A stretch of DNA of 64,000 nucleotides from Patescibacteria group bacterium (GCA_026415975.1 JAOAFZ010000002.1:49390-113389); one strand, 5' to 3'; counted from the stretch's first letter, positions 1 through 64,000 are shown. The notes: a model not told the origin generated them from the letters alone. Translations and numbers: made by a program.

Positions 1-141
1 TTCTGGCTGTTGCATATCACCGGATTCGGCACGGGGCCGGGATACAGATTTCTCTGCTGCAACCGCTGAAACAACCACGAGTGCCAAGAGCAGCGGGAGA
101 ATAAACAGAAATACTTTGCGTAGTTTTGAACTAAGTACCAC
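1..141 (-). CDS. 5' end of a secreted or membrane protein gene (partial, runs off the window)
   Basis: My own translation from GTG at 141 gives VVLSSKLRKVFLFILPLLLALVVVSAVAAEKS..., a basic n-region followed by a hydrophobic core as in a signal peptide. A TATACT box (148-153) sits 6 nt upstream. It is absent from the ORF track because it is truncated. Confidence 0.35.
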   Translation of the reverse strand, partial: MVLSSKLRKVFLFILPLLLALVVVSAVAAEKSVSRPRAESGDMQQPE

Positions 142-206
142 TCGTTCAGTATATCAAGTTGAAAAGCCGTTCGAATAGCCCTGATTAACGTATATAATAA
201 GCTCAC

Positions 207-1460
207 ATGAGGCTAAAGTTGAAATCCCTTATCTGCTCCAGTATTCAGGCTGGTATCGGTTCCAAGAGATGGTACACTATTCGCAAAAAAGTAAAAACAT
301 GGCAGTTAGCACGTCAGATATCACTGGCGTACCGTTTTGTCGAACCAAGCGAAATCCGGGATCAGGTTTCGATAATAATTCCCACGTACCAGGGCGCGAA
401 GGAACTTCCGAGATGTATACGCTCTCTCAAGGTGCAGAAAGGAGTTCCCAAGCTTGAAATAATGGTCTACGATTCTGGATCAACCGATGGCACGGTGGAG
501 CTAGCCAGTAAAATGGGGGCGCGGGTGCTTCCTCCGGAAGGAAAACCATTCAATCACGGAAGGTCCCGTACTTATGCTGCTTCTTTTTCTCGGGGGAAGT
601 ATCTAGTATTTCTGGTACAGGATGCGTACTTGAAAACAGAAGAGACTCTCATGCAGCTCTTAACGCCGCTTGCAACCGGAGGCGAGTCTGTTGCCGCAGT
701 TACGGGGCGACAAGTTCCGGCTCCGGACGCAGACATATTTGCACAGTGGCAGGTAACTGGAACATACCGGTCTCTCTTTCTTGACGACGAAACGGTTTTC
801 CACCGGCTCCCGGATGGTACCGAATATGCTGCATGTTCGCTACTCGCACGACGGAGATTGAGCTTTCTGGATAACGTATTTTGCGCCATCCGCAAAGAGG
901 TTTTTTCGGAGTGTGGAGGCTTTCCAGAAATCACAATTTCTGAAGATACCTGGTTTGCAACTGTTCTTGCAAAAAAAGGTTACCAGATTGGATACTGCGG
1001 AACTGCTGAAGTAGTTCATTCACACACCCGTTCTGCCGCGTATTTCTTACGGCGCTACTATGTGGGATACAAAACACAGTTAGAGCTGTATGGGGAGAAA
1101 TCACACTCCGTGTTTCACTCGCTCAATGAATTACTATTCACTTATATTCAATTCATAAAAGCCAACTCAGACTTCTTTTCGAACACATCTAAAGCTACCG
1201 CACCATTGCAGGAACTTCTTAGGGAGCCGGAAGAGCAAGAGCAATGCTACGAAGGGTATGATTTTCTTCAAACGCAGTTTGAAATGACTCTGCAGGACAT
1301 AGAAAGTACGAATCTTCTCGAGGGTATAGAAAAAAAAGATCTTCAATCATTGTATACAAAAATTCTGTTCTCTCTTGCCGGAAAGCACATTGCGGAGTTA
1401 GGAAATGCAAATCCCGAAGCGGTTCGCGGGCTACCTAATCATTTTATTACCGGAATATGA
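207..1460 (+). CDS. family 2 glycosyltransferase
   Basis: N-terminal GT-A signature VSIIIPTYQGAKELPRCIRSL...VYDSGSTDGT. A TATAAT box lies at 193-198. Confidence 0.85.
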   Translation: MRLKLKSLICSSIQAGIGSKRWYTIRKKVKTWQLARQISLAYRFVEPSEIRDQVSIIIPTYQGAKELPRCIRSLKVQKGVPKLEIMVYDSGSTDGTVELASKMGARVLPPEGKPFNHGRSRTYAASFSRGKYLVFLVQDAYLKTEETLMQLLTPLATGGESVAAVTGRQVPAPDADIFAQWQVTGTYRSLFLDDETVFHRLPDGTEYAACSLLARRRLSFLDNVFCAIRKEVFSECGGFPEITISEDTWFATVLAKKGYQIGYCGTAEVVHSHTRSAAYFLRRYYVGYKTQLELYGEKSHSVFHSLNELLFTYIQFIKANSDFFSNTSKATAPLQELLREPEEQEQCYEGYDFLQTQFEMTLQDIESTNLLEGIEKKDLQSLYTKILFSLAGKHIAELGNANPEAVRGLPNHFITGI

Positions 1461-3046
1461 CACAAAAATGCGCAACCGAGAACCAGCTTCTTAAAAAACA
1501 GCTGAATACTGATATTATGTTACTGAGGAAGCAGCTTGATCCATTAATCCATTCAAGATTTTACCGTATCTGGAGGGTCTTCACAGGTATCCCAGTTCTG
1601 GGACCGCCACACATTCCGAAATTAAAGGCTCTACCTGCAAACTGCCAAGAACTTGCCGGGTATCGGGATGCTCTCCTCCGTGCGCTCGGCGCGGTGAAGC
1701 GTTCACCAGTATTTCGTCTTCGTATGTTCTTTCACAACATACGGCACCGTGCAGATCGAGTAACGAATTCCATGTTGTACGAACAGTACCGTAAGGCGTG
1801 GAATACTCTCACCCGCCAAAAAATAGAAGAAACTGTTCAAAAACAGATTCAGAAAAGAAGAGAACAATTCGGAGCACCGGTAAGACGTGTGTCGGGAAAA
1901 ACCCCGTTTTTTTCGATCTTGATTCTTCACCACTGCAACCCGAAGATGACACTACGGTGCATCGATTCGATTCAGAAAAACAGCGGGTCTGTTCCATACG
2001 AGATTCTTATATTGAATAACGGATCAACGCAACCAATTTTACACTCAGCACTCTGCAAAGGTCGCAAAAGAATTTCTAGTAACGTGCGTGTTTTGGAATC
2101 ACGAGTAAACCTGTCGTTTTCTGCAGGGAATAATTACTTATCTCGGCAGGCACACGGCTCACACCTTGTTTTTCTTAACAACGACATAGAGGTACTTCCC
2201 GGCTGGTTAGAGGCTTTTGCTACCGGAACTAATGACTACCCCAACTCGATTCTCGGCGCGAAACTCATATATCCGGAATACCCGCGTTCGAACGTATCCC
2301 AAGAAATCACGTTTCCGGCCCTCAGTGTACAACATGAGGGGATCACCTTCGTTCAGCGGAATACGGTGATCGGCACGAATGCATATCTTCCCGAAAACCG
2401 CAGAAAAGGAGATCACCCATTTTCACCTGTTGCAGATACCACTACTCCGATTGCAGCAGTATCGGCTGCCTGTATGTGCATATCAAAAACTGCATTTACC
2501 ACTTTAGGCAACTTCGATGAGGGTTATCTGTATGGCTATGAAGATGTGGACTTGTGCCTGACTGCATGGGAAAACGGTATGCGCGTTTTCTATATCCCAC
2601 ACTGTGTGGCATTTCATTATGAATTCGGAACGCAGGATACGATAGCGGATCCCGATCGAAAGGACTCCATGAGAAGGCAGAATGAAGTGTTGTTCCTGGA
2701 AAAATGGAACGAAAAGGTAGCGGTAACCGTTCTGCTTGATCGGATGCAAGGAAACGCAATTTGGAGCGACGAGCCATTGAGAATCGGTATTGCCGGTACC
2801 GGAGATAGCGATACTCTCGAAGCAATTCGTGAATATATTACTGCCGGCAAACCAGGTGTTTTTCAGCTACCTGTTGATAATGCTTGCGAAATTGTACTCA
2901 CGCACCCCAAAGACAACACTGATTACCGCACCGTGTCATCCTGTGTGCGGACATGGAAGCGCGACACTAAGTTGTTATCAGTTATACAAGCCATAAAGGA
3001 TGAAATCTCAACTACTCATAACCATCTGTTGCCCCGACCGCTCTGA
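1457..3046 (+). CDS. family 2 glycosyltransferase with an N-terminal extension of about 150 aa
   Basis: FSILILHHCNPKMTLRCIDSI...LNNGST followed by the YGYEDVDLCL motif typical of GT2. The start overlaps the upstream stop (ATGA). Confidence 0.8.
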   Translation: MTQKCATENQLLKKQLNTDIMLLRKQLDPLIHSRFYRIWRVFTGIPVLGPPHIPKLKALPANCQELAGYRDALLRALGAVKRSPVFRLRMFFHNIRHRADRVTNSMLYEQYRKAWNTLTRQKIEETVQKQIQKRREQFGAPVRRVSGKTPFFSILILHHCNPKMTLRCIDSIQKNSGSVPYEILILNNGSTQPILHSALCKGRKRISSNVRVLESRVNLSFSAGNNYLSRQAHGSHLVFLNNDIEVLPGWLEAFATGTNDYPNSILGAKLIYPEYPRSNVSQEITFPALSVQHEGITFVQRNTVIGTNAYLPENRRKGDHPFSPVADTTTPIAAVSAACMCISKTAFTTLGNFDEGYLYGYEDVDLCLTAWENGMRVFYIPHCVAFHYEFGTQDTIADPDRKDSMRRQNEVLFLEKWNEKVAVTVLLDRMQGNAIWSDEPLRIGIAGTGDSDTLEAIREYITAGKPGVFQLPVDNACEIVLTHPKDNTDYRTVSSCVRTWKRDTKLLSVIQAIKDEISTTHNHLLPRPL

Positions 3047-3887
3047 GGCAGAGCTCTGGGGCGATTATCACTTCGCCCGTGCGCTGGGAGAAGCCTTTGC
3101 AGAACATTCCTTTGAATACCACATTGCTTTTTTATACGAATGGGAGACGGAGCCTGATACTTATACCCTTCATATTCATATTCGCGGTCAGCAACGTTAC
3201 ACAGGTTCAAGAAAGGCAAAACAGAACCTACTCTGGCACATCAGCCATCCGGAAACAGTTTCGACAGATGAATACTTATCGTTTGATTTCGTAGGTGTTG
3301 CATCTTCACACTTCGCTGAGAAAATGAAGAGGCTGGTATCGACATACATATTCCCGCTTCTGCAGGCAACATCTTTTGCACCAGCACAGAAAACAACTTC
3401 ACATAAAGAATCTTCGTTATTGTTCGTTGGGAATACCCGGGGCGAGTACCGGGAAGTCGTACGGTACGCTATGGAGGCTGGGATTCCCCTGCGTGTCTAC
3501 GGTAGCGGTTGGTCTGAGTACATTGATAGCGCGAAAATTATTGCGAACCGAGTAGAAAACTCTAGGCTGCCGCTCCTTTATGCGACTGCACCAGTTGTAC
3601 TCAACGATCACCTCGCGGGAATGAAGCAGTATGGGTTTCTCTCAAACCGGATCTTTGATGTCCTGGCCGCAGGCGGGCTAGTGTACACCGATTACGTCCG
3701 TGGATTGCAGGAGGTATTTCAAGGTTTTATACCATTTTATACCGGAAGGTACGACTTTACGTACGAGTTACGAAAAATTCTCGATGACCCGGACAAATAC
3801 GAAGACCGCAGACGCCAAGCACATCAGCTAGTACAGGAAGCCCACACCTTCGCCAACCGGGTAAGGCAAATAATGAGTGTACTATAA
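3000..3887 (+). CDS. CgeB-like / GT1-type glycosyltransferase domain protein
   Basis: C-terminal LLFVGNTRG...GIPLRVYGSGW...NRIFDVLAAGGLVYTD resembles the CgeB/DUF3880-type GT-B half. It overlaps the upstream gene by 47 nt. Confidence 0.5.
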   Translation: MKSQLLITICCPDRSEAELWGDYHFARALGEAFAEHSFEYHIAFLYEWETEPDTYTLHIHIRGQQRYTGSRKAKQNLLWHISHPETVSTDEYLSFDFVGVASSHFAEKMKRLVSTYIFPLLQATSFAPAQKTTSHKESSLLFVGNTRGEYREVVRYAMEAGIPLRVYGSGWSEYIDSAKIIANRVENSRLPLLYATAPVVLNDHLAGMKQYGFLSNRIFDVLAAGGLVYTDYVRGLQEVFQGFIPFYTGRYDFTYELRKILDDPDKYEDRRRQAHQLVQEAHTFANRVRQIMSVL

Positions 3888-3888
3888 T
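3883..3888 (+). promoter_or_regulatory. -10 box (TATAAT) 7 nt upstream of ATG 3896
   Basis: Consensus hexamer read directly. The gap is too short for an SD sequence. Confidence 0.5.
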
Positions 3889-3895
3889 TATCCCA

Positions 3896-4774
3896 ATGAA
3901 AAGCGTAGCTATTATCATGCGAACAAAAGACAGGCCTGCCTTGTTGCGGCGAGCACTCTTGAGTGTGGCCGCTCAAACATTCACCGACTGGCATCTTGTG
4001 ATTGTGAACCATAATGCACCGCGGGAACCGGTCGAAAAACTGGTATCGGAGACTGCTCATATCGCAGGGAAAGTTACGCTGGTAGAACATTGTAAACCTA
4101 GTAGAGAAGCGGGCTATCAAATCGGAATCAACGCAAGCGAAAGCACTTATATCTGTATGCACGACGATGACGATACCTGGGAGCCGGATTTTCTTGAAAA
4201 AACAGTTGCGTACCTTCGCAATAGCTCCCCAGAGGTGTATGGTGTGGTGACAAAGGTGATGTGTGTTCATGAAACCATGAAAAAGGGCACCCCTATTGAA
4301 CTATCCCGTACGCCATTTTTTCCTGAATATGCTTCCATCTCGATTGAACAGCTGGCAGCATATAATGTTTTTCCGCCGATAGCATTTTTATTCCGCAGAG
4401 ATGCCTTGAGTAAAGTCGGGCCGTACCGAGCCGATATTCCAGTACTGGCGGACTGGGACTTCCACCTTCGTTTTGCACTCGAGTACGACATTGACGTGAT
4501 TCCTGAGTTTCTGGCAAATTACCACATCCGGCCTGAATCAAGCCACTTGGAATACGCCAACACCATAACCCGTGAAAAACACTTGCATACCTACTACAAG
4601 AACATGCTACTACAAGAGGCAATAAGGGAAGATTACCATTCGGGAAAAATTGGAAAAGGAATATTGATGTTACTAGCCGCTCAGACACACACCTTAGACG
4701 TAAGGAGTACTCAAATTCTTCAGCACCGAAATAGAATTGAACGCATATTGCACTCACTCTTCGGAAAACGGTAG
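3896..4774 (+). CDS. family 2 glycosyltransferase
   Basis: VAIIMRTKDRPALLRRALLSVAAQTF, and MHDDDD as a DXD-like motif. Confidence 0.8.
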   Translation: MKSVAIIMRTKDRPALLRRALLSVAAQTFTDWHLVIVNHNAPREPVEKLVSETAHIAGKVTLVEHCKPSREAGYQIGINASESTYICMHDDDDTWEPDFLEKTVAYLRNSSPEVYGVVTKVMCVHETMKKGTPIELSRTPFFPEYASISIEQLAAYNVFPPIAFLFRRDALSKVGPYRADIPVLADWDFHLRFALEYDIDVIPEFLANYHIRPESSHLEYANTITREKHLHTYYKNMLLQEAIREDYHSGKIGKGILMLLAAQTHTLDVRSTQILQHRNRIERILHSLFGKR

Positions 4775-4852
4775 AAGATAAACTTTTAAAGACAAGTTTC
4801 TGGTTCGCAGGGAAGTTTCATAATTCCTTGGTGCCTCGGTCTTTTGGGAAGT

Positions 4853-5695
4853 TCATCCCTTCATAGGAGTCGCCTTTCTTATTCCATTCAGGTTGCGGAG
4901 TCGTTCCGCGCTGAGTGCAATGCCGTTTTTAAGAATGGAGGTCCAGGAATAATGCTTGTAAATGATACGAATCCAGTTTAGAAAATCTCTTTTCTGTTTA
5001 TATATGCCCATTTTTGAACTGGTTGCCAAATGTTGATGCACAACAGTGGCGTCTGTACAAACACGATACTGCAGCCGAGCTTTTGCAATACGAATCGAGA
5101 GGTCTATATCTTCCAAATATGAGTGAAATGATTCGTCAAAACCGCCCAGTTTCCTAAAAATATCTCTTCGAATAGCAAGACAGGCTGCGGTAATACCATA
5201 AAAAATCTCCAAACCGCTATCCCAGTTTGCGAAGGAATAATATGCTTCACATTGCGTGGGATCGGTGACAGGCTTAGCTCTTGCAATACGCTTATCCATA
5301 AGAAAGCCGCAATTTTCTACGTTGCCGGAGGCCGTTAGGATAACCGGTTGTACCGCAACTACCGACTCCGAAAGTGCAGAGTAGAGTTTTTCGAGTACGG
5401 GATAGGATAGAGTGCAGTCGTTGTTCAAAAAAACAAGTACCTCTCCTTCCGAATAGCTCGCTCCCCAATTGCATGCTCCGGAAAAACCGCTATTTCGACC
5501 GAGAGCATGTATCTCGAGATTTGTATACCTTGTTTCCAAAGACTTTAGGTACAAAACACTTCCATCCTGCGACCCGTTATCAACCACATGAATAAAGATC
5601 CGAGATGATCTAGGAATAGAACGAAGAAGATTTGGCAGGTGTTGTTGTAACAGCTCTTTCCCGTTGAAGTTCGGGATAATAATATCACAATTCAT
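4853..5695 (-). CDS. family 2 glycosyltransferase
   Basis: CDIIIPNFNGKELLQQHLPNLLRSI...VDNGSQDGS. Confidence 0.8.
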   Translation of the reverse strand: MNCDIIIPNFNGKELLQQHLPNLLRSIPRSSRIFIHVVDNGSQDGSVLYLKSLETRYTNLEIHALGRNSGFSGACNWGASYSEGEVLVFLNNDCTLSYPVLEKLYSALSESVVAVQPVILTASGNVENCGFLMDKRIARAKPVTDPTQCEAYYSFANWDSGLEIFYGITAACLAIRRDIFRKLGGFDESFHSYLEDIDLSIRIAKARLQYRVCTDATVVHQHLATSSKMGIYKQKRDFLNWIRIIYKHYSWTSILKNGIALSAERLRNLNGIRKATPMKG

Positions 5696-6633
5696 CTGGA
5701 TGATTTTCTGATCACATTTTTCCGATGTTCAATCTCTTTCCGGCTCGGGTGATGATTCACAGTGCCATATTTTTCAACTGCGAAACTTGCAAGAGCATTC
5801 CCATATGCGAGACTGTCTATGACAGATTCTCCTTGCTGCAAACCGTACAGAAATCCGGCTCTCCAGGCATCACCGGCACCCGTGGGATCAATTACTTTTT
5901 TTAGTGTATACGCAGGCACAACATACTTATTCGATTTATCACGATACAACAATCCGTGTTCTCCAAGGGTAGTAATAACTGAAACCCCTGCGTTTACCAC
6001 TTCATCCTCGGTGAGCCCAGTGCGTGATAACATAGCAGATATCTCATAGTCGTTCCCAACAAGCCATTTTGCATGGAGAGTTCCCTCCCGCAAAAGCTCC
6101 GCGGTATTCCATGACAGAGTCATACCAGGGTCGTACAGATAGGTCAGCTTGTTTTCGATGGCCTGTTTCTGAAATGAAACAAATGCATCCGGATGATTTG
6201 CAGATAGTACCAGAACAGAAGTTCCAGTACCGTTTTGTGAAATTCGAATGTGTTTTGCATGTGAGCAAGCTCCATAGTAAAAACCCCATATCTGATTATT
6301 GTCTATGTCGGTTATCACATGACCGGTAGCCGAGTACATCGTAGTATCTATGAGGACTTCTGATGTATCGACCTGATGCGATTGAAGAAAGTCAAGAATG
6401 GGCTGACCATCTTTTCCGACACTGGCTAGCAGTTTTACACCGCTACAACCCACAAGACCGAGATTATATGCAATATTCGTTGCAGTACCTCCAAATTGTC
6501 TTTCGAGTTTATCGACTACAAAAGATACATTTAGTAAATGGAGTTTATCAGGTTGCAAATGTTCCTGAAACCGTGACGGAAAATCCATGATTACATCAAA
6601 ACTCATGGAACCGGTTACCAGTATTTGTTTCAT
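5692..6633 (-). CDS. PfkB-family carbohydrate/nucleoside kinase
   Basis: GGTATNIAYNLG near the N-terminus and the DPTGAGDAWRAGFLYGL signature near the C-terminus. It overlaps the downstream GT2 by 4 nt. Confidence 0.8.
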   Translation of the reverse strand: MKQILVTGSMSFDVIMDFPSRFQEHLQPDKLHLLNVSFVVDKLERQFGGTATNIAYNLGLVGCSGVKLLASVGKDGQPILDFLQSHQVDTSEVLIDTTMYSATGHVITDIDNNQIWGFYYGACSHAKHIRISQNGTGTSVLVLSANHPDAFVSFQKQAIENKLTYLYDPGMTLSWNTAELLREGTLHAKWLVGNDYEISAMLSRTGLTEDEVVNAGVSVITTLGEHGLLYRDKSNKYVVPAYTLKKVIDPTGAGDAWRAGFLYGLQQGESVIDSLAYGNALASFAVEKYGTVNHHPSRKEIEHRKNVIRKSSR

Positions 6634-6634
6634 A

Positions 6635-7411
6635 TCAAACTACATCTGCGACTATTCCTTCCATTTTTTTGAATAATCCGTAAGAAATAAAAAACATCAC
6701 TAGCGCAATTCCGCCCCCGAGCAAGATGGCAGGAATATTGAATACATCACCCCCCAGCAAGACCTGTCGATAGGCATTGATAAATACGGACATAGGGTTT
6801 ATTTGGAAGATCCAACGGTACTGCTCGGGGAAAAAATCGACAGAATAGACGATAGGAGTCAGGTAAAACCACAGCGAGAGTATCAGCTGAAACATATACT
6901 GCACATCACGGTACAAGAGATTAAGAGCTGAAAGGACCAGTGCTAGGCCAAATGTAAATACAGTCTGAACAAGAAGGATCGGCACGAAAAGCAACATGTA
7001 CCAGGTAAACGGTATTTGATAGTAGAGCATCATGGCAATAAAGATCATGCTTGCGATTGCAAAATCAACAAGTTTGGCGATAAGTGTTGCAATCAAAAGT
7101 ATTTCACGCGGAAAGTAAATTTTCCTAATTAAAGAAGCATTATCCACTAATATATTCACCCCGCTGGAGAGCGAATTGGAGAACAACGTCCACGGAAGCA
7201 GGCCAACAAATACGAAGATCGGGAACGGAACACTCAGTTGACCCGTCCGGATAACAAACGAAAATACAAAACTCATAATAAGCATCTGGAATAATGGGTT
7301 AAGTAGTATCCAAAAAAACCCGATAAATGACTGTTTGTAGCGACCTTTAATCTCACGAAGCACGAGGTGTTTTATTAGTTCACGATACCGGTAAAGTTCA
7401 AGGAGTTTCAT
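6635..7411 (-). CDS. ABC-2 type polysaccharide/teichoic-acid export permease (Wzm/TagG-like)
   Basis: A 258-aa protein with about 6 TM segments. The N-terminus (YRELIKHLVLREIKGRYKQSFIGFFWILLNP) is typical of the ABC-2 family, and it is translationally coupled to the ATPase. Confidence 0.8.
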   Translation of the reverse strand: MKLLELYRYRELIKHLVLREIKGRYKQSFIGFFWILLNPLFQMLIMSFVFSFVIRTGQLSVPFPIFVFVGLLPWTLFSNSLSSGVNILVDNASLIRKIYFPREILLIATLIAKLVDFAIASMIFIAMMLYYQIPFTWYMLLFVPILLVQTVFTFGLALVLSALNLLYRDVQYMFQLILSLWFYLTPIVYSVDFFPEQYRWIFQINPMSVFINAYRQVLLGGDVFNIPAILLGGGIALVMFFISYGLFKKMEGIVADVV

Positions 7412-8133
7412 AAAAAGCGCTCCCTAAAAAGAGAGACTCCCTCACGTGCGTTTCCGTCAAATACTTTTAAACCATGGTCAATTATTATCGTGCGTTCACA
7501 AAAGCTCTCGACAGTACCAAGATCATGGGAGACCAAAACGATCGTTGTGCCGTTTTTTCTAAAGGACTCCATCCGTTGCATACATTTTTTCTGAAAAGAA
7601 AGATCTCCAACGGACAGCACCTCATCTACCAGTAGTATCTCTGGCTGGGTAGCAACCGCTACCGAGAACGCCAGACGTACATACATTCCTGAAGAATAGT
7701 TCTTTACGGGCATATCAATAAAATCGCGGATTTCTGCAAACGCAACTATATCATCAAACCGCTCCGTGACTTCTTGCTCGGTAAGACCGAGGATAATCCC
7801 GTTCAGATAAATATTCTCGCGGCCGGATAGTTCGGGATGAAATCCTGCACCCAGTTCTATAAGAGGGGCGAGCCTACCGTTCAACTGAACCGTTCCGGAG
7901 GAAGGCTTGCTTACCCCTGCGATTAATTTGAGAAGGGTTGACTTTCCTGCTCCGTTCTTCCCAATTATTCCGACCACCTCACCCCGCTTAATGGAGAAGG
8001 AGAGATTCTTCACTGCATGAATGGAATCGATAGTTTTTTTCTGAAGAATAAACGCCTGCAGTACTTCTTTCAGCGTTTTCTGGTGTTGCAGGTAATAATA
8101 CTTATTTACGTCTTGAAGTACGATTGCACACAT
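7408..8133 (-). CDS. ABC transporter ATP-binding protein (Wzt/TagH-like, NBD only)
   Basis: Walker A GKNGAGKST, signature YSSGMYVRLAF, Walker B ILLVDEV. At 241 aa it has no C-terminal carbohydrate-binding extension. Confidence 0.9.
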   Translation of the reverse strand: MCAIVLQDVNKYYYLQHQKTLKEVLQAFILQKKTIDSIHAVKNLSFSIKRGEVVGIIGKNGAGKSTLLKLIAGVSKPSSGTVQLNGRLAPLIELGAGFHPELSGRENIYLNGIILGLTEQEVTERFDDIVAFAEIRDFIDMPVKNYSSGMYVRLAFSVAVATQPEILLVDEVLSVGDLSFQKKCMQRMESFRKNGTTIVLVSHDLGTVESFCERTIIIDHGLKVFDGNAREGVSLFRERFL

Positions 8134-8163
8134 ACTTTCTCTATTGTACCACTCGAGCCTAGG

Positions 8164-9333
8164 CTATGCTGATGTGCCAGTAGTCTGCGCCACAATGAAG
8201 CGATATATTTTATTCATCTGCTCTTCCCATGTTCCATAATTTTTAATGGTCTCAAGTCCTCCTTGAACAATCTGATTACGAAGCTCCGGCAACACTATAA
8301 GAGAGTTTATACTCTCAAAAAGACACGTCGCCGTCGGCGGAGAAACCAAACAGTTTTTCCGGTCTTTGAAAAACCACTCGGTGCTTTCATTTTTATTGGT
8401 AACGACCGCAACACCACAAGCCATTAGCTGAAACGGTAAATAAGACGGATGTGGTGTAAACATCATTGACAAACCGATATCGCATTTTCTATACAGGTCG
8501 CCTGTCTGATGGTATTTGAGAACACCGAGGTTTTCGATTATGCCATCCAGTCCGTAATCTTCGGGTTTCCAGCTTGAACCGGCAGCCACTATCCGAACGC
8601 GGATACCATATTGTTTCTTTACTTTTCGCAATGCGGAAATTCCGAGTCCAAAAGCATTTCTGGGATGTCCGGGACGTCCGTAAAAGAAAATAGACGTATC
8701 TTCAAAACGCTCCCGAGAGGGAACCCTACCGGCATGAAATATCGCGTGATCCACGGCTGGCTGTATGGCCTCTGCAACTGCCCCATACCGTGTTCGGTAG
8801 TACTCAGCTATTGCTTCGGTGTTACATATACCGAGAAAACCAAATCGATACGTTGCTTCAACAAGTCCGGAAATAAAGCCGGCAGGATAGAAGAAATTTT
8901 CCGCATCCTGGATCATGTAGAATTTCCGGCGAACACGGTTGAATTTTAGGGAGAGGTACGCGGTAGTCCATAGGGTACAAATCGAAATATCATGTTCCGG
9001 AATAGAATCCAGACGTCTATTCTCCGGCACAAAATATATTCGGGAATCAGAGAGTGAAGGAAATGCCTCAGTAATTTTAGCCAGGAGAAAATTGTCCTTT
9101 TTCGGGTTATCTATCAGGAAAGAGCTTCTAATACCCTCTTGATGTAGTTTATCGGCAAGACGCAATATGGTGTGAATACCCCCATAAAAAGGATTATCAA
9201 TTTCGGGAAGAAACCACAGCGCAGACTGAATTCGTTTTTTTTGCGGCGCTTTTTTTTGAACTGCTTCGTTTTTTGCAATATCTGCAGGACCGAAATCGTA
9301 TAGCCATACTTGTTCAAAATCAAGGTTATGCAT
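8164..9333 (-). CDS. GT-B glycosyltransferase (WsaF-like / GT4-like)
   Basis: WFLPEIDNPFYGGIHTILRLA resembles the N-terminus of WsaF-type rhamnosyltransferases. I chose the start at internal ATG 9333 (MHNLDFEQVW), 5 nt after the upstream stop, rather than the ORF-track start at 9453. Confidence 0.6.
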   Translation of the reverse strand: MHNLDFEQVWLYDFGPADIAKNEAVQKKAPQKKRIQSALWFLPEIDNPFYGGIHTILRLADKLHQEGIRSSFLIDNPKKDNFLLAKITEAFPSLSDSRIYFVPENRRLDSIPEHDISICTLWTTAYLSLKFNRVRRKFYMIQDAENFFYPAGFISGLVEATYRFGFLGICNTEAIAEYYRTRYGAVAEAIQPAVDHAIFHAGRVPSRERFEDTSIFFYGRPGHPRNAFGLGISALRKVKKQYGIRVRIVAAGSSWKPEDYGLDGIIENLGVLKYHQTGDLYRKCDIGLSMMFTPHPSYLPFQLMACGVAVVTNKNESTEWFFKDRKNCLVSPPTATCLFESINSLIVLPELRNQIVQGGLETIKNYGTWEEQMNKIYRFIVAQTTGTSA

Positions 9334-12181
9334 GGTAAGTAGGAGCAATAAGTATTTTTCCCGGGGTGCGTTTTTTTTCCGAGACGGTATATGCAATTTC
9401 CGGGTGAAGCATCTTTTCGCATAGTTCCGGAGCACTGCGGTAGATTCCTTCATCTATTTCAGCTGGTTCATTCGCAAAGGAACGGGCTGATTTTTCATCA
9501 ATACACCTCATACGTGCGAACGGGTTATATACTGCAGTTAGTTCTTTGAACCCCTTTTGTACAAAAACACGAAAATAATCTTCCCAGTTTTTTACTGACA
9601 CAAAGTGACCGTAAGCATGCTGAGGAATTGCCAGAAAGAGCGGAGCAGGTGCCGCCATCTCCCAGTACCATTCCGATGATCCGATAATCCCGATATACTC
9701 ATCCGGGTACTTGTCGAATTGATTGATTACTGCCCGCTCCCGAAGCTGGCGTATTGTTCCAAGGATCGTGCCCGAGTTTAGGATGATTTTTCCTGTTGCA
9801 GCGCGAAAATCAGGACGTATGCGCAAGAAGCCAATAACCTCGTCAATCCAGTAGGGAGAGTCTGGAACAAGGGTATCGTGCAGTAGTATTGCAAAAGGCG
9901 AACCTTCACTGCGTAAATACGAAAAATCCAGAGCCGAATGCCGTGCTGAGGCGGAGTATGATATTCTGGGATGAGTAATTCCGACAACCTCCTCAGAAAG
10001 TCCGTGAACCGCTATGGTGAAGTTTCGATAGTTTGAAATGTTGATAATCTTCTGTATTAGTTTTTGTGAATACTTGAGCCTGCTCGTGCGCAGATGAATA
10101 GCGACAGGTGCTTCATTTTTCTCCGGAATGAAGGCGATCTTGTTCTTATGACCTTCTAATGCTCCATGAGCAATGTAGCGTTTCGATTCGCAGTACTTTG
10201 TTAGTGCACACATCTGATTTTTCTGGGCATATGGTTTTGCATTAATACCGCTAGAAGTTGACGTGGCATGAATCCGCCAGTGATACAGGATTTTCGGTAT
10301 CCGGTAGAACTTTGCCCCTGTGGCAATAGCCCGTAGATAGTAATCCCAGTCCTGGGCACCATCGGTTTCAGTATCCAGCTCACCGATTGCATCGACTAGT
10401 TCTTTCTTGAGCACCGTAAAATGGGTCAGGTAGTTTGCAGAAAGCATCATTACTTCACTCATTTGTGGCTTAAAGAGGGGATTTAATGAAGAACTTGGCG
10501 AGTCTTCGAAAAGATCTTTATCTGAAAATGTAAAAGAAACTGAGCCGTCATTCAAAAATGCCGCGGCATTTTCGGCAAGAGCATTGCGATCCAGCATGTC
10601 GTCATGATCGAGAAAACAGATGTACGAACCGGTGGCGTGCCGGATACCTTCGTTGGTAGCGCCTGCAATGCCCCTGTTTTTTCTGAGGTGGACTACCCTG
10701 ATACGCTTGTCTTCTTTCGCAAGTTGGTTGAGTGTGCGGATCGTATCTTCGTTGGTGCTGGCATCATTAACAAGAATGTGCTCCCAATTTTTGTAGGTTT
10801 GCTTCCGGACTGAATTGATACACTGTTCAAGATGAGAGGGGTTGGTGTTATACACGGGAGTTACTATGCTAAATAGGGAGTGAAAACCTTTTAAGGGTAC
10901 AGCCTTTTGATTTTTTTTTCGGAATAGTCTCCAGTTTAAATACTCCTGCCGTTGTCGTTCGTATATTATGCTTGGAGCCTGAGGACCCGTTCCGCCAAAG
11001 AAGCTATTTTGAGTATGCATATCTTTACTTGTTAAGGTTATCCTATGGGAAAGCCGTGCCTTGATTGTACGGTACAGCTCATGCAGATAGTAAATGGGGA
11101 GCTTTTTTGAGTGCATGACTCGCCAAAGAAAGGTTGACTGAACACGAGCGAGTTGCTGGCGGTAGTTTGCCAGCTCGCTGCGTACTGTGTGCAACTCATA
11201 TGCTCGATGATTCAGCTGTGCCTCAAGTTCGCTCACTCTTATTTCGTAATCATAAAGCTTCATTTCCTGCGCGGCCAGCAATTGTTCGGTCTTCTCCTGA
11301 TACTCTGCGGAATACTCGTTTGATTCTATAGTTTTTACCGCGGAGACATAGTCTCGAACAATATCGCCGAAATAAGCTACGTACTTTGCTCGAAACTGCT
11401 GTAACTTCTGGGAGGACGTGGATTTTCTGATCTGCTCTACCAGTTCTGTCTTTTGATTTCGTTTTTTGTATATGATAAGCATCTTTCGATACGAAGGGCC
11501 CTCAAGATCGCCAACTTCCATAATATTTTCGTTGTAAAAGCGGTTCAGTTGTTCTAGGGCTTCGGTATGTGCAGGGTATTTTTCTTGAATAAAGTTCGCC
11601 AGAACAGTAAGAAGCCAATTATCCAGATTATTGGTTCCTAGTATTTCATAGGGATACCCTAATCCATCAAGATACGTAACGATTGTCCTGATGGATGGCT
11701 TTTTCATTGCGAAGTGTTCCTTAAGCCATCGGTGATCTCGACCTGTTATGCTTAGATAAAAGTCGTTTGCGAGGTGCTCTGCCTCGTCAACTCGTTTGGA
11801 ATCGTCGGGAAAGGCAATCACTACTACTTTTGAGGCAACGCGGATACATTCCTGAATAAATAGAATCTTTTTCTCTTCCGGCACGTGCTCAAGTACATCG
11901 GTTGAAATTACTGCATCAAATGAGTTTGTATCAAAGATCATCTGGGTACCATCTCCCCGGACGTATCGGTACGGTACATCCTTCGGGGTCGGAAGAGGAT
12001 CGATTACGGTTAGTTCATAGGGGAGCGAAGCCTCCCGAAACAGCGTATCTAAAAAGGTACCCCTGCCTCCAACGTCGAGAACCGTTTGTTTCTTATCAGC
12101 TAGTAATAGCTGAAGCACATGCATGATCCAAAAGTATCGAGAATACCCATCGGGCGAGATGGTGATAAACTTACTGGACAT
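9326..12181 (-). CDS. multidomain protein: SAM-methyltransferase, about 110 aa of coiled coil, GT2, and an extra C-terminal domain
   Basis: The N-terminus VLDVGGRGTFL...DAVISTDVLEHV is a class I methyltransferase motif. A heptad-rich stretch follows (QLLAAQEMKLYDYEIRVSELEAQLNHRAYELHTVRSELANYRQQLARVQ). The GT2 motif is FSIVTPVYNTNPSHLEQCINSVRKQTYKNWEHILVNDAST...FLDHDD. Confidence 0.75.
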   Translation of the reverse strand: MSSKFITISPDGYSRYFWIMHVLQLLLADKKQTVLDVGGRGTFLDTLFREASLPYELTVIDPLPTPKDVPYRYVRGDGTQMIFDTNSFDAVISTDVLEHVPEEKKILFIQECIRVASKVVVIAFPDDSKRVDEAEHLANDFYLSITGRDHRWLKEHFAMKKPSIRTIVTYLDGLGYPYEILGTNNLDNWLLTVLANFIQEKYPAHTEALEQLNRFYNENIMEVGDLEGPSYRKMLIIYKKRNQKTELVEQIRKSTSSQKLQQFRAKYVAYFGDIVRDYVSAVKTIESNEYSAEYQEKTEQLLAAQEMKLYDYEIRVSELEAQLNHRAYELHTVRSELANYRQQLARVQSTFLWRVMHSKKLPIYYLHELYRTIKARLSHRITLTSKDMHTQNSFFGGTGPQAPSIIYERQRQEYLNWRLFRKKNQKAVPLKGFHSLFSIVTPVYNTNPSHLEQCINSVRKQTYKNWEHILVNDASTNEDTIRTLNQLAKEDKRIRVVHLRKNRGIAGATNEGIRHATGSYICFLDHDDMLDRNALAENAAAFLNDGSVSFTFSDKDLFEDSPSSSLNPLFKPQMSEVMMLSANYLTHFTVLKKELVDAIGELDTETDGAQDWDYYLRAIATGAKFYRIPKILYHWRIHATSTSSGINAKPYAQKNQMCALTKYCESKRYIAHGALEGHKNKIAFIPEKNEAPVAIHLRTSRLKYSQKLIQKIINISNYRNFTIAVHGLSEEVVGITHPRISYSASARHSALDFSYLRSEGSPFAILLHDTLVPDSPYWIDEVIGFLRIRPDFRAATGKIILNSGTILGTIRQLRERAVINQFDKYPDEYIGIIGSSEWYWEMAAPAPLFLAIPQHAYGHFVSVKNWEDYFRVFVQKGFKELTAVYNPFARMRCIDEKSARSFANEPAEIDEGIYRSAPELCEKMLHPEIAYTVSEKKRTPGKILIAPTYHA

Positions 12182-12252
12182 ACTCTATGCGTATTATATA
12201 CCAACTTATCGCTATCTTGCGCTCATACCGACCGTTGAATTTGAATGTACGC

Positions 12253-13611
12253 CTAATCATTGCACTTCTCAATCGGTAGAAGAGTTTTCGGGATAATTCC
12301 CCTCCAACCTGACGACGCCTCCGGCTCAATGATTACCACCACAGAAGAAGTATCACCTGGTACTGACTGAGCCGCACAGAGGCGACTCGAAAACGGGGGA
12401 GCATGCAAGAACGGAGTGAAACGAGGGGGGTATATGATGTGAAGAATCCCGATAGCATAGACAAACACGACAAATACACTTCCAGCAATTCCCGGGTACC
12501 TGAATTTTTTCTGCGGACTAGATGCTAACTGAGAGAGGGCTATGATCAACACCAGCAGCGCAATTACGTTTACACCCATAAAGTAGCGGTCAGGGAATGT
12601 AGTGGTGTATGCATTCAAAAATGAGGTTAATCCCGGGCGCATTACGAGAGTTGCAGTGATCAGAACGAGTAGCGATAACGTTGAGAGTGTTAAGATGTAG
12701 CGGGTTCTTGGCCGTAAAGGGGTGAAAAATGACACGAGTACCACAACGCAGAATATGAGTACCCCTGCAATGGTTGTACCATCATTCATGAATCGATACC
12801 AGGGAAAGATGAGAGGGTATAAAATCATACGCGCACCGACCGTCTCAAGCACGGAGCTTGCCTTGAATGGTTCTGGAATCCCTCCTGTCCCACCCATACG
12901 CGGTAAAAGCACAATTAAGAGAATTGCAAGGGGTACAAGAAGGGATGCTTCGTTTTTAAGCAGAGCAGAGATATTTCGGGTGTGAGTGAGTTCAATACCA
13001 AGATATACCGCAACAAGAGCAAATACAACGGGGTTTGTACCTGCCGAGAGTACAATAAGCCCATCGATACCATAGCGAAGTTTTGTTCCGGCATGGAACT
13101 TACGCCAGTAAAGGAGCAATAGTACCATAAAAGGAATATGAAAACCGATCTGAACGAGTCTTCCGAAAACCTCTTCCTGAGACAGACCGAGTGGCATAAG
13201 GAGGATAAGAAAAAACAATAACAGACAGAAACTGTGAGGAAGAATCCTACACATGGTTTTATATGCTAATACCGCCAGTGACCCGTAAAAAATATAGGAG
13301 ACAATTGCAATGGTATAGCCTAAATTCCATACCAGGCTTCCGGAGGTTATACCACTTATGAGGGTTGCAAAAAACAAGAGTAGTATGTTAAGCCAAACAA
13401 AGTAATCGTCGCGGGCATGAAATAGGGTGTAAGGCCAACCTTCCCGCAAACCCATTGCGATCCATGCGCCGTCTTCGGCATAAACTATTGGATTGGTGAT
13501 CGGCTCAGGACACCGAATGAACAAAAACACGGCGGCAAAAAGCACCAAAGCTAAAAGGCGCATGGCAGGTAAAACTACCCGAAAAGGAATCGGGAAAAAC
13601 TTGTTACTCAT
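12253..13611 (-). CDS. polytopic membrane protein (possible polymerase or GT-C-like)
   Basis: A 452-aa protein that is almost entirely hydrophobic helices. It overlaps the upstream GT2 by 4 nt. No diagnostic motif was recognised. Confidence 0.5.
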   Translation of the reverse strand: MSNKFFPIPFRVVLPAMRLLALVLFAAVFLFIRCPEPITNPIVYAEDGAWIAMGLREGWPYTLFHARDDYFVWLNILLLFFATLISGITSGSLVWNLGYTIAIVSYIFYGSLAVLAYKTMCRILPHSFCLLLFFLILLMPLGLSQEEVFGRLVQIGFHIPFMVLLLLYWRKFHAGTKLRYGIDGLIVLSAGTNPVVFALVAVYLGIELTHTRNISALLKNEASLLVPLAILLIVLLPRMGGTGGIPEPFKASSVLETVGARMILYPLIFPWYRFMNDGTTIAGVLIFCVVVLVSFFTPLRPRTRYILTLSTLSLLVLITATLVMRPGLTSFLNAYTTTFPDRYFMGVNVIALLVLIIALSQLASSPQKKFRYPGIAGSVFVVFVYAIGILHIIYPPRFTPFLHAPPFSSRLCAAQSVPGDTSSVVVIIEPEASSGWRGIIPKTLLPIEKCND

Positions 13612-14417
13612 GCGTTAGACACTTTGGGGGTAAACCCCCCGGTAATGGTAATAAAAAGCGTGCGCAAAAGGTCTAGGTTTCCCCAAAATGCACTGATTTT
13701 TGTTGGCACTTTACCTTCCGGGTACGATCGGCTTACGGGAACTTCTGTTACTGCCAAGCCGATTTGCGAGGCTCGTACCGTAAGGTAGGCAAGCAACTCA
13801 TACCGCGAAAAAACCTCCCGAAACGGTTTAACGCGTGGGTCAAGAAGATACCTGCGGCTATACCCTCGAAATCCATTTGTTGTGTCGGTAAACCAGAAGT
13901 AACCAGCGGCAATACTCAGGAGAGGTGCATGGAGGTACCGATTAGCAAAGTGGCGCATTAGCGGCGTGTTACTTGCTTTTCCGCCCGGGCGGAAGCGAGA
14001 CCCCTGCACATAGTCCCATCCCTCGGAAAGTGCTTTTTTTATAATTGGGATTCCCTCAGGACCGTCTTTGCCGTTCCCGTCCATTGTGATAATCCCGACG
14101 TACCCCTGTATGAGTGCATAGGAATATGCCATCCTAAGTTGTGCACTCAGCTTACCCGGACCGGTCTTTGTTAGTAGTGTACGCACCCCGAATTTTTTTA
14201 ACTGCGAAGGATCGGTTGAGCCATCGGTTGAACCACCGTCGGCAATAATCAGATCAGCTTCATGAACATACGGTTGTAAAATCTCAAGCTGTCTTAAAAA
14301 CCGTTTCCCCTCGTTAAGTACCGGTATTACCAAGCAATACGAGTGCCTCGGCGGGGCAAGCTCCTTCGTCTCGTATGCCGGTACCTCCCAGTCCGTGGTA
14401 TCTGGTTGTGTTTTCAT
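13608..14417 (-). CDS. family 2 glycosyltransferase (Dpm1/polyprenyl-phosphate sugar synthase-like, soluble)
   Basis: CLVIPVLNEGKRFLRQLEIL...ADGGSTDGS. I prefer ATG at 14417 to the TTG at 14447 used in the ORF track. Confidence 0.7.
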   Translation of the reverse strand: MKTQPDTTDWEVPAYETKELAPPRHSYCLVIPVLNEGKRFLRQLEILQPYVHEADLIIADGGSTDGSTDPSQLKKFGVRTLLTKTGPGKLSAQLRMAYSYALIQGYVGIITMDGNGKDGPEGIPIIKKALSEGWDYVQGSRFRPGGKASNTPLMRHFANRYLHAPLLSIAAGYFWFTDTTNGFRGYSRRYLLDPRVKPFREVFSRYELLAYLTVRASQIGLAVTEVPVSRSYPEGKVPTKISAFWGNLDLLRTLFITITGGFTPKVSNA

Positions 14418-14421
14418 ATGG

Positions 14422-15237
14422 CTAATACAGTTTCGCAACCTGCGCAAGAGAACTGCGAATTCTTACAAGCTTACTATCGCTTGGATCGGGGCGCATCTCT
14501 ATTGAGATCCATTCGGTATAGTTGCCCTCTCGAAGACAAGCTGCTATCTCTTGATGCGGGAGAGCGTGTGTGCCAATCGGATCAAGATCTGGCTCACTCA
14601 CATGCACGTGTTTAACAAAAGGGAGCGACTGCCGGATTGTTTCTCGGATCGGTTCGTTAGTTAGGTACAGTTCTCCAGTGTCCAGGTGGAGCCGTAAGTA
14701 GGGGTGGTTTACACGCTGTACTAAAGCAAGTGCCTCTGCGGTTTTTGTAATATAATTTCCGCCGTACCTTTCCGGATTTGCCTCTATGCAAAGGTAGATG
14801 CCGTACGCCCCACTATAGTCCGCAAGTTGAGTAAAAACCTCATATGCCAGAGAATTTGCCTCTTCACGAGACATGCCAAGAGGGATCCTGCGGTTTTTAG
14901 GCGAGCCGAAGACGATTTTTTTTACCCCCAGTTCGTGGGCAATTGCAAACACCTTCCGGTGATACGCAATGGTAGCAATGCGAGCTTCCTCGCTCTCAAA
15001 CAGGGTGAGCTCCGGCTTTCCGTATAGAATGGACTGCATTGCAACAATGCGAAATCCGGCATCTTCCCAACTCTCTCGGCATCGGTCTGCATCAGCGGCA
15101 GTAACCTCAGAAAGGTCTGGCCATATTTTTGTCGGTGCAATTTCTATACCATGAAAATCGAATTGTTTTAGTAAATCCTGGATGCGTGTATCGTCCGCCA
15201 TTTCCCACGCAATATTTGAGATAGCTTTTTTATTCAT
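14422..15237 (-). CDS. sugar-phosphate isomerase/epimerase (xylose-isomerase-like TIM barrel)
   Basis: FHGIEIAPTK..., LCIEANPERYGGNY and LHLDTGELYL are typical metal-ligand strands of the AP_endonuc_2 fold. Confidence 0.65.
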   Translation of the reverse strand: MNKKAISNIAWEMADDTRIQDLLKQFDFHGIEIAPTKIWPDLSEVTAADADRCRESWEDAGFRIVAMQSILYGKPELTLFESEEARIATIAYHRKVFAIAHELGVKKIVFGSPKNRRIPLGMSREEANSLAYEVFTQLADYSGAYGIYLCIEANPERYGGNYITKTAEALALVQRVNHPYLRLHLDTGELYLTNEPIRETIRQSLPFVKHVHVSEPDLDPIGTHALPHQEIAACLREGNYTEWISIEMRPDPSDSKLVRIRSSLAQVAKLY

Positions 15238-15240
15238 AGC

Positions 15241-16014
15241 TTATTCAAGTTTCGTCTTCGGTTCGGTTTTTATAAACGTTTGAATCTCTTTCAGTATCTG
15301 ATCTTTTCCGTACAAATACCCATTCTTTCCACCAAAAAGTTGCGCATATTTGCTCTTGAGATTGTACTGTACCGGCTTGACACCGTTGCCTGGCTTAAGT
15401 TCCAGATGAGCTACAGTTTTTGCGATATCACCGGCCCGCAGGGGTTCGGTTGCCATGGTAATAAGTGGTATATTTTGGGAGAGCACAGTCTGAATATCCT
15501 GCCAGATACGGTTCATGTTATAAAACTGAAACATACTGTCGGGATGCGTGTAGTCAAGCATTCGATTATTCAGCAAATCGAAGATAAAGTTTTTTCTCAA
15601 TCCCGGCCCAAACAATGCCGGAAGTCGGATGATGTGATGGCGCTCGTATCGCTCACGAACATATTCCTCAAGAAGTAATCTGTGTTTGCCATAAGGTTGC
15701 AGTGTACTGCTTTCTATACCATGATCCTCATCCACCCCGCTGAGAGTATCATAGACATCTACTGTTGAGATAAGAACAAAACGGTGAATGGTAATTTTTT
15801 CTAGTGTGCGACATATTGAATCAATCGCAGCGCGGTCTTCCGCCGGATGCTGGTTCGCGAGCCATTTTTTACCGGGAGCGGCGGCACAAAAGAACAAGTC
15901 ATATGATTTGCCAGCGCTCTCTGCGCTGTTTTTCGAGTTATAAAGATCGGTAAAGCGGTGTTGCGAGGCGAGTATGCTCCCCACAAACCCGGTATATCCT
16001 ATTAGTGCATCCAT
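15241..16014 (-). CDS. NAD(P)-binding epimerase/reductase-like protein
   Basis: The N-terminal ALIGYTGFVGSIL is a Rossmann GxxGxxG motif. The protein is 257 aa. Confidence 0.55.
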   Translation of the reverse strand: MDALIGYTGFVGSILASQHRFTDLYNSKNSAESAGKSYDLFFCAAAPGKKWLANQHPAEDRAAIDSICRTLEKITIHRFVLISTVDVYDTLSGVDEDHGIESSTLQPYGKHRLLLEEYVRERYERHHIIRLPALFGPGLRKNFIFDLLNNRMLDYTHPDSMFQFYNMNRIWQDIQTVLSQNIPLITMATEPLRAGDIAKTVAHLELKPGNGVKPVQYNLKSKYAQLFGGKNGYLYGKDQILKEIQTFIKTEPKTKLE

Positions 16015-16020
16015 ACGAGT

Positions 16021-16995
16021 TTACACAACATTTAACGGTGAGGCTTTGTCTTCGATGTAAACCGAACTATCATACTCATCGGTGATAAAATATGTTGGAT
16101 CGTGTCGCGACTCGTTTAGTATCCGCAGAAGATATTCTGATATGATCGTGAGAATAAAAAACGTCACAAAGAACATACTTGAGGTGAGTAGTGAGGTTGT
16201 TATCCACCCCTCGGCAACGTCCTTCTTGAGTTGGGCAACGATAAAAACGTAAAGAATATACACCAAATTAATAAACCCCGCTGCCATACCAGCAAATGTT
16301 GCTATGCGCAAAGGTCGGGCAGAGTTGGAGATCGCACTGTCGATAACAGAGGAGAGAATTTTTGTTATAGCGAGGTGTTTTTTGTCAATATGGCTGAGAT
16401 CTGGAACATACGTTATGATCTTCTTGCGAAAACCGATAAATGAATACATGTAACTGAAAGAACGCTGTCTCCGGTTCATACGGGAAATCGCATTAACTAC
16501 TTTTCTTGAGACCCCACTGCAATAGTTTAAGGAGAAAACAAATCCGCTCCGAGAGAGCCTGCCGATAACATAAAGAATAAACGAGAGGAGCATGCTTTTT
16601 TTTCGGAGTTCTCCTTCTTTAAATCGTCCCAGCACAATATCGTACCCTTTCATCAGCTCCGCAACGAGCCGCTCTAGTATTTCCGGAGGATCGGTTTCCA
16701 GATTGATCGTTAGGACATAGTCCCCGATAGCGTGATCAAAACCCGCAGATAATGCGTGCTCCGTATCTATATGTCTTGAAAGAACAAGTATCCTGGTTTC
16801 CTGAGCCATCTTCTGAAACTTCTGAAGAAGGACTAACGAATTATCGGTGGAGGCATTGTCAACAATGAGCAACTCCTTTCCCGAGAACTGGTTTAATGTA
16901 TCGCGAATTTTATGGAGCGAGGGAATAACTCGTTCGGCGTTATTTGCAACAAGCGCAATTACGGTTACGAATACACTCCGGGTTTTTTTCTTCAT
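16021..16995 (-). CDS. membrane-anchored GT2 (GtrB/ArnC-like polyprenyl-phosphate glycosyltransferase)
   Basis: VFVTVIALVANNAERVIPSL...VDNASTDNS, plus two C-terminal TM helices. ATG 16995 is preceded by GAAGG. The ORF-track start at 17013 is a TTG. Confidence 0.7.
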   Translation of the reverse strand: MKKKTRSVFVTVIALVANNAERVIPSLHKIRDTLNQFSGKELLIVDNASTDNSLVLLQKFQKMAQETRILVLSRHIDTEHALSAGFDHAIGDYVLTINLETDPPEILERLVAELMKGYDIVLGRFKEGELRKKSMLLSFILYVIGRLSRSGFVFSLNYCSGVSRKVVNAISRMNRRQRSFSYMYSFIGFRKKIITYVPDLSHIDKKHLAITKILSSVIDSAISNSARPLRIATFAGMAAGFINLVYILYVFIVAQLKKDVAEGWITTSLLTSSMFFVTFFILTIISEYLLRILNESRHDPTYFITDEYDSSVYIEDKASPLNVV

Positions 16996-17066
16996 TGATC
17001 TTTTCGCCTTCAATGCGTATATTGTATATTACCATATCACAAAAAGTTTGGCGGTATTTGGCGTAT

Positions 17067-18167
17067 ATGCATTTTGACGTAATAGTAATCGGCGGAGGAT
17101 TCTACGGATGCGAACTTGCGCGGCAGTTTCGAGCAAAAGGATATTCGGTTCTCATAGTGGAACGCTCCAACAAACTTTTGACGCGCGCATCGTATGTAAA
17201 TCAAGCTCGCGTGCATAATGGATACCATTATCCCAGAGACTATATTACGGCAAAACGGTCGCATGTAAACTTCCAAACGTTTGTTCGTGATTACTCATAT
17301 GCCATAGACTCATCGTTTACCAAGCTATATGCTATTGCAAAACACAACTCCAAGGTGGCCTCTGCTCAGTTTCTTCAGTTTTGTAGGAAGGTGGGATCGC
17401 CAATTGCACCTGCCGCACAAAAATACCAAGATTTATTTGACATGAGCAGGATTGATGCAGTTTATGAGGTGCAGGAGTATGCGTTTAATGCGGTTGCTTT
17501 GCGCAACCGGCTCGCCTTATTACTTGAAAAAGAGCGCATCCCCGTGACGTATGGCGTTGAGGCAGATAGGATAAGCTGTGAGTCCGGAAAACTTACTGTC
17601 TTCTTGAACGATGAAACAACGCATAGTGCAAATCTTGTAATTAACGCAACGTATTCACGTATTAACGATTTTTTACATAAGTCCTCTTTGCCTTTATTGC
17701 CATTCAAGCACGAGGTTATTGAGATGGCGGTAATTGAACCACCGTCTGAGCTGCGGTCTTTAGGAGTAACTGTAATGGACGGACCATACTTTTCCACAAT
17801 GCCGTTTCCTGCTGAGGGGCTTCATTCATTAAGCCATGTCCATTACACACCTGTCGTTTCCTGGTCGGATGATCCAACCCAAAAACCTGTTGATCCTTAC
17901 CAAAAATTAAATTCTTATCCGAAGGTTTCAAAGGTGGAGTATATGATAAAGGATGGGTCGCGATACCTTCCCTGCCTTCAAAAAGCAACGTACAGGCATT
18001 CTCTCTACGAAGTTAAGACTGTCCTTCTTGATAACGAAGACAATGACGGCAGACCGATTCTCTTTAGAAAAGATTATGGACTGAAAGGTTTTTGTGTGGT
18101 TATGGGTGGCAAGATTGACAATATTTACGACATTATTCTTGCATTTAAACGAGAGGGACTACTGTAA
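17067..18167 (+). CDS. FAD-dependent oxidoreductase
   Basis: MHFDVIVIGGGFYGCELA...LIVER is a dinucleotide-binding motif. I chose the start at ATG 17067, because the ORF-track extension (from 16944) overlaps the divergent gene. Confidence 0.75.
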   Translation: MHFDVIVIGGGFYGCELARQFRAKGYSVLIVERSNKLLTRASYVNQARVHNGYHYPRDYITAKRSHVNFQTFVRDYSYAIDSSFTKLYAIAKHNSKVASAQFLQFCRKVGSPIAPAAQKYQDLFDMSRIDAVYEVQEYAFNAVALRNRLALLLEKERIPVTYGVEADRISCESGKLTVFLNDETTHSANLVINATYSRINDFLHKSSLPLLPFKHEVIEMAVIEPPSELRSLGVTVMDGPYFSTMPFPAEGLHSLSHVHYTPVVSWSDDPTQKPVDPYQKLNSYPKVSKVEYMIKDGSRYLPCLQKATYRHSLYEVKTVLLDNEDNDGRPILFRKDYGLKGFCVVMGGKIDNIYDIILAFKREGLL

Positions 18168-18223
18168 AGTGTTGCCCACGAGCCCCACTTGTCTTTTTAC
18201 AGGCAGTGATCATGAGTATGAAC

Positions 18224-19540
18224 TTAAAATATCTTAAAGTAAGTTAAGTATGGTATAAGCAAGTACTCCCATGCCGCAATAAACCAATAAAGAATAAAAA
18301 TTCCACTCAGAAGATATACACCCTTCTTGCGGAAAAATGTCAAAATAAAATAATACATGAGTATAAGCATAGGAGTAATGTTTAAAAAGAAGTACCGGTC
18401 GATAATGGAGGGTATGCGGGTAGAAATAGTAGAGTATGTAAGAAATACGCAACTTCCAAAAATTGCCGCCCAGAAAGCTCCAAGTATTAAAAATCGTTTT
18501 TTTAAGGCTACCACCCATAGTGTGCAGAATGCAAGAAATAGCAAGGAAGGAATAAATAAACCCAGGTTTCTTGCCAGATTATTGTGCACTGACTGAAGAA
18601 AAATTCCTTTTCTAAATGTTTCAAGTACGAATGTCATTGATCTCATTACATCATATGACTCGTTGTTTGGATTTACTATCGGTAAGACAAAATCAATGTG
18701 TTTTCTCGCACCAGTCAAGTCGTGATAATGCACAAAGTTGTAAATAAAAAAGGGTAACGCGAAAAGTGCTACAGTGATACTATAGACAAGAGCTTTTTTA
18801 AATCCATACCGCAACCACAACACCAGTGCAGAAATTGGGAAGAAGGAAATAGCAGTAAACCTTGTATAGAAAATAAGCACTGACAGAGTGGTAAAAATAA
18901 TAAAAATTTTACGGGAAAAAGGCTCTGAAGAGATTCTTGTTAGCAAATACAGCCCCAAACTAAAGAAAAAAACCGCCATGTGTTCGTTGCTTACCGGAAT
19001 CAGAATTTGAAGCATTCTTTCAGAAAAGAAGCTTATAGTAAGAAGTGAGAAAAAAAGCAGATCAAATCGTGGAATGATTTTTCTGCCCACCAGCAGATAG
19101 TATGTCTTAATTACCGTAATCACGGTTGCCGCCAACAACACTACTCCAAGAAGGCGCGCTCCGTGAAAGATAAGTGTAGGGTCCTTAAATATAAGATAGA
19201 TTGGGCTTAGTAGCAATGCCACCACAAGGTAGTAAAAGGGTGGTTGCACGGCCCCATAGTTTGCATGTGCTGGAATTAGCTTTGCGTGAAAGGACGAATT
19301 TTGCTCAAGCAACTGAAAAAGCCAGATATCGTTTTCATGGAGGGTGGGCAAGCGTTTTGCATAGAGAATCCTGAGAATATATTCAAAATGCGCTGCTTCA
19401 TCAATGACAGAGTAGACAGGGTAGGTGAATGAGATCGTTATTCCAAAAAATATGAGTGGAATAAGGAGCAGGTACAGATTTCTGTATCTTAAAAAAAGCA
19501 ATAACGTAGCGACAAGTATAAAAATGAAGATCGTGTTCAT
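18224..19540 (-). CDS. GT-C-fold membrane glycosyltransferase-like protein
   Basis: A 438-aa protein with at least 10 TM helices. The first loop carries VIDEAAHFEY, an acidic D-E...H motif as in lipid-carrier-dependent GT-C/DUF2142-type enzymes. Confidence 0.5.
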   Translation of the reverse strand: MNTIFIFILVATLLLFLRYRNLYLLLIPLIFFGITISFTYPVYSVIDEAAHFEYILRILYAKRLPTLHENDIWLFQLLEQNSSFHAKLIPAHANYGAVQPPFYYLVVALLLSPIYLIFKDPTLIFHGARLLGVVLLAATVITVIKTYYLLVGRKIIPRFDLLFFSLLTISFFSERMLQILIPVSNEHMAVFFFSLGLYLLTRISSEPFSRKIFIIFTTLSVLIFYTRFTAISFFPISALVLWLRYGFKKALVYSITVALFALPFFIYNFVHYHDLTGARKHIDFVLPIVNPNNESYDVMRSMTFVLETFRKGIFLQSVHNNLARNLGLFIPSLLFLAFCTLWVVALKKRFLILGAFWAAIFGSCVFLTYSTISTRIPSIIDRYFFLNITPMLILMYYFILTFFRKKGVYLLSGIFILYWFIAAWEYLLIPYLTYFKIF

Positions 19541-19552
19541 ACAAAGCTGAAC

Positions 19553-19981
19553 CTATAAAGGATAAGTTTTAAGGTTGCGAAGTTGTAGAGCGTTCGGGTA
19601 CCCGGCTATTTCCTTATTTGTTGCTCTGTCATACATGTATAAGGTTACTGCTGTTCCTAAAGGGGTTTCCTCTAACTGGGTAATGACCCCTTTTGGTCCA
19701 TTGGTAAACACAACTTCCGGACTACGGTGGAGGAGAGCAAGGTGCCACTTTTGGGTAGTTTCGATGAGTACTTTTGTCATTAACCGGTCTACTCCTTTTA
19801 CCCAATTATCATCGGTTAGGTTTTTAATCTGAAACGAGGTTGGTATTTCTTGTGTAAAAGGCAACGCGAGCCCGATGGAAAGAGCTAACGCCACAAAGAG
19901 TATTTTGATGGGTCTTGCGGTGAGGCTAAAATGCCTAAGTCTATTCATGCAACTTGCGATATTTTTTACCATGATGCTCAT
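19553..19981 (-). CDS. small membrane-anchored hypothetical protein
   Basis: An internal Met (MSIMVKNIASCMNRLRHFSLTARPIKILFVALALSIGLALPF) gives a signal-anchor. The ORF-track N-terminus overlaps the protease gene. TACAAT overlaps ATG 19981 and lies 7 nt before ATG 19972, so 19972 may be the true start. Confidence 0.4.
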   Translation of the reverse strand: MSIMVKNIASCMNRLRHFSLTARPIKILFVALALSIGLALPFTQEIPTSFQIKNLTDDNWVKGVDRLMTKVLIETTQKWHLALLHRSPEVVFTNGPKGVITQLEETPLGTAVTLYMYDRATNKEIAGYPNALQLRNLKTYPL

Positions 19982-20033
19982 TGTAGAGTCTGGGTTACAG
20001 GTTGTAAAGGATGAGGTCACAGTACGCGTCGTC

Positions 20034-22106
20034 TTACTGAATTGCTTTCCATGCTTCACCTTCGTAGCGCCAGTTATTTTGAGGGAAGTTCGCAATAAGC
20101 AAGTCTTTCTCTGCCACGTTGGTGGTAAAAAAATGCCGTCTTGTTGCAAGGTTATAAAATCGATATACCGTTATGGTGTCGGGCCCAGAATATTGAACAG
20201 GGTAGACGTAAAAACCAATTCCCTCGTAGGTCCAGCCGTCTTTTGCCAGTTGGGTTCGAACTATTTCTTTTTCCGCGGCGTTGATCGTATAAAAATGTGA
20301 GCGGGTGTTAGTATTGTAGAACCTGAATACGGGTGAGCTTGCATCCACCTGGTTTGCGTATGCAAAAAAGGCAATCCCCTCAAAACGGTAGATGGATGGC
20401 ACTAACGTATCCCGCACAACACTTGCCTCTGCGGGATTACCGGTAAAAAAATGAGCTCTCCGTGAATCACTGTAGAAACGCGATACATACAGCCGATTCG
20501 TTCCAAAAATACGACCTTCTGCATTCATGACACCCGCAAAGTCCCCGAGATTCAGCAATCGTGAGGAAATGTTAAAGTCTGTTGTAATCCGTTTTGCGGT
20601 GTTGCGCATAAAGTTACGCAGTACCGAAACAGGTGGAGTGTAGCCAGGTTTAGTGTAACCAAGTGCAAAACCGATTGCCCCCGAAACGTGTGGGGCAGCA
20701 AATGACGTACCTGAAACGTTTACCAGCACTCCATTTGTGTATACGGGAATATTGCTCCCCGGCGCGGCAATTGTGATCACTGGGGTGTCAGCATCATAGT
20801 TTGAAAATGATGATCTTTTTCCGGTAGAATCTGTTGCGGCAACTATGAATGTGTTAGGAGCGTTTTTTCCGTCAATGTAGTAGAAAGCCTGATTCCGCTT
20901 GTTCGAATTGCAATAGCTGTTTGTCCCGCAAGTTTGAGTGCACTCTTCCTGGGTACGAGCGCCATGGTTTCCCGCAGCTTGTACCCAACTTACTCCGGAA
21001 TTTGAAGTTGAGACGAGAAGGTCGTTTAGAATGTCTGCAGTTTCATCAAACGGACATGTTGAAGCGTAACTAAAGTTGATTACATCTGCGCCATTATTTG
21101 AGGCATAAACTATCGCGTTGATAATATCTATAAGCGAAGCTGAACCCGCATCGTCCACATCGAGCACCATTATCCGACAGTGGGGGCACACACCGGCAAT
21201 ACCCACCGCATTTTCAGTCTTTGCTGCGGCTATCTGCGCAACTTGAGTTCCGTGATTTGAACCGCTCGAGTAAAGGCTAACGTTTTGACAGGAGGCAGCA
21301 GATACCAAAGGATCGGTACTCCTCTGCTTTAGAAAGTTGCAGCCATGTACGTCGTCGATATACCCATTTACATCATCATCCACTCCATTTTCCGGAATTT
21401 CGCCTGGGTTTGTCCAGAGTTGGCCAGTGATTTCTGGATCTGTTACATTGACCCCGTTGTCCATAACGGCAATAACGGGATTGTAAGTTATAGATCCAAT
21501 GGTAACGCGCGCTTCCTGATATCTAATAGTGTCCAGATTATACTGAAGTGTAGAAAACGGGTCATTTGAAGAAAAATGCGGAGTATAGACTCTATTCTCG
21601 ACAACCTTAATTGCATTCGAGTTTTCAAATCGGTCCCGAAGCTCATCTATAGAAAGAGGGCTGGCGTAAGAGACGATGTATATATTCTCTGAGCTTTTCT
21701 GGATCACAAACTCCATTGAACCGCCACTTTCTATTGTCTCGGCAACCCCGTCGAGAAGTTCTTTTCTATCTGAATCGGTGAGCTGGGGAAGCGATACTCC
21801 AATAATCAGGTCCGGCCCCGTACTTTGCGAAGTCTTCTCTGGAAGATTAATCTCAGCTGAGAGGGAACCTTCGCGGGCGTCATCTTCCGGTAGTAGCGGT
21901 ACGGCACTGCCAGAGACAGTATCATCCGCTTCGTGCGGGCTGGGAAAAAGCCTAGCGCTGTGTTTGTCTGTGACCGGCACGACACCTCTCTCTTTAAGTT
22001 CTGCAACAAGCTCTTTGCCTGAGGATGCTTCTGCCGTAGAGAATGTAAAAAAATAACTACTAATCGCTACCAGAGAAGCGATGGCAAGAAACAGAATACG
22101 GTACAT
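20034..22106 (-). CDS. secreted subtilisin-like (S8) serine protease with three C-terminal repeats
   Basis: The catalytic triad contexts are AVMDNGVN (Asp), HGTQVAQIAAA (His) and SGTSFAAPHVSGA (Ser). The signal peptide is MYRILFLAIASLVAISSYFF. The start at 22106 is supported by TATAAT 6 nt upstream. Three RFY(N/S)xxxxxHF(F/Y)T repeats lie at the C-terminus. Confidence 0.85.
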   Translation of the reverse strand: MYRILFLAIASLVAISSYFFTFSTAEASSGKELVAELKERGVVPVTDKHSARLFPSPHEADDTVSGSAVPLLPEDDAREGSLSAEINLPEKTSQSTGPDLIIGVSLPQLTDSDRKELLDGVAETIESGGSMEFVIQKSSENIYIVSYASPLSIDELRDRFENSNAIKVVENRVYTPHFSSNDPFSTLQYNLDTIRYQEARVTIGSITYNPVIAVMDNGVNVTDPEITGQLWTNPGEIPENGVDDDVNGYIDDVHGCNFLKQRSTDPLVSAASCQNVSLYSSGSNHGTQVAQIAAAKTENAVGIAGVCPHCRIMVLDVDDAGSASLIDIINAIVYASNNGADVINFSYASTCPFDETADILNDLLVSTSNSGVSWVQAAGNHGARTQEECTQTCGTNSYCNSNKRNQAFYYIDGKNAPNTFIVAATDSTGKRSSFSNYDADTPVITIAAPGSNIPVYTNGVLVNVSGTSFAAPHVSGAIGFALGYTKPGYTPPVSVLRNFMRNTAKRITTDFNISSRLLNLGDFAGVMNAEGRIFGTNRLYVSRFYSDSRRAHFFTGNPAEASVVRDTLVPSIYRFEGIAFFAYANQVDASSPVFRFYNTNTRSHFYTINAAEKEIVRTQLAKDGWTYEGIGFYVYPVQYSGPDTITVYRFYNLATRRHFFTTNVAEKDLLIANFPQNNWRYEGEAWKAIQ

Positions 22107-22112
22107 AGCCAC

Positions 22113-22118
22113 ATTATA
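22113..22118 (-). promoter_or_regulatory. -10 box (TATAAT) 6 nt upstream of ATG 22106
   Basis: The plus-strand attata at 22113-22118 reads TATAAT on the minus strand. Confidence 0.5.
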
Positions 22119-22176
22119 CCGGCACCGCCGGCATTCGTTATTGGAACGCAAGAACGGTGGTATCAGGCTTTCCGCG

Positions 22177-23154
22177 CTAGTTTTTTTCCTCGTAGCGTTT
22201 AAGATCGGCATCAACCATCATCTTTACGAGTTCCTCGAACGATACCTTAGGCCTCCAGCCGAGCTTTTCTCTGGCCTTTGTGGCACGACCGCGCAGGTGT
22301 GGCACCTCGGCGGGGCGTACAAACCGGGGATCGATAGCGACATACTTTTTCCAGTCAGTAATTCCGGCATGTTTAAAGGCAAGAGTGACCAGTTCTTCCA
22401 CACTGTGGTGTTCACCGGTAGCCACGACATAATCATCGGGAGTATCGGCCTGGAGCATGAGGTACATTGCCTCCACATAGTCACCGGCGAAGCCCCAGTC
22501 GCGGGTAGCCTCGAGATTCCCCAGATGGAGCTTTTCCTGCAGGCCGTATTTGATACGGGCCACTCCGTCGGTAACCTTGCGGGTTACAAACTGCTTGCCA
22601 CGGATCGGAGACTCATGGTTGAAGAGGATACCATTGGCAGTGAACATGCCGTAGGACTCACGGTAATTTACCGTAATCCAGTAGGCATATACCTTTGCCA
22701 CGCCATACGGGCTACGGGGGTGAAATGCCGTTTTCTCGTCCTGAAAGCCGCCGTCGTTGCCAAGTCCGAACATCTCCGAGGTTGACGCCTGATAGAATCG
22801 GGCCGTCGGATTGAACTGCTTTATTGCATTAAGCAGATAGAGCACACCGAGTGAGTTGACCTCGGTTGTTAGTTTTGCCTGCTCAAAGGACGAATGCACA
22901 AAGGATTGCGCGCCGAGGTTGTAGACTTCATCCGGACGGATGTTCTTGATAATATTCATCAGCGAGCTTTCGTCGGTTAGATCACCTTCTATGTACTCGA
23001 TGTCGTCGGCAATGCCGAGATAATTGATGTTCTCGAAGTTCGGATTCGAGTAGCGGCGAATCAGTCCATAGACTTTATAATCTTTTTCGAGGAGTAACTT
23101 TGCAAGGTAGGGGCCGTCCTGTCCAAGGATGCCAGTAATGAGGGCTTTTTTCAT
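22177..23154 (-). CDS. gmd: GDP-mannose 4,6-dehydratase
   Basis: [34 protein letters not shown]...[10 protein letters not shown]...FNHESPIRG is a highly characteristic Gmd sequence. The start is at the internal ATG 23154. Confidence 0.95.
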
Positions 23155-23283
23155 ACGGTGGGAAAAATGCTTAATACATAATAACGGTACGTAGTATAGT
23201 ACCATACGCAGAGGAATTTGTGAAATCTGTCTTCATTCACTTCATCCTATGCACACAGAAGTTTGCGTGGGGAGGAATGCGGA

Positions 23284-24591
23284 TTATTCTGAGCTGATTA
23301 GTCGGAATCCCCGCGTTTTTACCGTTTGGATCTCTTCGTGGACTTTCTGGAGCTTGAGTTTGCCCCGAAGCCGCGAGACCAACCGGTCCAACGCCCAGTC
23401 CGAGACACCGATCTCGTTGCACTCGGGCCAGACAGCCTGAATAATATTCTCCCGCTCGCAGATTTCACCGATGTGTTCTTTGAGCGTGTTGTAGAGCATC
23501 TGTTCTTTTTTGGTGAGACCCAGATTCACCTTTTCCTTCTTGTGGTTCACTTCCATATTCTGCAGATACATACCGAAAAAAGGGCTGAAAACGTGCTGGG
23601 TGCCATTTGTCTGGATGTATCCGGTGTTATATAGGTACCGGGCATTTTGTAGTTCTGTTTCGTGCAGTGTTTCGCCATGAAAGATCTTGAGAAGTGCATG
23701 CTGTTCGGCCGCAGTAAGCGTCGCATAGAGTTCTTCGCACTGAAGCACAACCCGTTCTTCATCTGATATGATGCGGATGTAATCTGCAGGTAGCCTCTTT
23801 GATTTTTGCAATAGTTCGTTGACGATAATTAGCGAAAGCTGCAACAGCTGAACATGACCGCCACAGTTTTCGACAATTGCTGTGCCCGTTTCTTCATCGA
23901 TCTGCATGCGGTATTTATCCATGAGGGTCCTTCGGATAATCTGCATGTCGTCTGGCGATGCCGGCTTGAGGTAGATCTTGTGTGCAAAAGCCGCCAGGTC
24001 TTGCTTCTGAAAGACCGTTGGCGAGATTGTATGCAGTTCCCGCGACCCGGTAAATACATAACATGTTTTCCGGTTAGTGCTGTCTACAATACCCTGGAGG
24101 TTACTGAACAGTTCCGGGGTAACTACTTCCTGCAACCGGTCAAAGCGAATAAAGAAAATAGTCGGCATATAATTGCCGCGGACCATGTCTATCAGGATAT
24201 GACGCACGGTGTCCACGGTAAAGAACAGATCGGGGATCTGGATGCTTTTCAGAAACTCGTCATTGGCGCGTTTGCGAATAGGCTCCAGATCGTCGTTCAT
24301 ATTGATCACATCAACGATGCGCTTGAGGGTAAGCCGCCAAAAGGGAAACAGCTCGGTCTCGATGAGGTCGTTGAGATCAACCGGAATAAAGATATGCCTT
24401 TGTTCTGTGCTAATGTACGTAGCAGTGATATGCGGATGGTGCAAAAAGTAGCGCAGGAAATTACTGATTCCCACACGCTTCATTCCAATAAGCTCAACCG
24501 AGTCCCGGGATCGCAGGTGAGCGCCCAGCAGCTTTGTTTCTTCTTCCCGAAACGACACGGGATACGTCTCTTCGTCGCAACCGATGGTCAT
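23284..24591 (-). CDS. regulator: AAA/ORC-like NTPase domain with a degenerate Walker A, plus a C-terminal OmpR/PhoB-type winged helix
   Basis: The P-loop-like IGMKRVGISNF has Ile where Lys is expected. The C-terminus LTKKEQMLYNTL...ENIIQAVWPE...DWALDRLVSRLRGKLK...IQTVKTRGFRL matches a Trans_reg_C-type wHTH. I chose the start at ATG 24591. Confidence 0.6.
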   Translation of the reverse strand: MTIGCDEETYPVSFREEETKLLGAHLRSRDSVELIGMKRVGISNFLRYFLHHPHITATYISTEQRHIFIPVDLNDLIETELFPFWRLTLKRIVDVINMNDDLEPIRKRANDEFLKSIQIPDLFFTVDTVRHILIDMVRGNYMPTIFFIRFDRLQEVVTPELFSNLQGIVDSTNRKTCYVFTGSRELHTISPTVFQKQDLAAFAHKIYLKPASPDDMQIIRRTLMDKYRMQIDEETGTAIVENCGGHVQLLQLSLIIVNELLQKSKRLPADYIRIISDEERVVLQCEELYATLTAAEQHALLKIFHGETLHETELQNARYLYNTGYIQTNGTQHVFSPFFGMYLQNMEVNHKKEKVNLGLTKKEQMLYNTLKEHIGEICERENIIQAVWPECNEIGVSDWALDRLVSRLRGKLKLQKVHEEIQTVKTRGFRLISSE

Positions 24592-24600
24592 AGAGAAGCA

Positions 24601-24629
24601 ATTGTACCGCGCCTTGCGTGAATTGACAA
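24601..24629 (-). promoter_or_regulatory. sigma70-like promoter TTGTCA-17-TACAAT, 9 nt upstream of ATG 24591
   Basis: Read on the minus strand. The -35 element overlaps the -35 of the divergent promoter. Confidence 0.6.
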
Positions 24630-24651
24630 GACAATTCCCTGACACTATAAT
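24623..24651 (+). promoter_or_regulatory. consensus sigma70 promoter TTGACA-17-TATAAT, 6 nt upstream of ATG 24658
   Basis: TTGACA at 24623-24628, a 17-nt spacer, then TATAAT at 24646-24651. Confidence 0.7.
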
Positions 24652-24657
24652 CGCTCT

Positions 24658-26022
24658 ATGCCGATACAAACAATTAATCCCTACACCGGAGAAGTAGAAA
24701 AAACCTTGCAGACTGAGTCACTTGCAGACGTCCGTGAAAAGCTGCAGATTGCTGAAGATCGATTTCATACCTGGAAGAAAACTTCATTTTCCGAACGAAA
24801 AAAACTGTTTAAAGCACTTATTCGGCACATCGAGGAAAACAAGCAACACTACGCAGAGCTGAATACCCGTGAGATGGGCAAGCCGATAAGGCAGTCAGTA
24901 GGCGAGCTGGAAAAATGCGCGAAGGGCTGCGAATTTTATGCGGAGAACGCAGAAAAGATACTGGCTGTTCAGCACGTAAAGACCGAAGCGAAGCACAGTT
25001 ACATCCGGCATGATCCGCTTGGCGTAATCCTCGCAATTATGCCGTGGAATTTTCCATTCTGGCAAGCGATGCGGGCAGCCGCACCGGCAATCATGGCTGG
25101 AAATGTATTCGTCCTTAAGCACGCTTCCAATGTGCCACAGTGTTCCCAAGCGTTGCAGGATATGTTCGAGGCATCAGGCTTTCCGAAGGGGGTTTTTACG
25201 AGCATCTTTATCGGCAGTCAAGATATGGAGGAGATTATCGCCGACGACCGCATAGCTGCTGTTACCGTTACCGGGAGCGAAGATGCAGGCCGCCGGATTG
25301 CGTCGATTGCCGGTGCGCACCTAAAAAAATGTGTGCTTGAGCTGGGTGGATCTGATCCCTTCATTGTTTTGGAGGACGCGGATATGGATTTGGTAGTAGA
25401 GAATGCAGTTCTTTCCCGGGTACGCAACACCGGGCAAAGCTGTACGGCAGCCAAGCGGTTTATCGTGCATAAAGCGGTTGCCGATGAGTTTGTTTCACGA
25501 CTGACCGATGAGTTCCGTAAGCTAAAAATCGGTGATCCGATGGATCCGTCGGTGGAGGTGGGCCCGATTGCCCGCGAGGATCTGCTAAAACTCCTGGACC
25601 ACCAGGTGACCCGCTCCGTGGCAAAAGGTGCTACATTGGTAACCGGCGGCAGGATCATCGACCGAAAAGGCTACTTCTACGAACCGACGATCCTGACGAA
25701 CGTGCGCCGCGGAAATCCCGCTTTCGATGAAGAACTTTTTGGCCCGGTGGCCGCCATTACGACCGTAAGAAACGACGAAGAAGCCATTCGCGTTGCAAAC
25801 GACACCCACCTCGGGTTGGGTGCCAGCATCTGGACGGAGAACCGGGAACACGCACAGAAGCTGGCCGCACAGATCGAAGCGGGCACCGTATTCATAAACA
25901 AAATGGTCACTTCAGATCCGCGTCTTCCCACCGGTGGAATTAAGAAATCCGGCTACGGGCGGGAACTGGGAGAACATGGCATACGGGAATTCGTGAACAT
26001 CAAGTCGGTGATCGTGGATTGA
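24658..26022 (+). CDS. NAD(P)+-dependent aldehyde dehydrogenase (succinate-semialdehyde dehydrogenase-like)
   Basis: ALDH hallmarks are present: FPFWQ, VLELGGSDPFIV (catalytic Glu) and NTGQSCTAAKRF (catalytic Cys). Confidence 0.9.
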   Translation: MPIQTINPYTGEVEKTLQTESLADVREKLQIAEDRFHTWKKTSFSERKKLFKALIRHIEENKQHYAELNTREMGKPIRQSVGELEKCAKGCEFYAENAEKILAVQHVKTEAKHSYIRHDPLGVILAIMPWNFPFWQAMRAAAPAIMAGNVFVLKHASNVPQCSQALQDMFEASGFPKGVFTSIFIGSQDMEEIIADDRIAAVTVTGSEDAGRRIASIAGAHLKKCVLELGGSDPFIVLEDADMDLVVENAVLSRVRNTGQSCTAAKRFIVHKAVADEFVSRLTDEFRKLKIGDPMDPSVEVGPIAREDLLKLLDHQVTRSVAKGATLVTGGRIIDRKGYFYEPTILTNVRRGNPAFDEELFGPVAAITTVRNDEEAIRVANDTHLGLGASIWTENREHAQKLAAQIEAGTVFINKMVTSDPRLPTGGIKKSGYGRELGEHGIREFVNIKSVIVD

Positions 26023-26828
26023 TTCTTTACGGCGATAAGCCAAATGATCGCGAAGTGGTACGAATTCGTGATTTTCAGGTCTGGGCCGTAGAGAAAATCT
26101 TCAGTCTACGACTTCGACAATTTCGTGAGAAGCCCCCAAGTTTCGCATGTGCGATTGTGCTTCGCGATAAGTTTTTAGAATTCACCAAGATACCCGCAAG
26201 CTATACGTGGGCGCTGTCTTGCTCACGGGGCTTGCGTCGTGCTGGAAGGGAAGATACCGTAGTTATAAGCTCAGCATACGCTAATTTGCTTGACTTTAAT
26301 CCGAATGATCCTCTGGATAAATTGAGCGAACAACAGGTTGATATATTACGAGAGTCTATCCACGAACACCTCCCCACCCTGCGCGATCACTATTTACCAT
26401 ATCCGTCGGCAAAATTATTACCTATCTCAGAAGCAATGGACGAAATAATTCCGCGATATGTACTTGGACTCCAAGAGCACATGCCAGGGTCGACCCGTTT
26501 TCTGGTAGCCATACCGGATGAGCGTTTATTGACAGTTCGTGATTTGTGGATTGGCTTTTCTCGCATAGCTTCTGATCCTGTCAGTAGGAATGTGGCTTAT
26601 GGATCTGCTTTTTTGTTGGGACTTGGACTTATTAGGCAAATTGAAAAGCTCTTTCGCGTGTGTCCAGAATCTGCAGTGAGTATGTGGCTTGATACAATGT
26701 GCAAAGCTGAAACACCAGTCTCTTGCGTTGCCAACCTTGCCTCTTTAGCTGAGATAGAGGAGAGTGGGATATGGTATGAAAGGTCTTTACAACGGAGCGG
26801 TCAACAATTTTTGTCGCAAACGCACTAG
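26019..26828 (+). CDS. hypothetical protein
   Basis: A 269-aa ORF with a TTG start overlapping the upstream stop. No motif was recognised. Confidence 0.35.
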   Translation: MILYGDKPNDREVVRIRDFQVWAVEKIFSLRLRQFREKPPSFACAIVLRDKFLEFTKIPASYTWALSCSRGLRRAGREDTVVISSAYANLLDFNPNDPLDKLSEQQVDILRESIHEHLPTLRDHYLPYPSAKLLPISEAMDEIIPRYVLGLQEHMPGSTRFLVAIPDERLLTVRDLWIGFSRIASDPVSRNVAYGSAFLLGLGLIRQIEKLFRVCPESAVSMWLDTMCKAETPVSCVANLASLAEIEESGIWYERSLQRSGQQFLSQTH

Positions 26829-26889
26829 GTACTTTGCCGCCTCAAGCGCGTTGGGAATACTTAGTCTTCGGTCAAGCTTACTTACCGTT

Positions 26890-28020
26890 TCATCTTTTTC
26901 GATGGTGCCACCACCACAGAATCCCTGCACCTGCACCCACAACCAAAAGAACAAGAACTACAGGAAAATACTCCACCCGTCTTTCTACAATCAGTGTCAG
27001 CTCTGGAGCTTGGTCCTCTGCTGAAAGTGCGACTGTCTTGCTTCCAGTAAAACCGTTATCATTCACAGCAAACTCTTCGGTTGTTCCGGTTACTGGCAGG
27101 CGGACAATACCCTTATCGTTTGTTGTTCCTTCCGAGCGGCTGGTTGTGGCCCGTACCAAAACTCCCGCAACACCGCTACCCGTTTTGTCTCTAACCCAAA
27201 TCGTCACGGTGCGTTGTGCCTCTTTTTTTGAGCCTGCATCGTCTTTTGGATTTTTGGGAGCCTTCGTGATCGAGACGAGAGCGGGTTCCTCTGGGGTAGG
27301 TGTGGGCGTTGATGGTATCGGTGCCGAGAGCGCCAGGTTTCTGAAAGAAACCAGCGAGACTGTCTTAGCACTTATTTCGTTAGACCACGGACCGCTAGCG
27401 CACCCGTTTCCTGCTCGAATACGGAAGTAATACCTAGTGCTTGGCCACAGGTGCTCAACAAGATAGTTTCGGCTGCTTTGTCCTCCAATTGGCTCCGCGC
27501 CAAACTCTAGCCCTCCTTCTGTTGTTCCGTATGCGAGCACATAGTGGGTAAGCGGGGGATCTGCTTCTGCAAAGTAGAGCCGGATTGCAGTTGGCGATTC
27601 AGAAATAGCGGAGTAAATCCAGGGAGCTTTTGCACCGGGTGCTTGGCGTTGGCAAACGGGTGGCGCTGGCATTTCTGCCGTGCCTGCTCCAGTGCCTATT
27701 GACGGAGGCGACGCCCCAATTGTGGGAGTAGCAGATGGTGCAGGTGGAGGAGTTTCTGTGGGAGTTGGTGTGTTCGTTGGTGCTAATGCGGGCTCGTACA
27801 ATCCAAACGCCGAGAACTCTGTTGTTGCGCACGTTACCGAATTTTGCACTGCATTTACGACACAGTCTGCTAGCTCATTAAAAGCTGAACCGTTCCACCG
27901 GTACATGGATAGCTCAGATTCACTAACACCAGCGATATCAGTATCGGAGTACTTGAAGGTGATGCTCACTGGCTGATCGAAGGTGGTAATCTCACTGGTA
28001 ACACTGAGCTGGGCATTCAA
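26890..28020 (-). CDS. C-terminal part of the large surface protein (FN3, CarboxypepD_reg-like, C-terminal TM anchor), separated from the upstream ORF by a frameshift
   Basis: An FN3-like segment (STRYYFRIRAGNGCASGPWSNEISAKT), VTIWVRDKTGSGVAGVLV...GIVRLPV, and a terminal VVLVLLVVGAGAGILWWWHHRKR. This frame stays open upstream to 28092 (…TAVSSAIGKPAGLQDVGIAIYNLNAQLSV…), overlapping the end of the 1400-aa ORF. Confidence 0.6.
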   Translation of the reverse strand: MNAQLSVTSEITTFDQPVSITFKYSDTDIAGVSESELSMYRWNGSAFNELADCVVNAVQNSVTCATTEFSAFGLYEPALAPTNTPTPTETPPPAPSATPTIGASPPSIGTGAGTAEMPAPPVCQRQAPGAKAPWIYSAISESPTAIRLYFAEADPPLTHYVLAYGTTEGGLEFGAEPIGGQSSRNYLVEHLWPSTRYYFRIRAGNGCASGPWSNEISAKTVSLVSFRNLALSAPIPSTPTPTPEEPALVSITKAPKNPKDDAGSKKEAQRTVTIWVRDKTGSGVAGVLVRATTSRSEGTTNDKGIVRLPVTGTTEEFAVNDNGFTGSKTVALSAEDQAPELTLIVERRVEYFPVVLVLLVVGAGAGILWWWHHRKR

Positions 28021-31000
28021 GTTGTAGATGGCAATCCCAACATCCTGAAGTCCAGCCGGCTTACCGATGGCACTGCTGACGGCGGTGCGCGGTCAAGCCG
28101 TTGAATCTGAAACTGCGCGGTGCTACCAAAATAGCCAGCTGGAACTGCGAGAGAAATTCCGCGACCTGTTCCATCGAGGAGGGAAATGGTACCGCCTACT
28201 GAGGGAAGTATTGTATCGGTCTCTACCTCAAGAGCCGATGAGCTACCAGCACAACCTGTTGTGGTGATCTCGGCAACTGCACCCTGCCCAATGTTATGGG
28301 CCAGATCAGTGGTGCTTGGTCGCACCACGTAGGTGGTGCAAGGCAGAAGGCCTAGGATAGAAGCAGTGTGAGCGGTAACTCGCGGATAAAGATTTGTTTC
28401 GCTCGTAACGCTGGAGGGCAGGGTTACACCATAGTAAAGACGGCTTGAGCCTGACTCCGTACTGTTCCAGGTTGCGCTGATCGTGGTGTCAGATGGCGTA
28501 TACAGACTACCAAAGATTCCAGGCGGTGTGGTATCTTCTGTGATCGGCTCATTGAAATGCACTGACCAGTTGTAGAGAGCAGAGCTATAAAGTGATGTGG
28601 TGGAATCTGAGTCGCGCAAATTTCCACGAGCAGAATCAACAGAGTCGGCACCGGGGCGTGCGCCGGATACACCGGTATAGGCGTATCTGAGGAGCTGATT
28701 ACTTCCGCTCGGAGTGCTGTCGAGGGTAATTCGTACAGTATCTTGACCATCCATTGCCACGGAACTGATTGATGCTGTGTTTCCGTCGTCGGCGTATTCA
28801 AAGCCCATATGTGTTTGTGCTAAAACCTGTACGGTATCAAAAACCAACGGTGATTCCGGAACTTCGAACCGTACAGAGACAACATCCCCGTTCCGGACTA
28901 CCTCAGCCGGTATGAGTGCAGTTGTGGTCTGCCCGTTGAGTACCCGACTTATGGCCTTGCCATAGTACTCCCTAAGCCGTCGATAGCCTGAGTTTGTAAG
29001 GTAGATGTTATCTGAGGCATACGTAAATTGATAGCGTGGCCCGATCATGTAAATATCCGGGTTGTTTCGTGCGACATTCAGCTGTGCAATAACAAGTGGC
29101 GCGGTTGCTAGGTTATAAGCGGTAAAATTACTGCTTTGATCGATAAAAAATGGAACGTTTCCTGTTTGATCCGCTGCGTTGTTTCCGTCGGTTTCGTAAT
29201 CTTGCTGCCACTGGTTCAAGAAGGTTTCGTAGGCAAGGCCATCGGCAAAGTTAGCTGGGCCGTGAATCATGGCTACACCGGCAAAGCGGTACCCGAACCC
29301 GCCGCTTGCTGCGATCGTTCGCGCGTTTGTTATCTGAGTAATGCCGTTTGCAAACGATGTGGTTGTACCTCCTTTGCGTAGCTGATCATATGTGGCTCCG
29401 GGAATCCCGTTTCTGGTGACCACCATTCCTAGATTGCCTCCAGTAAGCGCCGTGACCGTGTTCCCGAGGGCTGATGCAGGAGTCTCAACTGCAGTTGCCG
29501 GAAGGTTATCGTCTACATCGTCGTTCTCGATCAAGCTCACAAATGCGGTGCCGGTTCCATTGAGCTTTACATTGTTGTATGGCTGTGAGGTAGTAAGAGC
29601 AGGCGCACCATCGTAACCGATTGAAAGGCTTTGGCCAGCAAGAAGTATGTGAAAATACCCAGGCTGAACAGGACCGTAACTTACGCTTTGCACGAGCAAC
29701 CCGTCGGTGGGAGGGGAAGTAGAACGAGGGGTAACCTCGAAGCGCAGGTATCGGCCTTCGTCTGAAGGCGAGACTGTGTACGATTGCGCCGTTGCTCCGG
29801 CAATTGCCGTAAATGGACCGCCGGCAGAAAACGATGACATCCAACGGAAAGTGATGCCACTTTCTGGGTCACCGTTTGGATCAAGATACTGATATGAGCC
29901 AGTTATCGTTTCCCCAGTTGCGACTGTACCGCTTATTACTACGTTTTGTGCAATGGGGGGAGCGGGGGTTGTAGATATGGGCGTTGCGGATTGAATTGCT
30001 GAGGCCGAGCCCATGCCCTGACTGTTTATTGCTGAAACCCAAAACTGATACAGTTGCCCATTTGTAAGTCCGGTTACGATTGCCGAGGTTGCTGTTGATA
30101 GGCCATCTGGGAATACGCTAAAGCTACCACTTGTTCCGGGACGGTATTCAATTTGATAGTCGGTAATTGGAAAGCCGTTGTCTCCAGGCTCTGTCCATGA
30201 CAAAGACACCTGCGCATCCTGAGGAGTTGCGGTAAGGCCGGTTGGAGCATCGGGCACTTGTGCCTGAGACTCCGGGCCGGCTGAGGTTGTTGGTGGGTTT
30301 TGGGCAAACTTTCGAACCAAAACCCAGTCGACTGCCAAATCGGAGATATCGGTTGCCCCCGAATTCGACCCACGAAAATACCCTAGCCAAAGGTAAAACG
30401 ACCCCGACCAGCCTGGGGTATGGGGCGACTCGGTACCTGGTAATTCAGTTCTGTTCCGGTAAAAGTAGACATTTGTACTAGTAATCGCCGTTCCGATTAT
30501 GTACTTTGTACCGGTTGTCATCGACGCAAGTAAGTTGGCGGGGGAAGCAATGTCGTACGATGCACTTGCTCCTGAGGCCGCAAGCCCATAATGATCTGAT
30601 GCGCCACTACCGCGCAAGAAATATGCTAGCGAGGCGGCACTGGGGTTGTTTGAGGAATCGGTGTCTGTCCTGTTGGCAATCATAAGACCGGACTGGCTCA
30701 GATCGTTATTTATCCAGGTTGCCTGAGCTTCTGCAATCATATTTGGTTGCGTTCCAACGGTTGCATTTGTATACACAGCACCGGATTGAATCGTAATGGT
30801 ATCCCCGGCAAGCGAATAACCACTTGCCCCATTGGTAGAGGTCCAAACCGAGCCATCAAGAGTAGTAAAGCTGTCGAAGAAATCAAAGGTTGCACTCCCG
30901 TTTGTTCCTGCTGAGGCAGAAGGGGAGCCATAGTACAAGTATATTGTTTTATCTGACGATGCCGGAATGGTAGGAACTCGTATCCAGATTCGCGTGGATG

Positions 31001-32219
31001 CTGTATTGCAACCATTAGTCCCCTCTGTCTCGATCCAATAGAACAAATTCGTAGTCTGATCCGAATCGCGCACCCGCATGTCGTCACAATCTGCTTGGAG
31101 CTTTCCAGCGCCAATGAGTCCCGCTGTGTCTATGGTAAGGAGCACCTGAAAATCGGATAGAACAAAGGACTCGTTGTTTGTGATTGTAATCGGAACACGG
31201 TATGTCGTACCATCAGGAAAGCTACCTGGAACTATTGTCGGTGTAGGTGTCGGCGTTGGTGTAGGTGTCGGTGTTGGCGTGTCTGTCGGCGTCGGCCCGC
31301 TAAACGGCGAGTCTGCCACCCAAGCAGGCCCGGAAGGTGATCCACCTATATTGAGCGTCCCGTTGCTTGGTCCGCCAGACGCCGAGGAGTAATCGCGCAG
31401 AATGCTCCCTTCGCCTTCATCGAAGTGGTACAAGGAGGCAGTATTCGCATCAGGAATAAATGGTGCAGACGGAAGCGTGAATGAGGATGTATACCGCAAG
31501 TTTGTTGAGATCCGTAACTCATCTAGCTTTCCGTTGTATGACGGGTACGCCGAACCTGCATCATGTTTTTCAGCACCGAGAACAATATAAGGGTCGCGAA
31601 TGCAGATTCCACCCCAGCTGCCGCCGGGACCCTGACAGTAAGGTGTGCTCTGAATGCTCGCAGGGACTCCATCAGGGTACGACACATCGCCATCCGGGCC
31701 ATCCTGTTGCTGTTCGAGCACGCCGTCGACAAATATTGACATCTGTCCATCGGAGTAACGGCGCGTTACAGCAATATGATGCCAGTTCGAATCGGTTACG
31801 TCGGTTGTACCGCAGATGGTTGTTGCCTCATTGAGATCATTTACCACGCCAAATGCAATTGCACCGTTTTCGGTAGGCGAGATACCGTACTTTCTTCCGT
31901 AGTTGAAGCGGTTTTTGTCGTAGATAATGTTTCCGTTAATCCAGTTATTTTGGTTCACATTGCATCCGACGTCTGTTGCACCGGCTCTACTTTGAGTGCC
32001 CGCTTTAATCCAAAATTCGATCGTAAAGTCGGTATCCCCGACATCTGCCGGGCGGTGCGGGGAATCGACAGCGATCACCACCCTGTCCTGATCGAGCGCG
32101 TTCACGCCATTCCCGTAAAATTGGAGTGAGTACTGAGCATCCGCATCCTGTTCTGCGGATATCGAAATAGCCGGCGGATTGGCTACATATTGACGTGTTA
32201 ACACCCAGTCTACAGTCAT
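28017..32219 (-). CDS. large surface protein, intact central ORF (LamG-like, PT linker, DUF2341-like module, FN3, esterase-like region)
   Basis: LamG-like DFTIEFWIKAG...WHHIAVTRRYSDGQMSIFVDGV, then the PTPTDTPTPTPTPTPTPTPT linker. The DUF2341-like module reads YRVPITITNN...CDDMRVRDSDQTTNLFYWIE...IYLYYG. The FN3 segment is PDAPTGLTATPQDAQVSLSWTEPGDNGFPITDYQIEY. HILLAGQSLSIG resembles GQSN-type sialate-O-acetylesterase motifs. There is no signal peptide at Met 32219. Confidence 0.7.
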   Translation of the reverse strand: MTVDWVLTRQYVANPPAISISAEQDADAQYSLQFYGNGVNALDQDRVVIAVDSPHRPADVGDTDFTIEFWIKAGTQSRAGATDVGCNVNQNNWINGNIIYDKNRFNYGRKYGISPTENGAIAFGVVNDLNEATTICGTTDVTDSNWHHIAVTRRYSDGQMSIFVDGVLEQQQDGPDGDVSYPDGVPASIQSTPYCQGPGGSWGGICIRDPYIVLGAEKHDAGSAYPSYNGKLDELRISTNLRYTSSFTLPSAPFIPDANTASLYHFDEGEGSILRDYSSASGGPSNGTLNIGGSPSGPAWVADSPFSGPTPTDTPTPTPTPTPTPTPTIVPGSFPDGTTYRVPITITNNESFVLSDFQVLLTIDTAGLIGAGKLQADCDDMRVRDSDQTTNLFYWIETEGTNGCNTASTRIWIRVPTIPASSDKTIYLYYGSPSASAGTNGSATFDFFDSFTTLDGSVWTSTNGASGYSLAGDTITIQSGAVYTNATVGTQPNMIAEAQATWINNDLSQSGLMIANRTDTDSSNNPSAASLAYFLRGSGASDHYGLAASGASASYDIASPANLLASMTTGTKYIIGTAITSTNVYFYRNRTELPGTESPHTPGWSGSFYLWLGYFRGSNSGATDISDLAVDWVLVRKFAQNPPTTSAGPESQAQVPDAPTGLTATPQDAQVSLSWTEPGDNGFPITDYQIEYRPGTSGSFSVFPDGLSTATSAIVTGLTNGQLYQFWVSAINSQGMGSASAIQSATPISTTPAPPIAQNVVISGTVATGETITGSYQYLDPNGDPESGITFRWMSSFSAGGPFTAIAGATAQSYTVSPSDEGRYLRFEVTPRSTSPPTDGLLVQSVSYGPVQPGYFHILLAGQSLSIGYDGAPALTTSQPYNNVKLNGTGTAFVSLIENDDVDDNLPATAVETPASALGNTVTALTGGNLGMVVTRNGIPGATYDQLRKGGTTTSFANGITQITNARTIAASGGFGYRFAGVAMIHGPANFADGLAYETFLNQWQQDYETDGNNAADQTGNVPFFIDQSSNFTAYNLATAPLVIAQLNVARNNPDIYMIGPRYQFTYASDNIYLTNSGYRRLREYYGKAISRVLNGQTTTALIPAEVVRNGDVVSVRFEVPESPLVFDTVQVLAQTHMGFEYADDGNTASISSVAMDGQDTVRITLDSTPSGSNQLLRYAYTGVSGARPGADSVDSARGNLRDSDSTTSLYSSALYNWSVHFNEPITEDTTPPGIFGSLYTPSDTTISATWNSTESGSSRLYYGVTLPSSVTSETNLYPRVTAHTASILGLLPCTTYVVRPSTTDLAHNIGQGAVAEITTTGCAGSSSALEVETDTILPSVGGTISLLDGTGRGISLAVPAGYFGSTAQFQIQRLDRAPPSAVPSVSRLDFRMLGLPSTT

Positions 32220-33220
32220 ATCGGTAATATCGGTGGTGCCAGCGTTTATACCATTAAAATGGCCCAGCCATCAATAAAACGGATCCGACCAGGTGCCATC
32301 ATAGGGGCTGGTCGGACCCGTAACGACCGTGCGATCCAGGTAGTAGTAAAGGTTGCTGTTAGTAACTGCCGTTCCGATAATGAACTTTTGGTCGAATGCA
32401 ATTGCTCCAAGATCGTCAACTGGCGCAATATCGTAGCCTGCCGCGCTACCTGAGGCACCGTTGCCAAACAGATTGTTCACACTGGCACTGCCACCGCGGA
32501 GAATAAAAGAAAGTGACGCGGCGGTGCCGTTTCCTGAGGTGATGTTGCGTGTGTCTGCGATGATAAGACTGGCAATACCAGCCTGAGTTGCGCTATTCCA
32601 GCTCACCTGAGCCTCAGCTATCGTGTTTGGCTGAGTGCCAACGGTTGTGTTGGTGTAAACCGCTCCAGAGTTTATCGTAAGGGAACTTCCGCTCTAAGAG
32701 TATCCCGATACGCCATTAGTCGAGGTCCAAACAGAATTATCAAACGAGGTAAAATCATCGAAGAATGGGAACGTATTTGCTCCGTTTGATGCCGCAGGCA
32801 ACGCGGAATCTCCGTAGTAGACGTAGATATATCGCGTAGAATTTGCCGGTATCGAGGGTACTTCCACCCAGATTCAGGTAGCAGTTGTGTTGCAGCCTGT
32901 GGAGTTATCAGTTTCGATCCAGTAATCAAGGAGAGTGGACTCATCTGCGTCCCGAAAACGCAGATCGTTGCAGTCGCTACGCAACTTGTTTGCTGAGATT
33001 AAAGCGGCAGTATCGAGAGTAACGAGAATCTGGTAGTTCGTAAGTGCTGAGTTGCCGGTATTATCGATTGAGATGACACGGCGGTACTGAGTGTTGCCTG
33101 GGCCTGAGGCAAAGACCTCTGGTGCTTGGTACGAAAACCTAAGTAGAAGCCGATTACTCCGACTCCCACTGCAAGAAAGAAAGCCCACGAAAATCGTATT
33201 AGAGTACTTATTAGCCTCAT
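32220..33220 (-). pseudogene. disrupted N-terminal portion of the same surface-protein gene (signal-anchor plus a first DUF2341-like module)
   Basis: ATG 33220 gives MRLISTLIRFSWAFFLAVGVGVIGFYLGF (TM anchor). A frameshift at the T-run near 33133-33138 leads into YQAPEVFASGPGNTQYRRVISIDNTGNS.... This is the same frame as ORF 28017-32219 but is interrupted by TGA 32874-32876, TAG 32694-32696 and TGA 32271-32273. Each stop aligns to R, L and L respectively in the downstream paralogous module. Confidence 0.75.
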
Positions 33221-33386
33221 TATACAAAGTTTTTATACAAAGTTTTTGGCAGTATGTCTTCTGCAAGCTCGTACTAAATCTGCAATAAGTGTTTTTAGTA
33301 ACATCTACATCAAAGAGTCATTTGGTTTGGCTTAAGCTTCGAATGAAGGCGTAACAAATAGAAACTGTAAGCGATTGCTTAAGAGG

Positions 33387-33617
33387 CTATTTTTTCCTTA
33401 AAGCTCCCACTGCCTCGCCCTCGATTGGAATAACTGGATCTATCAGTGTTTGGGAACTCATCAGCATGCTCCCCAGAAGCATGATAATGCCGACAATCTG
33501 GCTCGCGGTAAACGTATTCTGAAAAAACACTACCCCAATTACCAGTGCCGATGCCGGCCAGGCAAGCTCACAAATGGTGGCGACACGAGCTGGAGTGTGT
33601 TTTAATCCTCGGTAATA
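33387..33617 (-). pseudogene. orphan 3'-terminal fragment of an EamA/DMT transporter gene
   Basis: It encodes ...YYRGLKHTPARVATICELAWPASALVIGVVFFQNTFTASQIVGIIMLLGSML..., homologous to only the last ~75 residues of the EamA gene at 41736-42737. Homology ends at 33617. Confidence 0.8.
33550..33617. repeat. 68-bp perfect direct repeat, left copy (candidate att core)
   Basis: Identical base-for-base to 41899-41966 (gatgccggccaggcaagctcacaaatggtggcgacacgagctggagtgtgttttaatcctcggtaata), compared by eye. Confidence 0.9.
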
Positions 33618-33648
33618 GGGTAATTCGGCCGCCGGATGTAATTCTCTG

Positions 33649-34116
33649 CTACCGGATATAGTCTTCAAGGAGGTGATAGTATTTATCCTGAATGTCTTTC
33701 CGGACCCAGCGTTCGGTGAGGCGTTTTATTGAGCCATTTTCTGCACGGATAGCTGTACAGTTTTCATAATAGAAGCCGGAGCCGGTGGCCAAAAACAGAT
33801 ACGAGGGATCCCAGCGCCGAAGTATTGTATGAATCCTGTCCGCGATCGTCTCACGATCAATACGGCGCATATAGTCTACTTCCACGACCATGACATCGGT
33901 TTTATCCTGCGAAATCAATACATAATCCGGTGCGGCGGTAAGATTCTCGAGAATTTTGCGGACATAGGGGTGCCGTTTATGCTCACTAAGCGTCTCGATG
34001 GAGTCGGCGTGACCGATCGGGATTACCGTATATCTGCCAGCCTCGCGGAACATTTGTTCAAAAACAGTAGCAGTGATCTTCCGACGAATGAGTCTGTGGA
34101 GAGCTCGGGTTTCCAT
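33649..34116 (-). CDS. small PD-(D/E)XK-like (Hjc/restriction-endonuclease-fold) protein
   Basis: The pattern VFEQMF...PDYVLISQDKTDVMVVEVDY fits the E...D...E-x-(K/D) layout of the fold. This assignment is tentative. TATACT sits 6 nt upstream of the ATG. Confidence 0.45.
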   Translation of the reverse strand: METRALHRLIRRKITATVFEQMFREAGRYTVIPIGHADSIETLSEHKRHPYVRKILENLTAAPDYVLISQDKTDVMVVEVDYMRRIDRETIADRIHTILRRWDPSYLFLATGSGFYYENCTAIRAENGSIKRLTERWVRKDIQDKYYHLLEDYIR

Positions 34117-34122
34117 AGCCTC

Positions 34123-34128
34123 AGTATA
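34123..34128 (-). promoter_or_regulatory. -10 box (TATACT) 6 nt upstream of ATG 34116
   Basis: The plus-strand agtata reads TATACT on the minus strand. Confidence 0.45.
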
Positions 34129-34490
34129 GTACTTCCGAATGAAAAAAGTCAGTGTCCCCGCACACGATTTCTTCGATGATCAAGTCTTCATACACTCCTT
34201 CCCAATCTCTGTGTGTACGGGTCGGAAAGTTCTTCTTCGGACATGCGATGCCTTAAGAGGGCAAACCGGAAGTGGCCGTACTATATCTTGGGGTTTACTT
34301 CAACAACTCGGGAACGCAGATGCCGAGGAGAAACCAGCGAAGCTTGCAACCGTGGAAACTTTCTTTTATACACAACAGAAAAGAAAGAGTATAGGGAGTG
34401 CCATCTTTCGAGCGTTGCAGGTTGATTCTTTCGATGCTGTAGCTAAAATTAGTGTCGAATCGCCTCGATTTCTGATTTGGTACTGTTTTC

Positions 34491-35398
34491 TCACCCAATC
34501 AACATCCCGTCCGACACCCACCCCCGCAGCCGCTCCGGCAGTACTTCGTCTATCCTCCGCATATCCTCATCCACAATCTCAATCAGCGTCAGGCCATACT
34601 TTTGGTAGATCGCGACCTTCTCCTCCCGCCGTTCCGTGTACACCGGGTTATCCATTCCCCAGGCCTCGATATATACGTTGCCCTTGCCGCAATCGGGGAT
34701 CCAGAAGTCGCAGAAAAGGCATTCGGCTACCGGAACCCGCCGTTCGTACCCATGGCAGATCCGGTTGCGGAAGAGCCAGTCGTCGATAATCTGCTCCATG
34801 CGGCTGCGGACAATGTGCCCGTCGGTACAATAGATGTCCGGGCGGGGAAGTCTGCTAGTGGGGAGGTGCAGATCGCACTCTGTGTTTGTGGTTTCCGGAA
34901 GCGGGCGTTGCAGGTGCTGCTGCCGGAACACGGCAAAGAGTTTGGTGCAGGCCTCACCGGAGATCTGAGTATGGGGGTATTCGCCGGTGTCGGTGCGGGT
35001 AAAGGGAACGATGTTTTGCAGGTGGTCGCGGTGAATGCGCCGGTACGAGCTGGTAGGCTGTATGCGTACCTGCACGGGAAGCCGGCCGCCCCAGGCATCC
35101 GGCTCAAATTCCCACTGTACCCCTGAGGCGGCTACGAAGGGCCCCAGGAACTCGTGGGTGGAGTAGTTGTACAGAAAAAGCGAGTTCCCGGGCTGAACGC
35201 CATCAACAAAGTGATAGCTGCAGCCATGCCAAAGAGGTTGCGATCCAGGCATTCCGCCTCGGACTGAGCGTTGCAGCAGAAGATATAGGCATGGTCGGGA
35301 AGAGTTTGATCGAGTAGGGGGGCTGTGTCGGCAGCAGCGGGTATCCCGGGAGTGCTCCCTGGGAACTTATCCTGAGAAGTTTGTGCTGGTATTTGCAT
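34491..35398 (-). pseudogene. DCD (PUA-like) domain fused to a PD-(D/E)XK-type nuclease domain; one frameshift near 35200-35230
   Basis: ORF 35132-35398 gives HAYIFCCNAQSEAECLDRNLFG. ORF 34491-35252 continues in another frame with SYHFVDGVQPGNSLFLYNYSTHEFLGPFVAASGVQWEFEPDAWGGRLPVQVRIQP. Together they closely match the plant-type DCD consensus (IFxCNxxTxxECxxxxLFGLP...PGxxLFLxNYxxxxLxGxFxAxSxG...P.QV). The C-terminus VRSRMEQIIDDWLFRNRICHGYERRV...CDFWIPDCGKGNVYIEAWG...YQKYGLTLIEI resembles the nuclease module found at the N-termini of HelD/Rep-like helicases. Confidence 0.65.
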
Positions 35399-35403
35399 GA
35401 TTT

Positions 35404-35409
35404 ATTCTA
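35404..35409 (-). promoter_or_regulatory. -10 box (TAGAAT) 5 nt upstream of ATG 35398
   Basis: The plus-strand attcta reads TAGAAT on the minus strand. Confidence 0.45.
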
Positions 35410-35629
35410 ACGGAAAGGTATGCAGGAGTGTCAAATTCAGTTTGTGCTAGAATACTATAGTCTCTATAGAAACCATGACGTAACTCGCGAAACCGTTCCT
35501 CGCCTTTGCTTCAAAAACGCTTTCTGATCCGTCCGTAAGCAAGGGGGTATGAACCTGCTGAATGCATATGAATGGTGAAGCTGGAGCACATACTTTACAC
35601 TGGGGATTTTTGTCAGAATTTATGTCTAG

Positions 35630-37195
35630 ATGGTATCTGCTTTACAGAGTAGAATTCATGACATTATTTTAGCGTTCACTATGTGCGAGCATCAGAGCAT
35701 ATCAGAGTTGTCGCTAGCACACCAGCGAGCAATAGATTGTATCCAGATTATTCCGAAAGAAAAATTGGAGCAGATTGAAGCAGATTCAGACAGCTCGCCC
35801 CCAACTATTCAGGGAACCGGTGATACACTTCTTACTGCCAGCACAGCGGAAACTGGCGCTCCTGAATTTGAACTATATTACGCAGTAGCAACAAACAGAA
35901 TTGCAATACAGGCCAGAGAACTGCTATTAAAGGGAGTTTCCCGAAAACAGCTCCTCGAGATGCGATCCGAGCTTGCTCGTTTCCAGAGGCACAGTTTAGC
36001 CCTCTATCTTGGGGAAACCGAATTGAGATTACCCCGATCAACTCAAGATGTCATGGAGATGGAAGTAAACAATTACGCCACCCTGGTAAATATGGTCAAT
36101 AGAGCAATCATGCTTCAGATTAGAGACCTGGCAACAACAGATTCTGAGCCAGACATTACCGTGCGGGCTTTAGATCTTGCCCATATGTATCTTGAAATGG
36201 AGGAAAAAAACTTGGCGGTAGAAAGACGTATACTGCAAGAAGAAGTTCGCATTAGCGTACATCGTGATGTGATGTGGCAAGCAAGAACATATGCATGCAA
36301 TGGGTTCATGAACAGTCCGGGCTGGCATAACCTCAGCGATAATGATAGAGAAAGTTTCTTGAAACTGAGCGAACACGACCGGGCTTTTCTACTTGGTCTT
36401 GAATTAAAAGCACAACAAGCCGGCATGGCACGAGATCGTATCAAGCTTGTAAGTGTGCACGATATAGATGCAAACATAAAGGATGCAGAAATCGGTCCGT
36501 CGAAACCGGGAAATGCCATAGGCACACGGATTGACAAACTCGACAGGATAACCGATATACATCCGAGACAGCGTCTACAACTAACCGACAGTTCTCAAGT
36601 TGATCCTGATCCTCAAATTGCCGAAGTTTGCAATGCAATGTACGTCCGATCCGGATTGAGAGATTCAGTAATTTTTAAGGATGCAAGAAATTTTGCAGAG
36701 CGCTGCTGTCGTGCACAACTTCCCTTTTATTTACTGACAGCAAATATGTACCTTTTTGGTAAAGGAACTGCTATGGGTCTTGGATTTGATCATGCGGATG
36801 TTCAAGGAATGCACCACAATAGCTATGCTTCTCAGGGGAAACCTCACCGGCTGATGGAAATTGCTCTCGAACACTTGGATTATTCAATATTCCTCTTTGT
36901 AGATGATCAGGATAGAAGAAGTTGCGAAGCGATAGCCCGTGGCAGTATCTTCGAAGCCGTGCACCTTCCACTGCAAGAGGTCTACTTTTTTTGTGCTCGT
37001 GTACAGGGCGAAGGGGAGCAAGGCGGACACCGATTCGCAGAAAGACTTGCGGAAAAAAATATCGCATTTGGGCAAAACAGACGTGAATCACGGGAAGATG
37101 GTTTGTATGGATATCAGGGAGCAAACCGGCTCCTGGATCTTTATACTGCATGGCAAGAAGGGAAATTTAAGTATTTGACCCTGTTGTGTTCGTGA
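35630..37195 (+). CDS. hypothetical protein (521 aa, no recognisable domain)
   Basis: A long ORF in coding-like sequence, first gene of a same-strand four-gene run. No motif was recognised by eye. Confidence 0.5.
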   Translation: MVSALQSRIHDIILAFTMCEHQSISELSLAHQRAIDCIQIIPKEKLEQIEADSDSSPPTIQGTGDTLLTASTAETGAPEFELYYAVATNRIAIQARELLLKGVSRKQLLEMRSELARFQRHSLALYLGETELRLPRSTQDVMEMEVNNYATLVNMVNRAIMLQIRDLATTDSEPDITVRALDLAHMYLEMEEKNLAVERRILQEEVRISVHRDVMWQARTYACNGFMNSPGWHNLSDNDRESFLKLSEHDRAFLLGLELKAQQAGMARDRIKLVSVHDIDANIKDAEIGPSKPGNAIGTRIDKLDRITDIHPRQRLQLTDSSQVDPDPQIAEVCNAMYVRSGLRDSVIFKDARNFAERCCRAQLPFYLLTANMYLFGKGTAMGLGFDHADVQGMHHNSYASQGKPHRLMEIALEHLDYSIFLFVDDQDRRSCEAIARGSIFEAVHLPLQEVYFFCARVQGEGEQGGHRFAERLAEKNIAFGQNRRESREDGLYGYQGANRLLDLYTAWQEGKFKYLTLLCS

Positions 37196-37291
37196 CAATA
37201 CCCTGACATTCTGCTGATGCTATTCGTTTGTCAAGATTTTGCAACCCGTGCGAGAAATAATTTCTAATCTACCCGTTATACTTAACGCAAC

Positions 37292-39451
37292 ATGCCACTT
37301 GAACTAGGGAGCGCAAACCCCGACCCGGAAATCGAGGCGTGCAACGTCGTTTGCTCAGCTCACGCACGTATTAAAGAAATGCTAGAGCAAGTTGAGGAAC
37401 GCCAACAACAGCTTTTGCTATTACAGGTACAAGCTGCCGGATTTACCCTAAATCGCCTTGCGGAAATCACTAGTCAAGAAGAGTATGAAAAATATATTGC
37501 AGAGCGTCTTACCTTGGCACAACAGGTTTCAGTCGCAAGGGAACTGACCGATCTTGAGAGTATGAAAGGAGTGCTTTTAGGGGGTGGCAACCTTGATGTC
37601 GAATTAGTAGCGATGACGAATAACATGATACAACGAATCGCAGTAAGCGGCCAACTCGCTGGTACTCCAGAATATATTCGCGCAGTTCTGGAGGGTTTAC
37701 GTAATACTGCCGCACTCCGGTTACGGCAAAATGCAGAACAGCAAGGAGGTGCCGGGTCGCTGCTCCCGGGGCAAGCGCGAATATTGGAGCGTGGTTTCGA
37801 GAGGGTAGCTCAGCTAAATGCGGGAGAGCTGTCCCCAATGCAACTCGAGTGCGTGCTGCAACGACCAGATGTCACCACACTCCTCGAAGCCGCACCCTAC
37901 CTGTTGCTGCAATACCGAACCCCAGGGGAAGGGGAGCATCGGGAGTTAAGTCTGGTTATCAGTCGAGAACAGGGGGGAGAAAACAAAGCGTATCGTAACG
38001 ATAGCAAAATTATCCTCGCCGGCCGCGCTATTGAAATTCCTTTCGAAACTGCCCCGACACATGAGCGTCAGCTCGAAGAATTTTCACGGCGCCTCAGGGG
38101 CTTTGTTAATGTTGCGCAAGTATATTTCCGTAATGGTTTTGAACCCGCAGGAGGGCTCGAAAAGGTATTACGTGAGCAGGCAAAAATATTGGCTGATTTC
38201 GGATACAGTGTTACGTTGATTGGGGGAAATCCACCTAACGAAATGTACGGTCGGGAATTGTTGGAATTATTTCAGCATATTGTAATTGATGGAGCTCATG
38301 AACGCCACCCAACTGCACTGGAAATTGCACGAAAAATGGAAAGTGGTAGCGTGCCGGACAAGTATCAGGAGCATTATGACTACCTATTAAATCAACTCAA
38401 AGATGCGTTAAAACATATGCATATCTGGATCGCGCACAATCCTCATGTTCCGCGCAACCCGCCTTTTACCGCCGCATTACTCGAACTCTGGCGGAATCGA
38501 GAGGCACATAAGCTAAAAAACGCAAGAAAGCTCGCCCTTTGGGTGCATGATGTCGGGCCCGTTATGGAACCCCATAAGTTTCCACCACTAGACGAGTACG
38601 GTCGCTATCCCGAACCCTGGGACTCAACTTTCAACCAGAAACTTAAGGGTCCCGATGTAACCTACTTCTGCGTCTCGAAAAAAGTAGCTGATCAGGTGGG
38701 GAATATTCCACTTCCTCCCGGAAAAGATGAAGCTACATTCCGTGCCCCAGATATCGTTACGATACATCACGGACACGATGTTGAGGCAATGATTAGTCCA
38801 TACCATGAACTCGTAAGGAGAATCATACCGTATATCCGTCGTGACCGTTTTAAGAATGTTATCTTGCAAACAGGCCGTATCGGAGATAGGAAGTGCCAGC
38901 ACCGAAGCATTACAGCATTACGATTTCTGGAAGATACTCAGTTAATTATTACTGGAGCACCAAAGATGACTAATGGCGTCATAGACGACCAATATTGGGA
39001 TTACATCAAGAAGTTAGCAAAATATTTTGACGTGGAAGACCGGATCGTATTTGTTTACGATATCGTTGGACCAATCCCTGACGGCGGAGTCTATGAAAAA
39101 GTGACAGGGCAGCTAGCCCATTTATCCGAAGTCGTAGTAGTACCGTCCAGCTCTGAGGGATTTGGTATCGATGCGGCGAATTTAGCAGGAGTACGTATAC
39201 CAATTGTCGCAACCGACGATCCTGCCTTGAAAGAGGAAAATCTGGGAGATTATGCAACATACGTTCCTACGACAGCCGATGGCATCGAATTGGCGACAGT
39301 GATCGCAACAGTATTGAAAAAACCGGAAGTGAGTCGGCGACGGGAGATTCTTGCGCGGGACTGGAGGGGTCAGATGGAACGTGCGCTCCAGTATCTGGGA
39401 GATTCGAATGGACAGGTGTTTGAGCCTAATAGCGAAAGCGGATATAGTTAA
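37292..39451 (+). CDS. two-part protein: an unknown N-terminal region of about 270 aa plus a GT4-type (GT-B) glycosyltransferase
   Basis: The GT-B N-half starts near VNVAQVYFRNGFEPAGGLEKVLREQAKILADFGYSVTLI. The C-half is VVVVPSSSEGFGIDAANLAGVRIPIVATD (E-x7-E-type motif). TATACT sits 9 nt upstream. Confidence 0.7.
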   Translation: MPLELGSANPDPEIEACNVVCSAHARIKEMLEQVEERQQQLLLLQVQAAGFTLNRLAEITSQEEYEKYIAERLTLAQQVSVARELTDLESMKGVLLGGGNLDVELVAMTNNMIQRIAVSGQLAGTPEYIRAVLEGLRNTAALRLRQNAEQQGGAGSLLPGQARILERGFERVAQLNAGELSPMQLECVLQRPDVTTLLEAAPYLLLQYRTPGEGEHRELSLVISREQGGENKAYRNDSKIILAGRAIEIPFETAPTHERQLEEFSRRLRGFVNVAQVYFRNGFEPAGGLEKVLREQAKILADFGYSVTLIGGNPPNEMYGRELLELFQHIVIDGAHERHPTALEIARKMESGSVPDKYQEHYDYLLNQLKDALKHMHIWIAHNPHVPRNPPFTAALLELWRNREAHKLKNARKLALWVHDVGPVMEPHKFPPLDEYGRYPEPWDSTFNQKLKGPDVTYFCVSKKVADQVGNIPLPPGKDEATFRAPDIVTIHHGHDVEAMISPYHELVRRIIPYIRRDRFKNVILQTGRIGDRKCQHRSITALRFLEDTQLIITGAPKMTNGVIDDQYWDYIKKLAKYFDVEDRIVFVYDIVGPIPDGGVYEKVTGQLAHLSEVVVVPSSSEGFGIDAANLAGVRIPIVATDDPALKEENLGDYATYVPTTADGIELATVIATVLKKPEVSRRREILARDWRGQMERALQYLGDSNGQVFEPNSESGYS

Positions 39452-39496
39452 AGAATCTATCGTGGCATTCGAGCTGAAAGCCTTGGCAACAGTATG

Positions 39497-39536
39497 TTGT
39501 ATCACAAGATACAACAGAACACCGCGGGAACCCGCG
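39497..39536 (+). terminator. two adjacent hairpins after the stop at 39451 (possible attenuator or terminator)
   Basis: TTGTATC-acaa-GATACAA (39497-39514) and CGCGGG-aa-CCCGCG (39523-39536). No U-tract follows, so function is uncertain. Confidence 0.25.
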
Positions 39537-39580
39537 ACACCACGCGATTATTAGATTACAATTTAAATAATAAATAAATA

Positions 39581-40954
39581 ATGGCTACTATCGCTTTTTT
39601 ACATAACGCACTAGGTAAAACAGATGGTGTTTCTCTTGAAGTGGATAAATGGCGCTACGTGCTTGAAACAAAGATGAAGCACAACGTGCTCTATTGTGCC
39701 GGTAACGATGATGTAAGCCATGTTCATTGTGTACCGGAGTTGTCGTTCATGCATCCCCGATCAGAGAAAATTTTACGCAATGCTACCGTCCAGTTAAAAG
39801 ACTTTACCGAAACCGAACTGAAAGAGGAGATTTTTAAACTGAAAGATATTATTAAAACAAAGTTGCTCGCATTCATTAGAAAGCATAAGATCGATCTACT
39901 CATTCCGAATAACCTCCTTTCGGTCGGCTACCACATTCCTGCCTTAATCGCGCTGCACGAGATTATCACCGAAACCAAGATACCGACGATAGCACATAAC
40001 CATGATTTTTATTTCGAAGCCAGTGGCGAGGTGAATCCCACCTGTAAGACCGTCTGGAATCTACTTGATTTATACACTCCGGTACGAGGAAAAAATGTGC
40101 AGAATATCACTATTAACCGTATCGCCCAAGCGGAGCTTTTTGCACGAACCGGCGTAAAAGCACAAGTCGTTCCAAACGTATTTGATTTCAAGCAACCAGC
40201 CTGGAAAGAAGACGCGTACAATGCGGATTTCAGAAAATCTTTTGACATTGGTGAAAACGACATCGTGTTGTTACAAGCAACCCGTATCATGTTGCGCAAA
40301 GGCATAGAAAACGCGATTGACATCGTTGCGGAAATGAATACCCCCGAGAATCGGAGGAGACTGCTGGAACGGAAGTTGTACAACGGCAAACAATTCACGA
40401 AAGACAGTAGAATAATCCTCCTATGTGCCGGTCGCCGTGAGATTTTCGGCACGACTGATACCTATTACAACGGGTTACTGGATCGTGCAAAAAGACAGAA
40501 CGTAGCTATCCGGTTTGCGGGTGAATACGTTAAACATAGTCGTGGTAAGAAAAACGGGAAGAAAGTATATTCATTATGGGACAGCTATGTGCACTCAGAT
40601 TTCGTTTCTTATCCAAGCTGGTGGGAAGGATGGGGTAATCAACTAATTGAAGCAGTCTTTGCACGACTTCCTGTTGTTTTGTATGAATACCCGGTTTATA
40701 AATCGGACATTGCCCGTTCACATCTGGAAGTCGTCTCACTCGGTGACAAGATCTCCTCAATTGACAAAAACGGCCTAGTTAGTATAGACCGCGCAATAGT
40801 ACAGCGTGCTGCCGCGGAGATAGTATCAATCCTTACCGATCCCGCACGATACTCACACATAACAGAGAAAAATTTCCGCATCTGCGCGAAACGGTATTCC
40901 TATGAGGTCCTTGAAGCATTGATTCGTAAGATTATGAAGAAAATCGGAATGTAA
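39581..40954 (+). CDS. GT4-type glycosyltransferase
   Basis: The N-terminus IAFLHNALGKTDGVSLEV, and the C-half DFVSYPSWWEGWGNQLIEAVFARLPVVLYEYPVY, which is the GT-B EX7E region. Confidence 0.7.
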   Translation: MATIAFLHNALGKTDGVSLEVDKWRYVLETKMKHNVLYCAGNDDVSHVHCVPELSFMHPRSEKILRNATVQLKDFTETELKEEIFKLKDIIKTKLLAFIRKHKIDLLIPNNLLSVGYHIPALIALHEIITETKIPTIAHNHDFYFEASGEVNPTCKTVWNLLDLYTPVRGKNVQNITINRIAQAELFARTGVKAQVVPNVFDFKQPAWKEDAYNADFRKSFDIGENDIVLLQATRIMLRKGIENAIDIVAEMNTPENRRRLLERKLYNGKQFTKDSRIILLCAGRREIFGTTDTYYNGLLDRAKRQNVAIRFAGEYVKHSRGKKNGKKVYSLWDSYVHSDFVSYPSWWEGWGNQLIEAVFARLPVVLYEYPVYKSDIARSHLEVVSLGDKISSIDKNGLVSIDRAIVQRAAAEIVSILTDPARYSHITEKNFRICAKRYSYEVLEALIRKIMKKIGM

Positions 40955-40955
40955 C

Positions 40956-41633
40956 ATGCACTTACGCATCCCCTACCTGGACAAAGCGCCAATGGAGCTT
41001 CAGCAGAGGGGTTTTCTCGATAAAATTCCATGGGATTTGTTGCCACCTCACCGGTGTTTGCCATACCATGGAAACAGCCTTACGTATCCAACTTTTTTCA
41101 GAATCGGTTATTCGAAATTCGGATTGTTTGTCAAGATAGAATGTATTGACTCGCGAATCTCAACAAATTACATGACTGATTTCAGCGATATATTCCGAGG
41201 AGATGTTTTTGAGCTCTTTCTGTGGCCAGACACATCTATTCCTGTGTATTTCGAATATGAGATATCGCCACTTGGTGTAGAGCTACCCCTCCTGGTTGCA
41301 AATAACGGCGGTACTTTCATGGGTTGGCTCCCATGGCACTACGAGGAGGACCGCCGGATACACAAGCGAGTTCGTGTTACCGGTGGGTGCGCTGTTGCAG
41401 GGGCGAGTATTACCGGGTGGATAGTAGAGTTGCTATTGCCTTTTGCACTCTTGAAAGGGCTGAAAAACGTTCCACCAATGCCGGGAACACAGTGGAAAGG
41501 CAACTTTTTCCGAATGGATTACGATGATAGTCAAATTGTGAATAAGTGGGAGTGGGATCCGCGCACGAAAGGGGAGTTTCACCAGTTCCGTAAATTTGGA
41601 ACTCTGCACTTTGAAGGCAATCTGGCAGTGTAG
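40956..41633 (+). CDS. CBM9-like / DOMON-like carbohydrate-binding domain protein
   Basis: FFRIGYSKFGLFVKIECIDS..., GDVFELFLWPD, YFEYEISPLG and WKGNFFRMDY resemble the carbohydrate-binding family 9-like fold. Confidence 0.5.
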   Translation: MHLRIPYLDKAPMELQQRGFLDKIPWDLLPPHRCLPYHGNSLTYPTFFRIGYSKFGLFVKIECIDSRISTNYMTDFSDIFRGDVFELFLWPDTSIPVYFEYEISPLGVELPLLVANNGGTFMGWLPWHYEEDRRIHKRVRVTGGCAVAGASITGWIVELLLPFALLKGLKNVPPMPGTQWKGNFFRMDYDDSQIVNKWEWDPRTKGEFHQFRKFGTLHFEGNLAV

Positions 41634-41735
41634 AGTAATTGGGGACCAGATTAGGACGTACCGGTCATAGACGGTACGAAAATATTCCTGGCACGATACC
41701 CTTCGGGGTAAAGCGCCTGGTAATCGGCGTCTCTC

Positions 41736-42737
41736 TTATTTTTTCCCGATCGCCCCTACTACCTCTCCCTCGACCGGCACTGCTGAGTCTTTCTGTGTCC
41801 GTGAGATCACCAGCATACTGCCGAGCAGGATAACGATGCCAATAATCTGACTCACTGTAAACGAATTCTTGAAGAACACGATTCCGATTATTAGCGATGA
41901 TGCCGGCCAGGCAAGCTCACAAATGGTGGCGACACGAGCTGGAGTGTGTTTTAATCCTCGGTAATACAGAAGCATTGCCGCGGCTCCGGTAATCAGCACA
42001 ATCATAGCCAGCGCACCCATCTGCTCCGGAGTAAGGGACACAAACTGCGAAAGCTCGTGCGATCTGCCGAATACATCACTGGCACCGGTTAGGGTCTGGA
42101 ACGCGGAGAAAGTCGCAAACAGGAGGAGCGAGAATACCGCAGCGATTGAAAACCGCAGAAACGCCAGTGTACCAAATGAGACCTTGTGCAAAATCAGCTT
42201 CCCGAACGAAGTGGCGGAGCCCCAGCTTGCTGCAGCAAGAAGAGCAAGGAAGCCCGCGAGGGCAGTTCCGGTGCCGGTATCTAGATTAGGGCGCATATCC
42301 GGAAAAACGATCAGGTATACACCAGCCATTGCCACTGCGGCGAGCAAAAGAAAATGCCGCGTAATCTTCTCTTTCAGTACCAGACCCGCAATAAGCACCG
42401 CCCAGATCGGCTGTGTCTGCTGCAAGAGCACCACAATCGAGAAGTTGATGAAGTTGATCTGGGTAAGCGCATACGTATACAGAATTACGGCTACCGAACT
42501 GGCAATTACCCCGATAAAAAAAACCGGCCCCCAATCAGCGTAGGTGAGTTTCTTGAGCTCATGCCGGGTTCTCCAGAAGAAGGGGAGTATAAGACCCAAA
42601 CCCAGCAGATGCTCCCAGAAAGAAACCAAGATCGGGGGGAGTGTATACAGACTCGTCCGTAAAAAGCCGTCCAGACTCCACAGGATCGCGGTAAGAACAA
42701 TTAACAACGGACCGAACGGGGAAAGTGATTTTCCCAT
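41736..42737 (-). CDS. EamA/DMT-family transporter (intact)
   Basis: A 333-aa protein with 10 TM helices and two EamA-like halves. It contains the right copy of the 68-bp repeat. Confidence 0.85.
   Translation of the reverse strand: MGKSLSPFGPLLIVLTAILWSLDGFLRTSLYTLPPILVSFWEHLLGLGLILPFFWRTRHELKKLTYADWGPVFFIGVIASSVAVILYTYALTQINFINFSIVVLLQQTQPIWAVLIAGLVLKEKITRHFLLLAAVAMAGVYLIVFPDMRPNLDTGTGTALAGFLALLAAASWGSATSFGKLILHKVSFGTLAFLRFSIAAVFSLLLFATFSAFQTLTGASDVFGRSHELSQFVSLTPEQMGALAMIVLITGAAAMLLYYRGLKHTPARVATICELAWPASSLIIGIVFFKNSFTVSQIIGIVILLGSMLVISRTQKDSAVPVEGEVVGAIGKK
41899..41966. repeat. 68-bp perfect direct repeat, right copy
   Basis: Identical to 33550-33617. Confidence 0.9.
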
Positions 42738-43039
42738 AGCAAAAAAAAAGACCTACTTATAATAGGCCTTTCAGGGGTGCGGGTCTTGACAACATTTGAA
42801 TGATATTACCAGACCACAGCACGTACTGCGCATTACACAGAACGCATATACCTTCTTTCATCCGGACTTTACCGTCGGCTCCGGAGTTACCGAAACGTTG
42901 CCGTTTCGACGCACCGGATCATGCGTTTGGCATGCAGTGTTCGTCTATTTCGCAATCACGCGACGAGACTTTGCTTCTGCAGACCATCAGCTCGTGGGCT
43001 ATACCACCGATTCTGAATATCCCTTTAAGGGAATCACAG

Positions 43040-43505
43040 GACCCTGAAGGCTATTGTTATTGTACCGGATCATATTGTCCTGTCAAGATTACGTTATGAA
43101 TGCCCGGACAGGAAGACATTCGCGCCGCAGCACGCTGATAGGTATCCGGTATTTTGAATAAAAATTCTAAGGTTATCAGTATGCTACCGGATTACCGGAT
43201 ATGGGACATTTAATTCACCTACATCAAAAACGGGGAAAAGTATGTGTATCCTGCAACTTTCATGGATCTATACACCAGATAGATTGTAGACTGGCATCTG
43301 TCTCACCGGCATTCTAGGATGCGGTAGAAAAGAAAAGAACGCCTGCATAAAGATCGTTCGTTCAGATCAGGGCCTAGAATATACAAACGAAACCTACACA
43401 AACCTTCTTTCTTAAGCTTGATATACAGATCTCTATGAGGAAAAAAGGCAAGCCCCTGGGAGAATAGAACCCATACAACGCTAAAAAGCCTCCGTACCAA
43501 CACAG
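43040..43505 (+). mobile_element. decayed IS3-family (rve/DDE) transposase remnant
   Basis: Across three frames with stops it reads RIWDI*FTYIKNGEKYVYPATFMDLYTR*IVDWHLS (compare W.TDITYI....YLA.V.DL.SR.IVGW.MS), IVRSDQGLEYTNETYTNLLS (compare HSDRGSQYTS) and ISMRKKGKPLGE*NPYNAKK (compare SMSRKGNCWDNA). It may extend upstream towards about 42890. Confidence 0.6.
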
Positions 43506-43669
43506 ATTACTATATCAAAATCAATTCATGGAAAAAATACTCAAAAAAAACTGAATACTTGATAAGACTGGCTCCCGGTATTGAATGGGGTGATTTTTTA
43601 ATTAGTATGAGTTTTAGGCAAATATACCTGTCAGGATTCTAATCTTATCGGGGCCTATACTGCCAGCAT

Positions 43670-44340
43670 ATGAAACTCATTGTATGTTACGGAGAAGTCC
43701 TTATAGATATGATTTCGACCATATCCAGCAGCTTGGTCGACGCGGACGGGTTCCTTTAAGAGGTTCGGGGGTGCGCCCGCAAATACGGCAACAGGAATTG
43801 CAAAACAGGGAATTCCGGTTTCGTTCCTGGGTAAAGTCTGGAAAGATCCATTCGCCGCTTACTTGAAAGCGACACTCGAAAGCTATGGCGTAGACATCTC
43901 ACCTCTGGTAGAAAGCGAAACCGACAAGACGACACTCGCGTTCGTGTTCCTGACCGAGAACGGGGAGCAAGATTTCACATTCTATCGGGATGCCCACGAG
44001 TCGATTACCGCGCCCGAGCTATCGTTTCCGAGGGATGCCGCTATTCTGCACTACGTGTGAAAATCAACGAACAAGAAATGCGGCTCCTCGCCGGCACGGA
44101 TTCGCCAGAAGAAGCGGCGGGAAAGCTCTTCGCAGACCGGACCGTTTCACTCTGCATAACGATGGAAGCGAACGGGTGCTACCACAAGACCAGGAACTCA
44201 GCCGGCATGGTACCCGCGATTTCTGTGGACGTGTGCGCGGAAGCTGGAATTCCTTTAACGCTGGTTTTCTGGCCGCGTTAGCCAGCTGTGACGCTAGAGG
44301 AGATTGCGGCAAACGTCTGACGCTTCGTTATCGGAGATGA
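43670..44340 (+). pseudogene. PfkB-family fructokinase pseudogene (at least 3 frameshifts)
   Basis: MKLIVCYGEVLIDMIS...* is followed, in other frames, by FKRFGGAPANTATGIAKQGIPVSFLGKVWKDPFAAYLKATLESYGVDIS...TLAFVFLTENGEQDFTFYRD...AAILHYV*, then KINEQEMRLLAG..., then ...GSWNSFNAGFLAAL (the GAGD region). Confidence 0.7.
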
Positions 44341-44416
44341 TCCAGCCAAGGAATCGAGTCGCCAATTTTGTTTTGTATAGTTACAGTAAACAGCTCGTTC
44401 TGTTAATGTTATAGGT

Positions 44417-45478
44417 TCACATCTCGCGAATCGAACCACCGGTCTTTAATCGCTGGATTGCTTCCGCGATAAGTGGAGCCACCGAAACTACCTGGATTTT
44501 ATTGTTCATACCCAGATTTTCCCATAACCGCACCGGCTGGGGAATCGTGTCAGTTACCAGGATGCGGTCTATCGCCGGATTCCCATAGAGCAGTTCCAGC
44601 CCGCAACCAGCGAATTCGCCATGGGTTGCCACCAGCGAAACGGTCTGCGCGCCGCGACGTTTCAGCATTTTTGCGACACCGGCCATTGTTCCTCCGGTCG
44701 AAATAATATCATCCACGATAACAACATCCAGACCGGTGAAATCACGCGGCGTTTCCTGCATGTGTACAACACCCTCAGCCCGCTGGTCGCGTATTTTGTC
44801 CAGATTGTCATATGACCAGTTATTAATCATGCCGAACTTTTTCGCCCGTTTCATCGCACCGGCATCAGGTGCCACGACAAACGGGTTTTGGAGGCCCCAG
44901 GTAATGACGGTTTCGGCGAGCAGCTTGGTTGCATAGAGTTTATCCCACGGACGGCGTATCGAACCGGTTACCGCGTCGGTATGGAGATCGATTGTGATGA
45001 GGCGATCCACGCCGACTTCTGCAAGCAACTGCGCAACAACAGCCGCACTGATCGGCTCGCGCTCACCATCGCTCTGTCGCTCCTGCCGTCCGTAAGCATA
45101 GTTCGTGAGGATAGCAGTGACCCCATTAAATCTGGCCGATGAACGCTTTGCCGCATCGGCGAGAAGTATCATTTCCATAATATGCCGGTTTACATCTCTG
45201 CCAGACGGTGAAACCACCATCATGACATCCCGTTCCCGCATATTCACCGGTACCCGGAACTGCGCCTCGCCATTCGTGTGAGCTGCTTTATGCGATCCGG
45301 CATACTCCATCTGCAACAGTCCGGCAATCGACCGGGTTAATGCGCCGCTCACCCCGCCGTTGAGAGTCCCCTGGTAATAGTCGATCTGCGGGTTACGATC
45401 CAATTCAGAATTGAGATAATCTTTAAACATCTGTGCGTCTTTTGGATCAAAGAAATCGGCTTCGGTCAATGCGGGCAT
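44417..45478 (-). CDS. prs: ribose-phosphate pyrophosphokinase-like (divergent, with an N-terminal extension)
   Basis: YAYGRQERQ (compare Y.RQDR), ITIDLHTDAV, VVAPDAGAMKRAKKF, and the PRPP loop VVIVDDIISTGGTMAG. Confidence 0.7.
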   Translation of the reverse strand: MPALTEADFFDPKDAQMFKDYLNSELDRNPQIDYYQGTLNGGVSGALTRSIAGLLQMEYAGSHKAAHTNGEAQFRVPVNMRERDVMMVVSPSGRDVNRHIMEMILLADAAKRSSARFNGVTAILTNYAYGRQERQSDGEREPISAAVVAQLLAEVGVDRLITIDLHTDAVTGSIRRPWDKLYATKLLAETVITWGLQNPFVVAPDAGAMKRAKKFGMINNWSYDNLDKIRDQRAEGVVHMQETPRDFTGLDVVIVDDIISTGGTMAGVAKMLKRRGAQTVSLVATHGEFAGCGLELLYGNPAIDRILVTDTIPQPVRLWENLGMNNKIQVVSVAPLIAEAIQRLKTGGSIREM

Positions 45479-45552
45479 GTGGGAATCTTAACTAACAACG
45501 GAGGAATTGTACCAGCACATATACGGGAACGAACTGAAAAGATTATGATAGA

Positions 45553-46326
45553 TCACCGAACCCCTGCCGCGGGGACATCGGTGATCAACATTACACGGGG
45601 ATGCCAGACCAGGTAGGATGCAGGCATCTCCGGTTCCGGTTCGATACACGATCGCAACATCTCGATCACCCGCCGCTTCGCCGCGCCACTGGCTAAAAGG
45701 AGAATCTCCCGCGCTTCCAGGACCGTCGCGATGCCCATCGATATCGCCTGCGCCGGCACGCGTGACGTATCACCGCCAAAATATTTCGCGTTATCCTGAC
45801 GAGTGGATTCGGCAAGCGTGACCACCCGTGTCCGGGAAGTACCGTCCGATCCGGGCTCGTTAAATCCGATATGGCCGTTGGTGCCGATGCCGAGAATTTG
45901 AAGATCAATTCCACCTATTGCGGCAATTCGTTCCTCATACGACCTAGCCTCCCCCTCCGGATCGCTGGCGGCACCGTTTGGGATCAGGAACTGGGTTTCC
46001 GGACGTACCTCGGGGTGGCTCTCAGTAAGCGGTTTCCAGAAGTGTTCAGTCATGTAGTGGTGGTAACTTTCCGAATCTTTTGCGGTCAAACCTACATACT
46101 CATCTAGATTCACGGTGTGGAACCGCGACAGATTTCCCCCGAACCCGCGGAGCGAATCGACGAGCCGTGCGTACATCCCTTCCGGTGTGGCACCGGTCGC
46201 CATACCCAGTACGAACGACTTACCGGTATAGGCTGCCCGGGCTATCTGCTCGAAGACGAGAGCTGCGGCTAATCGGGACAGGATATCGTAATCCGGACAC
46301 ACCGTAATAGGCATGGACTGCGGCAT
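45553..46326 (-). CDS. nagB: glucosamine-6-phosphate deaminase
   Basis: VLGMATGATPEGMY and LQILGIGTNGHIGFNEPGS are characteristic NagB motifs. Confidence 0.8.
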   Translation of the reverse strand: MPQSMPITVCPDYDILSRLAAALVFEQIARAAYTGKSFVLGMATGATPEGMYARLVDSLRGFGGNLSRFHTVNLDEYVGLTAKDSESYHHYMTEHFWKPLTESHPEVRPETQFLIPNGAASDPEGEARSYEERIAAIGGIDLQILGIGTNGHIGFNEPGSDGTSRTRVVTLAESTRQDNAKYFGGDTSRVPAQAISMGIATVLEAREILLLASGAAKRRVIEMLRSCIEPEPEMPASYLVWHPRVMLITDVPAAGVR

Positions 46327-46332
46327 GGATTT

Positions 46333-46341
46333 ATGATACCA
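46333..46341 (-). promoter_or_regulatory. extended -10 (TGgTATCAT) 6 nt upstream of ATG 46326
   Basis: Read on the minus strand. It pairs with TAAACT (46421-46426), which sits 6 nt before the divergent ATG 46433. Confidence 0.5.
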
Positions 46342-46432
46342 TAACGTTCACTCTCTATTCTGACACGGGAATCGTAATGGAGTGTCAGAATACTGTCAAG
46401 AATACTATGGGACTCACTTCTAAACTCTCCTA

Positions 46433-47137
46433 ATGTCAATCTCCGAAATTCGCGGTAAAACGATTGTAGCGATCTTCGCTCATCCGGATGACGAAGCTTT
46501 TTGTACGGGCGGTACGCTGGCACTCCTCGCAAAAACCAACATCGTGTATCTAATTACCGCGACTAACGGGGAAGCGGCAACCGATAACTTTAGTCCAGTA
46601 AAGGATAAGTCGCTTGCAGAGATCCGTCGCGACGAGGTGCAGACATCTGCCCGGGTGCTTGGTATCCAGGAAGTCTTCTTCCTAAATCTCCCCGATGGCC
46701 AGTTGAATAACATGCTCTATGGAACTGCGGTTGCCAAAGCATCAGAAGTCATCAAGCACCTCGACCCGCATATACTAATTACCTTCGAGCACCACGGACT
46801 CACCGGACATATAGATCATGTGTTCATAACCCGGGTTGCCAATTCGCTCTACGAATCTACGGAAACAATCGAGCAGATCTGGTACTTCTGCTTCGAGAAA
46901 CACGTTCGCGAGCATCTGATGCAGTACTATCGCCACAAAAACTTCGACGTTTACTTTCCGAAAGGGTATGCCGAAGACGAAGTTGAGCTTGTTGTAGACG
47001 TGTCAAGTACCTGGGAACAGAAGATGCAGTCTATCTACGCCCATGCATCGCAAAAAGCTGATTTGGGAGCGTACCTCAAGTCGTACGAGTATTCAAAGCA
47101 GAAGGAATTTTACTTTGTCCGGCGGAAGGGAAGTTGA
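46433..47137 (+). CDS. PIG-L/LmbE-family N-acetylglucosaminyl deacetylase
   Basis: VAIFAHPDDEAFCTGGTLA and GHIDH are metal-ligand motifs. Confidence 0.85.
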   Translation: MSISEIRGKTIVAIFAHPDDEAFCTGGTLALLAKTNIVYLITATNGEAATDNFSPVKDKSLAEIRRDEVQTSARVLGIQEVFFLNLPDGQLNNMLYGTAVAKASEVIKHLDPHILITFEHHGLTGHIDHVFITRVANSLYESTETIEQIWYFCFEKHVREHLMQYYRHKNFDVYFPKGYAEDEVELVVDVSSTWEQKMQSIYAHASQKADLGAYLKSYEYSKQKEFYFVRRKGS

Positions 47138-47180
47138 GAGGCTTAGATATTTTGACAATCCGCTACAATACAACAAATCT

Positions 47181-48704
47181 ATGGCACAACACGAACGTAC
47201 GGTTGGATTACATACCGGTATTAGGCAGGAAAGCGCAGCCGCATTCCGCGTTCCTCCTGATAAACTGGCCGCGTCCGGCGGCGGCAGTGCCACCGGAGGT
47301 GCCGCGCCCGCAACCGTTTCCATGGCGGAAGCATTTGCTCTCCACGCAGAGGAGGTGCTTGCAAATGAAGGATATCACTACGGCGTTGATGTTCTTCTGG
47401 ATACACCATACCCCTACCGTGGCTACGATCCGGCGGAAGCAGGGTTTCCAGAGAACATGCGGACCTTTATGTACGGACTCCCGCGCCATCGCAACGGAAG
47501 CCCCGCTTCCTACGATGATATGATTCGCATGTATAAGCGAAGAGCCGCGCAGATGGCTGCTATGAAAGCGGAATTCCGTGCAATGGTAAGCCGTGGGCCT
47601 ACCTTCAGCCTGGGGCATTTCTATGTCGATCTCGCCGTCCGGCGTCACGTCCTGGCTGAGCTGGCGCAATACGGACCAGTAATACCGCAGTATGGTGCGT
47701 TCCACTCTGCACTTGCCGACCAAATCAAGCTAGAAAGTCCGGGACTCTATGCGGCTCTGGTAGAATCCGGAAATTTAACCAGAAGACGGATTCAGGCAGA
47801 GCGAGTCCTAATCGCTTCCAATATTACGATGTTTTCCACTGAAGCGGAGCGCCAGATGACCATCCAGGCACTCACCGGGAAGAAGGTAAACGGAAGGATA
47901 TTAACAACAGAGTATTTGGAAGCACGAACGCTAGTAGTACCGCTTACCATAGATTCGGATCAGTTTTCACCGGAGGACCCAATGCAGCCAAACCGGAAAC
48001 GGAACGAACAGCGCAAAGCGTTTCTGGGAGAGTATGGAATTGCCTTAGAAGATTTCGTTATCGGCGGGGTAATGCGACTGGACGCTGAAAAAGGATACGA
48101 TGAATTTGCCAGGGGATTTATCGAGTTTCTTGAAGAATTTGAAAACCTTTACAGAGATCCAACTTCGCGACCTCGTGTTCCAAAGCTGTTTATCGCCGGA
48201 GGAGTTCCGAATAAACCAGGTATGCAGGAAAAGTATGAGGCATTGCTAAAGCGAATCAGAGAGTTCGAAGAATCTCACCCTAAATACCAGGGTCACATTA
48301 TAATTCCTAATACTGCATTCCATCATGGAAAGATAGCAAATGCCTTTGATTGGTTGGTGGGTCCTTCACTTTCGGAAACGTTTCACCTAGCACCGAAAGA
48401 GGCAAATGCCGCAGGAGTTCCTGTTGCTCTTACTAATATCGCTGCCCATCATGAAACCCATGGTCATAGCGCAATATACTTCGATCTTGTGAAGGAGGAT
48501 CGAAATGGCGTATTCACACCCGATACCCAGTCAATCATTGAGGTTATTCAGCGTATGCTTGATCCGCAGATCAGGGATTACTATGCAAAAGCCGGGATCA
48601 TCAACTCCCAACGGTTCTCGAAGCACGCTGTAGCGGAACTGCTCGTCAAAGACATGCTTTCCCGGTATCCGCACCAGTTTGAGCATAGTCAGACCTGGCA
48701 GTAA
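47181..48704 (+). CDS. GT-B (GT4-like) glycosyltransferase with a long N-terminal region
   Basis: The C-half GPSLSETFHLAPKEANAAGVPVALTNIAAHHE. I chose the start at ATG 47181 (MAQHERT), because the ORF-track start overlaps the upstream gene. Confidence 0.55.
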   Translation: MAQHERTVGLHTGIRQESAAAFRVPPDKLAASGGGSATGGAAPATVSMAEAFALHAEEVLANEGYHYGVDVLLDTPYPYRGYDPAEAGFPENMRTFMYGLPRHRNGSPASYDDMIRMYKRRAAQMAAMKAEFRAMVSRGPTFSLGHFYVDLAVRRHVLAELAQYGPVIPQYGAFHSALADQIKLESPGLYAALVESGNLTRRRIQAERVLIASNITMFSTEAERQMTIQALTGKKVNGRILTTEYLEARTLVVPLTIDSDQFSPEDPMQPNRKRNEQRKAFLGEYGIALEDFVIGGVMRLDAEKGYDEFARGFIEFLEEFENLYRDPTSRPRVPKLFIAGGVPNKPGMQEKYEALLKRIREFEESHPKYQGHIIIPNTAFHHGKIANAFDWLVGPSLSETFHLAPKEANAAGVPVALTNIAAHHETHGHSAIYFDLVKEDRNGVFTPDTQSIIEVIQRMLDPQIRDYYAKAGIINSQRFSKHAVAELLVKDMLSRYPHQFEHSQTWQ

Positions 48705-48769
48705 CCCTGTCTCTCGCTCTGTCCGAACGTTGTCTGGAAATCTGCCGTTTCTTCCGGTAAAGTAGATGA

Positions 48770-51079
48770 ATGTCTCAGCTTATCGATCAGGCATTTCAAC
48801 TCGCCCTCGAAAATTTACAGAAGAACCGGACCAAATTCGGCCTGGTAGCATCCCGCTCCGTCAACACCGATGATAAGCCGCCATACGATTATCTCTTTCC
48901 CCGCGATACCGGGGTAAGCGTATTCGGGCTCATGTTCTCCGATGATCCGGAGATGCTGGAACTGGCCCGCGTATCCATCGAGTCGCTGGCGATTGCGCAA
49001 TCGGACAAAGGACAGTTTCCACAGAGCTACCGGTTGGACAGCAACCGACCAGAGTGGTGGCATCCGGGTACGGTGGACAGCACGCTCTGGTGGTCTATCG
49101 CGCTGCTGAAATACTTCGAGAAAACGGGGGACCGCGCGTTTTTTAATTCGCATCGCGAACGGCTAGAGCGCGCGTTTACCTGGCTCACTTACCAAGACAC
49201 CAACAACGACAGCCTACTAGAACAAGGCGAAGCCGCTGGCTGGGACGATGAGTTTCCGCGTCATGGGACGGTGCTGTATACCAACGCCTTATGGTACTGG
49301 TTGGTTCGACTGCGCGTTGAGGTCGAGGGCAGAGAGGAACTTAAGGTACTTCAGGATAAAATCCGGGAGGGTGTAAATACCTTCTTGTGGGTTCACAAAG
49401 GAGACGACCACACCCGTAACTACTTCCCCGAAAACGATTACACCCGCAACACGTTTTTTTCGTTCCGCCTGATGGAATGGGTGAACGCGCAGGCCGTCGT
49501 GCTGCCGTATTACCTGGGCTATGTGTCTCACCTCTCGTTCGAGATGCGCTGCGATGTGTACGGGAATATCCTGGCATGCCTTTCTGGGCTTGCTGACGAC
49601 AAACGCAAACGCCTTATCGTAGACTTTATCTTCCGCGCCGGGATCAACGTGCCGTTCCCAGTGAAGGTGCTGTATCCGCCGATCTACCCAGGTGAAAACG
49701 ACTGGCGGCCGTATATGAGCAAAGGGCGGCAGAACTACCCGTGGCAGTACCATAACGGCGGTATCTGGCCGTACGTGGGCGGTTTCTGGGTGGTACTGCT
49801 GGCGCAGATGGGCCACCCGAAAGCGCATGAAGAGCTGGAAAAGCTGGCAAAAGCAGCTAGTCTGAATGACTGGGAGTTCAACGAGTACCTGCACGGCCAG
49901 AACGGTACTCCGATGGGGATGACGTTCCAGACTTGGAATATGGCAATGTACGTGGCGGCGTACAAGGCCGTTTCGCATACCAAAGCCGAGCAGCAGACGG
50001 TTCCGGTGGTGTCAATGGACGAGCTTACCGAAATCCGCGACCGCCTGACCGATGCCCTGCGGGCCGGTGCGGAGGGCCGGGAAACCGCACTACCCTTTAT
50101 CCGCCAGCAGATGCCGGACGGACCGGTGGTGCAGAAGGACGAGACGTTTCAGGTGATCGTGATCGGGGGGAGCGTGTACAAAAACGTGCTGATGCGCAAG
50201 CTCGAGGGCTATTCGATGATCGATCATCTGGAGGAGGGGAATCTGCCGACGCTCGATACGAAGGAGGGGTTCCTGGAGTTTGTGGGTAGCCTGGCTGACC
50301 GGAACGTAAACGCGATAGCAATCAATTTCGCGCACGCAATCGGGAGTACTCTGCGCAACGGACTGGTAGACGGCAAACTGCTTTTCGGAGCAAAGGAACA
50401 TACTCTTACCGGATTGGAAGGGAAATTCGTCGGAGAAACCATCGAACAGTACCTGGCGGAAACCCAACACCGCACCGTACGCGTTTCGGTGGCAAATGAT
50501 ACCGTGTGTCTGCTCCTGTCCAGCCTGCGGCGCTACGAGTGGAATCGGTCTGCCTGCGGCATAGTTGGTACCGGATTGAACTTCGCCATGTTTGCCGACG
50601 CACAAACAGCGATAAATCTGGAATCGGGGGAGTTCGGCGACTTTCCGCTGTCGGAAGCGGCGAAACTCGTGGATGAACGCTCCGCGAACCCCGGCAGCGG
50701 CTTACTTGAGAAAGAAATCGCCGGAGCCTACCTGTATCAGGCATACAACATCTACGCCGAACGGCTGGGTGTTGCCGGAGCACCGCTTACGGCAACCCGC
50801 GAGCTGGATAAAATCGCAACTGACCCGAATCATCCCGGACACCAGATTGCGCTGGCACTGCTGGAACGTTCGGCAGCTCTGGTAGCGGCTCAGGTGGCGG
50901 CAATCATGGCATACCATGATTGCGATATTGTATTTAACATGCTGGGCAGCCTGTTCTGGAAGGCCTCCGGCTACGAGGCGCACGTGGAAAAGTACACTGC
51001 CGCGCTCTCGTCGCACCGCGCCTCTTTCGTGAGCATTATGAACTCGGAGGTATATGGCGCAGCGCAGCTTGTCGCGTAA
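48770..51079 (+). CDS. fusion protein: an (alpha/alpha)6 glycoside hydrolase (GH100 invertase / GDE_C-like) plus a hexokinase-family kinase
   Basis: The N-half has YDYLFPRDTGVSVFGL, GTVDSTLWWSIALLKYFEKTGD, GGIWPYVGGFWV and EFNEYLHG..GTPMG...QTWNMAMY. The C-half has FQVIVIGGSVYK (phosphate-1), INFAHAI, VANDTVCLL, CGIVGTGLNFAMF, NLESGEF, LEKEIAGAYL and MLGSLFW...VYGAAQLVA, in the same order as canonical hexokinase motifs. Confidence 0.75.
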   Translation: MSQLIDQAFQLALENLQKNRTKFGLVASRSVNTDDKPPYDYLFPRDTGVSVFGLMFSDDPEMLELARVSIESLAIAQSDKGQFPQSYRLDSNRPEWWHPGTVDSTLWWSIALLKYFEKTGDRAFFNSHRERLERAFTWLTYQDTNNDSLLEQGEAAGWDDEFPRHGTVLYTNALWYWLVRLRVEVEGREELKVLQDKIREGVNTFLWVHKGDDHTRNYFPENDYTRNTFFSFRLMEWVNAQAVVLPYYLGYVSHLSFEMRCDVYGNILACLSGLADDKRKRLIVDFIFRAGINVPFPVKVLYPPIYPGENDWRPYMSKGRQNYPWQYHNGGIWPYVGGFWVVLLAQMGHPKAHEELEKLAKAASLNDWEFNEYLHGQNGTPMGMTFQTWNMAMYVAAYKAVSHTKAEQQTVPVVSMDELTEIRDRLTDALRAGAEGRETALPFIRQQMPDGPVVQKDETFQVIVIGGSVYKNVLMRKLEGYSMIDHLEEGNLPTLDTKEGFLEFVGSLADRNVNAIAINFAHAIGSTLRNGLVDGKLLFGAKEHTLTGLEGKFVGETIEQYLAETQHRTVRVSVANDTVCLLLSSLRRYEWNRSACGIVGTGLNFAMFADAQTAINLESGEFGDFPLSEAAKLVDERSANPGSGLLEKEIAGAYLYQAYNIYAERLGVAGAPLTATRELDKIATDPNHPGHQIALALLERSAALVAAQVAAIMAYHDCDIVFNMLGSLFWKASGYEAHVEKYTAALSSHRASFVSIMNSEVYGAAQLVA

Positions 51080-51194
51080 GGAGACCCACCCTGCAAACAG
51101 GGGTACAGGATACAAGAAGTTCGGCATCCTGATTGCATAGGGCGATCCACCTTCCAAACTAAGGGAGCGGAAGAGATGTAAACCAGTACCGGTC

Positions 51195-51203
51195 TGGTAT
51201 ACT
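51195..51203 (+). promoter_or_regulatory. extended -10 (TGgTATACT) 6 nt upstream of the glmS ATG 51210
   Basis: Read directly from the sequence. Confidence 0.5.
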
Positions 51204-51209
51204 GGTGCC

Positions 51210-52970
51210 ATGTGCGGAATTTTTGCCTACACGGGCCCGGATGCAACCGCCGGTGCAATAGTTCTGGAGGGACTTAAGTCGCTTGAGTACCGGGGCTACG
51301 ACTCGTGGGGTGTCGCGATCCGCACAGCTGACGGAACGATTTCGGTAATCAAACACACCGGCAAGATAGGGTCCGCCAAGCTCCCGCATATCGTCTCCCA
51401 TACGGCACTCGGGCATACCCGCTGGGCTACCCACGGCGGCGTCACGCAGGCCAATGCACACCCCCATCTCTCCTCTGACGGAAAAATCGTTCTGGTGCAT
51501 AACGGCATTGTAGAGAATTACCAGACGCTGAAACGAGAATTGCAGGAGCTCGGCTACGCGTTTCGCTCCGAAACCGACTCCGAAGTAATCGCACATCTGA
51601 TCGCTGAAACCCGGAAGTCTGTGTCCGACCCGGTCGCTTGTGTGCGCACCGCTTTCGAGCGGTTAATCGGAATGAACGGGGTGGTCTGCTATTTTGCCGA
51701 CGACGACACCTTTGTAGCGGTAAAGAACGGCTCGCCGCTGGTGTTTGCCCGGGCGGGAAAGGCCCGCCTCCTGGCCTCGGATCCGGCCGCACTGGCACCA
51801 CATTCCCGCGAAGTACTATTTCTGGAAGACGGTGATTGCATCGCAATCAGCCCTGACGGGGACACCTACTACGGAGCAGATGGTATGAAAAAACAGATGG
51901 TATTCCAGCTTCTAGACTTCGATCCGGAGGATGCACAACTGAATGGCTTTCCGCACTTCATGCTCAAAGAAATCCACGAACAGCCTGAATTGATCCGGAG
52001 GATTACAGAGGCTCAGGAAGAAGCCGTCAAGAAAGCCGCCGTCATGATCCGGGAATCCTATGGAACTTATCTGGTGGGCTGCGGCACGGCCTCCTATGCA
52101 GCACTGGCCGGCACCTACCTGTTCTCAAAAATCGCGGGCCGGCATGTGAACTTCTCGATCGCGTCGGAGTTCGCGTATCTCACGCAGTTTATCAGGGAGC
52201 GGTCGCTCGTGGTACCGCTCTCGCAGTCGGGGGAGACCATAGACGTTATCGATGGCGTTCGCGACGCGAAGATGCGAAAAGCACGGATAATGACCATCAC
52301 GAATGTGCAAGGGTCTTCACTTTTCCGCATGGCAGACTATGCGCTGCTTCTCGGGGCCGGACCGGAAAAAGCGGTCTGTTCCACAAAAGCCTTTACCGCA
52401 AAAGTAGCACTGCTCTTGCTGATCGCCCACGAACTTGCCGGCAATCGGGAGAGAGGGCAGGAAACACTAAAGCAGGCTGCGGCCGCTGTTGCCGACGTAC
52501 TGGACCGCAAAGATGAGCTTCGAGCACTGGCAGAGCGTATGCACCACCGGGACCACCTGTTTGTGCTGGGACGGGGTGTTTCGTATCCGGTGGCACTGGA
52601 GTCGGCCCTCAAGATCAAGGAAGTATCGTATATCCACGCCGAGGGATTTGCGGCGGGAGAACTCAAACACGGGGTTATTGCCCTGATCGAACAGGGGACA
52701 CCGGTACTTATTTACAACCCCGACGACGAAACCTACCATGACACGCTCTCGGCAGCACACGAAGTAAAGGCACGGGGTGCTTATGTGATCGGCGTTTCGA
52801 GCAGGAACTCGGATGTCTACGATGCATATTTTCACATAGATGACTGCGCAGATGCAACGATCATTCCCAACGTGGTGGTTGCCCAGTTCTTGGGGTATTA
52901 TCTGGCCGTCCTGAAAGGCTTTGATCCCGATAAACCACGAAACCTTGCCAAAAGTGTTACGGTAAAATAA
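51210..52970 (+). CDS. glmS: glutamine--fructose-6-phosphate aminotransferase
   Basis: MCGIFAY (N-terminal nucleophile Cys), GHTRWATHG, two SIS domains, and a C-terminal ...AKSVTVK. Confidence 0.95.
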   Translation: MCGIFAYTGPDATAGAIVLEGLKSLEYRGYDSWGVAIRTADGTISVIKHTGKIGSAKLPHIVSHTALGHTRWATHGGVTQANAHPHLSSDGKIVLVHNGIVENYQTLKRELQELGYAFRSETDSEVIAHLIAETRKSVSDPVACVRTAFERLIGMNGVVCYFADDDTFVAVKNGSPLVFARAGKARLLASDPAALAPHSREVLFLEDGDCIAISPDGDTYYGADGMKKQMVFQLLDFDPEDAQLNGFPHFMLKEIHEQPELIRRITEAQEEAVKKAAVMIRESYGTYLVGCGTASYAALAGTYLFSKIAGRHVNFSIASEFAYLTQFIRERSLVVPLSQSGETIDVIDGVRDAKMRKARIMTITNVQGSSLFRMADYALLLGAGPEKAVCSTKAFTAKVALLLLIAHELAGNRERGQETLKQAAAAVADVLDRKDELRALAERMHHRDHLFVLGRGVSYPVALESALKIKEVSYIHAEGFAAGELKHGVIALIEQGTPVLIYNPDDETYHDTLSAAHEVKARGAYVIGVSSRNSDVYDAYFHIDDCADATIIPNVVVAQFLGYYLAVLKGFDPDKPRNLAKSVTVK

Positions 52971-52973
52971 GAA

Positions 52974-54053
52974 ATGCCACCTCTTGCTATCCCCGACATT
53001 ATCCAGATGCGCGATGCGTTCGTTGAAGAAATGAAGCTCGCCGCCAAAGGCCAGAAAACCAGCATTCCGTTCATAAAACAGCGTATCGCCGAACACCCGG
53101 CGGTTGCGGAAGGCGAAACGTTCCAGGTGCTCATTATCGGCGGTTCCGTGTACAAATGGTCACTGGCACAACGCAGTGGCAGCACAGTGAGCTTTGATGA
53201 CCAAACCCAGGGAGCGCTTCCGGCGTTTAACGATCGGACCACCTTTCTTAACTTCATACTGGGGTTGATTTCCCCGGAAGTTTCCTCGGTGGCTATGAAT
53301 ATAGCCTACGCTCTTACGCCGACATTTCGGAACGGGCTCATGGACGGTGTACTGCTCTGGGGGTCCAAAGAGCACTCGTTTACCGGACTTATCGGTGTAG
53401 ATATCGGGAAAGCAATCGAGGACCATGCCGCGGCCGCAGGTAGAACGATCCGGGTAGCGGTGGCCAACGATACGATCTGCCTCCTACTCTCCGGCCGAGA
53501 CGAGTATCCGTGGAACGCATTTGCCTGTGGAATCGCCGGCACCGGACTCAACTTTGCGCTTTTTTCCGATCCTGTTACCGCGGTGAATCTACAATCGGGA
53601 GAGTTCGATAAACTCGAACTTACCCCGGAGGCTACAGAACTAGATTCCCAAAGCCAGGTGCCCGGGAGCGCCCTCCTGGAAAAGGAAACTGCTGGGGCGT
53701 ACCTGTTCCGCAAGTATCAGATCGGTCTGAAACAGCGGGGAATCGAGGCGCCGGCGATAAACTCTACAGCTGAACTTGATGGTATCGCAGCTGACGAATC
53801 ACACCCCGGCAGTGCACTCGCCAGGGAGATCCTGGAATACTCCGCAGCCCTTGTTGCCATGCAGGCGAGTGCCCTTGCCGAGTTCCAGGGGGGCAATCTG
53901 ACAGTACGAGTGGCCGGAGGCCTGTTCTGGAACGGCTATGGATACCGGGAAACTGCCGAACGTGTGGTACGCCAGCTTTCGCCGCAACGGCAGATCCGGT
54001 TCGTCGGAAGTGAATTGGCCGAACGGGTGGGGACGGCAAAACTGGTGTCATAA
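52974..54053 (+). CDS. hexokinase-family sugar kinase (stand-alone paralogue 2)
   Basis: FQVLIIGGSVYK, MNIAYAL, VANDTICLL, CGIAGTGLNFALF, NLQSGEF, LEKETAGAYL and GGLFW...VGTAKLVS are collinear with the C-half of 48770-51079. Confidence 0.75.
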   Translation: MPPLAIPDIIQMRDAFVEEMKLAAKGQKTSIPFIKQRIAEHPAVAEGETFQVLIIGGSVYKWSLAQRSGSTVSFDDQTQGALPAFNDRTTFLNFILGLISPEVSSVAMNIAYALTPTFRNGLMDGVLLWGSKEHSFTGLIGVDIGKAIEDHAAAAGRTIRVAVANDTICLLLSGRDEYPWNAFACGIAGTGLNFALFSDPVTAVNLQSGEFDKLELTPEATELDSQSQVPGSALLEKETAGAYLFRKYQIGLKQRGIEAPAINSTAELDGIAADESHPGSALAREILEYSAALVAMQASALAEFQGGNLTVRVAGGLFWNGYGYRETAERVVRQLSPQRQIRFVGSELAERVGTAKLVS

Positions 54054-54055
54054 GG

Positions 54056-54061
54056 TATAAT
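54056..54061 (+). promoter_or_regulatory. -10 box (TATAAT) 6 nt upstream of ATG 54068
   Basis: Read directly from the sequence. Confidence 0.5.
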
Positions 54062-54067
54062 TACCTC

Positions 54068-55153
54068 ATGGAGATAAGTGAACTTCGGAAAATAACCGAT
54101 GCGTTTGTTGAAGAACTGGACATGGCACAACGAGGCAATAAAACCAGTTTACCCTTCATTGTAAATCAGTTTCCGGATCATCCGCTCGTTCCCGAACACG
54201 ATGATTTTCTTGTTCTGGTGATTGGTGGCACCATCTTCCAGGTTGCTCGGTGCCGGAAAGAACATGGCCAGATACTTATTCTCCGGAAACGTGCCGGAGA
54301 GCTTGTGGCTTTTTCCAACAAAGATACATTTCTGAGATTTGTGGAGGAACTGATTCCCGATGATGTCAAATATGTCGCAGTAAATTTTGCCTACCCTCTC
54401 AGTCCGCTGTTTAAGAAAAACAAGCTCGATGGAATCCTTATCTCCGGCACCAAGGAGCATACGTTTGATGGGCTGGTTGGTTTGGTGGTAGGTGACACAA
54501 TTGAAGCCTATCTAAAAGAAAAACGTGGCCAGGTAGTCACTGTAAGTACCGCAAATGACACTATTTGTGAGTTACTTTCAGGAGTATCCAAAGCAAGTCG
54601 TCCGGAATTTCTTGCATGTGGCATAGTCGGAACCGGCGTAAACTTTGCTTTCTTTATGGATTCACATCATGCGGTGAATCTGGAAGCAGCAAACTTTAAC
54701 AAGTTTCCTCAAAGTAAATACGGGAAAAAAATTGACGAACACTCCCAGCATCCCAATCAAGCTCTATTTGAAAAAGAAACATCCGGTGGATACTTATTTC
54801 AGCATATGAATCTGTTTTCCGAGGAACACGGACTTGATCTGAAACTTAAGTCATCGAAAGAACTGGATGACTATGCCAAGAAATGCGAAGTTGCGACCGA
54901 GGGAGATGCTTGTGCCTTTGCCTGGGAATTACTCGACCGCTCAGCCGGACTAGTTGCGTGTCAGATTGCTGGGATAACCAGGTATAAAGCGGCAGACATG
55001 ATATTTATCATGGCCGGAAGCCTATTTTGGAAAGCCTTTAATTATAAGGAAAGCGTATCTAAGTACGTAAAAATACTTGTGCCTGAGTATAACGTTACGT
55101 TTATCACTATAGAGAACTGTGAGATCTATGGTGCTGCCCGACTGGTCGCCTGA
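54068..55153 (+). CDS. hexokinase-family sugar kinase (stand-alone paralogue 3, visibly more AT-rich)
   Basis: FLVLVIGGTIFQ, VNFAYPL, TANDTICELL, CGIVGTGVNFAFF, NLEAANF, FEKETSGGYL and AGSLFW...IYGAARLVA. Confidence 0.75.
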   Translation: MEISELRKITDAFVEELDMAQRGNKTSLPFIVNQFPDHPLVPEHDDFLVLVIGGTIFQVARCRKEHGQILILRKRAGELVAFSNKDTFLRFVEELIPDDVKYVAVNFAYPLSPLFKKNKLDGILISGTKEHTFDGLVGLVVGDTIEAYLKEKRGQVVTVSTANDTICELLSGVSKASRPEFLACGIVGTGVNFAFFMDSHHAVNLEAANFNKFPQSKYGKKIDEHSQHPNQALFEKETSGGYLFQHMNLFSEEHGLDLKLKSSKELDDYAKKCEVATEGDACAFAWELLDRSAGLVACQIAGITRYKAADMIFIMAGSLFWKAFNYKESVSKYVKILVPEYNVTFITIENCEIYGAARLVA

Positions 55154-55189
55154 GTATCAGGCTCAAAGGATATTTTGTTGTGGTCTTTG

Positions 55190-55198
55190 TGGTAGTAT
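55190..55198 (+). promoter_or_regulatory. extended -10 (TGgTAGTAT) 6 nt upstream of ATG 55205
   Basis: Read directly from the sequence. Confidence 0.5.
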
Positions 55199-55204
55199 TA
55201 CCCT

Positions 55205-56491
55205 ATGCGCAAAGTCCGGGATCTCCTTAAAAGCCCCACCAGTCAGTCTATTGCTGTAAATACACTTGGTAATTATCTTAATGTCGGCTTTACAGCGCTT
55301 TTTACCCTGGTCCTTTTTCGTATTCTCTCACCGGCGGAATATGGGGTGTATAGCGTTCTCATAACCGTTTCATATGTTATGGCAACGATACTGGACTTCG
55401 GCAGTACCGCAACGATCTACTCATACCTCCCGCCGCTACTGGAAGATAAGGGACGGCCGTTATTCCGGTTCGTCAAGAGTGCCTTCTACTACCAGTCGAT
55501 CCTTTCGTGTATCGTCGTTCTTGCGTTGCTGATACTTTTCCCTGTAATAGACACACAATTTTTAAAGACCGGCGCGTCGTATCTGGAAATGGCACTTACC
55601 GCAATTGCTACCCTCTTTTTTATCTGGCAGAACTTTATTCTTAACCTCTACTTTGCCTCGAAACAGTTTTTCAAGGCAAACCTTTACCTGAATATTGCAA
55701 ATATTGTCAAGACAATCGCCATTGGCGTTGCCTTTATTACCGGAACGCTGTCTATAGCCTCCCTGATCTTTATTCTGGGTATCTTCGGGTGTGCGGTGTT
55801 CTACGGACTGGTGCTCTTCGACCGCCGGAACGATATTCACCGCATTCTTTCCGCTGATGTTAAACGAAAAGAGTTCCGGTTCCGGTATGCGCTCACGTAC
55901 TTTATTGCGTCGCAGTTTCTTAATATCGGGCTACGAATGGATCTGTTTACCATCTCGTTTTTTAATACCGTCATCTCCCGTCCCGAGGTTGGATATTATG
56001 CAGCCGCACAGAAGATTATCCTGACGGTTCTTACCACCGTAATCAGTATTACCCAGGTGTTATCACCGGGCTTTTCAAATATTTCCACCCGTCGTGAAGC
56101 ACGCAAGCAGCTCCGTCACGGCCTGATATATATGCTTATTCCGAGCGCACTCTTTCTGGGAGTTACACTAACACCCGGGTTTATTTACGAATGGTTCTTT
56201 ACCAGTACGTTTTCGCCGTCCGCTGATATCGCCCGGGTGCTGAGCGTGCCGTTTGTCATTTATGCTTTGGGTAGCGTACCGATGCTGTTTCTGCTGTATA
56301 CGGTAAAAAAACCGAACTATATTTTGTTCGCCTATGTAACCTTCTTTGCAATTGTTACGGCGGGATGTCTGCTGCTCATCCCCTCGCTGCGGCTTATGGC
56401 ACCGGTGGTGTTATTTACCGTGGGCTTCCTGATCTCCAAGGGGATAATCGGGTACGCCTGTTACCGTGAATACCGTCGGTTGCCGCGCTGA
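55205..56491 (+). CDS. MOP/Wzx-type polysaccharide flippase
   Basis: A 428-aa protein with about 12 TM helices and the N-terminus typical of 'polysaccharide biosynthesis protein' flippases. Confidence 0.65.
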   Translation: MRKVRDLLKSPTSQSIAVNTLGNYLNVGFTALFTLVLFRILSPAEYGVYSVLITVSYVMATILDFGSTATIYSYLPPLLEDKGRPLFRFVKSAFYYQSILSCIVVLALLILFPVIDTQFLKTGASYLEMALTAIATLFFIWQNFILNLYFASKQFFKANLYLNIANIVKTIAIGVAFITGTLSIASLIFILGIFGCAVFYGLVLFDRRNDIHRILSADVKRKEFRFRYALTYFIASQFLNIGLRMDLFTISFFNTVISRPEVGYYAAAQKIILTVLTTVISITQVLSPGFSNISTRREARKQLRHGLIYMLIPSALFLGVTLTPGFIYEWFFTSTFSPSADIARVLSVPFVIYALGSVPMLFLLYTVKKPNYILFAYVTFFAIVTAGCLLLIPSLRLMAPVVLFTVGFLISKGIIGYACYREYRRLPR

Positions 56492-56511
56492 CTCAGAAGT
56501 TCTTCCGTTTT

Positions 56512-57882
56512 ATGAAAGAAACTCGCGTTCGTAAACTCAACAGCCACGCCAGCGGGGGAACTGGTCCGGTGGTGTACCTGATGTCCCGGGATCAGCGGGT
56601 GCAGGACAACGCGGCCCTAACGGCTGCACAGGAGTATGCGCTGGAACGGAAGCGCCCACTGCTCGTATTCTTCAGCCTTTTCACGCAGCCGGTAGGCCGC
56701 CTGATGCAGCAATACGAGTTTATGCTGACCGGTCTGAAGGAGGTTGAAGAGCAACTGCATGCAAACGGAATCGGGTTTCTGCTGCGTACCGGTACGCCGG
56801 AGCAAACCGTACCGGCAGTACTACACGAGTACGACGCATGCGCTCTGTTTCTAGATTTCTCGCCGCTACGGAATGCCACGACAACCCGTGTTACGCTTGC
56901 ACAAACACTGCAGATCCCGGTTTTCGAGGTCGATGCGACACACGTAGTCCCGCTCTGGGTAGCATCGGACAGAGAAGAATTTGCTGCCCGCACCCTCCGC
57001 CCGAAAATTCACCGGGTACTGGAGCGGTATCTTGTTGCACCGGAACCGGTTGTGCGCCATCCGTTCCCGCTAGAAACCCAGCCCGTGGACTGGTCCGCGG
57101 CACATGACGCTCTCCGAGCACCCCGGCCTGCGTTCTACGCGCCCCCGTTTGAACCTGGTGAAGCGGCAGCCAGCCGGCTGTTACGGGAGTTTATCAAGGA
57201 CAGACTGGAGCGCTATGGCGAAGATCGCAACAAGCCCCACCTGAACGGCACTTCTGGACTGAGCCCGTATCTGCATTTCGGACAACTGTCCGCACTGCGT
57301 GCGGTTCTAACGGTGCGAGAAGCTGTACGATCCGCACCAAAGGCCGTGCGGGACTCGGCGGAGGCATTTATCGAAGAGCTGGTGGTGCGGCGGGAACTGG
57401 CGGCAAACTACTGCTACTACCAAAAGAACTATACCTCCCTCGACGGCGCGAAACCCTGGGCCCGGCAGACGCTATATAAGCACACCAGCGATCCCCGTGA
57501 ATTCATATATTCCCTCGACGAGTTTGAACAGGCCGCCACGCACGAACCAGCTTGGAATGCCGCTCAGCGGGAACTCCTGACGACCGGTAAGATGCATGGC
57601 TATATGCGCATGTACTGGGCAAAGAAGATCCTCGAGTGGACTGCGACTCCGCAGGAAGCAATAGAGATTGCCGTTTACCTGAACGACCGGTACCACCTGG
57701 ACGGCTTCGAGGCAAACGGCTACGCGGGCATCATGTGGGCCATTGCCGGGGTGCACGACCGACCCTGGTTCGAGCGGCCGGTATATGGGAGCATTCGCTA
57801 CATGAACGCGAACGGCCTCAGACGCAAGTTTGACCTCGACGCCTACATTCGAGCGTGGTCAGGGGGGCAACTTCGTATATAA
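56512..57882 (+). CDS. class II CPD photolyase
   Basis: VVYLMSRDQRVQDN...; the C-terminal GKMHGYMRMYWAKKILEW...NGYAGIMWAIAGVHDRPW is typical of class II enzymes. Confidence 0.85.
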   Translation: MKETRVRKLNSHASGGTGPVVYLMSRDQRVQDNAALTAAQEYALERKRPLLVFFSLFTQPVGRLMQQYEFMLTGLKEVEEQLHANGIGFLLRTGTPEQTVPAVLHEYDACALFLDFSPLRNATTTRVTLAQTLQIPVFEVDATHVVPLWVASDREEFAARTLRPKIHRVLERYLVAPEPVVRHPFPLETQPVDWSAAHDALRAPRPAFYAPPFEPGEAAASRLLREFIKDRLERYGEDRNKPHLNGTSGLSPYLHFGQLSALRAVLTVREAVRSAPKAVRDSAEAFIEELVVRRELAANYCYYQKNYTSLDGAKPWARQTLYKHTSDPREFIYSLDEFEQAATHEPAWNAAQRELLTTGKMHGYMRMYWAKKILEWTATPQEAIEIAVYLNDRYHLDGFEANGYAGIMWAIAGVHDRPWFERPVYGSIRYMNANGLRRKFDLDAYIRAWSGGQLRI

Positions 57883-57883
57883 T
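57878..57883 (+). promoter_or_regulatory. -10 box (TATAAT) 6 nt upstream of ATG 57890, overlapping the photolyase stop
   Basis: Read directly from the sequence. Confidence 0.5.
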
Positions 57884-57889
57884 CAGCAT

Positions 57890-58810
57890 ATGGGACTGAG
57901 TTATACCCCGCTGACGCATACGCCCCTCTCGATCCGTGATCTGGCACGTACCTACAGGGCGCGGGAAACTCGTGGAAACCGGATTAAACTGGCTGCCGGC
58001 GTGCTCGTTGCCGTGCTGATTATCTCCGGCGGTCTGGGGTATATCTTCCGCGACTCATGGCTTTCGGCGCGGGGAGAAAGGGTGCTAGGGCAGCAGGACC
58101 GGCGCCCGACTGCGGGAAGCAGCTCGATTGCCAGACCGGAGTCTGTGGCTCCCTTAGACGACCGAAAACCGACTCGCTATGCCGATGAGTTTATCGAATT
58201 TGATCTTCCCGATGGCTGGGCTGCCCGGCGATTCTCCAGCGAACTCGTCCCCAACTTGCTCAGGGTGGTAGAGGTTTATCCCGCAAGCGAATTACCGGTA
58301 TTTGATTCCAGAGGAAAACTATATAAAAGCCTGATTACGGTGAGTATCACCAAGGAACGTACTGACACCGGTCCGGTACCGTCTAGTGCCCGGATCTCTA
58401 TGCAGTCAATTGACGGTGTGATGGCAAAGATAATAGAGCAACGACTCGACGAAAACTTTAGCGATACTCTGAATAAACCACTCGAGGGACTTACTTTTAT
58501 AGTTAATTTCCCACTTGGTAACAATACCGTTGTCATTGTATACCGGACAACCGCTCCCGCAGACGCAATAAATCAACGAAGAGAGATGTTCCTGAAGTTT
58601 CTTAAAACAATTGCACTGCCCGGGAAACCGGACGAAACAGAGCAACAGACAGCCGCCTCTGAGGCAGATCCGGAAAGTATACCCGAACCTACGAACATCC
58701 CTGAACCCAGTGTGACTCCGCGTGCCGCAAACCCCACAGCACAAACCTCACCGGCAACGCCAGATCGGAGTGAGGGAGAACTGAAGGAATTCCGCATGAA
58801 GACACCATAA
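57890..58810 (+). CDS. membrane-anchored hypothetical protein with a Pro/Glu/Thr-rich tail
   Basis: Start at the internal ATG. It has a single TM (IKLAAGVLVAVLIISGGLGYIF) and no recognised domain. Confidence 0.45.
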   Translation: MGLSYTPLTHTPLSIRDLARTYRARETRGNRIKLAAGVLVAVLIISGGLGYIFRDSWLSARGERVLGQQDRRPTAGSSSIARPESVAPLDDRKPTRYADEFIEFDLPDGWAARRFSSELVPNLLRVVEVYPASELPVFDSRGKLYKSLITVSITKERTDTGPVPSSARISMQSIDGVMAKIIEQRLDENFSDTLNKPLEGLTFIVNFPLGNNTVVIVYRTTAPADAINQRREMFLKFLKTIALPGKPDETEQQTAASEADPESIPEPTNIPEPSVTPRAANPTAQTSPATPDRSEGELKEFRMKTP

Positions 58811-58904
58811 TGCGGTAGTAGCGTTTCTGAAGAACTGGGGCCAACGCAAGAAGCTCAGAACAAAAACACCGTGAAGCAATGGAATTCTCCTGCAGTTCCT
58901 TATG

Positions 58905-58976
58905 AGCGGGGTACGGGATTTGAACCCGTGACCTTCTCTTTGGAAAAGAGACATTCTACCACTGAACTAACCCCGC
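58905..58976 (-). tRNA. tRNA-Gly (anticodon UCC)
   Basis: The minus strand GCGGGGT-TA-GTTC-AGTGGTA-GAAT-G-TCTCT-TTTCCAA-AGAGA-AGGTC-ACGGG-TTCAAAT-CCCGT-ACCCCGC-T folds as a cloverleaf. The anticodon loop is TT-TCC-AA. CCA is not encoded. Confidence 0.85.
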
Positions 58977-59049
58977 AACTTTGGGTAGTATACCAGTTTC
59001 CCGGGTGCCAGGCAAGTGAGCAACGAAGTCTGGCCGATTTCCGCACGGC

Positions 59050-60204
59050 TCACCTCCGTACCTGCTTTTCCTTTCCCGAACTCAAGAGAGGATCGGGTAT
59101 TCCAATAATGAGTGCCGTCATTCCCGCATACAGAAACGGCAACAATAACAGGAAATAGCGCACAAAGGGGGCCTGAACGGAAAGCGACAATAGATACAGC
59201 ACGGGAAAGATCAATGCCGCAGCGGGCGGTTCTTTAAGCAGGCGGACACCAGAGCGGAGGAGCCGCAGAATAACGGCTGTAAGGACTCCCGCCAGCGATA
59301 TCGGCCAGAGGAGGGACCAGTGCGGGGAAAACCCGATGGCTTTTTCTCCCCACCACTGCGCCGAGAATCCGGTAAGAAACAGGAACACATTTGCCCCCGG
59401 AAGCGCACTTATCGAGTGATGCAGCCAGTATTTGAAGATCTTCGCCTGCAGCAGGATTGGTGTTATGCCACCACTCTCCAGTATCGTACGGAAGTACGAA
59501 GCATACAGTACCGCACCGGCAGCTGCGGCGGTGACAATATAGTTACGCCAGTCGAATCGGGAAGTGCGATAGGCATCATAGGCAACTGCTAACACTGCTG
59601 TCACAGCTACCGGCGTCCAAAACTTTGAAGCCGCTGCACAGCCAAGCAGGATCCCGTGCACCAATCCAAACCGGGTTCCGTGGAGAACAAGTAGCACGAA
59701 TGCCAGGAGAAAGGTTGCCTGAGGCAGATCGAGTAGGATTTCACCCAAAAGGTGCGAGAATACCGGATCGGTAAGCACCAGGAGTCCGGCAACCGTTCCT
59801 GTAGTACGGGAGTGAAATATGGTGACCCCCAGGAAGTAGGTGAGTGCTATGAAGGTAAGGCCGAAGGTAAACTGCACGGGATACGGGGAACCCGAAATCC
59901 GGGAAGAAATACCATAGAGGTACTTTGCCAGGGGTGTATGCTGGAAATTAAACACAGCAGGATCCGCTCCGCCAGCATAGAGTAGCCCAGCGGCGATATG
60001 GATCTCCGAATCCGAAAGAAAGGTACGACCGGAGACATCATGCGTGATATCCTGCGACCGGAGGTATCGTTCGGTAAGCGATGGCGCATCGATGCGGTAG
60101 AAAACCGCAGCGGGAAGACTCAACAAGAGCACTGCAAGATATGCTGCACTCAAAAGAATAAGGAAAGGAATATGTGCCCGTATTTGTTGCATCCATAATT
60201 GCAT
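59050..60204 (-). CDS. GT-C membrane glycosyltransferase (PMT_2 / ArnT-like)
   Basis: A 384-aa polytopic protein. The loop motif NFQHTPLAKYLYGIS resembles HPPLGKYL of GT39/GT83-type enzymes. Confidence 0.6.
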   Translation of the reverse strand: MQLWMQQIRAHIPFLILLSAAYLAVLLLSLPAAVFYRIDAPSLTERYLRSQDITHDVSGRTFLSDSEIHIAAGLLYAGGADPAVFNFQHTPLAKYLYGISSRISGSPYPVQFTFGLTFIALTYFLGVTIFHSRTTGTVAGLLVLTDPVFSHLLGEILLDLPQATFLLAFVLLVLHGTRFGLVHGILLGCAAASKFWTPVAVTAVLAVAYDAYRTSRFDWRNYIVTAAAAGAVLYASYFRTILESGGITPILLQAKIFKYWLHHSISALPGANVFLFLTGFSAQWWGEKAIGFSPHWSLLWPISLAGVLTAVILRLLRSGVRLLKEPPAAALIFPVLYLLSLSVQAPFVRYFLLLLPFLYAGMTALIIGIPDPLLSSGKEKQVRR

Positions 60205-60207
60205 TGA

Positions 60208-61221
60208 TCAGTACTCCCAGCCATTTGGACGGGCTGTATACCAGGTAACCAGTGACTTCACACTGTCTTCGATCGAATGGACCGGCTTCCAGCCCAGTTT
60301 TTTGGTAATCTTTTCGTTAGAGGCAATTGCTTTAGACACATCGCCCTTGCGCCGTTCACCTTCTTTGAGTTCGAGTTTCGTGCCGGTTATCGTTTCCACA
60401 GTCCGAATAATTTCTAGAACCGAGTTACCAGTACCCGTGCCCAGATTAAATAGGTCGGCACGCTCGATGGTATCTAGATAATCTACCGCCAGAAGGTGCG
60501 CGCGATTGAGATCGACGACATTTACGTAATCCCTGATCGGGGAGCCATCTGCGGTATTTACAGGCGTGTAGTTGAGATAAAAGGGGGCAATTCCCAGTGC
60601 ACCGCGTACTGCATTCTGCATAAGATGGAACGACGGTTTCTTTGAATCTCCAATTATGCCGTCATCGGTAGCACCGCACACGTTAAAGTACCGGAGTGCG
60701 ACATACTTAATTCCATGGACCCGCGAGTACCAGTCGATAACGCGCTCAGCCATGTATTTTGATTCGCTGTACGGATGACTTTTTGGATCAACCGGATGGG
60801 ATTCGTCGAGCGTCTCGTGTTGTGGTTCGCCATACAACGAGCATGTAGAAGAAAATACCAGTTTTCGTACACCGTGTTTGCGCATTGCTTCGAGAAGAGA
60901 AAGCGTGCCCGCGATGTTATTATCAAAGTACATTTCCGGGTGTTTTTCGGATTCACCGACATTACAGAATGCTGCGTAGTGAAGTACGGTATCTACGGGC
61001 TCCACGTTTTCGAATATCGCGTCACTTCCGGTTTTTACGTCCGTCTCAACAATCCGCACCCTGTCTGCACCATACCGCTCCCGAAGTATATCAAGAGGCT
61101 GTCGAAACCCTCGAACAAGGCTGTCAACCGCAGTGACCGTATGGCCCGCCTCCAGAAATAATGAAGTCGCGACCGAACCGATGTATCCGCCGGCACCGGT
61201 AATTACCACATGTTTCTTCAT
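60208..61221 (-). CDS. galE: UDP-glucose 4-epimerase
   Basis: VVITGAGGYIGS, the catalytic YSESKYMAE, and FNVCGA. Confidence 0.9.
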   Translation of the reverse strand: MKKHVVITGAGGYIGSVATSLFLEAGHTVTAVDSLVRGFRQPLDILRERYGADRVRIVETDVKTGSDAIFENVEPVDTVLHYAAFCNVGESEKHPEMYFDNNIAGTLSLLEAMRKHGVRKLVFSSTCSLYGEPQHETLDESHPVDPKSHPYSESKYMAERVIDWYSRVHGIKYVALRYFNVCGATDDGIIGDSKKPSFHLMQNAVRGALGIAPFYLNYTPVNTADGSPIRDYVNVVDLNRAHLLAVDYLDTIERADLFNLGTGTGNSVLEIIRTVETITGTKLELKEGERRKGDVSKAIASNEKITKKLGWKPVHSIEDSVKSLVTWYTARPNGWEY

Positions 61222-61272
61222 GGATAGATTTTATATCGTGATGAAACACAATATGTCATAGGTTGTTCGTAA

Positions 61273-63828
61273 CTAATTAGAGGGAAACACGTTAGTGCCC
61301 GACGGAAGCTGAGGCAATATGGAGCAAGCCTGCACAAAGCGGTTTGCTTCCTGTAAACAAGCCCCGGTAGCCGTCGTATTCGTGCCCAGGTTATACACTT
61401 TGTGAATACAGGTTCCCGCAGGACGGTCTGCCCTAGCATAGGGTGCCGACAGAATAATCTGCCAACCATCTACTATTACCTGCGTATACACCACCCCCGG
61501 CTGTTCGCAACCAATCGCCGGGTTGCTGAACTGGACCGGGGTAAAGCCACTGGCGTATACCTGCGCTATCGCATCACTCGCGAGATTCTCTCGTTCTTCG
61601 GTTACAAATCGCTGGCGGAGTGCATCGAAGATGCTACTGCTTATACCCGGAGTAATTGCCGCACTCGGCGCAGTGACCGACGGGGTGGGTATACTGCTGG
61701 GTGTTGGCATGGATGTTGGCGTTGATGTGGATATCAGCGTGGGCGAAGCACCCGGAGCTGTTGTCGCAGTTACAGCTGGTGAAGGTACTCCGGTAGGAGT
61801 CAGATGCACTCCCCGTTCTCGATTGCGGATAAGAATCTCGAGGTCAAAAGTACATACAAACTTTTCTGCACCTTTATCATCTTTACAGTTTGCTTCCCCG
61901 TCGAAATCGGCCCGTTCACGAGGACTGATTTCGAGGAACTCATTTCGCCAGATAGCTTCGTCCTCGGAGTCGAGCTTCCAGTCACAGTTCGCATCACCTT
62001 TTGGTCTTAGACCGCAGTCAGGAGTCGGCGTAGCATTGGGAGTGCTCGTGGACACGGGTGTGTTTGTAGGAGCAGGAGTGGCAGTTGGAACCGAGGTATT
62101 GGTCGGAATCGGGCTCGGTGCAACACAGCCGTTGTTCACGCAGATATTCCCATCGGTACAATTGGCATTACTTGTACAGTATCCTGCGGGAGTCGGCGTG
62201 AGTGTGGGGGTGGGGGTATACGTCGGCGTAGGCGTCGGGGTATGTGTTGGCGTGGGAGACGGTGGAGGACAGCTAAAGGTAGTGCGAATTTCTTGGCTCC
62301 AGTTCGGACGGGGTACATCGTGCCGCTGTGAATGAATCCACGCGGTATATGTCTGCCCGGGGATCATTCCGGTATAGGTAAAGGATGTCCCGCTGATCTC
62401 CGTACGGCCTAATGCTTCATTATCAATATAAAAACCGCCTTGAATAGTCTCACTTCTTAGGCGCCAGTAATACTGCGAGATTCCTGGTGCACCGGTCCAA
62501 GTAAAGGTAGCCGTCGTTCCGCTACAGGTAGCCTGCAGGTTGGAAGGGGGTGGAATTACGCAAGATACCCCGGTTGAACCTCCGGGTCCATACACTCCCC
62601 CATATATTCCATGAGCCCACACCGAGTAAGACCGTCCCGGTAACCCCTTATAGGTAGCAGAAGTCGCTGATCCTGGATAGGGTGGACAATGGTTCGTATT
62701 TGCACAGTTATCCCATGATACCGAGGTATCATGGAAGCGAAGGGCATATGAGGTTGCACCTGGGAGCGCATTCCAGCGAACAGAAATGTTTCCTTGGTAA
62801 TCACATGAGGCAGATAGAACCGGTGCTTGCGGAGCTGCACACATCGAAGCGGGCAACTGAAACTGAAAAGAATAACTACCCGAAGCAAGTACTCCAATTG
62901 AGGCATTGGCATTCGGCACCTGAGTAGTCCAGTAACGTCCGTACGTCCAGGGGAACGGTGCGTTCCCGGAAAGATCAAACCATGTTGCTCCATCATTCAT
63001 TCCGAAATATAACCGTGATTGTGGAGAGCGGCTAGTAAAGCTGAATGAGTTGGCCGACCTGCCGTATCCGGTATAAGACCAGACCAGGTCTGCTGAATTC
63101 GCGCCCGGCCACTGCGCATACTGTAATCTGACGTCTTTCGTGAGGTACGTACCTGCCGGGCACGCAGGAACACCCGTGATGGTATAGGTACGGGAAAAAT
63201 TCGGATCTGTTCTTACCACACAGGGATTCGGGCAGGACTGTCCAGAATTCACATTGCCCGTCCAGACCCTTCCAGTAACACTATCCGAATTTACGTTCCT
63301 GCACCACTGATTTTGCTCCCACGGGGTATTCGGTTGTACGTAATTCACCCCGAAAACAACACCCTGACTGAAGTCGATGTACTTTCCTGCACAAAATCGT
63401 TGTCCATATGAGTCGTTTCGTACCAGTCTGCCGTTCGTCCAGTCAGGAAAAGTGGCTGTACCAGCTGTACCAAATCCATAAAACTGGCAGCCATCATCCG
63501 GATTGCTGTTGACCGGAATGGCCCAGTACCCGCCAAGGGTTCCGGTCCCCCTTGAATAAAACGTTATTTTCTCACCCGGCTTCGGATTTCTGCCTATGAT
63601 ATTTGATACGGCATATGATGTTTTTATGTTATTTTGATCCGAGGTACTGGCACTTTTTCCCAATTCTCCAGGATTGCTGTCGAGGCTCACCTGAAAAGAG
63701 CTGCATGTTGTATATGCTTGCGCGTCTACGGTTCCGGGCAGGAGACACAAAGCAACGAAAGCGATAAAAACCAATACCGATAAATAATGAAATCGCAATT
63801 TGAAAATAACAAGTTTTTTAACGGGCAC
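61273..63828 (-). CDS. large secreted protein with FN3-like modules, PT linkers and a dockerin/EF-hand-like Ca-binding segment
   Basis: GTG start, with the signal peptide VKKLVIFKLRFHYLSVLVFIAFVALCLLPG. ...ISVRWNALPGATSYALRF and ATFTWTGAPGISQYYWRL are FN3-like. The linker is PSPTPTHTPTPTPTYTPTPTLTPTP. GDANCDWKLDSEDEAIW...DFDGEANCKDD is dockerin-like. Confidence 0.6.
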   Translation of the reverse strand: MPVKKLVIFKLRFHYLSVLVFIAFVALCLLPGTVDAQAYTTCSSFQVSLDSNPGELGKSASTSDQNNIKTSYAVSNIIGRNPKPGEKITFYSRGTGTLGGYWAIPVNSNPDDGCQFYGFGTAGTATFPDWTNGRLVRNDSYGQRFCAGKYIDFSQGVVFGVNYVQPNTPWEQNQWCRNVNSDSVTGRVWTGNVNSGQSCPNPCVVRTDPNFSRTYTITGVPACPAGTYLTKDVRLQYAQWPGANSADLVWSYTGYGRSANSFSFTSRSPQSRLYFGMNDGATWFDLSGNAPFPWTYGRYWTTQVPNANASIGVLASGSYSFQFQLPASMCAAPQAPVLSASCDYQGNISVRWNALPGATSYALRFHDTSVSWDNCANTNHCPPYPGSATSATYKGLPGRSYSVWAHGIYGGVYGPGGSTGVSCVIPPPSNLQATCSGTTATFTWTGAPGISQYYWRLRSETIQGGFYIDNEALGRTEISGTSFTYTGMIPGQTYTAWIHSQRHDVPRPNWSQEIRTTFSCPPPSPTPTHTPTPTPTYTPTPTLTPTPAGYCTSNANCTDGNICVNNGCVAPSPIPTNTSVPTATPAPTNTPVSTSTPNATPTPDCGLRPKGDANCDWKLDSEDEAIWRNEFLEISPRERADFDGEANCKDDKGAEKFVCTFDLEILIRNRERGVHLTPTGVPSPAVTATTAPGASPTLISTSTPTSMPTPSSIPTPSVTAPSAAITPGISSSIFDALRQRFVTEERENLASDAIAQVYASGFTPVQFSNPAIGCEQPGVVYTQVIVDGWQIILSAPYARADRPAGTCIHKVYNLGTNTTATGACLQEANRFVQACSILPQLPSGTNVFPSN

Positions 63829-64000
63829 GCTTATTTTTTGAATATACCATCAATTCAGCTAGAAGACCAGTAGCCGCAATTTGGACTCCGATAATTACGA
63901 GCAGCATCCCGAGAAACAGGATAGGCCGCCGGTAGATTTCATGCTGAAAGATGATGCGTTCCACTCCGAGATAGCCGAGAATTGCAGTCCCCGCAAGACC
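63818..64000 (-). CDS. 3' end of a membrane-anchored GT2 (partial, enters from beyond the window)
   Basis: My own translation gives ...GLAGTAILGYLGVERIIFQHEIYRRPILFLGMLLVIIGVQIAATGLLAELMVYSKNKRAR*, a typical C-terminal two-helix anchor of GtrB/ArnC-type enzymes. Confidence 0.45.
   Translation of the reverse strand, partial: GLAGTAILGYLGVERIIFQHEIYRRPILFLGMLLVIIGVQIAATGLLAELMVYSKNKRAR

Follow-up and report, generated by a model that had tools for sequence, protein, structure and literature searches.

GNE, a bifunctional UDP-GlcNAc 2-epimerase/ManNAc kinase, consists of an epimerase domain and a ROK-type kinase, and in operons that pair a hydrolase with a sugar kinase, such as cscA-cscK, the GH32 invertase is a protein separate from the PfkB fructokinase. 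In hexokinases, an Asp in the phosphate-1 loop helps to hold Mg-ATP. Mutation of this residue in human hexokinase I is said to lower kcat by orders of magnitude, and this catalytic-site Asp is generally regarded as universal in the hexokinase family.

For the GH100 invertase InvA the catalytic residues are Asp188 and Glu414 (PMC6995568). Throughout clan GH-G two Trp residues and the glucose subsite -1 are conserved, with all characterised enzymes taking glucose (or mannose) at this subsite; conservation does not extend to the +1 subsite, by which the aglycone is determined (bioRxiv 10.64898/2026.07.01.735942). Regarding sugar kinases, most CPR bacteria are reported to be without recognisable glucokinase or hexokinase, and Jaffe et al. 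2020 reported the corresponding genes in very few CPR genomes (PMC7304191). This raises the question of how CPR bacteria bring sugar into their metabolism.

We analysed a 64,000 nt stretch of DNA, in the following called the window, from an uncultivated CPR bacterium with a small genome. At 48770-51079 its ORF listing contains one uninterrupted 769-aa ORF on the plus strand, with an in-frame TGA immediately 5' of its ATG and its stop codon at 51077-51079. An earlier note on this DNA had described the ORF as a fusion of a glycoside hydrolase with a hexokinase-family kinase. This was borne out, as the fusion is real and conserved in orthologous form in independent assemblies. The features of the locus are as follows:

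45553..46326, minus strand: NagB glucosamine-6-phosphate deaminase, divergent (TIGR00502 237.1 bits, cut-off 236.9; synteny)
46433..47137, plus strand: PIG-L family de-N-acetylase, BshB/MshB-like (Pfam 99.8 bits; NCBIfam matches below cut-off)
47181..48704, plus strand: GT4-type retaining glycosyltransferase with EX7E motif, nearest to MshA and sucrose-phosphate synthase (SPS) (Pfam; alignment; PDB profile matches 3c4q, 3.2e-17, and 2r60, 3.8e-17)
48770..51079, plus strand: fusion of a GH100-like glycosidase and a hexokinase-family kinase, single 769-aa ORF (ORF call; orthologous fusions P0002/L001/L003)
48770..49984, plus strand: residues 1-405, N-terminal glycosidase domain with (alpha/alpha)6 fold, clan GH-G type (Pfam, PDB profile search, AF2, Foldseek, invariant columns)
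49985..50014, plus strand: 10-residue linker A406-S415, AEQQTVPVVS (alignment with L001, L083 and L028; ATGA overlap in L083)
50015..51076, plus strand: C-terminal compact hexokinase-family domain, residues 416-769, beginning at M416 (Pfam, profile, AF2, Foldseek, family alignment)
51210..52970, plus strand: GlmS, glutamine--fructose-6-phosphate transaminase, directly downstream of the fusion (NCBIfam TIGR01135, 606 bits)
52974..54053, plus strand: HK2, standalone hexokinase-like paralogue of 359 aa (identity with the fused kinase 43%)
54068..55153, plus strand: HK3, standalone hexokinase-like paralogue of 361 aa (57% identical to the copy in locus L034; GC 0.44)
55205..56491, plus strand: Polysacc_synt (Wzx-type) flippase (Pfam; conserved cassette member in related genomes)

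The mechanical ORF of the GT4 gene begins at 47043, the ATG at 47181 being its likely start. A single-sequence phmmer search of the GT4 protein against the PDB gave no match, such that a profile was needed. HK2 departs from the kinase family at two conserved positions (E to Q in NLQSGEF, S to G in AGGLFW), and HK3, with its lower GC content, is the orthologue of a widespread Microgenomates kinase. A scan for promoters and terminators over 44-57 kb of the window returned signals no higher than the shuffled expectation. The fusion protein is predicted to be cytoplasmic, since inspection of its sequence showed no hydrophobic N-terminus.

Both domain assignments survived HMM, profile-versus-PDB and structure-prediction tests. 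In the 769-aa protein the Pfam models Glyco_hydro_100, GDE_C and Hexokinase_2 all scored above cut-off. The sequence motifs on which the earlier note had based its assignments were all found in the order claimed. In the N-terminal half these are FPRD (43-46), VDSTLWW (102-108), GGIWP (330-334) and NEYLH (371-375) followed by QTWN (387-390). The C-terminal half contains IGGS (465-468), NFAH (519-522), ANDT (575-578), GTGLN (600-604), NLES (616-619), LEKE (646-649), LGSLF (725-729) and YGAA (762-765).

For the N-terminal half, Glyco_hydro_100 (PF12899) reached 79.4 bits (cut-off 23.6) in an alignment that spans positions 265-430 of 435 only, i.e. the C-terminal ~40% of the model (residues 233-399), and GDE_C reached 39.4 bits (cut-off 21). 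A profile search against the PDB returned GH100 InvA (5goo, E 1.9e-22); the match with CINV1 extended over residues 31-396, that with InvA mainly over 253-396, at ~20% identity. AF2 models were made of the two separate domains (1-405 and 416-769). For the N-terminal model (pLDDT 90, pTM 0.92) Foldseek ranks 1-28 were all GH100 enzymes (6ttj, 5goq, 5gop, 5z74; TM 0.73-0.78), with a best match at TM 0.77 and E 1e-16, followed by GH176 and GH63. A glycogen-debranching identity (GDE_C/GH176) was rejected as weaker than GH100 in profile search and Foldseek, and so was GH63 (profile E 1.7e-5; TM 0.62-0.65).

The candidate acid D160 and the candidate base E372 are invariant among homologues of the N-terminal half, as are D46, D103, W333 and W389. 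E372 aligns exactly with InvA Glu414. D160 lies one residue off the position aligned with InvA Asp188 (D159), which would imply a 1-residue loop indel relative to InvA. W333 and W389 correspond to the two conserved Trp residues of clan GH-G, and the residues of subsite -1 are likewise conserved. From sequence and model we assign the N-terminal half as a glycosidase of the GH100-like type, with an (alpha/alpha)6 fold and predicted activity, in GH-G, a clan of inverting alpha-glucosidases. Sucrose would be only one possible substrate, and the flanking genes for NagB, PIG-L, the MshA/SPS-like GT4 and GlmS suggest hexosamine-linked metabolism at least as strongly. Among distant glycosidase homologues, a Burkholderiales copy adjoins a GT20 gene resembling trehalose-P/glucosylglycerol-P synthases, which is suggestive of, though not decisive for, compatible-solute turnover; the neighbours of a Nitrospira copy were uninformative.

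The C-terminal half scored 52.4 bits with the large-lobe model Hexokinase_2 (PF03727; cut-off 24) and remained below the cut-off of the small-lobe model Hexokinase_1 (PF00349; 16.2 versus 24.3 bits), a model that HK3 passes (37.2 bits) and for which HK2 is borderline (24.0). The kinase-family profile spanned the whole domain on hexokinase-2 (2nzt, E 1e-35). With the AF2 model (pLDDT 94.4) the top 50 Foldseek matches were all eukaryotic hexokinases or glucokinases (TM 0.76-0.84), the best being human glucokinase GCK (3f9m, E 4.5e-25, TM 0.82). As modelled, this half has the hexokinase fold rather than a ROK, Glk or other ASKHA kinase fold. The GCK residues K169, N204, D205, N231, E256 and E290 have their counterparts in K542, N576, D577, N604, E618 and E647. 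Of the 222 family members, all retain K542, D577 (the predicted catalytic base) and N604, while N576 and E647 are each kept by 220 and E618 by 219. Strong conservation over these diverged sequences was also seen for G466-G467-S468 of the phosphate-1 loop, for G600-T601-G602 of the phosphate-2 loop, in which T601 is a further key residue, and for G726-S727 of the adenosine motif.

The stretch IVIGGSVYK had been taken for the phosphate-1 loop. Its Gly-Gly-Ser is indeed present, but the canonical hexokinase Asp is absent: compared to the canonical LDLGGT, the fused kinase has V-I-G-G-S, with V464 at the Asp position. The six commonest residues at this position in the 222 members are V (152), A (16), S (16), T (11), I (9) and R (7), and do not include Asp or Glu. 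E543, beside the catalytic-site Lys and Glu in 193 of the 222, could, speculatively, take over the metal contact of the absent Asp. The statement that hexokinase-family kinases are uncommon in bacteria did not hold for this lineage, for which more than 200 standalone homologues of ~357 aa were recovered, those with an organism name being mostly CPR Microgenomates. Judged by its sequences, the lineage without the phosphate-1 Asp represents a compact (~355 aa) CPR-type hexokinase family of predicted activity.

A search for the same fusion elsewhere revealed P0002, an orthologous 786-aa fusion with 56% identity, a conserved linker and, as in the window, the gene order PIG-L-GT-fusion. Fusions of the P0002 type are present in JGI 3300045921, Logan SRR30649435 and the GTDB MAG contig CAYPQF010000021. 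The loci compared comprise, on the side of the fusions, the window, P0002 (L001, L002) and L003 and, as separate genes, L083, L028, L022 and others. The linker is conserved at the protein level (AEQQTVPVVS in the window, SEKEAVPPVS in P0002). L083 is syntenic with the window: NagB (minus strand) is followed by a 408-aa glycosidase gene and the gene of the kinase P0085, after which come another kinase gene and genes for a flippase and a photolyase. Among standalone proteins P0085 is one of the two nearest to the fused kinase, and its gene overlaps the glycosidase gene by 4 nt (ATGA). In L028 the overlap is 17 nt. Alignment with L001, L083 and L028 places the linker of the window where the unfused relatives have their stop/start overlap, and identifies M416 as the retained former start Met of the kinase. 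The fusion is genuine and of the Rosetta-stone type, being found in independent genomes while its orthologues are separate elsewhere.

Given the overlapping stop and start codons in L083 and L028, a one-base error could in principle merge the two adjacent genes by a missed stop or a frameshift. Such a sequencing or assembly artefact is so improbable that we ruled it out, because the orthologous fusions carry the conserved linker. The same fusion was obtained at 56% identity from independent samples and assemblers, ten additional residues are conserved in the protein with the former start Met retained, and GC3 is even on both sides of the junction (0.69 and 0.68). In a neighbour-joining tree the fused kinase is sister to the P0002 kinase. 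The fusion has a single origin in the common ancestor of the window and P0002 lineages, where a translationally coupled pair, glycosidase followed by kinase with an ATGA overlap, lost the intervening stop codon.

The GH100-like-hexokinase architecture is rare and undescribed. In a word-indexed search of 5.8 billion proteins P0002 was the only other such fusion, and when 1.84 billion representatives were searched exhaustively with phmmer, the best 150 matches included no further one. A GTDB scan for fusions returned L003 only, and a scan of JGI metagenomes no additional case. L094, a candidate whose match extended to residue 430, turned out to be a glycosidase gene followed by NagB. A literature search found no paper on invertase-hexokinase or trehalase-hexokinase fusion proteins, and one for mutants of the phosphate-1 Asp gave no relevant paper.

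In related Microgenomates, 21 of 33 loci have a hexokinase-like gene within 10 kb of the close glycosidase homologue, compared to none of ~45 loci with distant homologues. The pair is frequently joined by NagB, a GT4 glycosyltransferase and a flippase. In many loci NagB sits immediately 3' of the glycosidase gene or next to it, often with a spacing of 0-4 nt. GlmS is found 3' of the fusion in the window and 3' of the unfused glycosidase in L034. PIG-L is limited to the sub-clade nearest the window and absent from most cassettes. In many genomes the kinase gene precedes that of the glycosidase, or a GT separates the two. The phmmer search of the 1.84 billion representatives also returned P0215 (locus L082), a 776-aa metagenomic fusion of a trehalase (GH37, 263 bits) with a hexokinase that branches far from the fused kinase within their common family; a standalone kinase gene comes next. 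P0215 is an independent fusion event.

We infer, with a probability of about 60%, that the protein is a cytoplasmic bifunctional hydrolase-kinase, which hydrolyses an alpha-glucoside and then phosphorylates the freed hexose; substrate, kinase activity and donor are predicted. The N-terminal domain would hydrolyse a small intracellular alpha-glucoside (e.g. a disaccharide or glucosyl solute), the source of which may be import or the MshA/SPS-like GT4 encoded next to the fusion. The kinase, on its 10-residue tether, would phosphorylate the released hexose at O6 and thus capture it as hexose-6-phosphate. From there it would enter the GlmS/NagB step encoded close by (fructose-6-P <-> glucosamine-6-P) as well as the surrounding large glycan-synthesis island. 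The coupling of cleavage and phosphorylation is supported indirectly, since hydrolase and kinase genes are conserved neighbours, the unfused state is translationally coupled and an independent trehalase-hexokinase fusion exists. Any channelling or kinetic advantage between the fused domains is purely conjectural.

Judged by the neighbouring PIG-L, NagB and MshA-like GT4 genes, the glycoside could equally be an amino-sugar compound or a glucoside. In such a route the GT4 would make an alpha-GlcNAc-X, PIG-L would convert it to GlcN-X, the glycosidase would free glucosamine and the kinase would form GlcN-6-P, which NagB would turn into fructose-6-P and ammonia, with GlmS working in the opposite direction. 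The GT profile matches MshA no less well than SPS, PIG-L matches BshB/MshB models, and hexokinases in general accept glucosamine. The close spacing of NagB and glycosidase genes and the position of GlmS after the glycosidase, here and in L034, also agree with this route, but both adjacencies are equally explained by hexose-6-P supplying hexosamine synthesis. Moreover, PIG-L is restricted to the sub-clade closest to the window, and a trehalase, the kinase family's independent fusion partner, yields glucose. Together with the glucose (or mannose) bound at subsite -1 in all characterised clan GH-G enzymes (bioRxiv 10.64898/2026.07.01.735942), through residues conserved here, this makes it unlikely that the cassette turns over an amino-sugar glycoside in place of a glucoside.

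Somewhat less likely still is that the hexokinase-like domain is not an ATP-dependent kinase at all, and instead serves as a sugar-binding or regulatory sensor of the glycosidase product or uses another donor or chemistry. The idea arises because the kinase family lost the phosphate-1 Asp, and the sub-threshold Hexokinase_1 score of the fused copy is compatible with it. Plants and yeasts have hexokinase-like proteins that are non-catalytic, and the locus carries three paralogues, of which HK2 is further substituted. On the other hand, the invariant catalytic base D577 and the possible, if speculative, replacement of the metal contact by E543 speak for a kinase, and the Gly-rich loops and the adenosine motif kept across 222 sequences argue for retained nucleotide binding and catalysis. 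Glucokinase/hexokinase genes are moreover reported for very few CPR genomes (PMC7304191), and where present, the gene is the natural candidate for this role. Even more doubtful is a combined scheme in which the CPR "hexokinase" works without the phosphate-1 Asp, by another metal/nucleotide arrangement or a non-ATP donor, and, joined to the GH100-like hydrolase, forms the recycling arm of a novel CPR-specific cycle of a small-molecule glycoside. There, an alpha-linked (amino)sugar solute, or a compound resembling a thiol precursor, would be built by the MshA/SPS-like GT4 and PIG-L and dismantled by hydrolase, kinase and NagB.

As a Rosetta-stone link the fusion ties more than 200 compact hexokinase-like proteins, the named members of which are mostly from CPR bacteria, to alpha-glucoside hydrolases. 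It offers both families a testable function, i.e. cytoplasmic hexose release and immediate phosphorylation beside hexosamine entry enzymes. A hexokinase lineage without the catalytic-site Asp is in addition of interest for the kinase mechanism. Both domain families are known and the pairing of hydrolase and kinase follows a conventional logic, such that the finding is useful rather than paradigm-changing.

Compared to known systems, the N-terminal half most resembles the alkaline/neutral invertases of GH100 (Anabaena InvA/InvB, 5goo/5gop/5z74; Arabidopsis neutral invertase, 6ttj), single-domain (alpha/alpha)6 barrels that gave the best structure and profile match and whose catalytic Asp/Glu pair and two platform Trp residues it conserves. 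It differs in its low identity (~20%), its length (405 versus 460-550 aa), a Pfam alignment over the last ~165 residues only, the one-residue shift near the acid Asp and the covalently attached kinase. The invertases stem from cyanobacteria and plants, the fusion from CPR bacteria. The GH63 mannosylglycerate/glucosylglycerate hydrolases (4wvb, 5oi1), second-tier matches of the same fold and clan, are likewise cytoplasmic, recycle a self-made alpha-glycoside and are without kinase fusion. With eukaryotic hexokinases and glucokinase (GCK 3f9m, HK2 2nzt) the kinase half shares the two-lobed ASKHA hexokinase fold, the catalytic Asp, the Lys/Asn/Glu sugar-binding set, the phosphate-2 loop and the adenosine motif. 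It is ~100 residues shorter (target-normalised TM 0.67) and ~18% identical, and its family, mostly CPR where named, has Val or another non-acidic residue for the phosphate-1 Asp.

The trehalase-hexokinase P0215 has the same layout, with an N-terminal clan GH-G alpha-glucosidase, a C-terminal CPR-type hexokinase and a standalone paralogue thereafter. Its hydrolase is GH37 rather than GH100-like, and the protein, known from sequence alone, represents a separate fusion event on a distant kinase branch. The unfused Microgenomates pairs (L083, L028, L022) have orthologous genes in the same order and with the same neighbours (NagB, flippase, photolyase), but form two polypeptides coupled by overlaps of 4 or 17 nt. 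GNE and cscA-cscK, finally, belong to unrelated protein families and are alike in working principle only: one activity sets a sugar free, which a linked kinase (ASKHA or sugar kinase) then captures as 6-phosphate.

A single uninterrupted ORF of 769 amino acids was found at window positions 48770-51079 on the forward strand, with an in-frame TGA directly 5' of its ATG. The earlier note had read this ORF as a fusion of a GH100-like glycosidase with a hexokinase-family kinase. The observation was confirmed, since the frame is continuous, all quoted motifs occur in the order stated and both halves are matched by Pfam: the N-terminal half by Glyco_hydro_100 (residues 233-399, 79.4 bits) and GDE_C (residues 44-391, 39.4 bits), and the C-terminal half by Hexokinase_2 (52.4 bits), while Hexokinase_1 (16.2 bits) remained under threshold. 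No description of invertase-hexokinase fusion proteins was found in the literature searched. The fusion is accompanied by the following genes:

46433-48704, forward strand: PIG-L de-N-acetylase (BshB/MshB-like), directly followed by a GT4 glycosyltransferase of ~507 aa
52974-54053, forward strand: HK2, standalone hexokinase-like paralogue
54068-55153, forward strand: HK3, standalone hexokinase-like paralogue

A word-indexed search returned one other full-length fusion, the orthologue P0002 (786 aa, 56% identity), which was seen in a JGI metagenome, a Logan assembly and a GTDB MAG (L001-L003). Its loci carry PIG-L and GT4 directly upstream and NagB farther upstream, as in the window, and the linker is conserved. 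In L001 NagB and PIG-L are separated by a DUF2341 protein of 1607 aa, which resembles the 1400-aa DUF2341 protein of the window, such that the wider synteny is partly conserved. Within the window ORF, GC3 is even over the domain junction (0.69 and 0.68). An assembly artefact is a very unlikely source of the fusion.

The probable history can be read from P0085, one of the two nearest standalone relatives of the fused kinase. Its gene directly follows a 408-aa GH100-like gene with a 4-nt overlap (…ATATGAAC…), in the order NagB (reverse strand), glycosidase, kinase, kinase, flippase, PMT_2, photolyase (L083). This is mirrored in the window by NagB (reverse strand), PIG-L, GT4, fusion, GlmS, HK2, HK3, flippase, photolyase. 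M416 of the fusion is the retained start Met of the once-separate kinase, and the ten residues A406-S415 stand where the stop/start overlap was. In a neighbour-joining tree the fused kinase is sister to the P0002 kinase. The simplest history is a single fusion event through loss of the stop codon between translationally coupled genes. The fusion is rare: it was seen in two lineages in searches that covered 5.8 billion protein clusters and 185,579 species genomes.

With HK2 and HK3 just 3' of the fusion, the locus holds three kinase copies. In the same tree HK2 falls within the small clade of the fused and P0002 kinases, and HK3 clusters with the widespread kinase orthologue. In HK2, Gln takes the place of the conserved Glu that binds sugar (NLQSGEF), and the Ser of the adenosine motif is replaced by Gly (AGGLFW). 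The GC content of HK3 (0.44; GC3 0.42) is clearly below the 0.55-0.58 of its neighbours.

When the PDB was searched by sequence and by profile for the N-terminal domain (residues 1-405), GH100 invertases ranked first, among them InvA (5goo, E 1.9e-22), InvB (5z73) and the Arabidopsis enzyme 6ttj (residues 31-396). Far weaker matches came from a GH63 glucosylglycerate hydrolase of mycobacteria and a GH176 enzyme of archaea. An AF2 model built from 35 homologues (pLDDT 90, pTM 0.92) retrieved exclusively GH100 structures at Foldseek ranks 1-28 (TM ~0.77), followed by GH176 and GH63. E372, which aligns with InvA Glu414, is invariant in the alignments, as are D160, one residue off the position aligned with InvA Asp188, and D46, D103, W333 and W389. 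Clan GH-G (GH37, GH63 and GH100) comprises anomer-inverting alpha-glucosidases sharing an acid Asp, a base Glu, a "fixer" Asp and two Trp, with a conserved glucose-binding -1 subsite and a variable +1 subsite (2026 preprint, 10.64898/2026.07.01.735942). The invariant residues and these clan features make it very probable that the domain is active as an inverting alpha-glucosidase and frees glucose. Its aglycone specificity is unreadable from sequence, and sucrose is therefore one candidate among others. Full-length similarity and substrate set aside, the domain fits GH100 by the testable criteria. GH100 genes of Patescibacteria have so far been listed just in CAZyme counts (PMC9868632).

The C-terminal domain (residues 416-769) was matched by a profile of 27 homologues to human hexokinase-2 over both lobes (E 1e-35). 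The 50 best Foldseek matches of its AF2 model (pLDDT 94.4, pTM 0.91) were without exception eukaryotic hexokinases or glucokinases, led by GCK 3f9m (E 4.5e-25), with a query-normalised TM of 0.82 and a target-normalised TM of 0.67, the latter because the domain is ~100 residues shorter. Among 222 family members, the hexose-binding and catalytic set (K542, N576, D577, N604, E618, E647), the phosphate-2 loop G600-T601-G602 and the adenosine motif G726-S727 are nearly or fully invariant. The phosphate-1 loop noted earlier is present, but the Asp of the hexokinase motif L-D-L-G-G-T is replaced by V464 (codon 50159-50161). The six residues found most often at this position of the family alignment of 222 members (V, A, S, T, I, R) include neither D nor E. 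In hexokinases this Asp aids Mg-ATP binding, and human hexokinase I is severely impaired when it is mutated. The family-specific E543, adjoining the catalytic-site Lys and Glu in 193 of the 222 members, might, speculatively, make up for it. The domain has the fold and sugar site of a hexokinase but lacks its phosphate-1 Asp; the compact CPR hexokinases are an odd lineage that the fusion has exposed.

An exhaustive search of 1.84 billion representatives gave no further GH100-hexokinase fusion among the 150 best matches. It returned P0215, an uncharacterised 776-aa protein with an N-terminal GH37 trehalase (263 bits) and a C-terminal kinase of the same CPR hexokinase family:

L082 (Logan SRR22388089) 3438-5768: P0215, trehalase-hexokinase fusion
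L082 6060-7151: standalone hexokinase paralogue

The P0215 kinase lies far from the window kinase in the tree, and this is therefore a second, independent fusion. No description of trehalase-hexokinase fusion proteins was found in the literature searched. In both cases the partner of the kinase is a clan GH-G glucosidase, predicted to free glucose, and of all indirect evidence these two independent fusions speak most strongly for a kinase that acts on the glucose set free.

Standalone members of the kinase family, ~357 aa long, are common. Organism names on its matches are mostly Candidatus Roizman-, Woese- and Levybacteria, to which the glycosidase-scan loci add one Gottesmanbacteria genome; a CPR bacterium of the Microgenomates group is therefore the probable source of the window. 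Many MAG contigs with the cassette (L003-L035; binchicken/SRP co-assemblies) are titled "uncultured Gammaproteobacteria bacterium". In gene content these contigs agree with genomes named as Roizman-, Woese-, Gottesman- and Levybacteria, so the titles, which look placeholder or wrong, were set aside. Hexokinase/glucokinase is found very infrequently in CPR, and ancient lateral acquisition has been suggested (Jaffe et al. 2020, PMC7304191).

Where the glycosidase homologue was close (33 loci), a hexokinase-like gene lay within 10 kb in 21 cases, often adjoining it in either order or with just a GT4 between; downstream of the glycosidase gene there is usually NagB together with a Wzx-type flippase. 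Of ~45 loci whose homologue is distant (Parcubacteria, Nitrospira, Geotalea, Burkholderiales), none had such a kinase. Distant GH100-like proteins (P0060, P0071, P0076, P0079, P0262, P0276) have an extra N-terminal domain, a sucrose-6F-phosphate-phosphohydrolase-like HAD in those checked. Beta-/Burkholderiales copies (L072, L074) are also extended, to 823 aa, and the one in L074 adjoins a GT20 gene (trehalose-P/glucosylglycerol-P synthase-like). These fusions and the GT20 neighbour are hints that glucosides of the compatible-solute type are turned over.

Taken as a whole, the window forms an island of glycan synthesis with many GT2/GT4 genes. Features noted along it are:

1-24000 and 37292-40954: glycan-biosynthesis island with at least 8 GT2, several GT1/GT4 and epimerases, including a 951-aa methyltransferase-GT2 protein
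5692-6633: PfkB sugar kinase
6635-8133: Wzm/Wzt-type ABC-2 transporter
22177-23205: GDP-mannose 4,6-dehydratase
26890-28020, reverse strand: fn3/Big_1 protein, presumably surface protein
28017-32219, reverse strand: DUF2341/Laminin_G_3/fn3 protein (1400 aa), presumably surface protein
34491-35252, reverse strand: ORF of 253 aa, matched by the Pfam family "Development and cell death" (DCD; 42.9 bits)

The DCD family is known mostly in plants, which makes this match unusual for a bacterial genome; the ORF overlaps an opposite-strand ORF at 34139-34789.

The identity of the domains, their catalytic residues, the origin of the fusion and its neighbourhood are established. Our main reading, given a probability of roughly 0.6, is cytoplasmic alpha-glucoside hydrolysis followed by phosphorylation of the freed hexose. 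A signal-like N-terminus is absent, and the protein is accordingly predicted to be cytoplasmic. Inverting cleavage of a small alpha-glucoside by the N-domain would set a hexose free for phosphorylation by the tethered kinase, and the resulting hexose-6-P would flow into the GlmS/NagB node and the glycan synthesis around it. The substrate, the kinase activity, the phosphoryl donor and any channelling between the domains we infer.

The PIG-L and NagB genes would also suit an amino-sugar glycoside cycle running from GT4 over PIG-L, hydrolase and kinase to NagB. The adjacent GT4 carries an EX7E motif, and its profile matches MshA and sucrose-phosphate synthase equally (E ~3e-17). The trehalase parallel points to glucose, and we consider such a cycle unlikely. 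Together, PIG-L and GT4 bring to mind the opening steps of mycothiol/bacillithiol synthesis. The mechanical GT4 start (47043) overlaps the PIG-L gene, 47181 being the likely start. Slightly less probable still is a non-catalytic or unorthodox hexokinase-like domain, to which the missing phosphate-1 Asp would point and with which the conserved sugar-binding and catalytic set fits poorly.

The fusion is a useful functional clue to sugar entry in CPR. Both domains come from known families, each as a divergent CPR branch, and do not form a new kind of system.
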